DNA of 64,000 bases from Candidatus Colicola equi (GCA_018066175.1 JAGHRV010000053.1:5592-69591), one strand, 5' to 3'. Shown: positions 1 through 64,000, numbered from the stretch's first letter. Translations and numbers: made by a program. The notes: generated from the letters alone by a model not told the origin.

Positions 1-1739
1 AACAAATTGGGCACTTATCTCCCATCGTTTGGCGAAACGGGTATTGAGCACCATTTTTAAGTCATGGCGTCGTTCATGGCTGGCACTATAGATATATCGT
101 TTAGAACCATCCAAGTCGGGCAATTGACGCAAAGCCCAACCTAATGAATAGGAAATATATCCGGTAACAATACCACGGGGTTTCTGCAACATGATATTGC
201 AGCCATAATTGCGTCCCTTACCGGTCATTAAGAACTGCGTATAGTCCAAGTCTTTATTAATGAGTTGGAAAATATTACCGGTGGACTCTACTACATCAAA
301 AATCTGCTTAAAGAACCCTTCTGCTTGCAAGACCAATTTACCATTGAGCAGTGATGCTGAATAGCGCAGGTTAATGGCATGTGCGCGTTCTGGTTTGAAG
401 TCTGAATTAGCCGTAAGAAAGAAATCGGTAGGTAATCCTCCATTGAGCAATGCCGCTTTATGGAAATACTGGCTATAGGTGCCTATATGCAATGCAATCT
501 CATGTCCTTTGGCAGGGTAGAAATGTACCGATAGACGAGGATCAATGCCGCCGAACCATCGGTTGCTATGGTATCCCGATACATGCAGTCCAATGCGGTA
601 ATCTATCCATGGCTTAACCGAATGCCGCATATCAATGCCTGCGGATACTTCATCGGTATGAATGTATGGCTGCTTCTTCAAATGCATATTCAGCCCTGTT
701 TGATGAATATCTACGGCATTGGTCATACAATGTACATAATCCAAGGACGCTTCCAATCGGATATGGTCGGTTAATTCTTGATATAATTGATTATGCAATT
801 CCGCATTGGCGAAAGTGGCATCGGTATTTACATTAACCAGGGATGTGCCGACAACAACGTTATTCCTAAAAGCACTAAAACTGCCAGTAGTGCGCCAATG
901 ACCTCCTGTCCAATTCCGTTGCCAATAAAGGGATGTGGCGAGGTTCTGCCAGGTCAAACTAATATCGCAACTTTGTTCTTTAACGCGTCCATTATCTCTG
1001 CTGTAAAATGCTGTAAGCACGATTTCATCCTTTTCGGTAGGATGTAAGGCATAAGTGAGATTGAAGTCCATAAAATGGTAGCCCACATTAAGGTCTTCCA
1101 TTGTTAACCACTTTTTATATAGTACATCAACGTATGATGTTCTGGCAGAAATCCATAAGGCGGATTTATTGCCGCAAGGAATAGCTAAACTGACATCACT
1201 ATTGATTAAACCTATATTGCCTTCAACCGAGAACCGAGGCGGTTGCAAGTGGTGGGTTCGTAAATCTACCCAGCCGCCTATACGATTGGTCATTAGACCA
1301 TTATGCTCGGCTTGCTCTACCACCATTTTCTCAAAATGAGATGTGATAAACGTGGAGAATAATCCTAATAAATGGTTGGGATAAAAAACAGGGGCGTTAT
1401 TGATGGAAATAAGAGTTTGGTAATCATCACATCCTTGTATATGCAAACCTGTGCGAGACTCGCTATTTGTTTGTATGCCGGCTAAGGTCTGTAGGTAACG
1501 AATAGGGTCGCTAGTGCCTAATACTTTAGGCATACTATTGATGTCCGCCATGTTCACAATTAATTGCCCTTGTTTAGCTTGAACGAATTGCTTACTGGAG
1601 GATTGTACGATGTGTACTTCTTCTAAATGTCGGGTATAGGCAATCGAGTCTAAATCATAAAACACTGTATCAGAGGCAGCTTGCCCATAACAAAGCAAGC
1701 TGCCAAAGAAAAATACTAATAATGTATATGCCTTCCGCA
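1..1739 (-). CDS. TonB-dependent outer-membrane receptor, partial (continues beyond left edge)
   Basis: Absent from the ORF track because there is no stop inside the window. The reverse-strand reading from the ATG at 1739 gives the signal peptide MRKAYTLLVFFFGSLLCYGQA, then the plug-like motif SDPIRYLQTLAGIQT...LHIQGCDDYQ. I hand-translated from 1739 down to about 840 and the frame stays open. No competing minus-strand ORFs are listed in 1-1749. Confidence 0.75.
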
Positions 1740-1749
1740 TGATACGATA

Positions 1750-3126
1750 TTAGAACTCTACATGATTTAATCCTAATTCTGTCTCAAGGTCAATGTACTT
1801 ATTAATTAAATCTTCAGACATGCCTCTCAGGATTGAGAACTTACTGGAGGAGAAATACTCGCTAAAGGAGTAGGTGGACATGTCTTTGGGGAAGAACAAT
1901 ACCGGCTCTATCTCGTAATACGTTTCGGTAACATAGCGCCCTAAATTATAATCATAATACTCGTCTTGATAATCTACTGCTTGTGCAATAACTTTAGCCT
2001 GCATAGTCTCTGAATTGTAGTACAAGCCGGCCGTAGCGTATTGGTTGATAATAGAGCAGAGTGCTTTTTGTGCCTCAAGTGAAGAAGAACGGTTATCATA
2101 CTTTCTATCCCAATTCATAATGGCATCATATAACGAACCTCCATCTGTGATATGTGCTTTGATTTGAGCCTTATCCATGATTTGAATTACGCAGTCTCCA
2201 CTACCAACTTGACCAATGAGTGATTCGTAGCGATCAGCATACTTCTCTGCCCATTCTTCCCAACTATCTACACTGTCGTCATTGTTCTTTTCAAATAGTT
2301 GGTACTTAGGCAAGTTGATTGTAGCAGCAATCATGCTCTTACTGCCGTAAGACATGGCAAAAGCCATATTTCCATGCGTACTGGTAATGTTGATGTCAAA
2401 CTTCCACTTCAGGTTAGCTACGGCAATATCGGCACCGAGAGTGAGATGGTCATTGCGCTTCGTATTAAGGGAAATGGATACACCAATCACTTGGGAGTTA
2501 TTCTGCATCAACTGCATGCGAATCTTCTCGGGAATTTGTGCGCGAATCCGTTTGGTTGTGCCATCCTCCCTATAGGAAACGGTATATTCGGTAGTAGCAC
2601 CTTCACCCCATACTCTTAACGAACATTGTTTGCCTTGCTCATCTGTAAAAGTGGCCGTGCATTTACCATCAGTACTCGGTGTAACAATAATAGTTTTAGT
2701 GTATTCATTTACTGTGAAGTTGTGACTATCATTGGCGAACGAGAAGATTTGCTCCATCATTGCAAGGGTAGGAATACGTTTTTGTTCAGCCATTTGTGCG
2801 TAGCGTTTGGGCAGCCCAAAGAAACTCTCGTATTTATCCCGATAGATTTGTTCCATGTCATCACCCAATTGTTCCCAGTCATAGGACTCATACTTGCGAT
2901 ATAGACCATCTGCTAATTCAATGACGAATTGTTGGTCATTGGTGTTAAAGGTGTTGATAAACTCTTTACCAGCATCTACTAAGTATTGCTTCTGCTCTTC
3001 CGGAGACATAGCATTTAGATCCTGTTTCTGTTCTTCTCCACCACCACCATTACCATCGCTGCTTTTTTCGCAGCCAATCAATGCCAATCCACATAGGATA
3101 ATAGGCAACCATTTCATTGTTTTCAT
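1750..3126 (-). CDS. hypothetical lipoprotein (458 aa)
   Basis: The ORF-track N-terminus MKTMKWLPIILCGLALIGCEKSS is a signal peptide with a lipobox Cys. The gene ends 11 nt upstream of the TonB-receptor-like gene. No family recognised. Confidence 0.7.
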   Translation of the reverse strand: MKTMKWLPIILCGLALIGCEKSSDGNGGGGEEQKQDLNAMSPEEQKQYLVDAGKEFINTFNTNDQQFVIELADGLYRKYESYDWEQLGDDMEQIYRDKYESFFGLPKRYAQMAEQKRIPTLAMMEQIFSFANDSHNFTVNEYTKTIIVTPSTDGKCTATFTDEQGKQCSLRVWGEGATTEYTVSYREDGTTKRIRAQIPEKIRMQLMQNNSQVIGVSISLNTKRNDHLTLGADIAVANLKWKFDINITSTHGNMAFAMSYGSKSMIAATINLPKYQLFEKNNDDSVDSWEEWAEKYADRYESLIGQVGSGDCVIQIMDKAQIKAHITDGGSLYDAIMNWDRKYDNRSSSLEAQKALCSIINQYATAGLYYNSETMQAKVIAQAVDYQDEYYDYNLGRYVTETYYEIEPVLFFPKDMSTYSFSEYFSSSKFSILRGMSEDLINKYIDLETELGLNHVEF

Positions 3127-3339
3127 ATTGTTGTTAATTTAAAGTTATTATTACCATTTAAAATAGGCTTTAATACCTGCCGGTAGCATATATCTATTGC
3201 AGCTTAATCCCCACGGATCACTACCATAATAAACCTCTTGGGTAGCAGATTTGATAATATATCCATCACTTCCTGATGTTTATTCATAAATTGGATGTTT
3301 TTTGGGGTTAATTGTTAGTGACAAAGTGGATTTTGGTCG

Positions 3340-3347
3340 CAAAATTA
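3340..3347 (-). promoter_or_regulatory. possible -7 box (TAATTTTG on minus strand) for the lipoprotein/TonB-receptor operon
   Basis: The plus-strand caaaatta equals TAATTTTG on the minus strand. It lies about 214 nt upstream of the ATG at 3126, so the assignment is tentative. Confidence 0.35.
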
Positions 3348-3514
3348 CAAATAATTTTACATATATGCAACTATTTGTGTGATTTTTTTTAAAAAAGTTC
3401 AAATTTTGCCAAGGGGCATTTGTGCGTGCAAATTAAGAATCAAGAGAAGATACTTGCTGAATTTTCAAAAAAAATGCAAAAAATAACAAAAAAATGCATT
3501 TTTCTTCAAAATTA

Positions 3515-3546
3515 TTTGCACAATCCAAAAAAAAGTTGTAATTTTG
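3515..3546 (+). promoter_or_regulatory. Bacteroidetes-type promoter of the str/ribosomal operon (-33 TTTG 3515-3518, -7 TAATTTTG 3539-3546)
   Basis: Matches the TTTG-N20-TAnnTTTG consensus. It lies 145 nt upstream of rpsL. Confidence 0.7.
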
Positions 3547-3690
3547 CACGCTTTTTCCGGTGTGTGTGTACGCACATACGTATATATGCGAGGATGTGGA
3601 CACGCGAAAGAGCGCATAAATAAAAGGAAAGAAAGTCTAAGGGACTTCAAAAATAACAAACATTAATTATTAACAAACAATCAAGTTACA

Positions 3691-4071
3691 ATGCCTACAA
3701 TTCAACAATTAGTTAGAAAAGGAAGAGCAGAACTGATCGACAAGAGCAAAAGCCCTGCACTGGACAACTGCCCACAACGTCGTGGCGTATGTGTACGCGT
3801 TTACACAACAACTCCTAAAAAGCCTAATTCCGCAATGCGTAAGGTGGCACGTGTTCGTTTGACGAACCAAAAGGAAGTGAATGCTTACATTCCGGGTGAA
3901 GGTCACAACTTACAAGAGCACAGTATCGTTATGGTACGTGGTGGTCGTGTAAAAGACCTGCCAGGTGTACGTTACCACATCGTTCGTGGTACTTTGGATA
4001 CCGCCGGTGTAGCTAACCGCTTACAACGTCGTAGTAAATACGGCGCTAAACGCCCAAAGGTGAAAAAGTAA
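3691..4071 (+). CDS. rpsL: 30S ribosomal protein uS12
   Basis: Translation [12 protein letters not shown]...[16 protein letters not shown]; first gene of the str operon. Confidence 0.97.
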
Positions 4072-4204
4072 AACACACCAATCAGTAATTTCTGCAAACA
4101 AACAACTAACTAAAAGTCCCATATTGGGAACAGATTAACTGGGTTGATCGGTTGAGTAAGGTGCAAACCTGAAGCGATTACAACCACAAAACAAGTAAAC
4201 AACA

Positions 4205-4681
4205 ATGAGAAAAGCAAAACCGAAAAAACGTGTCATCCTGCCGGATCCCGTTTATGGAGAGGTAATGGTTGCTAAATTTGTGAACCACCTCATGCTCGAT
4301 GGTAAGAAGAATACCTCCTATGGTGTTTTCTATACCGCTCTGGACCTCGTTGGCCAGAAGATGAAGGACAGTGAAAAAGCTGCCTTGGATATCTGGAAAG
4401 AGGCTCTGGATAACATTACTCCTTTGGTAGAGGTTAAGTCTAAACGTATCGGAGGTGCTACATTCCAAGTACCTACCGAGATTCGTGCAGACCGCAAGGA
4501 GTCAATTGCAATGAAGAATATGATCGCCTTCGCTCGTAAACGCGGTGGTCACTCAATGGCCGAGAAACTGGCAGCCGAAATCATGGATGCCCTCAACAGC
4601 CAAGGTGGCGCCTTCAAGCGTAAGGAAGATATGCATCGTATGGCTGAGGCCAACCGTGCATTCGCACATTTCCGCTTCTAA
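4205..4681 (+). CDS. rpsG: 30S ribosomal protein uS7
   Basis: Translation [19 protein letters not shown]...; follows rpsL. Confidence 0.97.
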
Positions 4682-4713
4682 AGGTATTTAAGGTATTAGT
4701 CTATATTTAGGAA

Positions 4714-6834
4714 ATGGCAAAGCACGACTTGACATATAATAGAAATATCGGTATCATGGCTCACATTGATGCCGGTAAGACTACAACCTCAGAGCGCATC
4801 CTGTTCTATACCGGTCTGACTCATAAGATTGGTGAAGTACACGATGGCGCTGCTACGATGGACTGGATGGAGCAGGAGCAAGAGCGTGGTATAACTATCA
4901 CCTCTGCTGCTACTACCACCTACTGGCCTTATTTGGGACAGAAATACAAAATCAACCTTATTGACACTCCGGGTCACGTAGATTTTACGGTAGAGGTAGA
5001 GCGTTCGCTTCGTATCTTGGATGGTGCCGTTATGGCATTATGTTCGGTAGGTGGCGTACAACCTCAATCAGAGACCGTTTGGCGTCAGGCTGATAAGTAC
5101 AATGTTCCTCGTATCTGCTACGTCAACAAGATGGACCGCAGCGGTGCCAACTTTTACGACGTAGTTCGCCAAATCCACGAAGTATTAGGTGCTACTCCTT
5201 GCCCCATTCAAATTCCTGTGGGCGCAGAAGAAAGTTTCAAAGGCGTAGTGGACTTGGTTAAGATGAAGGCTATTATTTGGCACGACGAAACAATGGGTGC
5301 TGAATACAAAGAAGAAGCTATTCCTGCTGACTTACAAGCAGAGGCAGAAGAATGGCGCGATAAGATGCTCGAGACGGTGGCTGAGTTTGACGACACCCTG
5401 ATGGAGAAATACCTCGGCGGTGACCTCGACTCCATTACCGAAGAAGAGATCCGCGCTGCCATTCGCAAAGGTACAATCAAGATGGCTATCTTCCCTGTTA
5501 TCTGTGGTTCAAGCTTTAAGAACAAAGGTGTACAAACAATGTTGGACGCTGTCTGCGCTTACTTGCCAAGCCCGCTGGATACAGAGGAGATACATGGTAA
5601 AGATCCTAAGGATGCTGACAAAGTGATTGTTCGTCACCCTAACGAGGATGAACCACTCTGCGCATTAGCCTTCAAGATCGCTACTGACCCGTATGTAGGA
5701 CGTTTGTGCTACTTCAGAGTTTACTCCGGTAAACTGGAGGCCGGCACCTATGTTTATAATACGCGCTCAGGCAAGCGCGAGCGCATATCTCGTATCTTCC
5801 AGATGCACTCCAACCACCAAAACCCCGTGGATGTAATCTGCGCCGGTGATATAGGTGCCGGAGTGGGCTTCAAGGACATCCGCACGGGTGATACCTTATG
5901 CTCGGAAGGTGCACAGATAACCCTCGAGTCGATTGAGTTCCCCGCTCCCGTTATCGGTATCAGCGTTGAACCTAAATCGCAGGCAGATGTGGATAAATTA
6001 GGTATCGGACTAAGCAAATTAGCTGAGGAAGATCCTACCTTCACCGTTAAGACCGACGAACAAACAGGACAAACCGTCATCTCCGGTATGGGTGAGTTGC
6101 ACTTGGAAATCATCATCGACCGTCTGCGTCGTGAGTTCAAAGTGGAATGTAACCAAGGTCGTCCTCAAGTGGCTTACCGCGAGGCTATCAGCCAAGCCGT
6201 TGAGCTGCGTGAGACCTACAAGAAACAAACCGGTGGTCGTGGTAAGTTCGCTGACATGATCGTTCGCGTTGAACCGGCTGATGAGGACTTTGATGGTACG
6301 CTGCAATTTGTGGATATCGTCAAAGGTGGTGATATACCTAAGGAATACATCCCGGCTATCCAAAAAGGTTTTGAAACGGCTATGAAGTCAGGCGTATTGG
6401 CCGGCTTCCCACTAGATAAACTGAAGGTAACCGTTATCGATGGTTCATTCCACCCGGTTGACTCCGACCAACTGTCCTTTGAGATCTGCGCACAAATAGC
6501 ATTCAAGAATGCTTGCACCAAAGCTAAACCCGTATTGATGGAGCCTATCATGAAGATTGAGGTGGTAACACCCGAAGAGAACATGGGTGACGTCATCGGC
6601 GACCTGAACAAACGTCGTGGACAAGTAGAAGGTATGGACACCGCTCGCACCGGCGCTCGTATCATCAAAGCTAAAGTACCATTGAGCGAGATGTTCGGAT
6701 ACGTAACCGCTTTGCGTACTATCACCAGTGGCCGCGCTACCAGCAGTATGGAGTTCTCTCACTACGAGGCCGTAAGTAGCACCATCGCTAAAGCCGTCCT
6801 GACGGAATGCGGCGGACGAGCTGAACTGGTATAA
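4714..6834 (+). CDS. fusA: elongation factor G
   Basis: 706 aa; G1 motif AHIDAGKTT and DTPGHVDF; str operon position. Confidence 0.97.
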
Positions 6835-6930
6835 AAAAGGTAACACCTTATATATAATAACGCGTACGTACGCGTAGGACTCAAGCAAATGACTCTTTGA
6901 GAACCACGTACTACGCAATAGTATTAATCA

Positions 6931-6960
6931 CTAGTAAGCTAGTAACTAGTAAACTAGACA
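6931..6960 (+). repeat. four tandem 7-8 nt units (CTAGTAA-like) in the fusA-rpsJ spacer
   Basis: Read directly: ctagtaag ctagtaa ctagtaaa ctagaca. The units place TAG/TAA in all three frames. Confidence 0.8.
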
Positions 6961-6974
6961 AACAACAAACAACA

Positions 6975-7280
6975 ATGAGTCAAAAAATTCGTATTAAACT
7001 CAAATCGTTCGATCACAACCTGGTGGATAAATCCGCAGAGAAGATCGTGAAGACCGTTAAAGCAACGGGTGCTGTAGTAAGTGGTCCTATTCCATTGCCA
7101 ACGCACAAACGTATTTTCACCGTTAACCGCTCAACCTTCGTTAACAAGAAATCGCGTGAACAATTCGAGTTGGCTAACTACAAACGTCTGATTGACATCT
7201 ATAGCTCCAACCAAAAGACCGTTGAGGCGCTGATGAAACTGGAACTGGCAAGCGGCGTTGAGGTCGAGATTAAGGTCTAG
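6975..7280 (+). CDS. rpsJ: 30S ribosomal protein uS10
   Basis: ORF 6897..7280 trimmed to the internal ATG at 6975 ([14 protein letters not shown]...), which gives the normal ~101 aa length. Confidence 0.93.
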
Positions 7281-7377
7281 TATAAAACAAAAGGGTACTT
7301 CCGACGGAAAGACTACGACAGGAGAACCCGTCGGCGAGAGTACTTAATCACTAATAATTAATTAAATCCACAAAAAA

Positions 7378-7992
7378 ATGTCAGGATTATTAGGTAAAAA
7401 AATCGGAATGACTTCCGTATTCGGTGCTGATGGCAAAAATATTCCATGCACCGTTATCGAGTGTGGTCCTTGCGTTGTTACCCAACTGAAAACAGTGGAG
7501 AAAGACGGCTATAAAGCTGCTCAGGTAGGTTTCATGCCCAAGAGCGAGAAACATACTACGAAGGCTGAAGCCGGTCATTTCAAGGCTGCTGGAGTACAAC
7601 CCATGCGCTACCTCGCAGAGTTTGACTTCGAGCAAGAAGTTAAACTGGGTGATACCATCACGGTATCGATGTTCGAAGAGAACACATTCGTAGATGTTAT
7701 CGGCATCTCGAAAGGTAAAGGTTACCAAGGCGTTGTTAAACGTCACGGTTTTGGTGGTGTAGGTCAATCTACCCACGGTCAGGATGACCGCCTTCGTGCC
7801 CCCGGTTCAGTTGGTGCTTGCGCTTATCCTAGCCGTATCTTCCCGGGTACCCGCATGGCCGGTCACATGGGACAAGACCGCGTAACTGCTCAGAACCTCC
7901 TCGTTCTCAAAGTAATTCCCGAGTACAACTTGATTATGGTCAAGGGCTCTATCCCGGGTGCTAAAAACAGTATTGTAACGATTAACAAGTAA
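7378..7992 (+). CDS. rplC: 50S ribosomal protein uL3
   Basis: Translation [15 protein letters not shown]...; S10 operon order. Confidence 0.96.
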
Positions 7993-7999
7993 TTGACGT

Positions 8000-8626
8000 A
8001 TGGAAATTAGTATTTTGAATCAAGCCGGTGAAGCTACCGGTAAGAAGATCAAACTGAATGCTGAGATCTTCGGTATCGAGCCTAACGACCATGCTATCTA
8101 CTTGGACGTTAAGCAATTCTTGGCAAACAACCGCCAAGGCACAGCTAAAGCTAAACAACGTAGTGAGAACGCTCACTCTACTCGTAAACTCGGTCGCCAG
8201 AAAGGTGGAGGCGGAGCTCGTCCGGGTGATCTGAAATCACCGGTACGCGTAGGTGGTGGTACCATCTTTGGTCCCGTTCCTCGTGACTATAGCTTCAAAC
8301 TGAATCACAAACTCAAACAACTCGCTCGCCGCTCCGCTTTGTCTCTGCGCGCTAAACAAAAAGAGATTATCGTTCTCGATACACTCACGTTTGACGCTCC
8401 TAAGACCAAGGCTATGGTAGAGGTTCTCAATAACCTCAAAATCGCTGGTAAGAAAGTATTGTTCGTAATGCCGGAGGTGAACCCCGTTGTTATGAAGAGT
8501 GCTAACAACATTGAGCGCACTAATGTGACTACAGTTAACGAACTGAATACCTATTCAATCATGAACTCAAACGCCGTTGTTATGCTCGTTGATAGCGTAA
8601 AGGCAATTGAGGCAACTTTAGCATAA
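8000..8626 (+). CDS. rplD: 50S ribosomal protein uL4
   Basis: 208 aa with ...[18 protein letters not shown]...; operon order. Confidence 0.95.
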
Positions 8627-8638
8627 GGAGGTAAGATT

Positions 8639-8929
8639 ATGGCAATTATTATTAAACCTATCGTCACCGAGAAGATGACCGCCGCCGGCGAAAAGTTGAA
8701 CCGTTATGGTTTTCAGGTAATCCGCACAGCCAATAAGGTGGAAATCAAAAAGGCTGTCGAAGAAATGTACAATGTCCAAGTGGTTGACGTTAATACGTTA
8801 ATCCAAGGCCCCAAGGCTCAGCAACGCTATACCAAGAGTGGTCTCATTCGCGGTGAGAAGCAAGCCTATAAGAAGGCTATTGTGACATTGAAAGAAGGTG
8901 AAACAATCGATTTTTATAGCAATATTTAA
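8639..8929 (+). CDS. rplW: 50S ribosomal protein uL23
   Basis: 96 aa, [12 protein letters not shown]...; operon order. Confidence 0.95.
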
Positions 8930-8931
8930 CA

Positions 8932-9756
8932 ATGGCTGTACGTAAATTTAAACCCTCTACACCGGGGCAAAGACACAAAGTTATTGGCGCGTTTGAAACA
9001 ATTACCGCAAGCGCACCAGAGAAGTCTCTCGTGTTCGGTAAAGCCAAAACGGGTGGTCGTAACCATTCTGGTAAAATGACCATGCGTTATATTGGTGGTG
9101 GACACAAGCAGAAATATCGCGTAATTGACTTCAAACGCAACAAAGATGGTGTACCCGCAATCGTTAAGACTATCGAGTATGATCCGAACCGTTCGGCTCG
9201 TATCGCTCTGTTGTTCTATGCTGATGGCGAGAAGCGTTACATGCTGGCTCCTAACGGCCTGCAAGTTGGTCAACAAGTATTATCCGGAAGCGGTATCGCT
9301 CCCGAAGTTGGAAACAGTCTTCCTTTGTCCGAGATTCCTCTGGGAACTCTCGTGCATAACATCGAGCTTCGTCCCGGTCAGGGCGCTCAGATGGTTCGTT
9401 CCGCAGGTGTGTTCGCACAACTTGCCGGTCGTGAAGACAAGTATGCTCTGATTAAGTTACCTTCGGGTGAGCTTCGTAAGATACTCGCTGCCTGCAAGGC
9501 AACAGTAGGTGTTGTTGGTAATTCGGACCACGCCCTGGAAAAGAGTGGTAAAGCCGGTCGTAACCGTTGGTTCGGTCGTCGTCCACGCAACCGCGGTGTG
9601 ACAATGAACCCTGTAGATCACCCAATGGGTGGTGGTGAAGGCCGCGCAAGTGGTGGACATCCACGTAGCCGCAAGGGCTTGTTAGCTAAGGGTTACAAGA
9701 CTCGTCATCCGAAAAATCAAAGCAATCAATACATCATTGAAAGACGTAAAAAATAA
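8932..9756 (+). CDS. rplB: 50S ribosomal protein uL2
   Basis: 274 aa, [15 protein letters not shown]...GGGEGR... Confidence 0.97.
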
Positions 9757-9775
9757 CCTATAAAAAAGAGAAATT

Positions 9776-10042
9776 ATGAGTCGTTCATTAAAGAAAGGTC
9801 CATTTATCGACCGTAAACTTGAAGACAAGGTGATCGCAATGAATGAGTCTAACAAGAAAGAAGTTGTTAAGACTTGGTCGCGCGCCAGTATGATCTCTCC
9901 TGATTTTGTAGGTCATACGATTGCCGTTCACAACGGAAATAAGTTCATTCCTGTATACGTAACGGAGAATATGGTAGGTCATAAACTCGGTGAGTTCGCT
10001 CCTACTCGTACCTTCCGTGGTCACTCAGGAAATAATAAGTAA
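9776..10042 (+). CDS. rpsS: 30S ribosomal protein uS19
   Basis: [12 protein letters not shown]...[23 protein letters not shown]. Confidence 0.97.
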
Positions 10043-10081
10043 TCCACTAATCATTCACAACAATTAAAAATTTTTTAGACT

Positions 10082-10486
10082 ATGGGTGCTAGAAAACACA
10101 ACACAGCTGAAGCAATGAAAGAAGCTCGTAAAAACGAGTACTTTGCTAAGCTCAATAATGTTCCTACCAGTCCGCGAAAAATGCGCCTTGTTGCTGACAT
10201 GATTCGTGGTCTCGAAGTGAACCGTGCCCTCGGTGCACTGCATTTCTCCACCAAGGAGGCTAGCCGCGCACTCGAGAAAGTTCTCAAATCTGCTATTGCT
10301 AACTGGGAAGTTAAAACCGGTAAAAAAGCAGATTCTGAAACTCTGTATGTAAGTAAAGTTATGGTAGACGGCGGTATGTCACTTAAGCGTCTCCAGACCG
10401 CTCCTCAAGGTCGTGGATACCGTATCCGCAAACGCTCTAACCATATTACAATCTATGTAGATACCAAAACTAATAAAGCTGAGTAA
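10082..10486 (+). CDS. rplV: 50S ribosomal protein uL22
   Basis: 134 aa; operon order between rpsS and rpsC. Confidence 0.94.
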
Positions 10487-10490
10487 GACT

Positions 10491-11237
10491 ATGGGACAAA
10501 AAATTTCGCCAATTAGTAACCGTCTGGGTATAGTACGCGGATGGGACAGCAACTGGTTCGGAAGTAAAAACTACGGAGATACGATCCTTGAAGATCAAAA
10601 AATCCGTGACTACTTGAACGCCCGTCTTGCTGAGGCTAGCATTAGCCGTATCGTAATAGAGAGAACTCTTAAACTTGTGACCGTAACTGTCTGCACTGCT
10701 CGCCCCGGGTTCATCATCGGTAAGGGTGGACAAGAAGTTGACAAATTGAAAGAGGAACTGAAGAAAATCACTAAACAAGACGTTCAGATCAACATCTACG
10801 AAGTTAAACGTCCTGAATTGGATGCTACCATCGTAGCCCAAAAAGTTGCTAAACAACTCGAGGGTAAGATCGCTTATCGTCGTGCCGTTAAGATGGCCAT
10901 CGCATCCACTATGCGTATGGGCGCTGAAGGTATCAAAATCCAAATTAGTGGTCGTCTGAATGGTGCCGAAATCGCACGTTCCGAGATGTACAAAGAGGGT
11001 CGTACTCCTCTGCATACACTCCGTGCTGACATCGACTACTGCCATGTAGGCGCTCTCACTAAAGTGGGTATCCTTGGCGTCAAGGTTTGGATTTGCCGCG
11101 GTGAAGTTTATGGCAAGAAAGATCTTGCTCCTAACTTTGCAGCAGAGAAGGGTGGCGCACGTGGCGACCGTCGTGATGACCGTCGTGGTGATCGTCGTGA
11201 TCGTCGTGGTGATTTCCGCAGAAACAAAAAACAATAA
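10491..11237 (+). CDS. rpsC: 30S ribosomal protein uS3 (with Arg/Asp-rich C-terminal tail)
   Basis: [14 protein letters not shown]..., KH-domain region, tail [27 protein letters not shown]. Confidence 0.96.
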
Positions 11238-11263
11238 GTTTAACCGATTTGTAGATTACAGTT

Positions 11264-11695
11264 ATGTTACAACCTAAGAAAACAAAATTCCGCCGTTCGC
11301 AAAAAGGCCGTATTAAAGGCAATGCTCAGCGCGGCAACGAGCTCGCATTTGGCTCGTTCGGTATCAAGAGCCTTGGTACCATCTGGTTGACAGGTCGTCA
11401 AATCGAAGCAGCCCGTGTGGCCGTAACACGTTATATGCAACGTCAGGGTCAAGTTTGGATCCGCGTTTTCCCGGATAAACCTATTACAAAGAAACCATTG
11501 GATGTCCGTATGGGTAAAGGTAAAGGTGCTCCCGAAGGATTCGTTGTTCCATTGGCACCGGGTCGCATCATCTTCGAAGTAGATGGCGTACCTTACGAGG
11601 TAGCTAAAGAGGCTTTGCGCCTTGCAGCTCAAAAACTTCCGATTACAACCAAATTTGTCGTAAGACGTGATTACGACGCAACCCAACTCATTTAA
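11264..11695 (+). CDS. rplP: 50S ribosomal protein uL16
   Basis: [16 protein letters not shown]... Confidence 0.96.
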
Positions 11696-11705
11696 CAAAA
11701 GGATT

Positions 11706-11900
11706 ATGAAAACAGCTGAAATTAAAGAACTCACAACGGCTGAGATTCAAGAGCGTTTGGCTACCGAGAAGGAAAACCTCGTTCGTATGAAACTTAACCA
11801 CAGTATTTCGCCGCTAGACAATCCGTTGCAGATTAAGGTTGCTCGTAAGACAATCGCTCGTCTCGCAACAGAACTGCGTGCAAGAGAAATTAACAAGTAA
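11706..11900 (+). CDS. rpmC: 50S ribosomal protein uL29
   Basis: ORF 11667..11900 trimmed to the ATG at 11706 ([10 protein letters not shown]...), 64 aa. Confidence 0.92.
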
Positions 11901-11913
11901 AAATTCGACAGAA

Positions 11914-12168
11914 ATGGAAAGAAATCTTAGAAAAGAGCGTCAGGGTATCGTTACTTCCAACAAGATGGATAAGACTATCGTCGTAGCCGTTAAGTGGAAA
12001 GAGAAACACCCTATTTATGGCAAGTTTGTCAATAAAACTCGCAAGTTCCACGTTCATGACGAGAAACAAGAGGCAGGTATCGGAGATACCGTTCGCATTA
12101 TGGAAACTCGTCCTCTGAGCAAAACTGTTCGTTGGCGTTTAACTCAAATTATTGAAAGGGCTAAGTAA
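11914..12168 (+). CDS. rpsQ: 30S ribosomal protein uS17
   Basis: ORF 11839..12168 trimmed to the ATG at 11914 ([13 protein letters not shown]...), 84 aa. Confidence 0.92.
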
Positions 12169-12170
12169 TT

Positions 12171-12536
12171 ATGATACAACAAGAAACAAGACTGACTGTT
12201 GCAGACAACAGCGGAGCAAAAGAAGCATTATGCATTCGCGTTCTTGGTGGTACCGGTAAGCGCTATGCCTCTCTGGGTGACACCATCGTAGTAGCTGTTA
12301 AGGGCGTTATCCCTGGCAGTGAAATTAAGGACGGTAGTGTATCGCGCGCCATCGTGGTTCGCGTTAAGAAAGAAGTTCGTCGTGCAGACGGCAGTTACAT
12401 CCGCTTTGATGATAACGCTTGCGTGCTCATCGCCAATACCGGTGAATTGCGCGGAAGCCGTATCTTCGGACCTGTAGCTCGTGAACTTCGTCAAACGAAC
12501 ATGAAAATTATTTCTTTGGCACCTGAAGTGCTTTAA
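12171..12536 (+). CDS. rplN: 50S ribosomal protein uL14
   Basis: [18 protein letters not shown]... Confidence 0.97.
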
Positions 12537-12556
12537 TCACTTAAATTATTACAGTA

Positions 12557-12865
12557 ATGGCAAAATTACATATTAAGAAGGGTGATATCGTTTACGTAAA
12601 CGCAGGTGCTTCAAAGGGCAAAACCGGTCGCGTACTGGAAGTGCTCGTAGAGAAACAGCGTGCTATCGTAGAGGGTGTCAACATGGTTAGCAAAGCTACC
12701 AAACCCAATGCTAAAAATCCACAAGGTGGAATAGTTAAGAAGGAGAGTCCTATCCATATCTCCAACCTCAACCCCGTAGAAGACGGTAAACCCGTTCGCG
12801 TAGGTCGTGTTGTAAAGGATGGTAAACTCGTCCGCGTAAGTAAAAAAACTGGTAAAGAACTTTAA
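12557..12865 (+). CDS. rplX: 50S ribosomal protein uL24
   Basis: [14 protein letters not shown]...; KOW-like. Confidence 0.95.
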
Positions 12866-12868
12866 GCA

Positions 12869-13411
12869 ATGAATACAGCAAGCATGAAACAAGATTATCA
12901 GGAGCGCATTGTACCCATCCTGATGAAGGAGTTCAACTACACCACTGTTATGCAGTGCCCAAAACTCCAAAAGATCGTCCTCAACCAAGGACTCGGCGAA
13001 GCTGTGGCTGATAAGCACATCATTGACGTCGCTCAACAAGAGATGACTCTGATTGCAGGTCAAAAGGCCGTTGCTACAGTTTCTAAGAAAGATATTGCTA
13101 ACTTCAAGGTTCGTAAGAAAATGCCTATCGGCGTTCGCGTTACTCTTCGTGGAGAGCGTATGTACGAGTTCTTGGAGCGTTTGGTTCGCGTTGCCCTGCC
13201 ACGTATCCGTGACTTCAAAGGTATCGCTAACAAGTTGGATGGCCGTGGAAACTACACCCTGGGTATCCAAGAGCAAATTATCTTCCCCGAAATCAACATT
13301 GATAACATCACCAAACTGCTGGGTATGAACATTACCTTCGTTACCACCGCTAAGACGGATGAAGAAGGCTATGCTCTGCTTCGCGAGTTCGGTCTGCCTT
13401 TCAAAAAGTAA
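12869..13411 (+). CDS. rplE: 50S ribosomal protein uL5
   Basis: 180 aa; spc operon order. Confidence 0.95.
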
Positions 13412-13435
13412 GTAACCTTAAAAACGTAATCAATT

Positions 13436-13705
13436 ATGGCAAAAGAATGTATGAAAGCCCGTGAGGTTAAACGTGCAGCTTTGGTAGCTAAATACGCTGC
13501 TAAACGTGCTCAACTCCTCAAGGATGGTGACTATGAAGGTCTCCAAGCTCTTCCAAAGAACGCCAGTCCGGTTCGTTTGCACAATCGTTGCAAAATCACC
13601 GGTCGTCCGAAAGGTTACATGCGTGCTTTCGGCTTGAGTCGTATTCAATTCCGTGAGATGGCCTCCAAAGGCTTAATCCCAGGTGTGAAGAAAGCTAGCT
13701 GGTAA
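13436..13705 (+). CDS. rpsN: 30S ribosomal protein uS14
   Basis: 89 aa ending ...[11 protein letters not shown]. Confidence 0.95.
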
Positions 13706-13775
13706 GAAGGGTTTAATTAACTTAATTATTAAATAATGTCAGGACAGTCCTGATAATTTTAAAAACAACAAAACA

Positions 13776-14171
13776 ATGACAGATCCAATCGCAGATTATC
13801 TCACTCGTTTGAGAAATGCAATCAAAGCTGGCCACCGCGTAGTGGAAGTGCCCGCTTCGAATCTGAAGAAAGAGATCACACGTATCTTGTTTGAGAAAGG
13901 TTATATCCTTTCCTACAAGTTCGTGGAAGATGGTCCTCAAGGCACCATTAAGGTGGCCCTGAAGTATGATCCGGTTAACAAAGTTAACGCCATCAAGAGT
14001 TTACAACGTGTTTCGACGCCCGGTTTGCGTCAGTATGTAGGCTATCGTGAGATGCCTCGCGTATTGAATGGCCTGGGTATCGCCATCCTCAGCACCTCCA
14101 AAGGTGTTATGACCAACAAAGAAGCTGCTGGTCTGAAATTAGGTGGCGAAGTATTATGCTATGTATATTAA
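13776..14171 (+). CDS. rpsH: 30S ribosomal protein uS8
   Basis: MTDPIADYLTRLRNA... Confidence 0.97.
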   Translation: MTDPIADYLTRLRNAIKAGHRVVEVPASNLKKEITRILFEKGYILSYKFVEDGPQGTIKVALKYDPVNKVNAIKSLQRVSTPGLRQYVGYREMPRVLNGLGIAILSTSKGVMTNKEAAGLKLGGEVLCYVY

Positions 14172-14187
14172 TTAAGGAGGATTAGTT

Positions 14188-14748
14188 ATGTCAAGAATTG
14201 GAAAATTACCCATCGCTATTCCTGCCGGCGTTATCGTAGCAGTTAGCTCAGACAATGTAGTGACCGTGAAAGGTCCTAAGGGAGAACTCTCCCAGAAGGT
14301 CAATCCGTCGATTACCGTTACTGTAGAAGGCAATGTATGCACTGTAACTCGTCCTAACGACGAGAAACAAACTCGTGCTAACCATGGTCTCTATCGTGCT
14401 CTTATCAATAATATGGTTTATGGCGTAAGTGAAGGTTACAAAGCTACCCTGCAACTGCACGGTGTAGGTTACCGTGTTGAGATGGCTCAAACCCCCAACA
14501 CTCTGAACTTCACCCTTGGTTATACGCACCCTATCTACATGCAACTTCCTAAAGAAGTGAAGGTAGAGACTAAGACGGAGCGTAACCAAGATCCGTTGAT
14601 TATGCTGGAATGCGCAGACAAACAATTAATTGGTCAAATTTGCGCTAAGATTCGTACGTTCCGCAAACCCGAACCTTATAAAGGTAAAGGTATTCTCTTC
14701 TTGGGTGAAGTGGTTCGTCGTAAGGCTGGTAAATCGGCTGCTAAATAA
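14188..14748 (+). CDS. rplF: 50S ribosomal protein uL6
   Basis: [15 protein letters not shown]... Confidence 0.96.
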
Positions 14749-14765
14749 TAGAAAGGAATAAAGTT

Positions 14766-15110
14766 ATGGATAAGAAAATTGCAAGAAGAGCTAAGATTAA
14801 AGCTTCCATTCGTACCAAAATTGCTGGTACCGCAGAGCAACCTCGTCTGACTGTATTCCGTTCGAACTGCCAGATTTATGCTCAAGTAATTGATGATGTC
14901 AAAGGTGTTACTTTGGCAAGCGCATCGTCGCTGAACATCAAAGATAAAATGACCAAGACCGAGAAGGCAAAGAAGGTCGGTGCTGCTATCGCTGAGGCTG
15001 CTAAGGCTGCAGGCATTGAAAAAGTGGTATTTGATCGTAATGGCTATCTCTATCATGGTCGCGTACAAACATTAGCTGACGCAGCTCGTGAGGCTGGTCT
15101 TAAATTCTAA
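14766..15110 (+). CDS. rplR: 50S ribosomal protein uL18
   Basis: 114 aa, ...[26 protein letters not shown]. Confidence 0.96.
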
Positions 15111-15126
15111 AACAAGGAGACTGTAT

Positions 15127-15633
15127 ATGAATCGAGTAAAATCAACACAAGACATTGAGCTCAAGGAGCGCCTTGTCGCAGTAAACCGCGTAACTAAAGT
15201 TACGAAGGGTGGTCGTACTATGACTTTTGCAGCCATCGTTGTTGTAGGAAATGAGAATGGTATCGTAGGTTGGGGCCTGGGTAAAGCCGGTGAGGTTCAG
15301 GCTGCTATCCAAAAGGGTACTGAGTCCGCTAAGAAAAACTTGATCCAAGTGCCCGTACTGAAGGGAACTGTTCCTCATGAGCAGTACGCTAAATTCGGTG
15401 GCGCTCGCGTTTATCTCCAACCCGCAACTCACGGTACTGGAGTAAAGGCCGGTGGTGCCATGCGTGCCGTTCTGGAGAGTGCAGGTGTAACGGATATCCT
15501 GGCTAAGGCTAAGGGTAGCTCCAACCCTCACAACTTGGTTAAGGCTACCATCCTCGCTCTCAGCGAGATGCGTGATGCTCGTCAAGTAGCTCAAAACCGT
15601 GGCGTAAGCCTCGATGTAGTGTTTAACGGTTAA
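15127..15633 (+). CDS. rpsE: 30S ribosomal protein uS5
   Basis: ORF 15088..15633 trimmed to the ATG at 15127 ([22 protein letters not shown]...); this removes the overlap with rplR. Confidence 0.92.
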
Positions 15634-15646
15634 ATTTCATTGAACT

Positions 15647-15823
15647 ATGGCTAAGATTAAAATTCAACAAGTTCGTAGCACTATCAAATGCACGAAGAAT
15701 CAGAAACTGACCATGCAAGCCCTTGGCTTGAAGAAAATGAATCAAGTCGTTGAGCACGAAGCTACTCCTGCTATTGTAGGTATGGTAGAGCATGTAAAAC
15801 ACTTGGTAAAAGTTATTGACTAA
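15647..15823 (+). CDS. rpmD: 50S ribosomal protein uL30 (58 aa, below ORF-track cutoff)
   Basis: Hand translation: MAKIKIQQVRSTIKCTKNQKLTMQALGLKKMNQVVEHEATPAIVGMVEHVKHLVKVID, stop at 15821-15823. It fills the gap between rpsE and rplO. Confidence 0.9.
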   Translation: MAKIKIQQVRSTIKCTKNQKLTMQALGLKKMNQVVEHEATPAIVGMVEHVKHLVKVID

Positions 15824-15841
15824 TTAAATTACTGAAGCATT

Positions 15842-16288
15842 ATGGAATTACATAATTTAACTCCGGCTGCAGGTTCAGTAAAGACCTCGAAACGAATCGG
15901 TCGTGGTGCCGGTTCGGGTCTGGGTGGAACCTCTACCCGTGGCGCTAAAGGTGCACAATCACGTTCGGGCTACTCCAAGAAGATTGGTTTCGAAGGTGGT
16001 CAGATGCCTATGCAACGTCGTTTGCCGAAATTTGGATTTAAGAACATCAATCGCGTAGAATACAAGGCTATTAACCTGAATATTCTGCAACAATTGGCTG
16101 AAACAAAGAAACTTGAAGTAATCGGTTTACCCGAACTCTTTGAGGCAGGCTTTATCAATAAATCCATGCTCGTAAAAATCCTCGGTACCGGTACCTTGAC
16201 AGCTAAGTTGACGGTTAAGGCTAACGCTTTCTCGAAGAGCGCAGAAGCTGCTATCGTAGCTGCCGGTGGTTCGGTTGAAAGAATCTAA
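15842..16288 (+). CDS. rplO: 50S ribosomal protein uL15
   Basis: 148 aa, MELHNLTPAAGS...GRGAGSG... Confidence 0.96.
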   Translation: MELHNLTPAAGSVKTSKRIGRGAGSGLGGTSTRGAKGAQSRSGYSKKIGFEGGQMPMQRRLPKFGFKNINRVEYKAINLNILQQLAETKKLEVIGLPELFEAGFINKSMLVKILGTGTLTAKLTVKANAFSKSAEAAIVAAGGSVERI

Positions 16289-16300
16289 TAAACAACGATT

Positions 16301-17641
16301 ATGCGTAAATTAATTGAAACAATCCAAAATATCTGGAAGATTGAAGATCTTCGTAATCGATTGCTGACCACATTATTATTTGTGCTCATCTATCGTTTCG
16401 GTTCTTTTATCGTTCTTCCCGGTATTGACCCAACAGCCCTGACTGCCCTTAAGGGACAAACAGCCGGTGGTTTGATGGCTCTTCTGGATATGTTCTCCGG
16501 TGGTGCATTCTCCAATGCATCTGTTTTCGCTCTGGGTATTATGCCCTACATCTCTGCCAGTATCGTAGTGCAATTGCTTACAATTGCCGTTCCTTACTTC
16601 CAGAAGATGCAAAAAGAGGGAGAATCAGGCCGTCAGAAGATGAACCAGATTACTCGCTATCTAACCGTTGCTATTCTGTTGTTCCAAGGCCCGAGTTACT
16701 TGGTTAACTTAAGTGTCCAAATGGCTCAAGCCGGACAATCGTTGGCTATTGGTATGAACTGGTTTACCATCTCATCGACCATTATCCTGTGCGCAGGTTC
16801 AATGTTCGTGATGTGGTTGGGTGAGCGTATTACTGACCGTGGTGTAGGAAATGGTATTTCCTTCATCATCTTGATTGGTATTATTGCTCGTTTCCCTGCA
16901 GCACTGGTTCAGGAGTTCTCGTCGCGTTTGAACGAAACAGGTGGTTTGATGATGTTCGCCTTTGAAATCATCATCCTGATTTTGGTCTTCGCGTTCGCTA
17001 TCCTATTGGTACAAGGTACACGTAAGATTCCTGTACAATATGCTAAGCGTGTCATGGGTAATAAACAATATGGTGGAGTGCGTCAATACATCCCATTGAA
17101 AGTGAATGCTGCCAATGTGATGCCTATCATCTTCGCACAAGCTATTATGTTCATCCCTATCGCACTTGCCGGTTTCCGTGCAGACGGATCAAGTTGGTGG
17201 GTACGTACCTTTATGGACAATAACTCATTTGGATATAATGTTGTATTTGCTATACTCATTATTGCCTTCACCTATTTCTACACCGCTATTATCATCAATC
17301 CTGTTCAGATGGCAGAGAACCTGAAGCTGAACAACGGATTCATCCCCGGTGTTAAGCCAGGTAAGAAGACCGCTGAGTATATCGATACGATTATGTCCCG
17401 TATTACCTTACCCGGATCAATTTTGTTGGCAATCATCGCAGTTCTGCCTGCTTTCGCCCGTCTATTCGGCATATCGATGAGCTTTGCGCAGTTCTTCGGA
17501 GGAACGTCCCTATTGATTATGGTAGGTGTAATCTTGGATACATTGCAACAAATCGAGTCACATCTGTTGATGCGTCACTATGACGGCTTCTTTGAGGGCG
17601 GCATGCGCATCAAGGGTCGCTCGGGGGCTATGGCTTATTAA
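16301..17641 (+). CDS. secY: preprotein translocase subunit SecY
   Basis: 446 aa polytopic protein; spc operon position. Confidence 0.96.
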   Translation: MRKLIETIQNIWKIEDLRNRLLTTLLFVLIYRFGSFIVLPGIDPTALTALKGQTAGGLMALLDMFSGGAFSNASVFALGIMPYISASIVVQLLTIAVPYFQKMQKEGESGRQKMNQITRYLTVAILLFQGPSYLVNLSVQMAQAGQSLAIGMNWFTISSTIILCAGSMFVMWLGERITDRGVGNGISFIILIGIIARFPAALVQEFSSRLNETGGLMMFAFEIIILILVFAFAILLVQGTRKIPVQYAKRVMGNKQYGGVRQYIPLKVNAANVMPIIFAQAIMFIPIALAGFRADGSSWWVRTFMDNNSFGYNVVFAILIIAFTYFYTAIIINPVQMAENLKLNNGFIPGVKPGKKTAEYIDTIMSRITLPGSILLAIIAVLPAFARLFGISMSFAQFFGGTSLLIMVGVILDTLQQIESHLLMRHYDGFFEGGMRIKGRSGAMAY

Positions 17642-17642
17642 T

Positions 17643-18428
17643 ATGATCTATCTAAAGACAGACGAAGAAGTCGAGCTCTTACGCAAAAGTAATCAACTCT
17701 TGGGTATGGCTTATGGCGAAGTAGCCAAAGCCATTGCCCCGGGGGTGACTACAGCCGAATTAGATAAGATAGCGCATGATTTTATTTGTGCTCATGGAGG
17801 TGTTCCTTCCTGCTTAGGTTACGAAGGTTATCCTGCTACCTTATGTACATCGGTTAATTGTGAGGTTGTTCATGGTATTCCATCCAAGGATGTAGTGCTG
17901 CAAGATGGCGATATTGTATCGGTTGATGGTTGTGTCTTGTTGAACGGTTTTCATGCTGATTCGGCTTACACTTTTCCTGTGGGAAACGTCAGCGACGATG
18001 TGATGCGTCTATTAAAGACTACTAAGGAGTGCCTCTATTTAGGCATTGAGCAAGCCGTAACGGGTCATCGTTTAGGTGACATCGGTTACGCCATCCAGAA
18101 CCATGCTGAGCGAGCAGGTTATTCTGTTTGCCGCGAATATGTAGGTCATGGCATAGGTCGTGCGATGCACGAGGATCCAGAGGTCTGCAATTACGGTCGC
18201 CGTGGCAATGGTATAGTGCTCAAGTCCGGAATGACATTGGCTATTGAGCCGATGATATTGATGGGGCGCAAGAATGTTGTTTTGGAGGAAGACGGTTGGA
18301 CAGCCCGCACGGCGGATCGCAAACCGGCAGCACATTATGAATTATCAGTATGTGTGCGCAATGGGAAAGCAGATATATTATCTACGTTCGACTATATTCA
18401 ACAAGTATTAAAAGATAGATTTATTTAA
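17643..18428 (+). CDS. map: type I methionine aminopeptidase
   Basis: ORF 17580..18428 trimmed to the ATG at 17643 (MIYLKTDEEVELLRKS...), immediately after the secY stop. Confidence 0.92.
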   Translation: MIYLKTDEEVELLRKSNQLLGMAYGEVAKAIAPGVTTAELDKIAHDFICAHGGVPSCLGYEGYPATLCTSVNCEVVHGIPSKDVVLQDGDIVSVDGCVLLNGFHADSAYTFPVGNVSDDVMRLLKTTKECLYLGIEQAVTGHRLGDIGYAIQNHAERAGYSVCREYVGHGIGRAMHEDPEVCNYGRRGNGIVLKSGMTLAIEPMILMGRKNVVLEEDGWTARTADRKPAAHYELSVCVRNGKADILSTFDYIQQVLKDRFI

Positions 18429-18431
18429 GTT

Positions 18432-18650
18432 ATGGCAAAACAAGATGCAATTGAAGTAGATGGCACCATTACGGAGGCATTATCCAACGCAATGTTCCAT
18501 GTACAATTAGAGAATGGTCATGTGATTCTGGCAAGTATTTCCGGTAAGATGCGTATGCACTATATTCGTATATTGCCCGGAGATAGAGTAAAAGTTGAAA
18601 TGAGTCCGTATGACCTGACTCGTGGACGAATATCGTTTAGATATAAATAA
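18432..18650 (+). CDS. infA: translation initiation factor IF-1
   Basis: 72 aa, [30 protein letters not shown]... Confidence 0.97.
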
Positions 18651-18672
18651 AATCATTAAACTCTTTACAATC

Positions 18673-18789
18673 ATGAAGGTAAGAGCAAGTATCAAGAAGC
18701 GCAATGCGGATTGCAAGATTGTACGCCGCAAAGGTAAGCTTTATGTTATTAACAAAAAAGAACCTAAAATGAAGATGCGTCAGGGATAA
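18673..18789 (+). CDS. rpmJ: 50S ribosomal protein bL36 (38 aa, below ORF-track cutoff)
   Basis: Hand translation: [38 protein letters not shown], stop at 18787-18789. Confidence 0.9.
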
Positions 18790-18838
18790 GGCATTTTCGG
18801 ATTAGTAAGTTTAAACAATTATCCCAAAGTAAAAAATT

Positions 18839-19219
18839 ATGGCTATAAGAATTGTCGGTGTAGATCTGCCGCAGAACAAGTGCGGAGAAGTCGGATTGAC
18901 TTACATCTACGGATTAGGTCGTTCAAGCGCAAAGAAGATCCTGGCTGAAGCAGGCGTAGACCCAAGCATTAAAGTGCAGGATTGGACGGATGACCAAGCA
19001 GCTAAGATTCGTGAGATCATCGGTGCTAAGTACAAAGTAGAAGGTGATCTTCGTTCAGAAACCCAATTAAACATCAAGCGTTTGATGGATATCGGTTGCT
19101 ACCGTGGCGTCCGTCATCGTATTGGTTTACCTGTTCGTGGTCAGTCCACCAAGAACAACGCTCGTACGCGTAAAGGTAAGAAGAAAACTGTTGCCAACAA
19201 GAAGAAAGCAACGAAGTAA
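18839..19219 (+). CDS. rpsM: 30S ribosomal protein uS13
   Basis: [14 protein letters not shown]... Confidence 0.97.
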
Positions 19220-19243
19220 TTAACCCACTAAAATCAAACAATT

Positions 19244-19633
19244 ATGGCAAAGAAAACTGTTGCAGCTAAGAAGCGCGTTGTAAAGATTGACGGTGTTGGT
19301 CAATTACACGTTATGTCTTCATTCAACAATGTTATTGTAACGATGGCAAATGCGGATGGTCAAGTTATTAGTTGGTCTTCAGCTGGTAAGATGGGCTTCC
19401 GTGGTTCAAAAAAGAACACTCCGTATGCAGCTCAGATGGCTGCTACTGATTGTGGTAAAGTGGCTTTTGACCTTGGTTTGAGAAAGGTTAAGGCTTATGT
19501 TAAGGGTCCCGGTCAAGGTCGTGAGAGCGCAATCCGCGCCTGCGTTGCTGCCGGAATCGAAGTTACTGAGATTATTGACGTAACTCCAATGCCACATAAC
19601 GGATGCCGTCCTCCCAAACGTCGTCGTGTATAA
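19244..19633 (+). CDS. rpsK: 30S ribosomal protein uS11
   Basis: 129 aa, ...[16 protein letters not shown]. Confidence 0.97.
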
Positions 19634-19667
19634 TAAACATTATTCAAAAATCAAAAAATAAACAATT

Positions 19668-20273
19668 ATGGCAAGATATACTGGACCCAAATCGCGTATT
19701 GCACGCCGTTTCGGTGAACCTATCTTCGGTCCGGATAAAGTGCTGGATAAGCGCAACTACGCACCCGGACAACACGGCGTTAACCGTCGTAAAAAGAATT
19801 CTGAGTACGGTACTCAGCTCGCTGAGAAGCAGAAAGCTAAATATACCTATGGTGTATTAGAGCGTCAGTTCCGTCTCTTGTTTGCTCAAGCAAGTCGTCA
19901 AAAAGGTATTACCGGTGAGATTCTGATTCAATTACTGGAGTCTCGTTTGGACAATATCGTTTACCGTCTTGGTATTGCTCCTACTCGTGCCGCTGCACGT
20001 CAGATGGTTAGCCACCGTCATATCACGGTAGATGGTAAGGTTGTGAATATCCCTTCCTTCCAAGTTAAACCTGGTATGATTGTAGCTGTTCGCGAGAAAG
20101 CTAAATCATTAGAAGTAATTGCTGCCTCTTTGGAGGGCTTCAACCACACCAAGTATAGTTGGTTAGAGTGGGACGAAGCACAGAAAGCAGGTAAGTATCT
20201 GAATGTTCCTGCTCGTGAAGAGATTCCTGAGAACATTAAGGAGCAGTTAATCGTTGAGTTGTATAGTAAATAA
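19668..20273 (+). CDS. rpsD: 30S ribosomal protein uS4
   Basis: [21 protein letters not shown]... Confidence 0.97.
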
Positions 20274-20287
20274 AAAATAAGAAATTC

Positions 20288-21283
20288 ATGGCAATATTAA
20301 ATTTTATTAAACCTGACAAGGTGATCATGTTGGAGTCGAGCAATACTCAAGGAACATTTGAATTCCGTCCGCTCGAGCCGGGTTATGGTATCACAGTAGG
20401 TAATGCTATCCGTCGCGTGCTGTTGAGCTCGTTGGAGGGTTATGCTATCTGCTCAATCAAGATTAATGGTATTGATCATGAATTTGCTACTATCCCCGGT
20501 GTCATCACTGATGTTACCAATTTGATTCTTAATCTCAAACAAGTTCGTTTGATGCGTAAGGAAGGTATTGAGGAAGAAACCGAAACGGTTACGCTTCGCG
20601 TTAGAAAGACTCAGGCTTTCTTGGCCAAGAACTTAGGCGCTGCTTTGCAGAACTTTGAGGTATTGAACCCCGAGCTCTTGCTGGCAGAGATGGATATCAC
20701 TGCTGATTTTGAGATTACGTTGACCATCAATAAGGGTCGCGGATATGTACCTGCAGACGAGAATCGTAAGGCTAATGATCCTATTGGCGTATTGGCTATT
20801 GATTCTATCTACACGCCTATCCGTAACGTCAAGTTCTCGGTTGAGCCGTTCCGTGTAGAACAACGTACGGACTATGAGAAACTGACCTTAGACATCGTAA
20901 CAGATGGCTCCATCACACCGAAGGACGCTTTGAAAGAAGCTGCTAAGATTTTGATCTATCACTTCATGCTGTTCAGCGATGAGCGCATCATATTGGAGGA
21001 AGAGACGACCAAGAGAAATGACTCTTTGGACGAGGAGAGCCTTCGTATGCGTCAGTTGCTCAATCAGCGTCTTCAAGACATGGACCTCAGTGTTCGTGCA
21101 CTTAACTGCTTGAAGGCTGCTGAAGTGGATACCTTAGGTGCATTGGTTAAATACCACCGCGCTGACCTGTTGAAGTTCCGTAACTTCGGTAAGAAATCTC
21201 TGACCGAGTTGGATGAACTGTTGGAGCGCAATGGTTTAGCCTTTGGCATGGATATTAGCAGATACAGACTTGATGAATTATAA
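20288..21283 (+). CDS. rpoA: DNA-directed RNA polymerase subunit alpha
   Basis: 331 aa; alpha operon position; C-terminal domain ...[14 protein letters not shown]... Confidence 0.96.
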
Positions 21284-21332
21284 TCCAAGGGATATCCGTA
21301 ATCGGATGTTCTAGTTAAAACTAAAACAAACA

Positions 21333-21806
21333 ATGAGACATAATAAGAAATTCAATCATCTTGGCCGTAAAGCAGCCCATCGTGGTGCTATGCTGTCCAA
21401 TATGGCTTGCTCGCTGATTATGCACAAGCGTATTTCGACAACGTTGGCTAAGGCAAAGGCTCTTCGTATTTACGTTGAACCTCTTCTGACTCGTGCAAAG
21501 GAGGACAATATGGCAAATCGCCGTCTTGTTTTCTCTGAGTTGAAGCAAAAAGAAGTTGTAACCGAGTTATTCCAAAACGTAGCAGAGAAGATTGCTAACC
21601 GTCCCGGAGGTTACTGCCGTATCCTTCGTACGGGCTTCCGTTTGGGTGATGCTGCAGAGATGTGTATCATCGAGCTCGTTGATTACAATGAGAATATGCT
21701 GAAGGAAAAGAAAGCCGCTAAGAAGACGACTCGTCGTGCAGGTGCAAAGAAAGCAGCCGCTGAGGTTGTAGAAGCAGCTCCCGCCGAAGAGGCTAAGGCT
21801 GAATAA
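21333..21806 (+). CDS. rplQ: 50S ribosomal protein bL17
   Basis: [17 protein letters not shown]...; last gene of the alpha operon. Confidence 0.96.
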
Positions 21807-21828
21807 TCCTTATCGGACATAAAGTAAA

Positions 21829-21864
21829 AGAGGGTATGCTATACAAGGCATGCCTTCTTTTATT
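21829..21864 (+). terminator. rho-independent terminator after rplQ
   Basis: 11-bp stem agagggtatgc / gcatgccttct (two G-U pairs), 8-nt loop, then ttttatt. Confidence 0.65.
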
Positions 21865-22070
21865 GTGAGTCGAGGGTCTCTCGACAGTCTCTCGAGGGTC
21901 GACCGCCCACCCGGCAGTCACTCCATAATGGGGTCCCCAGAAGCTCGTGAGAGGTTATGGGGAGAGGAGGAGCACAACTCGCCTATTGATTAAACTTCGT
22001 GGCAATCAACCCTTGCGAAGTTGTTGCTCCGACGACGCGCGTCTAAAGTTCCGTAGCATCTCCGTAGCAT

Positions 22071-22340
22071 GTAATGACCTACTAAGCCCCACCGGAAGCC
22101 CACAAAAAGCAAGGATCTCGGCCGGTTTGGGCGGGGGGTAGGCGGGGATTCCGCTAGCTGCATGTGGTCGCGAAATGGTCGCCTACTTTAGACGCTTTTT
22201 AGTTACTTTTTGATTTTTGGATGATAAAAGTTAATAATCGTACATTTTGGATGAAGGATGTTTGCATATACGGTGCATAATACGTGCATATAGGATGCGA
22301 GGCAGAGAACGAACTGTGTTTTCTGCCCCGCATGAGATTA
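22071..22340 (+). repeat. mosaic intergenic repeat, copy A (~270 bp)
   Basis: Hand alignment to the reverse complement of 48511-48769. There are long identical blocks (ggtcgcctactttagacgctttttagttactttttgattt; gtttgcatatacggtgcataatacgtgcatataggatgcgaggcagagaac). It ends in a 13-bp hairpin gcgaggcaga.aa/tt.tctgcc(t/c)cgc. Confidence 0.85.
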
Positions 22341-22386
22341 ATAAGAGGAAAGTTTTGGAGTTATTTCACTTTTTTGTGGATGGGAG

Positions 22387-22788
22387 TTAAACCTTTCGTA
22401 GTTTACGTATTCGTTGATAGGTTTTATTTAATTCGCTGGCATCGGTTAGCACTTTATTCAGCCGTGCCACGACAGCCTTGGGCGTGCGGTCAAAGTATTT
22501 AGCCAGAGAATTAACAGATTGTCCTGCTAGGAATTGTTCCATAAGGTAACTATCCTCGTGCTCCATCCATCGTGTATTATCTTTATACGTCACTCCGGCA
22601 GTCTCCATAATCGGCATATCTATACCAACTATCCGACGAACCCTCAAAAGAACTGCCATCGGTGTTCTTTCCATAGTTTCTGCCACTTCACGAATAGTCA
22701 TCTCCTGACGCATCAATTCCTTCAGCTGAGTCTCTTCCTCCACCGTCCAGAACTCATTATGTCTTAGTGGATGTTGATAATTCGTCAT
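22387..22788 (-). CDS. small protein with two Myb/SANT-like helix-turn-helix repeats (133 aa)
   Basis: Internal repeat seen in the translation: FWTVEEETQLKELMRQEMTIREVAETMERTPMAVLLRVRR and TRWMEHEDSYLMEQFLAGQSVNSLAKYFDRTPKAVVARLNK (pattern W-x2-E-x3-L...A...RTP-x-AV-x2-R). Confidence 0.6.
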   Translation of the reverse strand: MTNYQHPLRHNEFWTVEEETQLKELMRQEMTIREVAETMERTPMAVLLRVRRIVGIDMPIMETAGVTYKDNTRWMEHEDSYLMEQFLAGQSVNSLAKYFDRTPKAVVARLNKVLTDASELNKTYQRIRKLRKV

Positions 22789-22844
22789 ATTACATTGGTT
22801 TTATCATTGATTCAATAAAGGCGATAATTGGAGATATTACTCAA

Positions 22845-23442
22845 TCATTGCTGTTCCTCGGGTTGTTCATCAAAGGGCAATATGGGTAAATTACCTTCGG
22901 CAGACAGTCTGTCAAAATCAGAAGCGAACAAGCGATCTTGGATAACGCGGTACTTCTCAAACTCTGTTTCGGCGAACTCTTTGGCTACCTCTGCTGTAAT
23001 GCGACCAGCATCATGCAGGATTTCATCGCCTCCGGCTTTGAGGATAATATCTATTCGCTTTGCCCAATCCTCCATAGTCATGGGGATATGACGCTGAGCC
23101 ATTCGCTCTGCCAATTCCAACATACCATTCACCAGTTGCGCAAGACTCTCCAATTCTTGCTCCTTGAGATAGTTCTTGGCGATTGACGGAGCGAGAGCCT
23201 TCCTGTTGAACTACCCCAATTTTCTGGGTAGTTCGATCTTGCATCAATTCTCCCTCTTGATAAATGTTCTGCAAATGAAAACCAATCGTCTTTGCTTCGA
23301 CCCCAAACAACTCGCCCATAGCGGCTTGAGTTGCCCAAATTGTCTCGTCGCAATACACAACCTGTACGCCTTTCTCTTGATTGGCTGCAAGGAAAGTCAA
23401 GAACTCAGCAGTACTATTTCGTATTTCAAGTATTTTTGCCAT
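22845..23442 (-). pseudogene. RhuM-family gene remnant (internal deletion plus frame change)
   Basis: ORF 23442..23023 starts like a RhuM N-terminus (...ETIWATQAAMGELFGVEAKTIGFHLQNIYQEGEL...VVQQEGSRSVNRQ), then turns into nonsense. The other frame (ORF 23153..22845, extendable upstream) reads ...IAKNYLKEQELESLAQLVNGMLELAERMAQRHIPMTMEDW...ILHDAGRITAEVAKEFAETEFEKYR. That is collinear with the C-terminal third of the intact RhuM gene at 29565-30584. The YNLD...VGYRV...RQWAT core is missing. Confidence 0.75.
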
Positions 23443-23510
23443 ATTACATTGGTTTTATCATTGATTCAATAAAATGGTTTATAACACTCGTAAAGATGCA
23501 TCATTATAAA

Positions 23511-26500
23511 TTACTGCATTTTTTTGACCGCCATGTCAATATAACGTGTATCCTCCTCGCTTAAATTATATTTGGCATAAAGTTGTTTATCTATCTCATC
23601 TATACTCCTGCTCCATTTAATATCAGATGATTCCGAAAAATCTTGGAGTGGAATGTTATTCCACACTTTTGGATTTTTATTACCTTGAGTCACTTTTTTA
23701 GTAGCCAACATTAAACGAGCAAACCTTGTCTTTAGATACTTAAGTAAATTCTCGGCTTCTATCTGGGTGTTAAAATCTCCAATAGTTATAAAAGTCTCTG
23801 TCGCACCTTCATTTGGTTTTCCAACAAATGGATCAGCCAACGTCTCGCCTATGGATCCAGTGCCATTCGTACTAGCAACGAAAACTTTATATTTCTTATA
23901 ATTTGATGGCGGGACTAAATATTTCTCGTTAAAGAAATAGCTTATTCGTTGGTTCTCTGCCCTCCCATATATCAAAGCATACTGCGAACCATCATTAGGT
24001 ATTTGAGAGAACAACACCTTCCCGAACTTTGCAAAAGCTGGAGATGACAAATATCTTTTTGAACCCCCTGATACTTTCCTTTCTAGCGACGGATTCTCCT
24101 TAAAAAACAAGGGACTGAATTTGTATGAAGTATTAGAGTATACTATTTCGGATAAACTATGTTCTAATGGGAGGACCTTCTCTAATATTGACCTTATCTG
24201 GTTATTTTTTGCATAATTACCAATGGGGGGTACTTCCTCCTGTAAATTACGCATGCAGATAGCCACGCCTCCCTTAATGTCTACATTTTGGAAAAACACC
24301 TTTGAATTTTCATTGTATCTCACTACCTTCAAATGAGTGTCATTTAACATTCTCTGATTCCAAGTAGATGGGGTTTTACCAGCATTAAATAAAAATCTTC
24401 CGGGTGTAATAAGTGTGGCAATAGGAGAAAGCTCGAATGCTAAATCATAAAACAAATGATATACAGGCGGTTGTTCTGATCTGTTCTCTATATTTTGTTG
24501 ATACGGAGGATTTCCTACAACTGCTTTAAATTCAAAATTATTTGTTGCCATATTTTCTATTCCCCAATAGGAGTATTGTTTTAATTGTTCTACAAATGCT
24601 GTTTTCTGTTCGTCATTTTTTAAGATTTCAATCAAGTCTCTTTCATGGTTGCATCTTGTTGCTATGCTTCGATAGCCTCTCAAAACCCGTTCAGTAATGC
24701 GTCTTGCCATCGGTGTCTTACATAGGACAAATAGTTGTTCGGATAGTATTTGGTTCCAAATTCCTAATTTCTGTTCTTCTGTAAGTTTCATTGGTTGTTC
24801 TGCGCATCGATATCGGAAAAGTGTATACGCTAACCACAAGGGATAAATACCTGATTTAGAATTTATTTCTAAAAGTTTAGAGTCCTTGGCAAAAATTTCT
24901 TTAGTTATGGGAACATTTTCGATTAAGATTGGGTCAGTCGTCTCCTTGGTGTAATTTGCGTCTTTAAAGAATGAATATCCACCAATAGTTTCGGTCATGT
25001 GTAGATTAACTACACGCCATGGTGTTAAGACTGTCTCCTTATCCGGATAGTGAAAGCGTTGTAAGATATGAGCCATTTTCATAACTCTTTCCTCAACTGG
25101 TAATTCGTCAGCATTATGAGTATCTTCTAGAAGCAATTGAGTAGAAGTTAAGAAATAGTCATTATTAAACAAATGCGATACTTCAAGAAACTTCTCTTGT
25201 GTAAACCCTTTAGGCATAAATTGCTCCCAATCTTCCCTGTCCATATCATGCACAAAGTTCACTAACGACCAATGCTCAGTAGAATCAATAGCACCGAATA
25301 AGAGCAATGGGAAACGTTTCGCGATAGATCCCATCAACTGACGATAGCGGCGTAAGGACTCTGCATAGTTATTACGTGGTTTTTTTGTGTTTTTCGGTTT
25401 GTTTGTTGTGTTAGATTTTTCTCCATCATTATCTCCTTCTTCTGAAGAGCCATCTTCACCAGTCATTCCTTGGTCGTTAACATTAATCTTACCCTCGTTA
25501 GACATTGCTTTGTTGTTAGCATTTCCAAATAACGATTCAATCCCCGTCAATCTTTCTAAATCTTCCTTGGACACTTCATCAAATCCCATGAATAAGCGAT
25601 GGCTATTAAAACCTTGACGATATATTTGGTCTGCTATGGCACGATGGACTTGCTTCATGAATGACAATGTATCAAAAGCTTTTGTCTGACTACCATCTAT
25701 AGCAATAATAGGGCAATAATGCATAAATTTTCCAATGTAACGTGCATGAGCATCGTCGTGATGTCCATTTTCTCTTTCCGTAGCTTCTTCTCCACTCTTA
25801 CCCTCGTTTAATTTCCTTGTTACATTCAAGAAATCCTCCACCACTGTAACAGTCCGGTCTGGAGCAAAATCAAAAGCATAGCATTCACGTTTAATGGTTC
25901 CATCCGTAGCCGGAGATTGTACTCGGAAAATGGTTTGCATATAAGAAGCAGCCTTTGTGCTATATGAACCTGCTAACATCAAAACCGCTGTCCACTCAGG
26001 AACCGTAACACCTGTGGTCAATCGACCGCAAGAGATAGTAATGGTCTTTTCATTTTCGGCAATAGCCTTCTTAACTTTCGTTAATGCAGCCTTTATTTCT
26101 GCAGCCTTCTTTTCAATATTTTCAAGTGTGTCATCACCAATATCCGTAGCGTCTACATCCTCCATCGCTAATGTGTGGCCATCACCTGCAACATTAACCA
26201 CCGCATAGTTGCGGAATATAGGATGATTATTTAACATTAAGGTAAGAGCAGCGGCCGCCTTAACGCCAGGAACAACCCAAAATGTATGCTCAAAATAATG
26301 GCGGAACACCTCATGGGCAAATGGATAATTACTCTCCGCATCATCCTTGCTTAGTAAATCTAAGAATAGGCGTACATCATCCTTATGTACAAAATCACCC
26401 ACAATGGCATCCAATGGCATTTCTTCACCATCTTCATCTATATCACCTTTCCAAACTCTAAAGAACTCCGTAAAGTTAAAATAATCATCTTCTGCATGCT

Positions 26501-27653
26501 TATAGTGTTCAAATGCAGACCCCAAACTATAGGTTAGCATATTAAGACGAGGGAGTCCTTCATAGGGATTTTTAACACCTGGATGTTTCTCATCCCATGT
26601 CTCTTTTGCTTCTTGTTCCCTTACATAATCCCACGTGTATATCTCTTGTCCCTCAAATTGATTAAGGATATTAAATGGGGTACCAGAGAGATATAGGAAT
26701 TTAGGCGATTTTTTATTTAACTGTTGAATAACCTTTTTACCTAATGTCGTTTGTGTCCCCTCATGAGCCTCATCCAAAATCACCAAATCCCACGGAGCAG
26801 AAAATATCTCTGCATTCTTATCAAATTTACCACCTGTCTCCTTCGAACCACGCAAATCCTGCATGGAAATGAAATAAATATAATGTTTGCCTGTTTTCTG
26901 CAGATCACGTTCAAGCGTTTTAAAGTCTTGTCCGAAACCACCTGGGGGAACAGACCCGTCATGTCTTGGTTTAGTTCCTCGCTGATAATTCTCAAACTTA
27001 ATTTTGTCAAAGTCTTCAAACCATCCATCTCTAACTGCAGGCCTATGTGTAAGAATGAGAGTGCGCTTACAATTCATACGACGAACTGTCTCCAACGCAC
27101 ATAGTGTCTTACCAAAACGCATTTTAGCATTCCACAACATTTTATTCCCATATTCAAAATGAATCAAAGTTCTGCGAACCGCATCGTCTTGCTCTTCGCG
27201 GAATTCAATTTCCTTTTCAGGTATAGAGTGCTTAGGTGCTTCTAATGACTGCCTTTCTTCTTTGACCGCTTTAATTGCATTTTGTGCAGTAGTTAAATCT
27301 ACAGGATACCATTCATCTGCGGTACTGGCATCAAATATATGTTTCTTGTAACCACTATTTTCCAGAACAGCATGGACATCGTGATCATCAAAATAACGAC
27401 CTTTCCCCTCTTCATTCTTGTAATAAGCCAACTCCGTGTACAAAAGGTCATACTTAAAGCCTCCTGTATTCAACTCTTGCTTAATACGAACTCGAGCCGC
27501 ATCAACCATCATAGGGTCATTGGGCTCTGGAATAAAATCTTCCGGAACGCTAACAGAGGCCTTCCCGATTTTTAGCAAGCCTTCATGATCTGGATAAGGT
27601 ACACTAAATATATAAATTAGCGTGTACTCTCTTGTTGCTTGTAGTACTGCCAT
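23511..27653 (-). CDS. 1380-aa fusion: GIY-YIG/T5orf172-like N-terminal domain + SF2 (ResIII/DEAH) helicase + gamma-type N6-adenine DNA methyltransferase module + TRD-like C-terminus
   Basis: N-terminal domain (aa 10-130): YIFSV..EGLLKIGKAS...HDVHAVL...DEWYPVDL. Helicase: Walker A AKMRFGKT (nt 27105-27113), DEAH LVILDEAHEG (nt 26763-26774), LSGTPF, TTGVTVPEW, QTIFRVQSP. Low-complexity linker at aa ~715-765. MTase motifs: ETVLTPWRVV (X), LLEINSKSGIYPL (I), AVVGNPPYQQ (IV, nt 24501-24512). The tail ends ...QLYAKYNLSEEDTRYIDMAVKKMQ. Confidence 0.8.
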   Translation of the reverse strand: MAVLQATREYTLIYIFSVPYPDHEGLLKIGKASVSVPEDFIPEPNDPMMVDAARVRIKQELNTGGFKYDLLYTELAYYKNEEGKGRYFDDHDVHAVLENSGYKKHIFDASTADEWYPVDLTTAQNAIKAVKEERQSLEAPKHSIPEKEIEFREEQDDAVRRTLIHFEYGNKMLWNAKMRFGKTLCALETVRRMNCKRTLILTHRPAVRDGWFEDFDKIKFENYQRGTKPRHDGSVPPGGFGQDFKTLERDLQKTGKHYIYFISMQDLRGSKETGGKFDKNAEIFSAPWDLVILDEAHEGTQTTLGKKVIQQLNKKSPKFLYLSGTPFNILNQFEGQEIYTWDYVREQEAKETWDEKHPGVKNPYEGLPRLNMLTYSLGSAFEHYKHAEDDYFNFTEFFRVWKGDIDEDGEEMPLDAIVGDFVHKDDVRLFLDLLSKDDAESNYPFAHEVFRHYFEHTFWVVPGVKAAAALTLMLNNHPIFRNYAVVNVAGDGHTLAMEDVDATDIGDDTLENIEKKAAEIKAALTKVKKAIAENEKTITISCGRLTTGVTVPEWTAVLMLAGSYSTKAASYMQTIFRVQSPATDGTIKRECYAFDFAPDRTVTVVEDFLNVTRKLNEGKSGEEATERENGHHDDAHARYIGKFMHYCPIIAIDGSQTKAFDTLSFMKQVHRAIADQIYRQGFNSHRLFMGFDEVSKEDLERLTGIESLFGNANNKAMSNEGKINVNDQGMTGEDGSSEEGDNDGEKSNTTNKPKNTKKPRNNYAESLRRYRQLMGSIAKRFPLLLFGAIDSTEHWSLVNFVHDMDREDWEQFMPKGFTQEKFLEVSHLFNNDYFLTSTQLLLEDTHNADELPVEERVMKMAHILQRFHYPDKETVLTPWRVVNLHMTETIGGYSFFKDANYTKETTDPILIENVPITKEIFAKDSKLLEINSKSGIYPLWLAYTLFRYRCAEQPMKLTEEQKLGIWNQILSEQLFVLCKTPMARRITERVLRGYRSIATRCNHERDLIEILKNDEQKTAFVEQLKQYSYWGIENMATNNFEFKAVVGNPPYQQNIENRSEQPPVYHLFYDLAFELSPIATLITPGRFLFNAGKTPSTWNQRMLNDTHLKVVRYNENSKVFFQNVDIKGGVAICMRNLQEEVPPIGNYAKNNQIRSILEKVLPLEHSLSEIVYSNTSYKFSPLFFKENPSLERKVSGGSKRYLSSPAFAKFGKVLFSQIPNDGSQYALIYGRAENQRISYFFNEKYLVPPSNYKKYKVFVASTNGTGSIGETLADPFVGKPNEGATETFITIGDFNTQIEAENLLKYLKTRFARLMLATKKVTQGNKNPKVWNNIPLQDFSESSDIKWSRSIDEIDKQLYAKYNLSEEDTRYIDMAVKKMQ

Positions 27654-27656
27654 ATC

Positions 27657-29180
27657 TTATTTTTTATTTACAAGTTCTTCAAAGGTTATTTTTCTAGATC
27701 CTCTTTGACGACCACTACTGGACCAAAGGGTTATCTGAGCTTTAATGCCAACTGCCGATGCTTTAGGTTCTTCTTCAAAGAAGTTCATTTCTAAAGTCTT
27801 CTCTTGTCGGCTATCGGAATATGGAACAATATATTTAATACCATCCATCTGCCATATATTCCATGAAATCCATTCTGCTACACATTGCAAACTTTGAGTA
27901 TTAAGTTCTATCGCAATATTGTGCTTTTTACAGAATGCACAGAAATACTCAATATATGTAATTAGTATATTTTCACGGGCAATCAAGAGACTATCTCCTT
28001 GCCATTCAAAACCATATATGTTACGTATAGCACGTTGTGCCCATTGTTTCCAATCCTCTACATTCTTCGCGTTTTCATTCACCACACGCAACTTTCTATC
28101 CAATAAGCCTACACGATGGTCTAAGTCTTCAATAAATACACCTGTGGTAGTATCATATCTGCTAACCAAATATGGAGCCTCTCCACAACAAATTTCAATA
28201 CGACGGTCCATAACATAATCCATCCATGTCTTACCTTTCGGGAAAGTAATAGGCTTGGTGGTATGCGTCCATGTATGGTCCTCGTTTTCATGGTTGAACA
28301 CGTCTTTGCAACCAAACCAAGCCTCATCTACTTGGTTATTTTGCGCATTACATACCCATGATGGAGTAAAGACCTCTGCCTTTTGTTTTACGCGATGCAA
28401 TTGTTCCTCTTTGCTCTTAAATGCACGGGGACGAATCACACGACCTTTATGCTTAGTAATTGCGACAATGGAAATTTCATCTGTTATATTATATCCTTCT
28501 CCTCTCTTACGATAATTATCGGTAGCCCAGATAATATGTCTATGTTTCTTTCCATTGGAGGAAGAATCCATCGTTTGGTCTCTAAGAATGGTCTCTAAGA
28601 TTAAGCCTTGCTCATCCAAAGAGAAGATATTGTCCTCAAGAATGTCAATGCTATTTATCAGTTGCTGAATTAAATTATTCCGCTGCTCATTCTTGATACT
28701 ATATATAAAGCGATTGTAAATTGTCTTTCCTGCAAATGATTTAGGGATGTAGTAGGGACCTATCAATTGTTGCAGTAATTTTTGAATCTCCAATTTTTCA
28801 AACTCTACAGGCTCCCCAAAAGAATAGCACAAATAATCATGGTTTGGAGATGGATATTCTAATTTAGCAATTTCATCTTTGGAATACGTCTTAATTTCCA
28901 AAACTGGATAAATAACATAAGCACTCTGTTTTCCACCATTGTGCAAGATAAGGAAGTCCACATTCTTATAATCTTTGCTTTGCGGATTAACCCCCGGTGA
29001 ACTACCTTTCCTTATACGTGCAGGATATATCTTATTCTTCTGAATCCATGCCTTCTTCTCTTTACGGCAGTAGCCGACCAAAAAGCGTTGGTCTGCATAA
29101 TCACGGAATAACCGAGGTACATTCTTCTCCTCTATTCCTTCAAATACAAGTGTTGGTGATATGTTCTTATCTTCTTTCAT
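27657..29180 (-). CDS. 507-aa protein: unknown N-terminal region + methyltransferase-like module lacking the catalytic [DNS]PP[YFW] motif
   Basis: aa 268-400: AEVFTPSWVCNAQNN (motif X-like), RRIEICCGEAPYLVSRYD (motif I-like; compare EPACAHGPFL of M.TaqI), IYGFEWQGDSLLIARENIL. No NPPY/DPPY/SPPY/NPPF anywhere in the 507 aa. The stop lies 3 nt before the start of the 1380-aa ORF. Confidence 0.7.
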   Translation of the reverse strand: MKEDKNISPTLVFEGIEEKNVPRLFRDYADQRFLVGYCRKEKKAWIQKNKIYPARIRKGSSPGVNPQSKDYKNVDFLILHNGGKQSAYVIYPVLEIKTYSKDEIAKLEYPSPNHDYLCYSFGEPVEFEKLEIQKLLQQLIGPYYIPKSFAGKTIYNRFIYSIKNEQRNNLIQQLINSIDILEDNIFSLDEQGLILETILRDQTMDSSSNGKKHRHIIWATDNYRKRGEGYNITDEISIVAITKHKGRVIRPRAFKSKEEQLHRVKQKAEVFTPSWVCNAQNNQVDEAWFGCKDVFNHENEDHTWTHTTKPITFPKGKTWMDYVMDRRIEICCGEAPYLVSRYDTTTGVFIEDLDHRVGLLDRKLRVVNENAKNVEDWKQWAQRAIRNIYGFEWQGDSLLIARENILITYIEYFCAFCKKHNIAIELNTQSLQCVAEWISWNIWQMDGIKYIVPYSDSRQEKTLEMNFFEEEPKASAVGIKAQITLWSSSGRQRGSRKITFEELVNKK

Positions 29181-29263
29181 TGTCCGTTTAAATATCCCCT
29201 TTGTGGACAGGGGTTGGGGTGCTTTTTTATTTCAGCATTTCGGACAAGAACACATATGGACAC

Positions 29264-29297
29264 AAAAAAAGCAGGTCCGAATTTCTCGTCCTGCTCC
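29264..29297 (-). terminator. rho-independent terminator (minus strand) between the RhuM gene and the 507-aa gene
   Basis: The minus strand reads ggagcaggacgagaaattcggacctgc followed by ttttttt; stem agcagg/cctgct with inner cga/tcg pairs. Confidence 0.6.
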
Positions 29298-29564
29298 TTT
29301 AGGCCGTAGGAAGTGCCCACTCAGTCAGAACGAGCAACTCAGACCTGCCGGTATATGACTATACGCAACTATACACCATACCCTATTTAGGATATAGTAA
29401 TAATATGCGAAATTATCACATACACGGCATCAGTTGTTGCTTCGTCTTGGACTGATGTTTTTGAATTTCCTACGTTCAAAGGAGCCAAGATTAAAGCGTC
29501 AAATGACGCCAATTATCAATATGTCCCCCTGTTTAACGTCAGTGGGTGACGAGGTTATATAGTT

Positions 29565-30584
29565 CTATTTACCTTCTTGTGTGGCTTGCTTTAATTGTTT
29601 CAAACTTTGGTAATAGTCTTCTTCTACAGGAGAAAGTGTACGAGTTTGATATTTGCGATATTCTTCTAAAACCTTAGTTTTTGCCTGCTCCATAGAGATG
29701 TGTCCGGCATCTTGCAAAACCTCTCCTCCTGAAAGACGAATCAAGCCATCTAATGCACTCACAAAATCTTGCATCATCATGGGGCGATGTTGTTCTGCCT
29801 GTATCTCTGCAATGTCAAAGTAAGCAGAGACCATGTTATTTAGCCGTTTAAGTTCAGGCTCATCCAAGTAATTCTTGGCAACTTGCACTTCTGCTTTAGT
29901 AGGCTGTGCTCCCCTAAATGATTGAAGTCCCATAAATGGTTTCTCAGCATCTGCACGTAGCACCATTAGTTCGCCAGCGGTGTGACCGTGTACGGCATAG
30001 TGGAACTTATTTTGTACAATTTTAAAGAATAGTTGGCTTTGTTCTGCCTTAGGATTGTAGTCAGCGCTAGTAGCGTATAAATCCAACACCTGGCGATACA
30101 TCACCTTTTCTGACGAACGTATATCGCGGATGCGATCAAGTAATTCTTTCCAATATGCACCACCTGCATTACCCTTTAATCGCTCATCATCCATCGTAAA
30201 TCCTTTGACAATGTACTCATGGATGCGCTTTGTCGCCCACTGACGGAATTGTGTACCACGAACAGACTTAACACGATAACCAACAGAGATAATAACATCT
30301 AGGTTATAATAAGCAACTTGATCATCTATAGCTCCACGATAACCACGATTTACGACTGTTGCAAATTTTGCAATCGTCGTCTCACGAGATAATTCCCCTT
30401 CCTCAAATATATTCTTCACATGCCGACTAATAACGGACTTATCACGTTGGAAAAGTGCTGCCATTTGGTCCAAAGAAAGCCAAACAGATTCATCCTTTAA
30501 CTGAACATTCAGTTTGGTAGAACCATCCTCTGTTTGATAGATGATTAGTTCTCCTTGAGATGTTATGTTAGTTTGTTCGTTCAT
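29565..30584 (-). CDS. RhuM-family protein (intact, 339 aa)
   Basis: ORF 29565..30632 trimmed to the ATG at 30584 (MNEQTNITSQGELIIYQTEDGSTKLNV...), because the -7 box lies inside the longer ORF. Typical RhuM blocks: VWLSLDQMAALFQRDKSVISRHVKNIFEEGEL, YYNLDVIISVGYRVKSVRGTQFRQWATKR. Confidence 0.85.
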   Translation of the reverse strand: MNEQTNITSQGELIIYQTEDGSTKLNVQLKDESVWLSLDQMAALFQRDKSVISRHVKNIFEEGELSRETTIAKFATVVNRGYRGAIDDQVAYYNLDVIISVGYRVKSVRGTQFRQWATKRIHEYIVKGFTMDDERLKGNAGGAYWKELLDRIRDIRSSEKVMYRQVLDLYATSADYNPKAEQSQLFFKIVQNKFHYAVHGHTAGELMVLRADAEKPFMGLQSFRGAQPTKAEVQVAKNYLDEPELKRLNNMVSAYFDIAEIQAEQHRPMMMQDFVSALDGLIRLSGGEVLQDAGHISMEQAKTKVLEEYRKYQTRTLSPVEEDYYQSLKQLKQATQEGK

Positions 30585-30601
30585 GCGCTCAATTTTGATT
30601 G

Positions 30602-30609
30602 CAAAATTA
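30602..30609 (-). promoter_or_regulatory. -7 box TAATTTTG (minus strand) of the RhuM gene
   Basis: The plus-strand caaaatta sits 18 nt upstream of the ATG at 30584. The -33-like CTTG is 20 nt further upstream. Confidence 0.65.
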
Positions 30610-30660
30610 CAAATAATTTTTGGAATATGCAAGAAAAAGTGAAATTTTAGATAAAAATAT

Positions 30661-30800
30661 TTTGGGGTAGGTAGGGCAAGTAGGGCAGGTATTTTCCATA
30701 AAGTATATATATTTATACACCCCTCACGCGTGAGCAGGCAGTATATATTTATAAAGGTTTACCAATTTTACCTGCCCTACTTACCCTACCTGCCCCAAAA
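30661..30800. repeat. 140-bp imperfect palindrome (30-nt arms, 28/30 complementary, nested 12-bp perfect palindrome ctcacgcgtgag at 30723-30734)
   Basis: Left arm ttggggtaggtagggcaagtagggcaggta; the right arm tacctgccctacttaccctacctgccccaa has the reverse complement ttggggcaggtagggtaagtagggcaggta. Confidence 0.9.
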
Positions 30801-30863
30801 AGCACCTAACGTTTAGTGTGTAACGTTTAGCGAGAATTAAATGCAAATAAAAGTGAGATTTAA

Positions 30864-30896
30864 ATAAAAATCTCCTATCTATTTTGATGTAGATAG
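30864..30896 (-). terminator. possible terminator of the membrane-protein gene (minus strand)
   Basis: 7-bp stem ctatcta/tagatag with an 8-nt loop; on the minus strand it is followed by gaga then ttttt. Confidence 0.4.
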
Positions 30897-30966
30897 ACGA
30901 TATATCATGGTTTATATATCCTGCGGTAATTAAGAAATCCTTGACAACCACATAACGTAGGAATTA

Positions 30967-31575
30967 TCAATTTTCTAATTGGCGGGGAGCGTTGCTCAGT
31001 GACCAATAGAGTCCCACTAAGGCGATGTCCATGCTAAGGTCCTTAAAGAGCATAAAGCCAAAAGACTGCTGCAAGAAAGGTACCAGAGGAAGCAGGAAAA
31101 TCAAGAACAGAATAAAGGGGAAGCCTAAGATGGCATTGGTTAATGCCCACCACCGAGCATGAACAGCGGCAGGAATATGTATGAACATCATGATGAACAT
31201 GCAACTTAATTGGAAATAAGACCCCAAATAAATCAGTTTGAACCACCATGAACTGCCTACCCAATGCACATCGGGATCGCAGCCGGCATAACGCCAGCAG
31301 AAAAGATGCAAGAGAATCAATATCACGGAAGTAGCAATCACTATCCATAAAGTTTCCTTGATAACTCGCGCCTTCTCCTGCCAATTAACTAACAAATACG
31401 TGGAGTAAATCAATAATAAGGCATATAGGAAAATATCCATTGCGGACGATAATAACGCTAAACTATTAACCGGCAACATCCCCTCTGCATCGGGAATATG
31501 CAACAGAACACGGAATAAGACAACAATGCTCATCCAAAAAGCAAACTGACGAGACTGATATAAAAGGTTGTTCAT
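30967..31575 (-). CDS. hypothetical polytopic membrane protein (202 aa)
   Basis: The translation has about 6 hydrophobic segments. It is divergent from the TetR gene. No family recognised. Confidence 0.65.
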   Translation of the reverse strand: MNNLLYQSRQFAFWMSIVVLFRVLLHIPDAEGMLPVNSLALLSSAMDIFLYALLLIYSTYLLVNWQEKARVIKETLWIVIATSVILILLHLFCWRYAGCDPDVHWVGSSWWFKLIYLGSYFQLSCMFIMMFIHIPAAVHARWWALTNAILGFPFILFLIFLLPLVPFLQQSFGFMLFKDLSMDIALVGLYWSLSNAPRQLEN

Positions 31576-31612
31576 GTGGTATGAATTTTATTCAATATTT
31601 GAAATCAGGGTG

Positions 31613-31620
31613 CAAAGATA
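31613..31620 (-). promoter_or_regulatory. -7 box TATCTTTG (minus strand) of the membrane-protein gene
   Basis: Plus-strand caaagata, 38 nt upstream of the ATG at 31575. Confidence 0.55.
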
Positions 31621-31724
31621 CTGAATTTTTATGAATTACACAAATAAAAACACCTTAAAAATGATTAAATATTCATTAAAAACGTCACGTGGAAACTGAA
31701 AGAGTGAAAAAAGTTTCCAAAAAA

Positions 31725-31756
31725 TTTGTTTATATGAAAAAAAAGTTGTAATTTTG
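31725..31756 (+). promoter_or_regulatory. promoter of the TetR/efflux operon (-33 TTTG 31725-31728, -7 TAATTTTG 31749-31756)
   Basis: TTTG-N20-TAATTTTG. The 30-nt core 31737-31766 is identical to the rpsL promoter core at 3527-3556. Confidence 0.7.
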
Positions 31757-31784
31757 CACGCTTTTTTGCGAGAAAGGGTATTAT

Positions 31785-32420
31785 ATGTCGGAAAATCAGA
31801 AGGAAAATATCATTCGTGTAGCCAGAGAAAAGATTGGTGTAGCGGGACTTAGATCGGTCTCGATAGATGATATATGCCGTGAGTTAGGCATGTCGAAAAA
31901 GACTTTCTATGTATATTTCAAGACCAAGGATGAGTTGTTAGATGCTTTGTTGCGTCTGCATGAAGCGTCGATTCAAGAGAGTATAGCCGCCAAGACCAAA
32001 GGCAAGTCGTTGCTGACGATAGTGACCAATTATCAGTCGTTGCTGCGCAATATAAATGATGTGCGCCAAGTTCCGGTTGTGCTGTATGACCTGAAGAAAT
32101 ACTATCCGCAGCAATTGACTGCTCACTTGCAGCGATTGAGACTGATTAACCAAGAGATTACGGCACGATTTTTGCACCAAGGCGTAGAGGAGGGGCTTAT
32201 TCGTGAGCACTTAGATGTGGATGCCACTGCTCGTGTGTTGGCATCAATGCACCAAATTATGATAGATAAACTATCCGAGGCACAGAATCATCCTACTATT
32301 TTATCGGACACTAAGTTGGCAATGGATATCTTCTTCCGCGGATTATTGAGCGATGCCGGATTGGAACAGATAAAGAACTTAATAAACAAGAACGGTAAAA
32401 CAGATACAAGAATTAAATAA
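31785..32420 (+). CDS. TetR/AcrR-family transcriptional regulator
   Basis: N-terminal HTH: IIRVAREKIGVAGLRSVSIDDICRELGMSKKTFYVYFKTKDELL. Confidence 0.88.
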   Translation: MSENQKENIIRVAREKIGVAGLRSVSIDDICRELGMSKKTFYVYFKTKDELLDALLRLHEASIQESIAAKTKGKSLLTIVTNYQSLLRNINDVRQVPVVLYDLKKYYPQQLTAHLQRLRLINQEITARFLHQGVEEGLIREHLDVDATARVLASMHQIMIDKLSEAQNHPTILSDTKLAMDIFFRGLLSDAGLEQIKNLINKNGKTDTRIK

Positions 32421-32423
32421 GAT

Positions 32424-33782
32424 ATGAAAAAGATTGTTTTGATGATGGTAGTGGGTTTATCCCTACCACTTATGTCGCAGCAGCCGTTGATGACGGACTC
32501 GTTGCGAATGATGTTGGATGCTGTATCGGAGCAGCAGTACACATCTCAATTATCCCTCTCTTTACAGGAGGCTCAGGAGTATGCGGTGCAACAGAACCGC
32601 ACCTTACAGAATGCTTCTATTGATGCCAAGCGTGCGCATGCTCAACGCTGGCAGACGATTGCTGCTATGTTGCCCCAGTTGGATGGTAGTATAGGTAAGA
32701 CGGTGATGTATGATGATGAGTTTAACGAGAAGAAAATCTCGTTGGATCCCTCTCAGCCCCCTATGTCGATGTCGCCTTGGACGTATGGTTTGACGGCATC
32801 TATCGGACTGAATGGTCAGGCCATAGTAGGTGCGCTGCTCAATAATCTGGCGATTAAGATGCAGGATATCACGTATCAGCAGTCGGAGTCCGACTTGCGT
32901 GCTAATGTGGTGGAGAGCTACGTGGCTGTGCTAGTGATGGAAGATGTCGTGGCATTGATGGACAGCAGTTTGGCTAATATGGAGAAATTAGCGGAGCAGA
33001 CCGACCGCATGGCTGCCGTAGGTGCTATTGAGTCCACGCAGGCCGACCAGTTACGCGTGCGCGTTAATCAATTAAGGAATACCGCCATGCAGAATAAACG
33101 CAGTACGGTATTGGCCTATAATGCCCTGCGTGTGCTGCTGAATGTAGATGCACAAACGGAATTGGTGCTGACCAATCAGTTGCATGATGTCATCTCGCCG
33201 GAGAGTGCATTAAGCGTGCTATTTGAAGGATTCGATATACATAATAATTTCAATTATCAGTTATTAGAGAAGAATGTAGATTTGGCTAAACTTAATCTGC
33301 ACATGGCGGGTTGGGCTTACGGACCAACAGTGTCTGCCTACTACCAATATAGTTATCGCGACTATGGTAAGGATGGCGGTTTCACGATGATGAACTCGCC
33401 TCATACCGTGGGCTTTACGTTAACGATGCCGTTATGGTCCAGTGGCGTTCGCGCAGCCGGAGTGCATGATAAACGATTGGCACTTCAACAGGCTAAGAAC
33501 ACCTTCTCGGAGATGTCAGAGAACTTAAATATCCAGTATCAACAACTGCGTTATAACCTGACGAATGCTTACGAGACGTATGCCACCGAGAATGAGAATA
33601 TCAGCGTGGCTAAACGTGTGTTCCAGAACGTGAGCAATAAGTATAACTGGGGTGCAGCCTCGGCCATTGAGTTGACCAATGCATCCAATGATTTGATTAC
33701 GGCTCAGTCCTCTTACGTGCAGGCTGTGCTGGAATTGGTGAATGCAGAAGTAGAGTTGAATAAATTTTTAAACAATAAATAA
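32424..33782 (+). CDS. TolC-family outer-membrane efflux protein
   Basis: 452 aa with a signal peptide and two-repeat OEP-like sequence; first gene of the efflux operon, as is usual in Bacteroidetes. Confidence 0.85.
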   Translation: MKKIVLMMVVGLSLPLMSQQPLMTDSLRMMLDAVSEQQYTSQLSLSLQEAQEYAVQQNRTLQNASIDAKRAHAQRWQTIAAMLPQLDGSIGKTVMYDDEFNEKKISLDPSQPPMSMSPWTYGLTASIGLNGQAIVGALLNNLAIKMQDITYQQSESDLRANVVESYVAVLVMEDVVALMDSSLANMEKLAEQTDRMAAVGAIESTQADQLRVRVNQLRNTAMQNKRSTVLAYNALRVLLNVDAQTELVLTNQLHDVISPESALSVLFEGFDIHNNFNYQLLEKNVDLAKLNLHMAGWAYGPTVSAYYQYSYRDYGKDGGFTMMNSPHTVGFTLTMPLWSSGVRAAGVHDKRLALQQAKNTFSEMSENLNIQYQQLRYNLTNAYETYATENENISVAKRVFQNVSNKYNWGAASAIELTNASNDLITAQSSYVQAVLELVNAEVELNKFLNNK

Positions 33783-33783
33783 T

Positions 33784-34809
33784 ATGACAAACAAAACTTT
33801 TTATTTGGTAGCCGCAACCATGGTATTAGTCGCATGCGGCAAAGAAGCTACCGTTCAGGAGCAGGAAAAAGTAGAGATTGTGAAGACGATGACCTTGCAA
33901 CCTCGCCGTGTACAACGTCAATTGTCTATTTCGACCAATCTGCAGGGATATGAGACGGTGCAAGTTGCTCCGAGTGTACAAGGCCGAATTGAACATATCT
34001 ACGTAGAGGTAGGTGACGAAATCAACCGCGGTGATTCGTTGGTTAGAATGGATCAGACCCAATACCGTACTGCTCAGTTGACGATGGCTAACTTAGAGAC
34101 CGAGATGACCCGCATGAATGCTTTGATTGAAACAGGTTCGGTTAGTCAACAGGCCTACGACCAGGCTAAGTTAGGTTATGATCAAACCAAGGAGAACTTG
34201 GCCTTCCTCAAGAAGAACACCTACTATCGCGCTCCGTTCAAGGGTGTGGTAGCTGCCAAGAACAACGAGGATGGTGAGTTATACGGCGGTGCTCCTATCC
34301 TGTCTATCACGCAGGTGGATCGTCTCAAGGCTTTGATTGCTATTCCTGAGAGTTATATCCCATTGATTAAGGAAGGTAAGAAACTGACGTTGGAAAGTGC
34401 TATCTATCCCAATGAGGTCTTCCCGGCTTTCATTGAGATTGTTTATCCGACGGTAGATGCTGCTACGCATACTTTCCAATGCAAGGTGCAAATCCCCAAT
34501 GGCAAGCGTCTATTGCGTCCGGGTATGTACGTAACGACTACCGTGCCACTGAATGAAGAAGATGTGATATGTGTTCCTTATCAATCCGTCGAGAAACTGG
34601 TGGGAGCAAATGACCGCTATGTGTTCCTCAATAATAACGGCGTAGCACAGCGTGTGGCTGTTGAATTAGGACAGCGCATAGGCGAGGATGTAGAGATTAT
34701 TGCACCGGAGATTGTGCCTGGTGCAGAATATGTATATGTAGGACAACACCGTCTGGTAGATGGCGTTAAACTGCAAACAACCGATTCAATAAATGAAAAT
34801 GCTAACTAA
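33784..34809 (+). CDS. efflux RND periplasmic adaptor (membrane fusion protein), lipoprotein
   Basis: Lipobox ...MVLVACGKE; HlyD/AcrA-like blocks (GRIEHIYVEVGDEINRGDSLVRMD...); 1-nt spacing to neighbours. Confidence 0.88.
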   Translation: MTNKTFYLVAATMVLVACGKEATVQEQEKVEIVKTMTLQPRRVQRQLSISTNLQGYETVQVAPSVQGRIEHIYVEVGDEINRGDSLVRMDQTQYRTAQLTMANLETEMTRMNALIETGSVSQQAYDQAKLGYDQTKENLAFLKKNTYYRAPFKGVVAAKNNEDGELYGGAPILSITQVDRLKALIAIPESYIPLIKEGKKLTLESAIYPNEVFPAFIEIVYPTVDAATHTFQCKVQIPNGKRLLRPGMYVTTTVPLNEEDVICVPYQSVEKLVGANDRYVFLNNNGVAQRVAVELGQRIGEDVEIIAPEIVPGAEYVYVGQHRLVDGVKLQTTDSINENAN

Positions 34810-34812
34810 ACT

Positions 34813-37800
34813 ATGAGTATTTACAGAACTTCAATACAAAACCCGGTAACTACTGCCCTTATCTTTGTGGCAGTTATTATCATTGGTTTATTCAGCTTTA
34901 CGCAGCTGCCTATTGACCAATTCCCGGAGATGGATCCTCCATATATCACGGTGATGACCACTTATCCGGGTGCTTCGGCCTCGGAAATGGAGACAAACGT
35001 GACCAAGGTGATGGAGAATGCTCTCAACTCCACGGACCATTTGAAACACTTGACCAGTAAGTCCAAGGATAATATCTCGATGGTGACTCTTGAGATGGAG
35101 TGGGGCAGTAATATGGATGAAATCACGAACGATGTGCGGTCGTATGTGGATATGGTGAAGGATAACCTGCCGGATAACTGCGGTACTCCGGTTATCTTCA
35201 AACTCTCTACATCGTCTATGCCTATCGCCATGTATGCCATTACGGCAGACGAGTCGTATGCCGGTTTGGATAAATTGCTCAACGATGAGATTGTTCCTCA
35301 GTTGAACCATATTGATGGTATTGGTAATATATCGTTATCCGGTTCGCCGGACCGCTATGTATATGTCAACCTGGACCAGCAGAAATTGGATGCATACGGA
35401 TTGACTTTGGAGCAGGTGGGTTCGGTGGTTTCGGCTAATAACCTCAACCTTTCTTCCGGTACCGTTAAGATGGTGAAGGAACAATACCAGATGCAGGTTC
35501 GTTCCGAGTATATTGAGTCCAGCGAGATAGAGAACCTGATGGTGACTATGTTACCTACCGGTCAGCAGGTCTTTGTGCGCGACATCGCCACCGTCAAGGA
35601 TACCATCAAGGACTTGTCCTTGGATGAAAAAGCCAACGGCCGTGAGGCCGTGCGTTTGGTGATTGCCAAACAAACCGGAGCTAATACCGTGGCCGTTTGT
35701 CAGGGTGTGAAGAAAGAGTTGGAACGCATTCAGAAACAGATTCCTTCGGATATCAAGATTGAGAAGATCTATGAATCCAGTGAGAATATCCAGAACTCCA
35801 TCAATTCCTTGGAAGAGTCGGTGCTCTATGCCTTGCTGTTCGTTGTATTAGTGGTGCTGTTCTTCTTAGGCAAATGGCGTGCGACCATCATTATTGGTAT
35901 CACTATTCCTATTGCTTTGATTACCGCTTTCGCGTACCTTAAATTAGTGGATTCATCCATCAATATCATTTCGCTTTGCTCACTTACGATTGCTATTGGT
36001 ATGGTAGTGGACGATGCGATTGTGGTATTGGAGAACATCACTAAGCACGTGGAACGCGGCGAACACCCTCGTGAGGCTTCTATTTATGCTACTAACGAGG
36101 TGTGGATTAGTGTTATTGCAACAACATTAGTGCTGGTCGTGGTATTCGTGCCGCTAACCATGGTAGGAGGTATGGCCGGTATTATGTTTCATGAATTAGG
36201 ATGGATTGTGACGATCGTATGTTGTACTTCTACATTAGTAGCCATTACGTTAACACCTATGTTGTGCTCCAAGATGCTTAAGCCACGTCGAGTGCATGTA
36301 GATGAGAACGGTGACCTGATTGATGACGATGCCAATGCCAATACGTGGTATGATCGTACGGTGGTTAAGTTCCTAGATAAAGTGGACGAGAAATATGCGC
36401 AGTCCTTGGGTTGGTGCCTTAAGCATAAGGTGGTTACCTTCACTGTTCTGTTCGCTTTCTTTGCTGTTTCGCTGCTGCCTATTATCACCGGTAAGGTGGG
36501 CTTTGACTTTATGCAGGAGCAGGATAACGGACGACTGAACGTAACGGTTAAGTTGCAGCGTGGTACACGTATTGAAGAGACGCTAAAGACGGCCGCTAAG
36601 TTGGAGGCTCGCTTCCGCGAATTAGTGCCGGAGATTGAGATGATCTCTACCTCTGCCGGTTCAAATGACGATGCATCTATTTCGGCGATGTTCTCTACCA
36701 CAGAGAATAACAAGATATCTATGACCGTTCGTACCAATAAGAAATGGGAGCGTGAGCGTTCTATCTTTGAGATTGCTGAGTTACTGCGTAAAGAGATGGC
36801 TACCTATCCTGAGATAACTGAGTACCAAGCAACGGCATCCAGTGGTATGGGTGGCGCTCAGTCCAACACAGTAGATGTAGAAATCTACGGTTATGACTTT
36901 GCAACCACGTCTCAGGTGGCAGAGAAAGTGCGTTATTTAGCTTCGCAACTGCCTGGCGCTCGTGACGTAACTATTTCCCGTGAAGATGACCGTCCTGAAA
37001 TTAAGATTACGGTGGATAAAGAGAAAGCCTCTCGCTTAGGTTTATCTTCTGCCACTATCTCTCAGTACCTGCGCTATCGTGTATATGGTATGCCTTGCGG
37101 CTACCTCAAGGAAGATGGTTCGGAGTACGATATCCTATGCCGACTTCAAGAGGAAGACCGCAACTCGATTGAGGATATTTTGGACCTGACGCTGCCAACG
37201 GCTACAGGCGGTCGTGTTAAACTGAGTGAAGTGGCTTCGATAGGTGAATATTGGGCTCCCCCTACGATTGAACGTAAAGCGCGTCAACGTATCGTTACTA
37301 TCAAGGTCTTCCCTTATAAGACCTCTCTGGGCGACTTGGCTAATATGATTGAGAAAGAAGTGATGTCGCAAATCGATTTGCCTACCGGATATAGTTACCG
37401 CCTTGCCGGTACGTTTGAAACCCAGGAAGAGACCTTTGGTAATATGGGTTTATTGGGCTTGCTGATTGTGATTCTGGTTTATATCGTGATGGCATCTCAG
37501 TTTGAGTCCTTCTCTAAACCGGGTATTATCATGTTCTCTATCCCATTTGCTATCTCCGGTGTGTTGATTGCGCTATGGTTAACAGGTCGCTCGCTGGATA
37601 TGATTGGTGCCTTGGGTCTGGTGCTGTTGGTAGGTATTGTGGTGAAGAACGGTATTGTGCTGGTGGACTATATCAACCTGATGCGTGAGCGTAAGATGCC
37701 ATTGGATGAGGCGATTATGGTTTCCGGCCGCAGTCGTATCCGTCCGGTCTTGATGACCGCCTTCACGACGGTCTTAGGTATGGTACCAATGGCAGTATCC

Positions 37801-37992
37801 AATGGTGAAGGTGCCGAGATGTGGCAACCGTTAGGTATCGTGGTAATCGGTGGTCTAACCGTTTCTACGTTCCTCACCCTGTATATTGTACCTATTCTCT
37901 ATGGTGCTATATCCAAAGAGGATGCGGACGAAAAACAACGCAAACTGCGTGAGAAATTTATCTTTATGGATATCAAGGTGAAGAAGAGTTGA
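34813..37992 (+). CDS. RND efflux transporter permease (AcrB/HAE1 family)
   Basis: 1059 aa, 12-TM architecture; blocks GMVVDDAIVVLENI and VGIVVKNGIVLVDY. Confidence 0.93.
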   Translation: MSIYRTSIQNPVTTALIFVAVIIIGLFSFTQLPIDQFPEMDPPYITVMTTYPGASASEMETNVTKVMENALNSTDHLKHLTSKSKDNISMVTLEMEWGSNMDEITNDVRSYVDMVKDNLPDNCGTPVIFKLSTSSMPIAMYAITADESYAGLDKLLNDEIVPQLNHIDGIGNISLSGSPDRYVYVNLDQQKLDAYGLTLEQVGSVVSANNLNLSSGTVKMVKEQYQMQVRSEYIESSEIENLMVTMLPTGQQVFVRDIATVKDTIKDLSLDEKANGREAVRLVIAKQTGANTVAVCQGVKKELERIQKQIPSDIKIEKIYESSENIQNSINSLEESVLYALLFVVLVVLFFLGKWRATIIIGITIPIALITAFAYLKLVDSSINIISLCSLTIAIGMVVDDAIVVLENITKHVERGEHPREASIYATNEVWISVIATTLVLVVVFVPLTMVGGMAGIMFHELGWIVTIVCCTSTLVAITLTPMLCSKMLKPRRVHVDENGDLIDDDANANTWYDRTVVKFLDKVDEKYAQSLGWCLKHKVVTFTVLFAFFAVSLLPIITGKVGFDFMQEQDNGRLNVTVKLQRGTRIEETLKTAAKLEARFRELVPEIEMISTSAGSNDDASISAMFSTTENNKISMTVRTNKKWERERSIFEIAELLRKEMATYPEITEYQATASSGMGGAQSNTVDVEIYGYDFATTSQVAEKVRYLASQLPGARDVTISREDDRPEIKITVDKEKASRLGLSSATISQYLRYRVYGMPCGYLKEDGSEYDILCRLQEEDRNSIEDILDLTLPTATGGRVKLSEVASIGEYWAPPTIERKARQRIVTIKVFPYKTSLGDLANMIEKEVMSQIDLPTGYSYRLAGTFETQEETFGNMGLLGLLIVILVYIVMASQFESFSKPGIIMFSIPFAISGVLIALWLTGRSLDMIGALGLVLLVGIVVKNGIVLVDYINLMRERKMPLDEAIMVSGRSRIRPVLMTAFTTVLGMVPMAVSNGEGAEMWQPLGIVVIGGLTVSTFLTLYIVPILYGAISKEDADEKQRKLREKFIFMDIKVKKS

Positions 37993-38030
37993 GCGTTGAG
38001 CGTTTAGAGTATAGAGATTAGAGTTTAGAG
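37989..38030 (+). repeat. six tandem heptamers (ttgagcg ttgagcg tttagag tatagag attagag tttagag) spanning the RND stop codon to the next start
   Basis: Read directly; the 7-nt period puts TAG/TGA in all three frames. Confidence 0.85.
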
Positions 38031-38032
38031 TT

Positions 38033-38326
38033 ATGAAAAGTGTAATGATTGTTTTCAACCAAGCTAATACGGAGCGGGTTGAGTATATGTTAGATATATT
38101 AGGTATTCGTGGTTGGACTTTCTTTGAGCATGTCCAAGGTCAAGGAACGAATACCGGTGAACCTCGTCGTGGCACGCATGCCTGGCCCGAGATGAACTCG
38201 GCTGTTATTACCGTTGTGGAGGATGCTAAGGTGCCTGAACTGCTGGAATCGGTGCAAAAACTGGATGCCCGCAATCCGGTAGTGGGTGTTAAGGCCTTTA
38301 CGTGGAATATAGAACAAATGGTATAG
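38033..38326 (+). CDS. small P-II-like, transporter-associated protein (97 aa)
   Basis: MKSVMIVFNQANTERVEYMLDILGIRGWTFFEHVQGQG... It resembles the small P-II-fold proteins found after RND pumps in Bacteroidetes (I recall the family name PG0541-type; unverified). Confidence 0.6.
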   Translation: MKSVMIVFNQANTERVEYMLDILGIRGWTFFEHVQGQGTNTGEPRRGTHAWPEMNSAVITVVEDAKVPELLESVQKLDARNPVVGVKAFTWNIEQMV

Positions 38327-38337
38327 AAGGAGGTTCT

Positions 38338-39627
38338 GTGTTTTTTGATGAATTAGCTCTTTCTGACGGAGTGCTGGATGCCCTGTGGGACATGCACTTT
38401 GATGTTTGCACGCCGGTGCAGGAACAAACTATACCGGTTATTTTGGACGGACGAGATGTGATCTCGTGCGCCCAAACCGGTACCGGCAAGACGGCTGCAT
38501 ATATCCTGCCGTTACTCACTAACCTGGAGTACGATAATCATGATGTGGATAAGATGAATGCCATCATCATGGCTCCTACGCGTGAGTTAGCCCAGCAGAT
38601 AGACCAACAGATGCAGGGGTTCGGCTTTTATGTGCCATTCTCGTCCGTGGCGGTGTATGGCGGAAAGGATAATGATGCGTGGGGTAATCAAACATCAGGA
38701 CTGCAAAAAGGAGCAGACGTAGTGATTGCTACGCCGGGACGACTGCTGTCGCTCATCAATATCTATAATGTAGATTTTTCAGGAGTTAAGTACTTCATCT
38801 TAGACGAAGCGGACAGGATGTTAGATATGGGCTTTTATGACGATATCATGTCTATTTATCGTCGTATTCCTTCGTCTTGCCAGAAAATCATGTTCTCGGC
38901 CACTATGCCTCCGGATATTCGCAAGATGGCAAAGGCTATCATGCATAATCCTGTTGAGGTGCAGATAGCTGTGGCACGCCCGCCGGAAACGATTCATCAG
39001 ATGGCGGTGGATGTATATGAACCGCAGAAAGTACCATTCGTCCAGCAACTATTATCCAATCAGGTGGAAGGCTTTAAGGCTACTTCGGGCTGGAAAAAAG
39101 TCATTCTTTTTGTAGGCAAGAAGCAGCGCGTTAAGGACCTGACTATAGCCTTGCGCCGCATGGGATTGGATGCACGGGCGATGCATTCGGACTTAGAGCA
39201 GAAAGAGCGAGACGAAGTAATGCTGGACTTCCGCAATGGCAAGGTAGATGTGCTGGTGGCAACCGATATCATTGCACGAGGCATAGATGTAGATGATATA
39301 CCGTTGGTCATTAATTACGATGTACCTCGTGATGTGGAGGACTACGTGCATCGTATTGGACGCACGGCACGTGCCGAGAACTTAGGTGCAGCAATAACGC
39401 TGATCTCTAAGGAGGATCAACGGTTCTTCTATAAGATTGAGAAGTTCTTGAAAAAAGACATTGAACGTATGGCTGTGCCCGCTGCTTTAGGTGAGACTCC
39501 TACAGCTTACGTATGCGCCACTCGTTCGGGTAAAGGTTATTCAAACGGTTCCCGACGTTCTTCGCGAAACCGATGGGCACGTCCTGGTAAGTCAAGAGCA
39601 AAGTTCCAAAAGGCCAATCGTGGTTAG
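38338..39627 (+). CDS. DEAD-box ATP-dependent RNA helicase
   Basis: Q-motif region FFDELALSDGVLDAL...TPVQEQ, AQTGTGKT, DEAD (ILDEADRM), SAT, HRIGRTARA. The start is set at the in-frame GTG at 38338; the ORF-track alternative GTG at 38302 would overlap the previous gene by 25 nt. Confidence 0.88.
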   Translation: MFFDELALSDGVLDALWDMHFDVCTPVQEQTIPVILDGRDVISCAQTGTGKTAAYILPLLTNLEYDNHDVDKMNAIIMAPTRELAQQIDQQMQGFGFYVPFSSVAVYGGKDNDAWGNQTSGLQKGADVVIATPGRLLSLINIYNVDFSGVKYFILDEADRMLDMGFYDDIMSIYRRIPSSCQKIMFSATMPPDIRKMAKAIMHNPVEVQIAVARPPETIHQMAVDVYEPQKVPFVQQLLSNQVEGFKATSGWKKVILFVGKKQRVKDLTIALRRMGLDARAMHSDLEQKERDEVMLDFRNGKVDVLVATDIIARGIDVDDIPLVINYDVPRDVEDYVHRIGRTARAENLGAAITLISKEDQRFFYKIEKFLKKDIERMAVPAALGETPTAYVCATRSGKGYSNGSRRSSRNRWARPGKSRAKFQKANRG

Positions 39628-40834
39628 GCAACGCTTCGGTACGTAAGTAACTGAGGGCATCGGCTAAATTCAATTCAATATTTTGGAAAGCATCTTTCTT
39701 TAGCGCCTTAGACATACTTAAAGCATGTTGTGGGGACGCTCCTTTGCCGCGTATCTCGGCAATACCAAAGCCTGTGCAAATACACGTCAATTGGTCCCAA
39801 AGATAATCCACTAATGCTTTGTACTTCATCGGATAGGCCGTCATGAAACGGTCGCTTTGCCGAATAGCCCAGTCATCAGGTTCGATAAGCCAACTGCGCA
39901 TGGTGTCTTCAAACTCTAATGGCAGAATCTTATGCTTGGGCTCTTTGATTTTATAAGGAGCAAATATCTCTTCGTGCTTGCGAATAATACATACGTAGAA
40001 TCCTTCGCCTTTCACTTTATGCGGGTAGAAATGATAACCTACTTCTCCTTCTTCAATACCCCAATCGTCCTCGTATGACAAGGGCAGGATGTCTCCGCCT
40101 AAGCATTCGGCTATCCATTGTGCATTGCCTTCGTCCTCCTCGTTGTTGAAGGTGCAAGTAGAGTAAATCATGATACCTCCGGGCTTGAGGGCATCCCATA
40201 CATCCATCAGAATCTTCCGTTGCCGCTCTGCGCACATCTGCACATTACGCATGCTCCATTCGCTGCGTGCCTCTTCGTCCTTACGGAACATACCTTCGCC
40301 GGAGCAAGGAGCATCTACTAACATGCAATCAAATAGATTGCGGGTCTTTTCTCCAAAAGTAGCAGCGTCATTATGGGTGACAATGGTATTGCCATTGCCC
40401 CATTTCTGAATGTTCTCACTCAAAATAAACACTCGCTGTCTAACTACCTCGTTGGCTATCAATAGACCTTCCTTACCTAAGAATTGGCTAATTAATGTGG
40501 CCTTGCCTCCGGGCGCAGCACATAGATCCAGCACGATGCTGTCCTTATCAACATACTGCTCCAGGATGCGCTCTATAATCATCGAACTGGCCTCTTGCAC
40601 ATAATAACATCCGGCATGGAAAAGCGGGTCCAGCGTGAACTGCGGACGCTCACTCAAGTAATAGCCGTCTTCATGCCAAGGCACTTCGTCTATGTCGCAA
40701 GGGAAATCTAATATGTCCTTCTTGTCATTGAGGCGGATACTCGTCACAGAGTCCGTCTCTAAACTGCGGAAAAGGCGCTCGGCTTCGACCCCCATTTCCT
40801 GACGCATTAGATTGATAAATTCGATTGGTAGCAT
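39500..40834 (-). CDS. RsmB/RsmF-family (NOL1/NOP2/Sun) RNA m5C methyltransferase
   Basis: ORF trimmed to the ATG at 40834 (MLPIEFINLMRQEMG...), because the -7 box lies inside the longer ORF. Motifs: LDLCAAPGGKAT, VDAPCSGEGMFRK, YSTCTF. Confidence 0.88.
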   Translation of the reverse strand: MLPIEFINLMRQEMGVEAERLFRSLETDSVTSIRLNDKKDILDFPCDIDEVPWHEDGYYLSERPQFTLDPLFHAGCYYVQEASSMIIERILEQYVDKDSIVLDLCAAPGGKATLISQFLGKEGLLIANEVVRQRVFILSENIQKWGNGNTIVTHNDAATFGEKTRNLFDCMLVDAPCSGEGMFRKDEEARSEWSMRNVQMCAERQRKILMDVWDALKPGGIMIYSTCTFNNEEDEGNAQWIAECLGGDILPLSYEDDWGIEEGEVGYHFYPHKVKGEGFYVCIIRKHEEIFAPYKIKEPKHKILPLEFEDTMRSWLIEPDDWAIRQSDRFMTAYPMKYKALVDYLWDQLTCICTGFGIAEIRGKGASPQHALSMSKALKKDAFQNIELNLADALSYLRTEALPNHDWPFGTLLLTYQDVPIGFAKNVGNRLNNLYPNEWRIRKL

Positions 40835-40844
40835 AATTTGTGTG

Positions 40845-40852
40845 CAAAAGTA
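40845..40852 (-). promoter_or_regulatory. -7 box TACTTTTG (minus strand) of the RsmB/F-like gene; -33 at 40873-40876
   Basis: Plus-strand caaaagta; CAAA lies 20 nt away. The predicted leader is only ~5 nt. Confidence 0.65.
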
Positions 40853-40861
40853 CAAATTTTT

Positions 40862-40892
40862 TTTGTAATATGCAAATTTTTTTGTACTTTTG
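40862..40892 (+). promoter_or_regulatory. promoter of the UvrD-like helicase gene (-33 TTTG 40862-40865, -7 TACTTTTG 40885-40892)
   Basis: TTTG-N19-TACTTTTG; the ATG at 40902 gives a ~4-nt leader. Confidence 0.65.
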
Positions 40893-40901
40893 CATTTGAT
40901 T

Positions 40902-43169
40902 ATGGAACTTTTGCAAGATTTAAATCCTTCTCAGCGTGCTGCAGTTGCGTGTATTGAGGGTCCTTCGCTCATTATAGCGGGTGCCGGATCGGGTAAGACG
41001 CGCGTGCTAACATATAAGGTGGCATACCTGCTTTCTCAGGGTGTGCAGGCCAATCGTATTCTGTGCCTTACTTTCACCAACAAGGCGGCTCGTGAGATGA
41101 AGGAGCGTATCATCCAATTGGTTAGTCCGGAGGCGGCCCATTACTTATGGATGGGCACTTTCCACAGTATAGCGGCTCGTATCCTAAGGCAGGAAGCCGA
41201 GCATATCGGTTACACACGTGATTACTCCATCTACGATACAACGGATAGTAAATCGCTCATCAAAGCCATCTGTAAAGAAATGGGGTTGGATGAGAAAATC
41301 TATAAACCCAATGTGGTGCTGGGACGTATATCGGATGCCAAGAGTCGTTTAGAGACTGCAGAGGACTATGCTTTGTCGCAACGTCATAGTCGCGAGGACC
41401 GCAACGACCGCTTGTATGATATGGCGGCTATCTATCGGGCTTATGAGGCAAGGCTGCGCAGCGCCAATGCCATGGACTTTGATGACTTGCTGTTGCAACT
41501 ATGTCTGTTGTTGCAGCGCGATGCCGAAGTGCGTTCGTTCTACCAGCAGGCTTTTGAGTATATCCTTGTGGACGAGTACCAAGATACGAATCAGGTGCAG
41601 AGCCAATTAGTGCAATTACTGGCGGCTCCGCAAAATAATGTGTCTGTAGTAGGAGACGATGCTCAGTCTATCTATTCATTCCGCGGTGCCGATATACGCA
41701 ATATCCTGTCGTTCAGGCAGATCTATCCGACGGCTCAGTTATTCAAGTTAGAGCGCAATTATCGTTCCACTCAAACGATTGTGAATGCCGCTAATTCGCT
41801 TATACATCATAACGTCAACCAAATAGAGAAACAAGTCTATTCGGAGAACGAGCAGGGCGATCGGCTACGGCTCACGGCGTATATGTCCGACAGGGATGAG
41901 GCGGCAGGAGTGGCAGAGCAGATTAAGTCACTTAGATTGAATCATACGATTACCGATTATAATTCGCTGGCTGTGCTGTATCGCACCAATGCCCAGTCGC
42001 GGCAGTTGGAGAATGAACTGAGGAAACTCAATATCCCTTATCGTATTTATGGTGGCACCTCTTTCTACCAGCGCAAGGAGATAAAAGACGCCATCGGTTA
42101 CTTCCGTTTGGCAGTTAATCCCAAGGATACAGAGGCGCTCAATCGTATTATTAACTTCCCGGCACGAGGCATAGGTGACACTACCTTGCGTCGCATCAGC
42201 GAACTCAGTCTGTCGGCGCAGGTTAGTCCGATGGAGATTATTGCCGATCCGGCAGGACAAGGGCTGGATGTCAATCGAGGCATCCAATCTAAGTTGTTGG
42301 ATTTCAGTCGTTTGATGAAGGAAATACAAGAGGCGATGGATACCCAGGATGCTTATACATTTGCTGAGTTTGTGCTGCGTCGCTCCGGTGTGATGACTGC
42401 TGCGGCGATGGATATAACGCCCGAAGGAATGGACCGTAAGGAGAACTTAGATGAGTTATTATCCGGCATACATGAGTTTGTGGCGCAACGACAACAAGAA
42501 GGTATTGATTTTACTCCTATACAGGATTTCTTGGCGGAAGTGAGTTTATTAACTGACCAGGACGAACATATCGAGGACTATACCGCGCGTGTTACGTTGA
42601 TGACGGTGCATGCGGCTAAGGGTCTGGAGTTCCCGTATGTCTTTATTGTTGGTTTGGAGGAGAACCTCTTTCCTTCGCAGTTCTCCACTTCGGAATCGGA
42701 GGTAGAGGAGGAACGAAGATTGCTATATGTAGCCATCACCCGTGCCATGCAACATTGTTCGCTCACTTATGCGCGACAACGTTTCCGCAATGGACAAATC
42801 AATTTCTCGTCTCCTTCGCGTTTCCTGCGTGATATAGATCCTGCCTATGTCAATTTCAATCGTCCAACCAATCCTCAACCGTCAACGTCTTCACCGATGT
42901 GGTCGAAACCAGCGTCACGGTTTACGTCTATATCGTCTTTAAAGTCAACGTCAACTATATCGGAGTGCCCGCAGGCACCGGCGCGCTCGGAGGCACCGTT
43001 ACAAGATACACCATTCAAAGGTGGCGATATCGTCTCTCATCGCGTCTTTGGACGTGGGGTAGTGCAGCAAGTGTACCGCGAGAACGACAACGACAAGATA
43101 GACATCCTGTTTGATGCCGTCGGCAAGAAGACGCTGTTACTCACGTACGCGAAATTAGAAAAGGTATAG
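40902..43169 (+). CDS. UvrD/PcrA/Rep-family ATP-dependent DNA helicase
   Basis: ORF trimmed to the ATG at 40902 (MELLQDLNPSQRAAV...). Motifs: AGAGSGKT, VDEYQDTN, YRS, TVHAAKGLEF. Confidence 0.92.
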   Translation: MELLQDLNPSQRAAVACIEGPSLIIAGAGSGKTRVLTYKVAYLLSQGVQANRILCLTFTNKAAREMKERIIQLVSPEAAHYLWMGTFHSIAARILRQEAEHIGYTRDYSIYDTTDSKSLIKAICKEMGLDEKIYKPNVVLGRISDAKSRLETAEDYALSQRHSREDRNDRLYDMAAIYRAYEARLRSANAMDFDDLLLQLCLLLQRDAEVRSFYQQAFEYILVDEYQDTNQVQSQLVQLLAAPQNNVSVVGDDAQSIYSFRGADIRNILSFRQIYPTAQLFKLERNYRSTQTIVNAANSLIHHNVNQIEKQVYSENEQGDRLRLTAYMSDRDEAAGVAEQIKSLRLNHTITDYNSLAVLYRTNAQSRQLENELRKLNIPYRIYGGTSFYQRKEIKDAIGYFRLAVNPKDTEALNRIINFPARGIGDTTLRRISELSLSAQVSPMEIIADPAGQGLDVNRGIQSKLLDFSRLMKEIQEAMDTQDAYTFAEFVLRRSGVMTAAAMDITPEGMDRKENLDELLSGIHEFVAQRQQEGIDFTPIQDFLAEVSLLTDQDEHIEDYTARVTLMTVHAAKGLEFPYVFIVGLEENLFPSQFSTSESEVEEERRLLYVAITRAMQHCSLTYARQRFRNGQINFSSPSRFLRDIDPAYVNFNRPTNPQPSTSSPMWSKPASRFTSISSLKSTSTISECPQAPARSEAPLQDTPFKGGDIVSHRVFGRGVVQQVYRENDNDKIDILFDAVGKKTLLLTYAKLEKV

Positions 43170-43188
43170 GCACATTTTTTTGCTTTTA

Positions 43189-43220
43189 TTTGGAAATATC
43201 AAAAATTCTTTGTAATTTTG
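43189..43220 (+). promoter_or_regulatory. promoter of the ORF6N gene (-33 TTTG 43189-43192, -7 TAATTTTG 43213-43220)
   Basis: TTTG-N20-TAATTTTG, 20 nt upstream of the ATG at 43240. Confidence 0.65.
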
Positions 43221-43239
43221 CAGCGCATAAATAAGTAAG

Positions 43240-43833
43240 ATGAACGAACAAAACGAAATAGTATTGTCAACTAAACAATTGTTGGATATTCAAACTCGTA
43301 TTTACGAAATACGTGGCATACGCGTTATGTTAGATTTTGATTTGGCAGAGTTATATCATGTAGAAACGCGTGTATTGAATCAAGCTGTTAAGCGAAATTT
43401 GGCTCGTTTTCCAGAGGATTTCATGTTTCAACTCACTGAGGAAGAATGGGGAGGTATCCTATCACAAAATGTGATGACATCTATCAGCAAACGTCCGAAA
43501 TCTGCTTTGCCTTATGCTTTTACGGAACATGGATTGGTAATGTTGGCATCTATCTTGCATAGTGATGTCGCTATCAATGTGAGCGTGACTATTACGCGTG
43601 CTTTTATCGCAATGCGCAATAAGTTAGTGGCGCTGTCCAATACGGAACAACAAATTGAGTTATTATCTGAGAGGATTACCAATTTGAATTTGTATCTTGA
43701 AAATATTCTTCGTGATCAAAATGATATTAATACTGATACAGCGATGCAATTAGAATTGATTAATCAGACCTTAGCCGAACTGCGAGCTAAACCACAAGCA
43801 AAGCCTCGCCGTCCAATTGGTTTTGACACTTGA
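43240..43833 (+). CDS. ORF6N (KilA-N-like) domain DNA-binding protein
   Basis: IRGIRVMLDFDLAELYHVETRVLNQAVKRNLARFPEDFMFQLTEEEW is the typical ORF6N block; coiled-coil-like C-terminus. Confidence 0.8.
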   Translation: MNEQNEIVLSTKQLLDIQTRIYEIRGIRVMLDFDLAELYHVETRVLNQAVKRNLARFPEDFMFQLTEEEWGGILSQNVMTSISKRPKSALPYAFTEHGLVMLASILHSDVAINVSVTITRAFIAMRNKLVALSNTEQQIELLSERITNLNLYLENILRDQNDINTDTAMQLELINQTLAELRAKPQAKPRRPIGFDT

Positions 43834-43893
43834 TTGTATCGGCAAAATTAAACAATAATAGATATCGTCCTATCCCGCTGGACGTAAAACACT

Positions 43894-43927
43894 AAAGCCG
43901 GACTTTCAACAGTCTGGCTTTTTTGTG
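43894..43927 (+). terminator. rho-independent terminator after the ORF6N gene
   Basis: agccggac ttcaac... gtctggct stem (one mismatch) followed by tttttt. Confidence 0.7.
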
Positions 43928-44035
43928 TGTATCTTTCTGCTGTTCTGATTATACCCACAAGCAAGGATGAAGCAAGGATGCACCACGATACCTGCCCTGC
44001 CTGCCCCAAATATTTTTATTAAATCTTCATTTTTA

Positions 44036-44067
44036 TTTGGTCATGTCAAAAAAAAGTTGTACCTTTG
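44036..44067 (+). promoter_or_regulatory. canonical but apparently orphan promoter (-33 TTTG 44036-44039, -7 TACCTTTG 44060-44067)
   Basis: TTTG-N20-TACCTTTG. The next credible start codon is 440 nt downstream at 44508. Confidence 0.6.
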
Positions 44068-44507
44068 CACTCGAATTCCTGCGCTGGGGAGTTTTGAAGT
44101 GTCAAAACAGTGTGTGCAAACGCTCACCGCGGTGGGATTCAATTACATATTGAAAGCGCGTCTACTTTCCTTGTGAAAACGGCACGCGAATGGCATTTAT
44201 ATGTGCTTTGTGTTTGATGGTCTGAAAGCTTCGCAACCTTTTCTTGATAAGTCAAAATCGAAGTAACCAATAGATGCCTATGGGTATGATTTTCCCTGTT
44301 GTATATTCCATACAACACATTTGTCATATCAGCGTAGGTTTCCTGTTGTTTATTTGACTTATCGGCATGCGAAGGCCTCAGACTGTAAGTAAACAGCATG
44401 AGGTCTGCGCTTTTTTGTGCGTGTATGCGTATGAATAAAATAATTACGGAGTATGCCGAAAGCCGAATAATAAAGTGGAGGCAAAATAAATAAACAAATA
44501 TATAACA

Positions 44508-45095
44508 ATGAAAAAATTAACAATCTTATTCTTCGTTGCAGGTCTTTTCTGTTTCTCTAGTTGTGAAAAGAATGTGGATTCACCTGCAGGTAAGCTCAAG
44601 GAAGCTATTAAATTAGTGGATGATGTGTTAGATGGTAGTTTAGATGATGCTATAAACAGATTCAAAGCATTTGGCGCAACTGAAACCCAATTAAAAGGTG
44701 ATAATTATTATTGTTTTTATGGGCTGGAAGATGGCGCATCGGGACATGTTTACTATAATTCTAAAAACATAGTTTATTATGTTGATATTAATGCAGATTA
44801 TAGTGAAGGTAAAAATACATTTTCCCAAGCCAAATCCCTCGCAACTGTTTGGATAGAGCAAATGGGCAAATATTACGAGGGAAAGCATAAATTTGAATTT
44901 AATTATGCCCAAATAAACTCTTCTTCTAAAATTTATGATTATGAACAAGCATATAAAGCCCTTACGGATGTGGTTGCATCAGAGAATAGTTCTGTAAGTT
45001 TTGTAGCATACTATAAATGTGGCTCTGCATCTATGATCATCTCATTGAGAGATTATTATAAGAGAGAATCTATAGCAAATATTACAGTACAATAA
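44508..45095 (+). CDS. hypothetical lipoprotein (195 aa)
   Basis: MKKLTILFFVAGLFCFSSCEKN: signal peptide plus lipobox. AT-rich gene. Confidence 0.7.
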   Translation: MKKLTILFFVAGLFCFSSCEKNVDSPAGKLKEAIKLVDDVLDGSLDDAINRFKAFGATETQLKGDNYYCFYGLEDGASGHVYYNSKNIVYYVDINADYSEGKNTFSQAKSLATVWIEQMGKYYEGKHKFEFNYAQINSSSKIYDYEQAYKALTDVVASENSSVSFVAYYKCGSASMIISLRDYYKRESIANITVQ

Positions 45096-45168
45096 ATTAT
45101 TAATTAGAAGGAGAAACCGAAACGCCAGAAAGGAAGTAGGACAAAACTTAATTTATCAACAAACAACA

Positions 45169-45933
45169 ATGAAAAAATTATTTATTGCAGTTATGCTGCT
45201 TGGCGCTATGACAATGAGCGCTGCTGATTACACACACAGTGTGGGAGTTAATGTAGGAGGTATGGATGGCTTTTCCTACAAGGGTTTTATTTTTGGAGTA
45301 GATGGTCTTGCTCTGCAAGTCGATTTTGGTGCTCGCTTGGAAAAAACGGCGGGATTATTCAAAGAGAAAGATAAGTATGATGGCCATACAACAACATCCA
45401 AATATCAGGCGAAAAATGCTCCCATATATACTTTTGAAATGAACCCCAATGTGTTATATCAAAAGGAATGCTGCTCTTTTAATGGCGGTTCGTTGAGTTG
45501 GTTCGCCGGTGGTGGTATCAGCTTAGGTTTGATGGGGCAAATGGGTACGGCTAAATTCAAATCGGTAAGTTCTAGTAGTGATGGTAACGAAAATTGGGAA
45601 GATTGGGATTATGTTGCTGCTCGTAAAGTCGGAGGATATGATAATGAAGGTTATGAAGATTATGAAGGAGAAGGTGGTAGTGATAAATGGGGAGATGTTA
45701 AAAAATGGATGACAAATGAAAAAGATAAGGAAACGATTTACGGGAAGTTTGGTGTCAATGCTATTGTTGGCTTGGAAATGAATTTCAGTAATGCTCCTTT
45801 GGCATTGAGTTTTGATTTCCGTCCTGGTTATGGTTTGGGATTCTGGAGTAAGAAAAGCAATAGTACTACTTACAATAACACCTTTAGCTTCTTTGATTGG
45901 TCAATCGCAGTAGGTTTACGCTATTGCTTATAA
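45169..45933 (+). CDS. hypothetical secreted protein, probably a small outer-membrane beta-barrel with an acidic loop
   Basis: Signal peptide MKKLFIAVMLLGAMTMSAADY; alternating hydrophobic strands; aromatic C-terminus ...WSIAVGLRYCL; acidic insert NENWEDWDY...YEDYEGEGGSD. Confidence 0.6.
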   Translation: MKKLFIAVMLLGAMTMSAADYTHSVGVNVGGMDGFSYKGFIFGVDGLALQVDFGARLEKTAGLFKEKDKYDGHTTTSKYQAKNAPIYTFEMNPNVLYQKECCSFNGGSLSWFAGGGISLGLMGQMGTAKFKSVSSSSDGNENWEDWDYVAARKVGGYDNEGYEDYEGEGGSDKWGDVKKWMTNEKDKETIYGKFGVNAIVGLEMNFSNAPLALSFDFRPGYGLGFWSKKSNSTTYNNTFSFFDWSIAVGLRYCL

Positions 45934-45944
45934 TCTTATTTTTT

Positions 45945-46913
45945 ATGAAAAAGAATTTATTTTATATTTTATTGGTTATTCCGTTCGTTGTATTGAATGC
46001 CCAAACCGATTGGTCTGTTGTAAGTGTCTCCCAAGAAGTAGGTTCGGAGTTTATCCGTATTACTTCGGATGGAGATTATGTCTATATGCCGACGGTGAAG
46101 AATGCTAAATGCTTACAATGGGATGCCAGCCGAGTGATGGATATTGCTCCAGATGGTTTACGTGTAGCGTATTTGTCTAAACGAAATGGCAGTACAAATA
46201 TCTTCATTAAGGATTTGGAGAAACAGGGTAGCTCTATCCAACGTACAAAACGCCAATTAGTGAATGATTTCTCATATTCTCCTGATGGAAAGAATATCTG
46301 TTTCTCAGAACTGGTAGGCAAAGAACGCCAAGTATTCCAAACAGATGCTGAAAAAGGATATGTTTGTCGTCAGTTTACATCCGGTGCTGTAGATTGCAGT
46401 CCTATTTATAGTGCAGATATGTCGCAGGTGTTCTTCTCTCGTAAAGAAAAGAAGGGTGGCTCGATTTGGAGTTACAATATCAAAAATAATTTCCTTGCCA
46501 CATTCACTGCCGGCGAATATCCCTATCCATTGAAAGGAGAGACTTCTTATTATTGTATGCGGTACAATGTAGATGGTCGTGGTGAAATTTGGAAAATTAA
46601 TTACGAGAGTAATTTGGAGGAATGTATTGTTTCCGATATGACCAAAGGCTTCTCTACTCCTATCCTTTCTCCGAATAAACAGTGGCTGCTGTTTGTGGGC
46701 GAAAGTGTGATTGTAGATGGTAAAAATTCTATTCGTAATACAGATATCTATGTATGTCGCCCGGATGGAACAGATTTGACTCAATTGACATTCCATCCCG
46801 CAAATGATGTGTGTCCTGTATGGAGTAAGAATGGAGATTACATCTATTTTATTTCCCAACGTGGCTCGATGGAGAAGACACCAAACATTTGGAGAATGTC
46901 TTTTATCTTATAA
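45945..46913 (+). CDS. PD40/TolB-like beta-propeller repeat protein
   Basis: ORF trimmed to the ATG at 45945 (MKKNLFYILLVIPFVVLNAQ). Repeats: SPDGKNICFSE, SPNKQWLLFV, PVWSKNGDYIYFIS. Confidence 0.7.
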   Translation: MKKNLFYILLVIPFVVLNAQTDWSVVSVSQEVGSEFIRITSDGDYVYMPTVKNAKCLQWDASRVMDIAPDGLRVAYLSKRNGSTNIFIKDLEKQGSSIQRTKRQLVNDFSYSPDGKNICFSELVGKERQVFQTDAEKGYVCRQFTSGAVDCSPIYSADMSQVFFSRKEKKGGSIWSYNIKNNFLATFTAGEYPYPLKGETSYYCMRYNVDGRGEIWKINYESNLEECIVSDMTKGFSTPILSPNKQWLLFVGESVIVDGKNSIRNTDIYVCRPDGTDLTQLTFHPANDVCPVWSKNGDYIYFISQRGSMEKTPNIWRMSFIL

Positions 46914-47084
46914 CAATAGTTGATGATAGAAAGCGTTTACAAACACTTGTTCTTGGTAATTGAAATCTAGCAGTTTTAACCTAATCAAGAATAAGATAAG
47001 GGTAAGGATTCTACGCTTCTTGTTTTATTTATTATTCATAACGGAAATTCAGGAATCCGTTTCCATAAAAAACAAACAAAACAA

Positions 47085-47318
47085 ATGAAAAAAACATTTA
47101 TGTTAGTTTCTGCTTTGGCATTAGTTGCCATGAGCGTTGCCGTAACGTCTTGCAAAAAAGACAAAGATGAACCAAGTAACCCATCTGCTTGTACATGCTT
47201 TTTTAATGATGGAACAAAAGAAGTATACACAAGTAGTGATCTTAGAGAGTATGGATTTGCTTCTTGTTCGGAAGTGAATGCAGAAGTTCAAATGTGGGAT
47301 GAGGGTTATTGCAGATAA
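47085..47318 (+). CDS. small Cys-rich lipoprotein (77 aa)
   Basis: MKKTFMLVSALALVAMSVAVTSCKKDKDE lipobox; four further Cys in the mature part (CTC...C...C). Confidence 0.6.
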   Translation: MKKTFMLVSALALVAMSVAVTSCKKDKDEPSNPSACTCFFNDGTKEVYTSSDLREYGFASCSEVNAEVQMWDEGYCR

Positions 47319-47323
47319 TTGAT

Positions 47324-47360
47324 AAGGTCTTGCTCATGTTGTATGGGCAAGACCTTGTTT
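47324..47360 (+). terminator. 10-bp perfect hairpin (aaggtcttgc/gcaagacctt) directly after the mini-lipoprotein stop; attenuator or terminator
   Basis: Read directly: 13-nt loop, weak U-tract (gttt). Confidence 0.45.
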
Positions 47361-47378
47361 AATCATAACGCATCGTGT

Positions 47379-48278
47379 ATGAAAGTCGTCAATAAGTTAT
47401 GTGCATACTTTGTCCCCATTGTAGGTGTCATTTTTCTTCTGTCCGGTTTCCTTAAGGCAACCGATAGTGCCGCCTTTGCCGACTTAATGAGCCAATATGG
47501 TGCCGAATGGTTCGGTTACCTTGCACCTGCTATTATCCTTGGTGAAATCGTTTTGGGCTTGGCACTTGTTTTTCGTGTCTATGTACGCCCTGTTACGTGG
47601 ATAACAATCGCTTTCGTGGTAGGAGTAACCGTTGTCTTTGCCTACGGTTTACTATTTCGCGGTATTACGGATTGCGGATGTTTTGGTCAGTTGAAGATGT
47701 TCAATAGTCATCCATGGTTCACTTTTACACGGAATGCCATTTTGGTATTACTGCTTATTGTATCACTGGTGTATCCAGCCAAAAGCAACAAACTTTCTTT
47801 ATCCGTCTTGGCTTTCTCTATGGTAACAATAGGTATAGCCGCCTATTTGTGCGGTTTTTCATTGCATGGTGCGCAGATATTAAAAGCCCAATCGTCACCT
47901 TTTGAACCGAAAGCATTACAAGAAACGGTATTACCGGAATTCTTGATTGAAAACACAGGGATTACCCTTTCTTCTGACTCCACTTATTTAGTTTTTGCGT
48001 TTTCTTATACTTGCCCTTATTGCCGCAACTCAATCGGTAATGTAGAGCAGTATGAACACATGAATTATGTGGACAGAACAATCGGTTTAGCAATGGGAGA
48101 AAGAAAGGATAGTATCCATTTTGTAGATCTTTTTCATCCTGATTTTGAGATACATGGTGTTTCCAAGTTGCCAAGACTTGTCTCTAATTTGCCGACATCA
48201 TTTATCATTCGCCATGATACATTAGTAAACGTAATTCCTGGTATAGCCATTTCCCCTTCATTATTGATGGGTGATTGA
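47379..48278 (+). CDS. MauE/DoxX-like membrane domain fused to a thioredoxin/glutaredoxin-like domain (CPYC)
   Basis: Start set at the ATG at 47379 (MKVVNKLCAYFVPIVGVIFLL). The ORF-track start 47319 is a TTG inside the hairpin. TM region with the GITDCGCFGQL motif typical of MauE; C-terminal FSYTCPYCRNS. Confidence 0.7.
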   Translation: MKVVNKLCAYFVPIVGVIFLLSGFLKATDSAAFADLMSQYGAEWFGYLAPAIILGEIVLGLALVFRVYVRPVTWITIAFVVGVTVVFAYGLLFRGITDCGCFGQLKMFNSHPWFTFTRNAILVLLLIVSLVYPAKSNKLSLSVLAFSMVTIGIAAYLCGFSLHGAQILKAQSSPFEPKALQETVLPEFLIENTGITLSSDSTYLVFAFSYTCPYCRNSIGNVEQYEHMNYVDRTIGLAMGERKDSIHFVDLFHPDFEIHGVSKLPRLVSNLPTSFIIRHDTLVNVIPGIAISPSLLMGD

Positions 48279-48371
48279 CATTCGCGTCCGTTACCTTCTA
48301 TCAAAAAAAAACAATGTGATGATTCTTGATTTATAAAAAGAACAGAGTGATAAGCATTTGTTATAGACCAC

Positions 48372-48397
48372 GTTTATTCGAAAACGAATAAACTTTT
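48372..48397 (+). terminator. rho-independent terminator (gtttattcg aaaa cgaataaac tttt)
   Basis: Perfect 9-bp stem, tetraloop, T4. Confidence 0.65.
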
Positions 48398-48510
48398 ACT
48401 AATAATGTTATTTTGGCAACGGGGCGTTGGGAAATGCTCCGTTGTTGTGTCGCATAGTAATTAACCAAATAACTTATACACCCAAATACTCATAGCTTTA
48501 CTCTTCTTAA

Positions 48511-48769
48511 CCTCTTGCGAGGCAGAAAACAGTTTGTTCTCTGCCTCGCATCCTATATGCACGTATTATGCACCGTATATGCAAACACCTTGCACCTCAA
48601 AATGTACGATTATTAACTTTTCTATCTGCGCAGAAATCAAAAAGTAACTAAAAAGCGTCTAAAGTAGGCGACCACTTCGGGACCACATGCTGCTAAGGTA
48701 ACCCCCGCCTAAACCTACCAAAATCCTTGCTTTTTGTGGGCTTTATGTGGGGCTTAGTAGGGGCTTACA
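48511..48769 (-). repeat. mosaic intergenic repeat, copy B (inverted relative to copy A)
   Basis: The reverse complement aligns with 22071-22340 over ~260 bp, with a 12-nt indel and scattered substitutions. It lies sense-oriented in the 3' flank of pgi. Confidence 0.85.
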
Positions 48770-48792
48770 TTTATACTGGTGTGCTCTAAGCA

Positions 48793-50121
48793 CTATTTCA
48801 ATCTTGCTTTGATAGCTTTGCTTTCTTCTTCGTAGCCGGGTTTATCCAGCAGGGCAAACATGTTCTTTTTGTATGCCTCTACACCGGGTTGGTTGAAGGG
48901 GTTCACCTTTAGCATGTAACCGGATATACCGCAGCCGCGCTCAAAGAAGTAAATGAATTGACCGATGTTGTACTCATCTACTTTCTCAAAACTAATCTTG
49001 ATATTAGGAACACCACCATCTACGTGCGCCAGTTGAGTGCCTAACTCAGCCATCTTATTGACTTCATCTACGCGCTTGCCTGCCAAGAAATTCAGACCAT
49101 CTAAGTTCTGCTCATCTTTGGGGAAGATAACGGTTTTGTTGCTCTTCTCAATCGAGATAACGGTCTCAAAGATAGAACGTTCGCCGTCCTGAATCCATTG
49201 ACCCATAGAGTGCAGGTCGGTAGTCAAATCCACGCTGGCTGGGAAAATACCTTTATGGTCCTTACCTTCACTCTCGCCGTAGAGTTGTTTCCACCATTCT
49301 GCAAAATAGTGCACTTTGGGGTTGAAGTTAGCCATGATCTCTATTTTCTTGCCGAACTGATAGAGTGCATTACGCATAGCGGCATATTGGCATGCCGGGT
49401 TCTCGGCATAAGCCACATCCGTTCCTGTAGCTTTCTCCATGTCTTGTGCTCCACGAATGAGCGCCTTGATATCGTGTCCTGCGCAAGCGATAGGCAGCAG
49501 TCCCACAGGAGTGAGCACACTGAAGCGTCCTCCTACGTTATCAGGAATGACGAACGTCTTGTAACCTTCTATCTCGGCGGTCTTGCGTGCTGCACCTTTG
49601 GCCTTGTCCGTAATGCATACAATCAGGTCCTTAGCGGCAGCCTTGCCCACTTGCTTCTCTAACATGGTCTTTAATAGACGGAAAGCCAGAGCTGTCTCGG
49701 TGGTCGTGCCGGACTTAGATATATTGATGATGGCAAAAGTCTTGCCCGTCAGCAGTTCCATCAGGTCGGCCAAGTAGTCCTCACCGATATTATTGCCGGC
49801 ATACACCACGCGTGGGTTGTTGCCATTTAGACCAAAGGTATGGTCCAAAGCTTCGTTTACGGCACGGGGACCCAGATAACTGCCACCTATACCGGCTACA
49901 ACGATAATCTCTGCCTTGGCTCGTAATTGGTTGGCTACTGCTTGCACTTCATCCAGGAATGCTTCGGTGGTTTGGGAGGGTAGATGCACCCAGCCTAAGA
50001 AATCGTTTCCTGCACCTTGACCGTTTTCCAACAGTTCATTAGCGGCTGCCGTTTCGGCTGCCAAACGCTCCATAGTCCCTGCGGGCACAAATGAAGCAGC
50101 ATTTTTTAAACAAAGTTTCAT
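48793..50121 (-). CDS. pgi: glucose-6-phosphate isomerase
   Basis: 442 aa; blocks [38 protein letters not shown]. Confidence 0.95.
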
Positions 50122-50132
50122 AATATAATGTT

Positions 50133-51119
50133 TTAACTTAAGTGCTGTGTTAGTTCTTGTATTACAATCGTGGGGGACTGGTGCTCGTATAGAATCTTAT
50201 ACATAGCATCTACGATAGGCAGATTGACGTGCATCGATTCATTAGCAATATGGATGCAGTTGGTGCCGTAATATCCTTCGGCTACCATCTCCATCTCCAT
50301 TTGTGCGGCTTTGACGGAATAGCCCATACCAATCATCTGACCGAACTGGCGATTGCGACTGAATTTACTATAGGACGTTACCAATACATCGCCTAAATAG
50401 CCACTGGCGTCTATGTCGCGTGGAGTAGGGATGACGGCTTGTGCAAAACGCTGAATCTCCTGAATGGCATTAGCAATCAATACCGATTGGAAGTTATCAC
50501 CATATCTGAGACTCTGACATAAACCGGCAGCAATGGCGTAGATATTCTTCATCACGCTGGAGTACTCCAGTCCTATCACATCCGAACTGACGCAGGTCTT
50601 GACGTAGGAGGTGCGTAATAGAGCACCTATCTGCTGAGCTTTTTCTAAATTGGAACAACCTATCGTGAGGTAACTCAGTCGCTCTAAAGCAATCTCTTCG
50701 GCGTGACACGGACCGGCTATGACGGCCAAGTTATCGGCAGGCATGTCAAACTTCTTAGCCAAGTAATCGGTTACGATCATATTCTCGTCCGGAATCATAC
50801 CTTTGACTGCCGTCACAATGGTCTTGTTACGCATGCTGCGACGAATCTTACTAGTCGTTTGCTTCACATATGGCGAAGGGATAGCCAAAATCATGACATC
50901 CGAATTGGCAACAATCTCGTTGATATCATTGGAGAAATGAATGCGGTTGATGTCGAACTTGGCATTACTCAAATAACCGGGGTTTTGTCCCATCTGAATA
51001 AAGGCATCTATGGCTTCCTGACGACGAATGTACCAGTTAATCTCCGGTTCATTCAGCATCACGATCTTAGCCAAAGCTGTGGCCCAACTTCCGCTTCCTA
51101 ATATAGCTACTTTGCTCAT
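50133..51119 (-). CDS. gpsA: NAD(P)H-dependent glycerol-3-phosphate dehydrogenase
   Basis: [17 protein letters not shown]...; 328 aa; overlaps the lysS stop by 4 nt. Confidence 0.93.
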
Positions 51120-52675
51120 TGCTCCGGCTTCATGGTTGGGAATAACAATACTTCTTGGATGGTAGGTTGACCGGTCATCAGAATCGCTAGACGGTCAATA
51201 CCGATACCGATACCCGATGTAGGAGGCATGCCGTACTCCAAGGCACGCATGAAATCGTGGTCGATTACCATGGCCTCGTCATCACCTTTCTTAGCCAGGT
51301 TCATCTGATCAACAAAGCGGTTATATTGGTCAATCGGGTCATTCAACTCGCTATAGGCATTGGCTAATTCTTTGCCGTTCACCATCAACTCAAAACGTTC
51401 GGTTAGACCGGGTTTAGAGCGGTGCATCTTAGTCAGAGGCGACATCTCAACGGGGTAGTCCGTGATGAAAGTGGGCTGAATGAAAGTGCCTTCGCAGGTC
51501 TCACCAAAAATTTCATCAATCAACTTACCTTTACCCATCTTGCCGGTATCTTCCACACCTAATTTCTTGGCGATAGGACGAATCTCTTCTTCGGTCATCT
51601 CACCTAAGTCGTAGCCCGTCTTTTCCTTGATGGCCTCTAAAATAGGCAAACGACGATAGGGCGCTTTGAAGTCCACTTCGTGGTCACCAATCTGCACCTT
51701 AGTTGTGCCATTTACCGCAATAGCGATACGCTCTAATAACTGCTCCGTAAACGACATCATCCAGTTATAGTCCTTGTATTGAACGTACAGTTCCATGCAG
51801 GTGAACTCAGGGTTATGGCTGCGGTCCATACCTTCGTTACGGAAGTTACGACCAATCTCATATACACCTTCAAAACCGCCTACTATCAGTCGTTTCAGAT
51901 ACAGTTCGGTGGCGATACGCAGGTACATATCTACATCCAATGTGTTATGATGGGTGATGAAGGGACGGGCGCTGGCTCCTCCTGCTATCTGTTGCAGGAT
52001 AGGTGTCTCAACCTCCGTATAACCGGCCTCGTCAAACACTTGACGCATGGTGCGCAGAATAGTGGCACGCTTGAGGAATGTATCTTTTACGCCTTCGTTC
52101 ACAATCAGATCCACGTAACGCTGACGATAACGTTGCTCAGGGTCATTAAATCCGTCGTAAGCCACGCCGTCTTTGTATTTAACGATAGGCAATGGACGCA
52201 GACTCTTGCTCAGAACGGTCAGTTTCTTGGCATGCACGCTAATCTCACCCATCTGGGTGCGGAATACAAAACCTTCAATTCCGATAAAATCTCCGATGTC
52301 TAATAGTTTCTTAAACACCACGTTGTACATCTGTTGCTCTACGGTCAGGGGCTTGTTCTCGTTTGCGTTTTCGTTTTCGTCAACGCTTTCCTGTATATCG
52401 TCCCTGCTCACGTAACATTGAATACGTCCTTTGCTATCTTGCACCTCGATGAAGGAGGCTTTACCCATGATGCGTTTAGACATCAATCGGCCGGCTATAC
52501 GCACGGGTTTACCTGTGTACCATGCAGCTTGTTGGTTCTCGTCCTCAAAGGTATTCTTGATATCGGTCGAATAACCTGTTACTACATATTCATCAGCGGG
52601 GTAGGGATTGATTCCCATTTCGCGCATTGTTTGCAGACTTTGTCTGCGTACTTGTTCTTGCTCTGAAAGTTCCAT
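51116..52675 (-). CDS. lysS: lysine--tRNA ligase (class II)
   Basis: 519 aa; OB-fold N-domain; class II motifs (FRNEG..., GIGIDRL). Confidence 0.94.
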   Translation of the reverse strand: MELSEQEQVRRQSLQTMREMGINPYPADEYVVTGYSTDIKNTFEDENQQAAWYTGKPVRIAGRLMSKRIMGKASFIEVQDSKGRIQCYVSRDDIQESVDENENANENKPLTVEQQMYNVVFKKLLDIGDFIGIEGFVFRTQMGEISVHAKKLTVLSKSLRPLPIVKYKDGVAYDGFNDPEQRYRQRYVDLIVNEGVKDTFLKRATILRTMRQVFDEAGYTEVETPILQQIAGGASARPFITHHNTLDVDMYLRIATELYLKRLIVGGFEGVYEIGRNFRNEGMDRSHNPEFTCMELYVQYKDYNWMMSFTEQLLERIAIAVNGTTKVQIGDHEVDFKAPYRRLPILEAIKEKTGYDLGEMTEEEIRPIAKKLGVEDTGKMGKGKLIDEIFGETCEGTFIQPTFITDYPVEMSPLTKMHRSKPGLTERFELMVNGKELANAYSELNDPIDQYNRFVDQMNLAKKGDDEAMVIDHDFMRALEYGMPPTSGIGIGIDRLAILMTGQPTIQEVLLFPTMKPEQ

Positions 52676-52702
52676 ATCTATCCAAATTACTCAATTTGTC
52701 TG

Positions 52703-52710
52703 CAAAGGTA
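52703..52710 (-). promoter_or_regulatory. -7 box TACCTTTG (minus strand) of the lysS-gpsA-pgi operon
   Basis: Plus-strand caaaggta, 28 nt upstream of the ATG at 52675. The -33 TTTG(CAT) element lies at about 52731-52734. Confidence 0.65.
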
Positions 52711-52730
52711 CAAAATATTTTGCATGTATG

Positions 52731-52769
52731 CAAATAAAAATGGCAAATTCTTCATAAAGTTGCCATTTT
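52731..52769 (-). terminator. 10-bp perfect hairpin aaaatggcaa/ttgccatttt, probable terminator of mutY transcription (minus strand) and insulator before the lysS promoter
   Basis: On the minus strand the stem is followed by tttttattt. Confidence 0.55.
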
Positions 52770-52820
52770 AATCAACGTTAATTGTTTTTCTTTTCGGCTG
52801 CTTACAAACCCCGAATAGGT

Positions 52821-52930
52821 GCTTACTTTTTGATTTTTGCGCAGAATCTTCTTAATAATCGTACATTTTGAGGTGAAGGATGTTTCAGGTAAGGATCAGG
52901 CAAGGGTCAGGCAAGGATGCGAGACTAAAA
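52821..52930 (+). repeat. mosaic intergenic repeat, partial copy C
   Basis: It shares ttactttttgattt.tgcgcaga and ttaataatcgtacattttgaggtg.aagg.gttt with copies A/B. The central block is then replaced by aggtaaggatcaggcaagggtcaggcaaggatgcgag. Confidence 0.75.
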
Positions 52931-53069
52931 AATGCCCAAACCATTTCCCAAAAATCTTAATAATAGTAAACTTTTGTGATGTTCTCTTTTTTGTGAGCAA
53001 GACCTATGTCTACCTTATTTAGGAAAAGTCAAAGTGATTTTTTAGCGACAAAACCGTCAACTTCCGGAG

Positions 53070-54062
53070 CTAATGTGGCAAGAGTTGTTCTAAGGCACGG
53101 AGCGTCAGGCGACTAAAAGCATAGTCGTCTAAATCACCTAAACATACTGCACGAGTGTCAGGCAGAGTAGGCAATTGTGGCACTCGCTGTAACGTAAAAA
53201 TAGCATGTAATCGCTGGTGGCTAAGTTGATGCGTGAGCACAACACCATGCCTCTTACTCTCTTGCTCAAAACGAGACTCGTCCACTTCCTTCAAAGGAAA
53301 TTCCCATAAATGTCGCCATATATCATTCCCCTGCCGCTGATGGATAAGTGTTTGATTATCACTTAGATAAATCGTATAAATCAAGTATCGGTCACGAATC
53401 TTGGGACGAGGTTTGCGAACAGGCAGCAAATCAACCGTGTTATGCTGATAAGCCTCGCAGAAAATCTGCAATGGACAATGCTCACAATCCGGGTGTTGAG
53501 GCACGCAATATAACGCACCAAATTCCATAATCGCCGAATTAAACAAGCGTGGATGTTCACGGTCCAGCAATTCCTCCGCTACTCGGTGAAAATGCTTCTT
53601 GCCGGCACTGGTGTCAAACGCCATCTCGCAATCGGTGAGGCGTGCCAAAACACGATACACATTGCCGTCCAAAGCAGGATGGGGTAAGTTATATGCAAAA
53701 CTGGCAATCGCTCCGGCTGTATAATCTCCAATACCTGCCATCTGGCGTAATCCCTCATACGTGCGTGGCATCTCGCTCACCTGATGAGACGCCTTATAGA
53801 TATTGCGGGCACGCGAGTAATAGCCTAAGCCCTGCCATAAACGCAAAACCTCATCTTCCTGGGCTGCGGCTAAGGAGGATAAGTCAGGAAAACGTTCTAT
53901 GAACCGAAGGTAATAATCCATCCCCTGATCAACACGCGTCTGCTGCAAAATAATCTCCGAAATCCAAATACAATATGGATCCTCGGTCTCTCGCCATGGC
54001 AAAATGCGATGATGGCTCTCGTACCAACCGACTAATTGACTATAAAAATACTCCTTGTTCAT
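53070..54062 (-). CDS. mutY: A/G-specific adenine DNA glycosylase
   Basis: The 441-aa ORF is trimmed to the ATG at 54062 (MNKEYFYSQLVGWYESHHRILPWRETEDPYCIWISEIILQQTRV). The upstream 111 codons run through the promoter. Confidence 0.92.
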   Translation of the reverse strand: MNKEYFYSQLVGWYESHHRILPWRETEDPYCIWISEIILQQTRVDQGMDYYLRFIERFPDLSSLAAAQEDEVLRLWQGLGYYSRARNIYKASHQVSEMPRTYEGLRQMAGIGDYTAGAIASFAYNLPHPALDGNVYRVLARLTDCEMAFDTSAGKKHFHRVAEELLDREHPRLFNSAIMEFGALYCVPQHPDCEHCPLQIFCEAYQHNTVDLLPVRKPRPKIRDRYLIYTIYLSDNQTLIHQRQGNDIWRHLWEFPLKEVDESRFEQESKRHGVVLTHQLSHQRLHAIFTLQRVPQLPTLPDTRAVCLGDLDDYAFSRLTLRALEQLLPH

Positions 54063-54074
54063 TGAAATTTTGTG

Positions 54075-54082
54075 CAAAATTA
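54075..54082 (-). promoter_or_regulatory. -7 box TAATTTTG (minus strand) of mutY
   Basis: Plus-strand caaaatta, 13 nt upstream of the ATG at 54062 (very short leader). Confidence 0.6.
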
Positions 54083-54145
54083 CAAAAAAATATTGAAAAA
54101 ATGAATTTTTTTTGCAGAAAATTTGTGTGTATGCGAAATTTTCCG

Positions 54146-54153
54146 TACCTTTG
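54146..54153 (+). promoter_or_regulatory. -7 box TACCTTTG of the HU gene
   Basis: tacctttg, 45 nt upstream of the ATG at 54198. Confidence 0.6.
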
Positions 54154-54197
54154 CACCCTAATTCGTTAAAAAAGAGAAATAAAACACTATTGGTATT

Positions 54198-54473
54198 ATG
54201 ACAAAAGCAGATCTTGTTAATCAAATCGCATTTCAGACCGGTTACGACAAAAGTACCATCCTTAATATCGTAGAGGCTGGCATTTTGAACATAAAAAGAG
54301 CGGTTGCTATGGGGGATAATGTGTACCTTCGTGGATTTGGTAGTTTTATTAATAAAACACGTGCCGAGAAATATGCTCGTAATGTGTCGGCTCATAAGTC
54401 TATCTTAGTGCCGGAGCACAAGATTGCCGCTTTTAAAGCATCTAAACAATTTAACGAATTGTTGAACAAATAA
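54198..54473 (+). CDS. hup: HU-family DNA-binding protein
   Basis: MTKADLVNQIAFQTG...LRGFGSF... Confidence 0.92.
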   Translation: MTKADLVNQIAFQTGYDKSTILNIVEAGILNIKRAVAMGDNVYLRGFGSFINKTRAEKYARNVSAHKSILVPEHKIAAFKASKQFNELLNK

Positions 54474-54508
54474 GCAATAATTATTCACTCTATAAATTTT
54501 TACTATTA

Positions 54509-54598
54509 TGCCAAACGGAAAGAAGCATAAGAGACATAAGATGTCTACGCACAAACGTAAAAAACGTTTGCGTAAGAATCGTCATAAGCATAAGTAAA
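54509..54598 (+). CDS. 29-aa highly basic peptide, bS22-like small ribosomal protein candidate
   Basis: Hand translation: MPNGKKHKRHKMSTHKRKKRLRKNRHKHK, stop at 54596-54598. Too short for the ORF track. The pattern K/R-rich...MSxHKRKKRLRK resembles bS22 (AURKAIP1-like) peptides. Confidence 0.6.
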
Positions 54599-54693
54599 CC
54601 TTACGCTTGGCGATAAGTTAAACTGGCTTTGTGGCGTAAACTATCTTGGGCGCAAGGTGGCTGCTACAAGGCCTTATTTTATTTAATGAAAGT

Positions 54694-56253
54694 ATGAAAA
54701 GCGAACTGATTGTAGACGTACAACCGGAGGAGATTACCATCGCGCTTACCGAAGATAACCGACTACAGGAAATCAATCGGGAAAAAAGAGACCAAGATAA
54801 CTTCAGCGTAGGAAATATCTACTACGGACGAGTTAAAAAGGTGATGCCCGCGCTCAATGCAGTCTTCGTGGATGTAGGTCATGAAAAAGAAGCTTTTCTG
54901 CACTATCTGGATTTAGGTTCAGAGTTTCTAACACTACGTGAATACACAACCAAAGCGGTCAGCGACCGTCGCAAAGTACCTGCACTAACGGCCATCAAAC
55001 GGCAACCCGAAGTAGGCAAAGAAGGACAAATAGCTGATCTGCTCAAAGTGGGTGATTTACTGCTTACACAAGTGATCAAAGAACCCATCAATACCAAAGG
55101 TCCTCGGCTAACTGCCGAACTGAGTATTGCCGGTCGTAACATGGTCTTAATTCCCTATGCCGACAAGGTGATGGTAAGCAGCAAAATTAAGAAAGAAAGT
55201 GAACGCAGTCGCTTAAAACAACTAATCCAATCTATCAAACCACAAGGTTTTGGCGTCATCGTACGTACTTTAGCCGAAGATAAACGAGTGATGGAATTGG
55301 ATAATGAACTTAAACTGCTTGTTAAACGATGGGAAGAAACAATCCGTACCCTGCAACAACCTAAACAAAAAGGTGCTGTGGACGGCAAACATGATCCCGA
55401 CGTACGACTGATTACAGCGGAACTGGGACGAACAATAGGTATCATTCGTGATATGTTCACACCAGATTTCAATTCCATTCAAGTGAATGATGAGACTGTC
55501 TATAACGAAATCCGTCAGTACATCGAGTTGATCGCTCCCCAATCAGTCAAGATTATCCGCCACTACAAAGGCAAACAACCGATTTTTGATAAGTACGATA
55601 TCACCCGGCAAATGAAGACGGGACTCGGACGGACGGTTGGCTTTAAGAACGGTGGATACTTGGTAATTGATCGCACAGAAGCCCTCTTTGCTATCGATGT
55701 CAATTCCGGCAGTAAGAAACTCTACGATGACCAGGAAGAGAATGCCTTTCAGTACAACATGTTAGCCGCGGACGAAATCGTTCATCAACTCCGATTACGC
55801 GATATTGGCGGTATCATCATCATCGACTTTATCGATATGGATACTAAGGAGCATAACGACCAACTCTACGAACACATGCGTGAACTGATGGAGCATGACC
55901 GAGCTAAGCACAACGTGCTGCCACTCAGTAAATTTGGTTTGATGCAAATCACACGCCAACGCGTGCGCCCAGCGGTGGAAGTGGATGTGATGGAAGTGTG
56001 CCCAACTTGTATGGGAAAAGGTAAAATCCAACCTTCGTTGCTCTTTACCGACCAACTCGAAGAACAAATTGCACACGAAGTCCAAGAACATGGCAAGAAC
56101 CTTATTTTATATGTGCACCCGTATATATACGCGTACGCGTGTCGCGGATGGCTACATAGCTTGAAAAACCAGTGGCATCGCCGATATGGAATCCGCCTAA
56201 TGGAGGACCAAAACTTAGGAATGCTACAAACTCGGTTTAGTCAGAAAAGTTGA
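54694..56253 (+). CDS. rng: ribonuclease E/G family (RNase G-like)
   Basis: ORF trimmed to the ATG at 54694 (MKSELIVDVQPEEITIAL...). S1-like GNIYYGRVKKVMPALNAVFVDVG; catalytic block AIDVNSG...; CPTCMGKG. Confidence 0.9.
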   Translation: MKSELIVDVQPEEITIALTEDNRLQEINREKRDQDNFSVGNIYYGRVKKVMPALNAVFVDVGHEKEAFLHYLDLGSEFLTLREYTTKAVSDRRKVPALTAIKRQPEVGKEGQIADLLKVGDLLLTQVIKEPINTKGPRLTAELSIAGRNMVLIPYADKVMVSSKIKKESERSRLKQLIQSIKPQGFGVIVRTLAEDKRVMELDNELKLLVKRWEETIRTLQQPKQKGAVDGKHDPDVRLITAELGRTIGIIRDMFTPDFNSIQVNDETVYNEIRQYIELIAPQSVKIIRHYKGKQPIFDKYDITRQMKTGLGRTVGFKNGGYLVIDRTEALFAIDVNSGSKKLYDDQEENAFQYNMLAADEIVHQLRLRDIGGIIIIDFIDMDTKEHNDQLYEHMRELMEHDRAKHNVLPLSKFGLMQITRQRVRPAVEVDVMEVCPTCMGKGKIQPSLLFTDQLEEQIAHEVQEHGKNLILYVHPYIYAYACRGWLHSLKNQWHRRYGIRLMEDQNLGMLQTRFSQKS

Positions 56254-56259
56254 TAAGTG

Positions 56260-56278
56260 GGGCAGACTCAGTCTGCCC
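56260..56278 (+). terminator. 8-bp hairpin gggcagac tca gtctgccc after rng
   Basis: Read directly; only a weak T-tract follows. Confidence 0.4.
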
Positions 56279-56295
56279 TACTTTAGTAACGAACA

Positions 56296-56916
56296 ATGAA
56301 ACAACGTATCTATATATGTCTTTTACTCTGCTGCGCCATCGCTATCAAGGTGCATGCTAAGCCCTTGCCTCCTCCCATGGCTTGGGATAGTTTGCGGCAT
56401 GAAGTTAGGATAGGCTATGGAGACGCTTTATTCGAGAGTGCTACGCAGTATGAAGTGACACATATCGGTAAACCCAATGCATCCATCACTTACCTCACCG
56501 GACATATATTCGCAGAATACCAATACTCCTGGCGGTGGTGGCTGAGCACCGGAATGCAAGTGGATTTCAATGGAATGGGGTGGACTGACCTGCGCGATAG
56601 GACCAAGCACAACTATTATAATCTGAGTTTCTTACCTACGGTGCGCTTTACTTACTATCGTCATCCATGGGTGAACCTATATAGTTCAGCCTTTGTGGGA
56701 TTGACCATCAATGGCGGTTCCGAAACGGACCCTGTTCGACATAAACAAACCATCTGTTATCCGGGCTTCGGCATAACGACTATCGGAGTACAATTCGGTC
56801 ATAATGGCTTCTTCGGCACAGTCGAAATGGGAGGATTATGCGCCTTGCAAGGACGAAACGATATCGTCATGATCCTAAGCCGCATCTTTTCTGCGAGTGT
56901 CGGATATAAGTTCTGA
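56296..56916 (+). CDS. hypothetical secreted/outer-membrane beta-barrel-like protein (206 aa)
   Basis: Signal peptide MKQRIYICLLLCCAIAIKVHA; aromatic-rich alternating pattern; ends ...SVGYKF. Confidence 0.6.
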   Translation: MKQRIYICLLLCCAIAIKVHAKPLPPPMAWDSLRHEVRIGYGDALFESATQYEVTHIGKPNASITYLTGHIFAEYQYSWRWWLSTGMQVDFNGMGWTDLRDRTKHNYYNLSFLPTVRFTYYRHPWVNLYSSAFVGLTINGGSETDPVRHKQTICYPGFGITTIGVQFGHNGFFGTVEMGGLCALQGRNDIVMILSRIFSASVGYKF

Positions 56917-56924
56917 TGAGAACG

Positions 56925-56952
56925 TTGAGAATTATGAATTATGAATTATGAG
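56925..56952 (+). repeat. four tandem heptamers (ttgagaa ttatgaa ttatgaa ttatgag) ending in the start codon of the lipase gene
   Basis: Read directly. There are three ATGs 7 nt apart, one per frame; only the last (56948) is open. Confidence 0.85.
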
Positions 56953-58201
56953 AAGTAAGAATAATTACATAGTCTGTGTTATAGCATGCATCCTTCTTTG
57001 CGCCTGCCATCATTTAGACCCCGAGTACGGAGTGGATTTTTCCAAGATGCCTAATAATGGCAAGACCTTTGTGCCCTATTCGGAGCAGACCTGTGACGTA
57101 GATACTTTTAATCTATCCACAGATTCGTCCTCTGCCCCACAGCCTCACAAGGCCAGTTCAATGAACCTGACAGACGTGGCACGCGGTGTAGCAGAATCAT
57201 TTACGTCCTATAAGATTCGTCAGATATGTGGCACGTACTACTCAATCGATTTACAAGGCAAAGAGGTGCGTTTGTCCGGAGCTGTCTTTTACCCTATTCG
57301 CGGACGAATACATAACGTCATTATCTGTCCTCACTTCACGGTAGCGGCTAATTATGAAGTCCCTTCTATGACCTGCCCCCTTGAGGCTACTTTAGCCGCA
57401 TTAGGCTACGTGGTAGTTATGCCTGATTATATCGGTTATGGAGCCAGTGTGGACAGAGTACATCCGTACCTGCAGCAGGATCTGACTGCCCATAATGTGG
57501 CAGATATGGCTCTGGCAGTAAGACCTTTCTTGGCAGAAAGAAAAATCATGGTAGAGAGTGAGGAGATTATTCTTGTCGGGTATAGTCAGGGAGGTGCTGC
57601 GGCCATGTTCACACAACGCCTAATGGAGACCGACATAGAGTATAAGGAGCTATTTAAAATCAAAAAAACATACTGCGGTGGCGGTCCATATAATGTGGCG
57701 CATACTTATGAGTATTGCATGGCGCACGATAAAACAGGAATCCCCTATGCGGTGCCCTTGCTGATTGTTGGTATGTCCGAAGGAATGGAGACTCCCCTGG
57801 ATGTGGCGTCTTTTTTTCGCGAACCACTCAAGAGTCACTATGAGGAGTGGCTCAAATCTAAAAAGTATAATGGCACGCAGATAACGGCGATGATAGGCGA
57901 GGATAACCTTAGCAAAATCCTTTCGCCCGAAGGAATGGATTTAACTAATCCGGAAACGCAGCGGTTGTATAAGGAACTGCAAGAGAATGCATTGCCGTCC
58001 GACTATATGCCGCAAACACCTATGTATATCTTCCACTCCAAAGATGATCAGACCGTACCTTTTATCAACGCGGACGAGGTGCGCTCGCAGTTTGAACGGC
58101 ACGCTGCAGGCGGCCCGCGTATCGAATATGACTTTGGTCACTTTGGCAATCACCAACAGGGCTTCACTAAGTTCCTATTCAAAATGCTTAACACCCTATA
58201 A
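56948..58201 (+). CDS. alpha/beta-hydrolase, secretory-lipase-like lipoprotein
   Basis: Lipobox ILLCACHH; nucleophile elbow LVGYSQGGAAAM (GxSxG); 417 aa. Confidence 0.75.
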   Translation: MRSKNNYIVCVIACILLCACHHLDPEYGVDFSKMPNNGKTFVPYSEQTCDVDTFNLSTDSSSAPQPHKASSMNLTDVARGVAESFTSYKIRQICGTYYSIDLQGKEVRLSGAVFYPIRGRIHNVIICPHFTVAANYEVPSMTCPLEATLAALGYVVVMPDYIGYGASVDRVHPYLQQDLTAHNVADMALAVRPFLAERKIMVESEEIILVGYSQGGAAAMFTQRLMETDIEYKELFKIKKTYCGGGPYNVAHTYEYCMAHDKTGIPYAVPLLIVGMSEGMETPLDVASFFREPLKSHYEEWLKSKKYNGTQITAMIGEDNLSKILSPEGMDLTNPETQRLYKELQENALPSDYMPQTPMYIFHSKDDQTVPFINADEVRSQFERHAAGGPRIEYDFGHFGNHQQGFTKFLFKMLNTL

Positions 58202-58202
58202 C

Positions 58203-58232
58203 AAAAGAGCAGGCCGAAGGTCTGCTCTTTGT
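58203..58232. terminator. bidirectional terminator hairpin between the convergent lipase and GH13 genes
   Basis: aaaagagcag gccgaagg tctgctctttg: 7-bp stem flanked by A- and T-tracts. Confidence 0.6.
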
Positions 58233-58260
58233 CGTTTATATTAGAGTGCTCTAGGCACCG

Positions 58261-59622
58261 TTACTTCGTAACTATCATCCACTGCCACGGAGCCAAGGTG
58301 AGAGGCTCTTCGTTCATCTCTACTTCATGACCGCATAAGCAGTTATACGTACCGGCCAGGTCGCCTAATTGCAAGTTAACCGTTTGCTCGGTATTGGACA
58401 TATTCATGATAGCAATAACCGTGTTGCTGCCGCATTTCTGGCATACTTTCTGGCGAGCGCAAGCAAAGATAGCTTCATTATCGCAGGCGATACGTACCAT
58501 GGGTGCACCTAATTCGTTGCTCCATAAAGCACGGTTGTCGGCACGCAGTGCGTTGAGCTTCTGATAGAGTTCGGTTTTCTTGCCACCATCCAGCATCAGC
58601 GTATCAATCATATCTTTCTCAAAGAACTCCAAACGGTGGTTATTACCACTGGGTTGACCCGTATAGATCAAAGGCATACCGGGTACGACATACGTGAAGG
58701 CTGCAAATAAATCTGCGGCATCACCCATGCGCTCGTATTCGGTACCATTCCAACTATTCTCGTCATGGTTGCTGGTGAAATTCATGCGGATAGCCTCCGG
58801 ACGAATAGTGGTGTCGCATTGTGCAAAGTAACTCCACAAAGCTTCAACGCCTTGCTTACCTTGTGCTACATCGTTCATCAAGTGGTGCAGCGTCCATCCA
58901 TAATACATATCAAAAGCGGTCTCAGTCAACTCTTGCGCCTTGTCCTCGTTCTCAGCAAGTGTGAACATAGCAGGATGCTCTGCTTTCAATTCGCCCATAG
59001 CCTCGTTCCAGAAATCCGTGGGAACTTCGCCGGCTACATCGCAACGGAAACCATCAATACCTACGCTATCTAACCAAAAACGCATAGCCTGCTTCATAGC
59101 AGCACGCATATCGGCATTGTCATAGTTGAGTTTAGAAATATCGGTCCAATCGTATTGTACCATCAGATTACCTAAACTGTCGCGATAGTGCCAACCATCG
59201 TTTTGGGTCCATGCATGATCCGGAGCGGTGTGGTTAGCTACCCAGTCCAAAATAACCTTAAAACCTAACTCATGAGCCGTATTAAGGAAATGTTTGAAGT
59301 CATCCATCGTACCAAACTCAGGGTTGATGGCGCAGTAGTCTCTAATAGAGTAGTAACTGCCTAAAGTGCCTTTACGAGTGATTACACCAATTGGTTGGCA
59401 AGGCATAATCCAAAGGATATCAATGCCGTTCTCTTTGATTTCCGGCAACACTTGCTCGGCTGCAGCAAAAGTGCCTTCAGGGGTCAACTGACGAGTGTTA
59501 AACTCATAGATAGTAGCGTCATAAGACCAGCAAGTGTGACGCAGTTCATGGCAGCATTGCTGCTTCTTGCAGCATGCGGTAAGGGCCAATAGACCCAATG
59601 CAAAAATAAGTACTTTTCTCAT
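58261..59622 (-). CDS. GH13 alpha-amylase family lipoprotein (453 aa)
   Basis: Lipobox LLALTACC; GH13 regions VILDWVANH, GIDGFRCDVAG, FTLAENED (ExxE-like), FTSNHDE. Confidence 0.88.
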   Translation of the reverse strand: MRKVLIFALGLLALTACCKKQQCCHELRHTCWSYDATIYEFNTRQLTPEGTFAAAEQVLPEIKENGIDILWIMPCQPIGVITRKGTLGSYYSIRDYCAINPEFGTMDDFKHFLNTAHELGFKVILDWVANHTAPDHAWTQNDGWHYRDSLGNLMVQYDWTDISKLNYDNADMRAAMKQAMRFWLDSVGIDGFRCDVAGEVPTDFWNEAMGELKAEHPAMFTLAENEDKAQELTETAFDMYYGWTLHHLMNDVAQGKQGVEALWSYFAQCDTTIRPEAIRMNFTSNHDENSWNGTEYERMGDAADLFAAFTYVVPGMPLIYTGQPSGNNHRLEFFEKDMIDTLMLDGGKKTELYQKLNALRADNRALWSNELGAPMVRIACDNEAIFACARQKVCQKCGSNTVIAIMNMSNTEQTVNLQLGDLAGTYNCLCGHEVEMNEEPLTLAPWQWMIVTK

Positions 59623-59648
59623 AATAATAAATTGGGGGTTATTTTGTA

Positions 59649-61664
59649 TTATTCATACCAAACTTCAATTTCACTTTGTTGGTCGCGTACTATCTTAACG
59701 CGAACGTGTTCGTTCATATATACGCGTTCATACTCCAATGTGTCCTCGTCCGCGTAGATAGGCAGGAAGTCGCCATACATAAGTGCCATGGATTGGCGGC
59801 GCAGGTCAATGAGTTGCTCTACTTTCTTGCGGAAGGTCTGTTCGTTATCGTTCAGTCCGTCAAAGCGCATCAGATGGCGGTTATCAGGGTCTCCTGCACC
59901 AATCTCGGCATATTCATCACCTTGATAGATGCAAGGTACACCGGGGATAGTGAGGTTAAGCACTTCCAATTGAATGGCACGAGTATAGGCTAAGTCCGAA
60001 GCCGGTTTTACATCGCGCGTCCAACCTGCCTCCTTGGGATCTTCGTCAAAACGTACCACACCATCCGCCAGACTGGCAAAACGAGCCTGATCGTGGTTGC
60101 CGCTGATATTACCCATGGTATGGTGAGCACCGTATGTGGCTAAGGATTGCAGAATAACATCTTGGATAGAAGCTAATGAACCGTCTCCTGCAAAAGCATG
60201 AATGGCTGTGAAATAGACGTTGAAGTCAAACTGCGCATTCAGCATACCTGATTTGACGTAGGTGTTAATCAACTCCGGCGAACCGTATGTCTCGCCAATC
60301 ATCCATATATGTCGATTGGGGAAACGGGTTACCATCTTATGAGTGAGCATCCGCCAATAACCTTCCGGTATATGCTTGCAGGCATCGTGGCGGAATCCAT
60401 CTAAGTCGTAATGAGAGAACCAATACAAGGCACTATCGGTCATGGCCTCACATACTTCCTTACGCTCTAAATCCAAGGTGGGGATATGCACATCAAACCA
60501 GGTGGTGAGACGGGCCTCGTCCCATAACTCAAAATTACGACGACCATCGGGTAGGATAGAGTCGGTATGCCAATCCGGGTGCTCTTGATAAGTAGGAGCA
60601 TCTATGTGCATATGGTTGGCCACATAGTCCAGAATGACATTCATGTTATGTTGATGGGCAGTAGCCAGTAACTCTTTCAGTTCATCCTCTGTTCCAAAAC
60701 GTTGCTCTAATACTGTCGTATAAAGTGGCCAGTAGCCGTGGTAGCCCGAGAACTTAGTATAGGTCATAGCGGGGTCATACTTATTGCCATTCTTGAACGG
60801 ATACTTGCCCCAAGCATCCCAAGGATTCTGCGTAATAGGACTAATCCACAATGTCGTAATGCCTAAACTATCAAAGAACCCTTCCTCAATCTTCTTCGTA
60901 ATACCCTTGAAGTCACCACCTTGGTAATCCACTATATCCAGCACCTCAGGCGAGTTCATCTTCCAGTCGTTGGAGGTGTTGCCATTGTGGAAGCGGTCAA
61001 TCAGAATCGAGTAGAGCACTTGCGCTTGGTCATCGTGACGCGTCAGCATAGTAGCATCCTGAATGGGCCGACCATCCTGCATAGGAATAAGTACATCGTT
61101 ATAAACCACATTCTCTGATTCTGCATAAAGACGAATAAAAGCACGACCTTTCTCGTTCTTCAGAGCGCGTATATCTAACTGAAAAACAGTATCTCCTGCT
61201 TGGAAGGCCAGATTAGCTCCGGCTAACCAGTCATTCTGATAATAGGCACTCACGTGTAACGGCTTCGTTACCCATTGACCTTGCTCCTGAATGCCCAAAC
61301 GAATAGTGGTGTCATTCACAGCAATCGTGCGTAAACCAGGTTTGAAACTCTTATGCGGCACAACGCATAAGTCGCAGTAGAAAGTGCTATCGATATACAC
61401 CGATAGGTTACCTAACTGATTATCTCCATACATGTCTAATTCGCCTTGCGCGAACGCAGATATATGATAATGGTCATCCGTTACGATGCGGATATGTTCA
61501 TCAAAAGTGAGTTCCGGCAGGTAATCCGTCAAATAAACATGCATGCTATCCCCCGTATAGTGGATAGGCATAATGGGATTGACTACTGTAAGTTCGCAGG
61601 AAGATTGGCGTCTGCACCCCACTAAAAAAGAGGTTGCGACCAAGAGAAATAAAACGCGTTTCAT
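59649..61664 (-). CDS. GH13 family glycoside hydrolase with N-terminal extension (neopullulanase/alpha-amylase-like, 671 aa)
   Basis: ORF trimmed to the ATG at 61664 (MKRVLFLLVATSFLVGCRRQ, lipobox). GH13 regions VILDYVANH, DLDGFRHDACKH, MIGETYG, SGNHDQARF. Confidence 0.88.
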   Translation of the reverse strand: MKRVLFLLVATSFLVGCRRQSSCELTVVNPIMPIHYTGDSMHVYLTDYLPELTFDEHIRIVTDDHYHISAFAQGELDMYGDNQLGNLSVYIDSTFYCDLCVVPHKSFKPGLRTIAVNDTTIRLGIQEQGQWVTKPLHVSAYYQNDWLAGANLAFQAGDTVFQLDIRALKNEKGRAFIRLYAESENVVYNDVLIPMQDGRPIQDATMLTRHDDQAQVLYSILIDRFHNGNTSNDWKMNSPEVLDIVDYQGGDFKGITKKIEEGFFDSLGITTLWISPITQNPWDAWGKYPFKNGNKYDPAMTYTKFSGYHGYWPLYTTVLEQRFGTEDELKELLATAHQHNMNVILDYVANHMHIDAPTYQEHPDWHTDSILPDGRRNFELWDEARLTTWFDVHIPTLDLERKEVCEAMTDSALYWFSHYDLDGFRHDACKHIPEGYWRMLTHKMVTRFPNRHIWMIGETYGSPELINTYVKSGMLNAQFDFNVYFTAIHAFAGDGSLASIQDVILQSLATYGAHHTMGNISGNHDQARFASLADGVVRFDEDPKEAGWTRDVKPASDLAYTRAIQLEVLNLTIPGVPCIYQGDEYAEIGAGDPDNRHLMRFDGLNDNEQTFRKKVEQLIDLRRQSMALMYGDFLPIYADEDTLEYERVYMNEHVRVKIVRDQQSEIEVWYE

Positions 61665-61696
61665 GGTTTTATAATGAAAAATGTTGATTTTGCACG

Positions 61697-61704
61697 CAAA
61701 GTTA
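61697..61704 (-). promoter_or_regulatory. -7 box TAACTTTG (minus strand) of the GH13 operon; -33 at 61725-61728
   Basis: Plus-strand caaagtta, with CAAA 20 nt away; 33 nt upstream of the ATG at 61664. Confidence 0.6.
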
Positions 61705-61736
61705 TAAAAAAATTGGCATATATGCAAATTTTTTTG

Positions 61737-61744
61737 TATCTTTG
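61737..61744 (+). promoter_or_regulatory. -7 box TATCTTTG of the S26-PqqD-kinase-like operon
   Basis: tatctttg, 31 nt upstream of the ATG at 61775. Confidence 0.6.
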
Positions 61745-61774
61745 CAACGAATTTCAGTAAAAAAACGTTTTCAT

Positions 61775-62206
61775 ATGCCCCATTTAGTAGATAATACGGT
61801 GCTTATTCCTGAGATGGTACGATTATTGCACGAGGGTAAAAGTGTCACTTTTACGCCGACAGGAGTCAGTATGCGTCCTTTTATCGAAGGAGGGCAGGAT
61901 AGTGTGCTACTAACGAATGTAGATACGCTTCGAATAGGTGACATTGTGCTGGCGCAAATATCTCCGGACCATTACGTCCTGCATCGCCTCATAGCCTTGC
62001 AAGGCGACCAAGTTACACTCATGGGTGATGGCAATCTATTCGGTCAGGAGCATTGCTCGCGCAGCGACGTACTGGCTAAAGTGCAGCAAATAACCTCCCC
62101 CAAGGGGCATCGTAAACCCATTACCCGCGGACGATTATGGCTGGCACTATTGCCAATAAGACGATTATTATTAAAAGTGTATAGACATACACCTAGATTA
62201 TTATAG
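61775..62206 (+). CDS. S24/S26-family peptidase, signal-peptidase-like with Ser/His (ER/SipW-type) signature (143 aa)
   Basis: ORF trimmed to the ATG at 61775 (MPHLVDN...); the ORF-track start is a TTG overlapping the -7 box. Boxes: TGVSMRPFI (Ser), IGDIVLAQ, YVLHRLIALQGDQV (His where SPase I has Lys), MGDGN. Confidence 0.75.
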   Translation: MPHLVDNTVLIPEMVRLLHEGKSVTFTPTGVSMRPFIEGGQDSVLLTNVDTLRIGDIVLAQISPDHYVLHRLIALQGDQVTLMGDGNLFGQEHCSRSDVLAKVQQITSPKGHRKPITRGRLWLALLPIRRLLLKVYRHTPRLL

Positions 62207-62207
62207 T

Positions 62208-62477
62208 ATGAAGATTAAACAAGGATTCAAATTACGTCCCTTAGGCAATGAGTTTATCTTGGTGGGCGAAGGATTGGAGCAGATTAACTTCAATCGCATG
62301 ATTACCATGAACGAGACGGCTGCTTATCTATGGCAGCGCGTGATGGATGGACAGGACTTTGATGCTCAACGATTGGCTGATTACCTGACTGAGGAGTACG
62401 AAGTAACGCCGGAACAGGCACTTAATGATTCACAAGCAACGATTGATTCATGGTTGAAAGCAGAAATTATAATGTAG
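62208..62477 (+). CDS. PqqD-family (RiPP-recognition-element-like) protein, 89 aa
   Basis: FKLRPLGNEFILV...MITMNETAAYLWQRVMDGQDFDAQRLADYLTEEYEVTPEQALNDSQATIDSWLKAEII fits the PqqD pattern. Confidence 0.75.
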   Translation: MKIKQGFKLRPLGNEFILVGEGLEQINFNRMITMNETAAYLWQRVMDGQDFDAQRLADYLTEEYEVTPEQALNDSQATIDSWLKAEIIM

Positions 62478-63325
62478 CCGGATTTGGATTCTCCATCGAT
62501 GGCGAATCAGACGTGTTGGCTTTATTGACCAACTACGAACCTTTCCGTGTAGAGCAACCTATCGATCCGATGCTCTTCCGCTTAGTTCTTGGCGAAGTGA
62601 AGCCAGAACCCACGATGGAGCATGTCTTTACCGACACGTCGGACGATGATATGCCGCGTATCGAAGTGTATCATGTTGGTCGGGATTGGCAGATTCAGCT
62701 TGCCATGTATAAGACCTCTCCTATCTGCGCTATTATGCGTGTTAGTGAGGACTTTAGTCTGGTGCGTCTGCAGGCCGACCCTGCCGTCATCAAGTTTGCT
62801 ATTGATAATGCCGCGATGCTCATCTATGCGTTCAGCACAGCAGATAAAGGTGTATTGGAGATGCATGCGTCCGTAACGGTGAAGGACGGCAAGGGCTTCC
62901 TCTTCTTAGGTAAGTCCGGCACCGGTAAATCCACTCACTCGCGTCTCTGGTTAGAGACCTTCCCGGAGGCATGGCTACTCAATGACGATAATCCGGTTTT
63001 GCGCCTGTTGCCTAATAACGAGGTGCATGTTTATGGTTCGCCTTGGAGCGGCAAAACGCCCTGTTATATCAACCGAGAAGTGCCGGTAGGAGGTATCGTT
63101 AAACTCACTCAAGCTCCGGCGAATGCCATTCATACCTTGTCCTTGCCCGAGGCGTACGCGTATATGTTAGCTTCATCCAGTGGACTCAAGATAGTGCCGG
63201 CTATGATGGACGCACTCTATAACACCATCGCATCGGTCATTCAGATCATCCCGGTGCAGGGACTGGAGTGCTTGCCGGATACGGATGCCGCTAAACTGTG
63301 CGAAAGCACGATTAATACGAAATAA
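62450..63325 (+). CDS. HPr-kinase-like P-loop protein (291 aa)
   Basis: Walker A FLFLGKSGTGKSTHSRLW and LLNDDNPVL...YGSPWSGK resemble the HprK/P C-domain and HprK-related kinases. It overlaps the PqqD gene by 28 nt. Confidence 0.65.
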   Translation: MVESRNYNVAGFGFSIDGESDVLALLTNYEPFRVEQPIDPMLFRLVLGEVKPEPTMEHVFTDTSDDDMPRIEVYHVGRDWQIQLAMYKTSPICAIMRVSEDFSLVRLQADPAVIKFAIDNAAMLIYAFSTADKGVLEMHASVTVKDGKGFLFLGKSGTGKSTHSRLWLETFPEAWLLNDDNPVLRLLPNNEVHVYGSPWSGKTPCYINREVPVGGIVKLTQAPANAIHTLSLPEAYAYMLASSSGLKIVPAMMDALYNTIASVIQIIPVQGLECLPDTDAAKLCESTINTK

Positions 63326-63351
63326 GGCTGTCAATCAACAGCCTTATTTTT
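63324..63351. terminator. bidirectional terminator between convergent genes
   Basis: aaggctgt caatca acagcctt followed by atttttat. Confidence 0.7.
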
Positions 63352-64000
63352 ATATCGTGATACATTCAAAAGTATTCACTTTCTGTTTATCGTATTTGCC
63401 ACTCACTTTGATGTAGTTCTCGGTGAATCCATACATCGTACCATGGTCGTTCTTGCTCTCCCATAACACCAATCCTGTTTGACCCTTATGCTCCTGGTAG
63501 AAAGCCGCTAATTTGTCTGCACTAATGGCGTGCAGCACCTTACTGCGCCGTTCGCGCTCTTGTTGTGGAACAACATATAAATCCATCTCCAACATACGTG
63601 TATTGGCTCGTTCTGAGTACGTAAATACGTGCAGTTGACTAACCGGCAACTGGCGGATAAAAGCGACATAGTCGTTAAACCGCTCTTCGGTTTCGCCACG
63701 CACTCCTACCATACAATCTACACCAATAAAAGCATGGGGCATCACGCGCTTGATATGCTCAATGCGCTCTTGAAAGAGTTCGCGCGTATAATGACGGTGC
63801 ATAATCTGTAACACCTCGTTATTGCCACTCTGCAAAGGGATATGGAAATGCGGAGCAAAATGCTTGCTTTGTGCCACAAAGTCAATAATCTCGTCGGTCA
63901 GTAGATTAGGCTCGCAACTGGATATACGGATGCGATAGGTCTGCTCTACATCGGGTATAGTGTCTAAGGCATGAAGCAAGTCGATGAACGTCTCATTGGT
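63350..64000 (-). CDS. radical-SAM methylthiotransferase, MiaB/RimO/MtaB family (probably MtaB), partial: N-terminus beyond right edge
   Basis: The frame stays open upstream of the ORF-track Met to nt 64000 (...TNETFIDLLHALDT...). The C-terminal part of the radical-SAM core is present (HFHIPLQSGNNEVLQIMHRHY), followed by a TRAM-like end. Confidence 0.8.
   Translation of the reverse strand, partial: TNETFIDLLHALDTIPDVEQTYRIRISSCEPNLLTDEIIDFVAQSKHFAPHFHIPLQSGNNEVLQIMHRHYTRELFQERIEHIKRVMPHAFIGVDCMVGVRGETEERFNDYVAFIRQLPVSQLHVFTYSERANTRMLEMDLYVVPQQERERRSKVLHAISADKLAAFYQEHKGQTGLVLWESKNDHGTMYGFTENYIKVSGKYDKQKVNTFECITI

Follow-up and report, generated by a model that had tools for sequence, protein, structure and literature searches.

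Among the described restriction–modification enzymes, those of Type ISP (LlaGI, LlaBIII) place a nuclease, an SF2 translocase, a gamma-class adenine methylase and a C-terminal target-recognition domain (TRD) in that order on one chain (PMC3874165), the nuclease being of the Mrr/PD-(D/E)xK kind. A second arrangement is the DnmA(YeeA)–YeeB–YeeC set, in which three separate but linked genes of defence islands code for an MmeI-family adenine methylase with a TRD, an SF2 helicase and a T5orf172/GIY-YIG nuclease (PMC2731913; PMC9973331). Such sets are conserved and their deletion in Vibrio raised phage sensitivity (PMC9973331; PMC2731913); the Bacillus subtilis set shows no anti-phage or restriction phenotype and DnmA is an orphan regulator there (PMC9973331). 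Single chains joining a nuclease, a helicase and a methylase were mentioned in passing by Morgan 2009, as were relatives with GIY-YIG nucleases by Sisakova 2013; the searchable literature yielded no biochemical or genetic work on the family described below.

The window, i.e., the whole 64,000-nucleotide stretch of Candidatus Colicola equi DNA that was analysed, contains a two-gene module, which we interpret, with a probability of about 0.6, as a horizontally mobile, ATP-dependent restriction–modification system with an ISP-like mode of action and an accessory subunit supplied by the second gene. The main gene (23511..27653, minus strand) runs from an ATG to a stop codon at 23511–23513 and codes for a 1,380-aa fusion of a T5orf172 nuclease, an SF2 helicase, an N6-adenine methylase and a TRD, as read from the ORF list, the translation and the Pfam ResIII and Eco57I matches; the product is 100% identical to the NCBI entry 'MAG: Eco57I restriction-modification methylase domain-containing protein [Bacteroidales bacterium]'. 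The initial annotation had delimited this ORF correctly, leaving its strand unstated; every string that it quoted recurs at the same residues of the translation, and the order that it read, namely a T5orf172/GIY-YIG-clan head, an SF2 helicase, a gamma-class N6-adenine methylase and a variable TRD, stands. Judged from the Pfam ResIII and Eco57I matches, more than 8,000 database relatives and motif residues that are invariant in an alignment of 83 homologues from many (~10) phyla, this domain pattern is far beyond chance. Further, the invariance or near-invariance of the catalytic-type residues of all three modules in these homologues argues for three active functions.

The head (aa 1–135; 27249..27653, minus strand), whose translation contains the strings YIFSV, EGLLKIGKAS, RVRIKQELNTGG, HDVHAVL and DEWYPVDL, is identified as a T5orf172 domain of the GIY-YIG clan through its homologues and its predicted structure. 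The profile search and structure prediction that had been proposed for it gave results of both kinds. On its own, the N-terminus from the window scores below the Pfam T5orf172 threshold (PF10544; 16.4 bits, E 0.014; threshold 20 bits), whereas 45 of 50 homologous N-termini match this profile (best E 4.2e-9) and 20 of 50 match MUG113. Likewise, the AF2 model of the head (pLDDT 92.2) retrieves from the BFVD with Foldseek only proteins named T5orf172 as top matches (prob 0.99–1.0, TM 0.4–0.5); against the PDB it gives no match at E<=0.001, and GIY-YIG nucleases are not significantly recovered, the best and only recognisable such entry being 7wme, the catalytic domain of the GIY-YIG protein At-HIGLE, at rank 44 (prob 0.25). 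Pfam profile searches of the main protein detected no PD-(D/E)xK family. The residues Y14, K28, G30, R56, H94, E114 and W115 are each kept in 79–82 of the 83 homologues (R56 in 81, E114 in 82). In the origin-directed nuclease Gp88 of phage ICP1, a T5orf172 domain that keeps a catalytic arginine and glutamate was inferred to be a working nuclease (PMC8263062), and by analogy R56 and E114 would be the corresponding retained catalytic pair.

The head is followed by the SF2 helicase/translocase (aa 146–605; 25839..27218, minus strand), supported by a Pfam ResIII match (aa 149–327, E 4.8e-13), a match to the phrog_16 'DNA helicase' family (aa 57–681) and the conservation of its motifs: I (GKT, 181–183), II (DEAH, 294–297), III (SGTP, 323–326) and VI (QTIFRVQSP, 573–581, with Q573 and R577), all of them invariant in 83 of 83 homologues. 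The C-lobe and motif VI were assigned by eye and conservation only, and the latter, QTIFRVQ-S/T, is non-canonical in that it lacks the second arginine. Downstream lies a low-complexity linker, acidic and then basic and rich in N, K, E and G (aa 715–765; 25359..25511, minus strand), whose length varies from 35 to 57 aa among the homologues. In the gut phage PV036449.1 this system is divided among three genes, with a break close to the linker: its T5orf172–helicase protein can be aligned as far as profile position ~783 in our A2 alignment, just past the linker, and its separate 506-aa methylase aligns with aa ~917–1380 of the main protein. This split version lends support to the earlier suggestion that the linker is a fusion seam between once-separate helicase and methylase genes.

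The next segment (aa 766–1135; 24249..25358, minus strand) comprises a helical region and a gamma-class N6-adenine methylase domain, delineated by Pfam, PADLOC, conservation and hhalign. On the basis of its match to Pfam Eco57I (PF07669; aa 972–1120, E 4.4e-20, 72.9 bits against a threshold of 25.3 bits) and an NPPY motif present in 83 of 83 homologues we assign the domain to the Eco57I family; no MmeI_* Pfam family was detected in the main protein at E<=0.01. PADLOC matches aa 918–1379 to REase_MTase_IIG, covering only model positions 891–1359 of 1359 and hence excluding the nuclease head of that model, and hhalign relates the region from aa ~917 onward to the stand-alone phage methylase (99.8%). 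Its motifs are X (ETVLTPWRVV, 873–882), a variant I (LLEINSKSGIYPL, 927–939) and IV (AVVGNPPYQQ, 1044–1053, with NPPY at 1048–1051), and residues E873, T874, T877, W879, K933, G935, Y937, T980 and N1048–Y1051 are invariant in all 83 homologues. Motif I takes the form SK(S/T)G, the invariant K933 replacing the first glycine of the canonical FxGxG; by our mapping by eye, K933 and T980 sit where Gly and Asp/Glu are usual. The 506-aa phage methylase shows the same two variants (DPACKTG and LYGIAIT), and so these look like a trait of the complete methylase fold common to the family, rather than the TaqI-like feature for which motif I had been taken.

A label of 'TaqI_C-like' for the C-terminus likewise finds no support, as no profile matches aa 1120–1380 at E<=10. 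This target-recognition region (aa 1136–1380; 23514..24248, minus strand) ends in a conserved helix region, with the string LYAKYNLSEEDTRYI at 1358–1372, and has a hypervariable core (aa 1136–1290), whose mean pairwise identity is 0.23 as against 0.41–0.67 in the other domains; the sole other region of comparably low identity is the 15-residue connector between head and helicase (0.28). In one relative, recombinase-driven inversion between repeats that encode the NPPY motif exchanges the TRD. Such hypervariability and swapping are typical of the diversification of specificity in restriction–modification systems.

The main protein had been described as a single polypeptide with Type ISP-like logic; the genomic context indicates that it is not self-contained. 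Immediately upstream, with 3 nt between its stop codon and the start codon of the main gene, lies a partner gene (27657..29180, minus strand) coding for a 507-aa 'half-methyltransferase', recognized through PADLOC (MTase_II PDLC03390, E 1.8e-92) and its adjacency; it has no sequence match in Pfam, NCBIfam or the PDB. In each of the 75 loci whose flanks are long enough, a partner adjoins the main gene (69 upstream, 60 of these within ±15 nt; 2 downstream; 4 of a short lactic-acid-bacterial type). Headless variants likewise have a partner, as does the three-gene version of the phage. Going by this linkage, the main protein is not a stand-alone enzyme and has an obligatory second gene, a half-methylase. 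The partner core (aa 178–505; 27666..28649, minus strand), defined by invariant columns in our A3 and A4 alignments, corresponds to the N-terminal half of a methylase: it carries the SAM-binding motifs X (AEVFTP), I (E329..CGEAPY), II-like (GFE392..D396) and III-like (N441..QMDG447), ends before motif IV and lacks both an NPPY and a TRD. It gives a weak Foldseek match to the PglX methylase, and hhalign does not relate it to the main protein. A 230-aa Lactococcus homologue aligns to A4 at 98% probability and matches Pfam N6_Mtase at positions 20–105 of 311 only. In the window, the partner additionally has an N-terminal ASCH/EVE/PUA-like domain (aa ~30–140; 28761..29093, minus strand; AF2 block-mean pLDDT ~65–96 over aa 31–140), whose top Foldseek matches in the PDB are 2p5d (E 5.9e-3, prob 1.0), ZmASCH, PH1033, YTH and the McrB N-domain. 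The domain occurs only in a small sub-lineage with long partners (P0122–P0127); most partners, at ~330 aa, lack it.

These features bear on an alternative under which the methylase itself is split: the partner would provide the functional SAM-binding half (Rossmann strands 1–3) in trans, such that methylation and self-protection depend on the two chains together and the large one by itself can only restrict or recognise. The partner does have canonical motif I/II residues (CGEAPY, or EPAAGDGNFL in lactic acid bacteria, and GxE), its lactic-acid-bacterial form matches N6_Mtase at positions 20–105 and a main-type protein does so at positions 96–272, and in two natural fusions (P0170 and P0227) a partner-like N-terminal half is joined directly to an NPPY half and a C-terminal domain homologous to main aa 1039–1377; the K933 and T980 substitutions fit as well. 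However, the stand-alone phage methylase carries identical substitutions, Pfam Eco57I covers the main protein from profile position 1, and the same phage codes for a separate half-methylase besides its complete methylase, which suggests that the partner is an addition and not a replacement. Hence, we consider the split enzyme unlikely.

Compared with Type ISP, the main protein has the same domain order on one chain and is likewise carried on plasmids of lactic acid bacteria; it differs in its T5orf172/GIY-YIG-clan nuclease, its obligatory second gene and its non-canonical motifs VI and I. Neither phmmer nor a 50-sequence profile matched any PDB sequence, including LlaGI (5ffj), at E<=1, save for a chance-level SNF2 match of the profile. 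Of the characters of Type ISP, the protein shows the domain order, but not an Mrr-like head, self-containment or detectable homology to LlaGI/LlaBIII. In sequence terms the protein is an analogue of Type ISP rather than a detectable member, and, with no detectable similarity to these or other solved restriction–modification enzymes, an ISP-like mechanism, with one-strand methylation of an asymmetric site and ATP-driven long-range communication, would be expected by analogy only. Relative to DnmA–YeeB–YeeC, whose YeeB and YeeC were compared by description only, all three activities are fused, the methylase is of the Eco57I family and a half-methylase is added. The split phage version recalls the Mod and Res of Type III, whose motor profile (ResIII) the helicase matches, and one-strand methylation of an asymmetric site would again be expected; however, the nuclease of Res is a C-terminal PD-(D/E)xK domain and Mod belongs to the beta class, while here the nuclease is an N-terminal T5orf172, the methylase is gamma-class and both are fused in most genomes. 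The methylase–TRD part resembles Type IIG/IIL enzymes (Eco57I, MmeI, BpuSI), and Eco57I too has a second methylase-like gene alongside, but Type IIG enzymes have a PD-ExK head and no helicase, and the second gene here, without NPPY, is catalytically incomplete.

The architecture is neither rare nor unseen: it occurs in at least 594 species genomes and 653 clusters at 50% identity (E<=1e-30), under generic annotations only, and on Lactococcus and Enterococcus plasmids, including conjugative and mobilisable ones. One of these, the Lactococcus plasmid pCV56A, appears in a list of plasmids whose Type II system is apparently complete (PMC6458302). In the window, housekeeping operons flank the low-GC islet that holds the module and rhuM genes; the intact rhuM gene upstream (29565..30632, minus strand; Pfam Virulence_RhuM, E 9.4e-105; PADLOC PDC-S05), of which counterparts lie close to the module in ~9 further loci, is a defence-island neighbour, with no membership of the system implied. 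AbiH or HNH genes are neighbours in other loci.

Taken together, we advance the following mechanism. The TRD and the NPPY methylase domain would recognise a short, asymmetric sequence, flip out its target adenine and methylate this base at N6 in host DNA. Where DNA is unmodified, ATP hydrolysis would drive translocation by the SF2 motor, and cleavage by the T5orf172 nuclease would follow, probably when translocation stalls or ends in a collision. The product of the small upstream gene would be indispensable as an accessory subunit, most likely one that binds SAM and regulates the large protein or takes part in its assembly; the version in the window adds a reader-type ASCH/EVE-like domain. We counted the defence-island setting, the conjugative and mobilisable plasmids and the AbiH and HNH neighbours as points for this mechanism, and the absent second arginine of motif VI, the lysine of motif I and the silent B. 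subtilis DnmA–YeeB–YeeC as points against it. The last of these would also suit a non-cleaving module, epigenetic or a BREX/DISARM-like helicase–methylase pair with the T5orf172 domain merely binding DNA, or a domesticated relic, as would the common annotation of T5orf172 as 'DNA-binding' (in the BFVD match descriptions), the head's nuclease fold unconfirmed by Foldseek in the PDB and a weak PADLOC BrxHI match in the helicase. Yet the GIY-YIG-type set Y14, R56, H94 and E114, for which a domain that only binds DNA would have no use, persists across phyla, the hypervariable TRD and its invertible cassette point to an arms race, headless relatives have other nuclease genes (e.g., HNH) in their vicinity, and no further BREX or DISARM genes occur near the module; we therefore regard a non-cleaving system as quite improbable. 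Least probable is an enzyme that depends on modification, as in Type IV, or senses it: the methylase-like domain and the ASCH/EVE/YTH-like domain of the partner, whose fold is akin to that of modified-base readers (McrB-N and VcaM4I among them), would recognise modified bases, and the motor-nuclease would attack modified foreign DNA. The narrow distribution of that partner domain, the invariant NPPY and a TRD diversification that fits sequence-specific restriction–modification speak against it.

The family thus most likely represents a widespread ATP-driven restriction–modification defence that had previously been seen only in passing. More tentatively, and with the odds against it, the half-methyltransferase may be a trans-acting SAM-binding module that completes or gates the methylase of the large enzyme, the two chains forming a switch between methylation of self DNA and release of the motor-nuclease, tuned in this lineage by an ASCH/EVE-type reader of modified bases. 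If so, restriction–modification would here be controlled on a new principle, in a family found in hundreds of species and on the plasmids of dairy starters.

The large protein of this module is specified by a single open reading frame of 1,380 codons with an ATG start (23511-27653, minus strand), and every peptide string quoted in the initial annotation was located in the translation at the residue number given for it. Pfam recognizes ResIII at aa 149-327 (E 4.8e-13) and the Eco57I methylase at aa 972-1120 (E 4.4e-20); the 'DNA helicase' family of PHROGs takes in aa 57-681, and the PADLOC Type IIG restriction-modification model covers only aa 918-1379. NCBIfam gave no match for any of the six genes tested, this one included, and searches of all PDB sequences with the protein, its 50-sequence profile and the profiles of its head and of the partner half-methylase yielded nothing usable; the identical NCBI entry is named 'MAG: Eco57I restriction-modification methylase domain-containing protein [Bacteroidales bacterium]' and nothing further. 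Across 83 homologues there is strict invariance of the helicase GKT, DEAH and Q573/F576/R577, of the methylase motif X residues E873, T874, T877 and W879, and of the variant motif I (K933, G935, Y937), T980 and NPPY; in the 50-sequence alignment, the helicase SGTP (323-326) likewise does not vary. Pairwise identity lies between 0.41 and 0.67 in all domains with two low exceptions, namely the 15-residue connector between head and helicase (0.28) and aa 1136-1290 (0.23), the latter value making that region look like a target-recognition domain (TRD) under diversifying pressure. The earlier description of the C-terminus as 'TaqI_C-like' is backed by no profile.

The proposed GIY-YIG/T5orf172-type head could be assigned as T5orf172 through its homologues and through matches to predicted viral structures. 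Taken alone, aa 1-150 of the window's protein score 16.4 bits against Pfam T5orf172, under the 20-bit threshold; among 50 non-redundant homologous N-termini, 45 match this model (best E 4.2e-9) and 20 match MUG113. An AlphaFold2 model built on their alignment (pLDDT 92.2) has the strand-strand-helix-strand-helix-helix order expected for the GIY-YIG superfamily. Foldseek comparison of this model with the PDB gave nothing significant, with 7wme, which we take to be a GIY-YIG entry and the only one there, at rank 44; against predicted viral structures, the best matches were named T5orf172 proteins (probability 0.99-1.0, TM 0.4-0.5). Y14, K28, G30, R56, H94, E114 and W115 are kept in 79-82 of the 83 homologues, and the modelled head is best read as a T5orf172 domain with its nuclease-type residue set preserved, for which we infer nuclease activity. 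Gp88 of ICP1, a T5orf172 protein retaining the catalytic Arg and Glu, is presented in the literature as a nuclease directed at an origin (PMC8263062).

The low-complexity linker (aa 715-765), previously suggested to be the seam between once-separate helicase and methylase genes, is found in all homologues, with a length varying from 35 to 57 residues. An extant split version with its seam near the linker occurs in the gut Caudoviricetes phage NatCom_35866 (PV036449.1), where three consecutive genes of the system (1646-6877) encode a 260-aa half-methylase-like protein, a 506-aa methylase/TRD protein and a 974-aa T5orf172-helicase protein. The helicase protein matches positions 14 to ~783 of the 50-sequence profile, an alignment that stops a little past the linker, and homology to the large protein resumes in the phage methylase at aa ~917. 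This split form supports the suggested fusion, with the direction of change, fusion or fission, readable either way. The presence of a defence-type module inside a phage genome is odd in itself.

That the single polypeptide is a stand-alone system is contradicted by a half-methylase partner, which the initial annotation missed and which is present in all 75 fetched loci whose upstream flank measures 1.1 kb or more. In the window, the 507-aa partner is encoded directly upstream of the main gene on the minus strand (27657-29180), with 3 nt separating its stop from the start codon of the main gene. The partner is upstream and on the same strand in 69 of the 75 loci (within ±15 nt in 60 of the 69) and directly downstream of the main gene in two, and the remaining four have a shorter, divergent version; in several Lactobacillaceae loci, the half-methylase stands downstream, not upstream.

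The window's partner has no sequence match in Pfam, NCBIfam or the PDB, and matches the PADLOC 'MTase_II' model PDLC03390 at E 1.8e-92, as do all 35 aligned homologues. The family conserves AEVFTP, E329..CGEAPY, GFE392..D396 and N441..QMDG447, and has neither an NPPY nor a variable region; this retention of motifs X-III without NPPY identifies the partner, on sequence grounds, as the N-terminal half of a methylase devoid of the catalytic half, and we infer that it binds SAM. The short partner on the Lactococcus plasmid pCV56A (230 aa, annotated 'N-6 DNA methylase') aligns with the partner family at 98% probability, matches only profile positions 20-105 of 311 in Pfam N6_Mtase, and has canonical motifs X (HGEVFTPQW), I (FLEPAAGDGNFL) and II (YGIEF). 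In hhalign comparisons, neither the partner alignment nor this canonical half-methylase shows a relation to the main protein. When the window's partner was modelled with AlphaFold2 (pLDDT 81.6), its core found only weak matches in the PDB (PglX methylase, E 0.11; LlaGI, probability 0.11). Its extra N-terminal ~140 residues are predicted to contain an ASCH/EVE/PUA-like domain (aa ~30-140; 28761-29093, minus strand), of a fold family whose members read modified bases and RNA, with 2p5d as the best PDB match (E 5.9e-3, probability 1.0) and ZmASCH, PH1033, YTH and the McrB N-domain as further structure matches; this extension is restricted to a small sub-lineage, most partners being without it.

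As to the role of the partner, we favour an accessory, regulatory or assembly function over a split methylase in which the partner half complements the main protein in trans. The latter draws on two natural fusions, P0170 and P0227, in which an NPPY half and a C-domain homologous to main aa 1039-1377 follow a partner-like half (P0227 adjoins a small gene, in the manner of a usual Type II pair), and on the complementary parts of the N6_Mtase profile matched by the lactic-acid-bacteria partner (positions 20-105) and a main-type protein (96-272). Nevertheless, we consider it unlikely. The 506-aa stand-alone phage methylase, whose homology to main aa ~917-1380 has a probability of 99.8%, shares both motif variants of the main protein, Lys replacing Gly in motif I (DPACKTG) and Thr replacing the acidic residue in motif II, and the phage nonetheless encodes a separate half-methylase (89.8% probability against the partner family). 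The methylase of the main protein therefore probably has a complete fold and belongs to an unusual subfamily, and a reading of K933 and T980 as marks of a dead SAM pocket was downgraded because the phage enzyme carries these same variants. P0170 and P0227 are themselves stand-alone methylases of ~670 aa (L085 8001-10635), with a Cys/His-rich, zinc-ribbon-like insert, recognized by eye, following the partner-like N-half; the 214-aa gene overlapping the end of P0227 has no Pfam match and may encode its endonuclease.

In a relative of the module outside the window, two metagenome samples contain the same locus with a 2,103-bp segment cleanly inverted between them (L089 9964-12066 versus L090). 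The segment lies between perfect inverted repeats of 28 bp, which encode the motif IV 'AIIGNPPYQ', and a tyrosine recombinase gene adjoins it. The inversion exchanges the entire post-NPPY methylase half and the TRD for a silent cassette, making this a predicted phase-variable specificity shufflon. Among ~85 loci, the invertible cassette is seen in this lineage only, and the window contains no second C-half cassette, silent TRD cassette or NPPY repeat. The PADLOC MTase_II model PDLC03375, which begins at NPPY, was dropped as evidence of naturally split N-half/C-half pairs because silent invertible cassettes starting exactly at NPPY may account for 'methylase' models of this kind.

Among species-representative genomes, at least 594 encode a full-length relative of the main protein; they belong to Bacteroidota, Bacillota, Spirochaetota, Verrucomicrobiota, Planctomycetota, Patescibacteria, Cloacimonadota, Synergistota and other phyla. 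When 1.84 billion cluster representatives were searched, 653 clusters were recovered at E<=1e-30, most of them of 1,300-1,570 aa and aligning from residue ~1-12. About a dozen 'headless' clusters begin directly at ResIII, with no other Pfam nuclease; one such relative (P0300, locus L096) retains the upstream partner. Its surroundings (164-8029) comprise an HTH gene, a gene for a SLFN_AlbA_2/HATPase_c_4 protein and an HNH gene, whose product matches HNH weakly and may stand in for the missing nuclease head. Versions on lactic-acid-bacteria plasmids have an extra N-terminal DUF4145 before the T5orf172 head, as in the 1,452-aa protein of pCV56A from Lactococcus lactis (DUF4145 part, L087 3518-4100). 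Cultured carriers of the module include L. lactis CV56, through pCV56A (WP_014570254.1 and WP_014570255.1), Levilactobacillus brevis ATCC 367 with its plasmid NC_008499, Alistipes putredinis DSM 17216 and Parabacteroides massiliensis SN4.

The window's copy of the module lies in an islet (23000-32000) with a GC content of 0.36-0.42 as against 0.43-0.47 in the flanks, with the SecY-RpoA-L17 ribosomal operon, ending at 21806, on one side and a TetR and RND efflux operon (31785-37992) on the other. It is flanked by an intact rhuM (29565-30632, minus strand) and, downstream, by a second, decayed rhuM (22845-23442, minus strand) in two frames (N-part 23023-23442, C-part 22845-23153); the two are only 29% identical and unrelated, so they do not represent a target-site duplication or repeat around the module. 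RhuM is also near the module in ~9 other loci. Two further ORFs of the islet encode an HTH/D5-like regulator of 133 aa (22387-22788) and a 202-aa product without a family match (30967-31575); no tRNA or integrase was found in the window.

Type ISP enzymes are single chains of an Mrr nuclease, translocase, gamma-methylase and TRD, which translocate and cut between head-to-head sites (PMC3874165). The Type ISP-like logic proposed for the main protein holds for the domain order, but not for the nuclease family (T5orf172, not Mrr), self-sufficiency or sequence homology, none being detectable between the main body, as a 50-sequence profile, and PDB sequences. The DnmA-YeeB-YeeC clusters distribute an MmeI-like methylase, a DEAD helicase and a T5orf172/GIY-YIG protein over separate genes (PMC9973331, PMC2731913), whereas the methylase of the main protein is Eco57I-type, with no MmeI domains in Pfam. 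Such nuclease-helicase-methylase single chains are mentioned by Morgan et al. 2009, and relatives using GIY-YIG nucleases by Sisakova et al. 2013; pCV56A is listed among the plasmids with an apparently complete Type II system in a Lactococcus pan-plasmidome paper (PMC6458302). The searchable literature yielded no mention of T5orf172 together with Eco57I, and no characterizing paper or experiment for the family; the MANTIS/Gao_RL preprint concerns a different, four-gene system. Hence, the module is best described as an uncharacterized, widespread, two-gene ATP-dependent restriction-modification system, its large subunit being, by analogy, a Type ISP counterpart with a T5orf172 head and its invariably linked half-methylase being its most interesting unexplained feature.

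To our knowledge, ATP-dependent single-chain restriction enzymes are understood from just two nearly identical proteins of Lactococcus, whose nuclease is of the Mrr type. Here, the Type ISP layout is built on an unrelated nuclease, T5orf172, in a family that occurs commonly in gut Bacteroidales, in Firmicutes, in bacteria of candidate phyla and on dairy plasmids. GIY-YIG-type nucleases are typically monomeric and nicking-style, and the family provides a test of translocation-collision cleavage using one of this type. It also offers T5orf172, a domain so far poorly understood, a role in biochemical terms and poses a new puzzle in the constant retention of a catalytically incomplete methylase half. 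In practical terms, these modules are likely barriers to (i) phage therapy, (ii) genetic manipulation of gut Bacteroidales and (iii) phage attack on dairy starters, and their TRDs may be reprogrammable.
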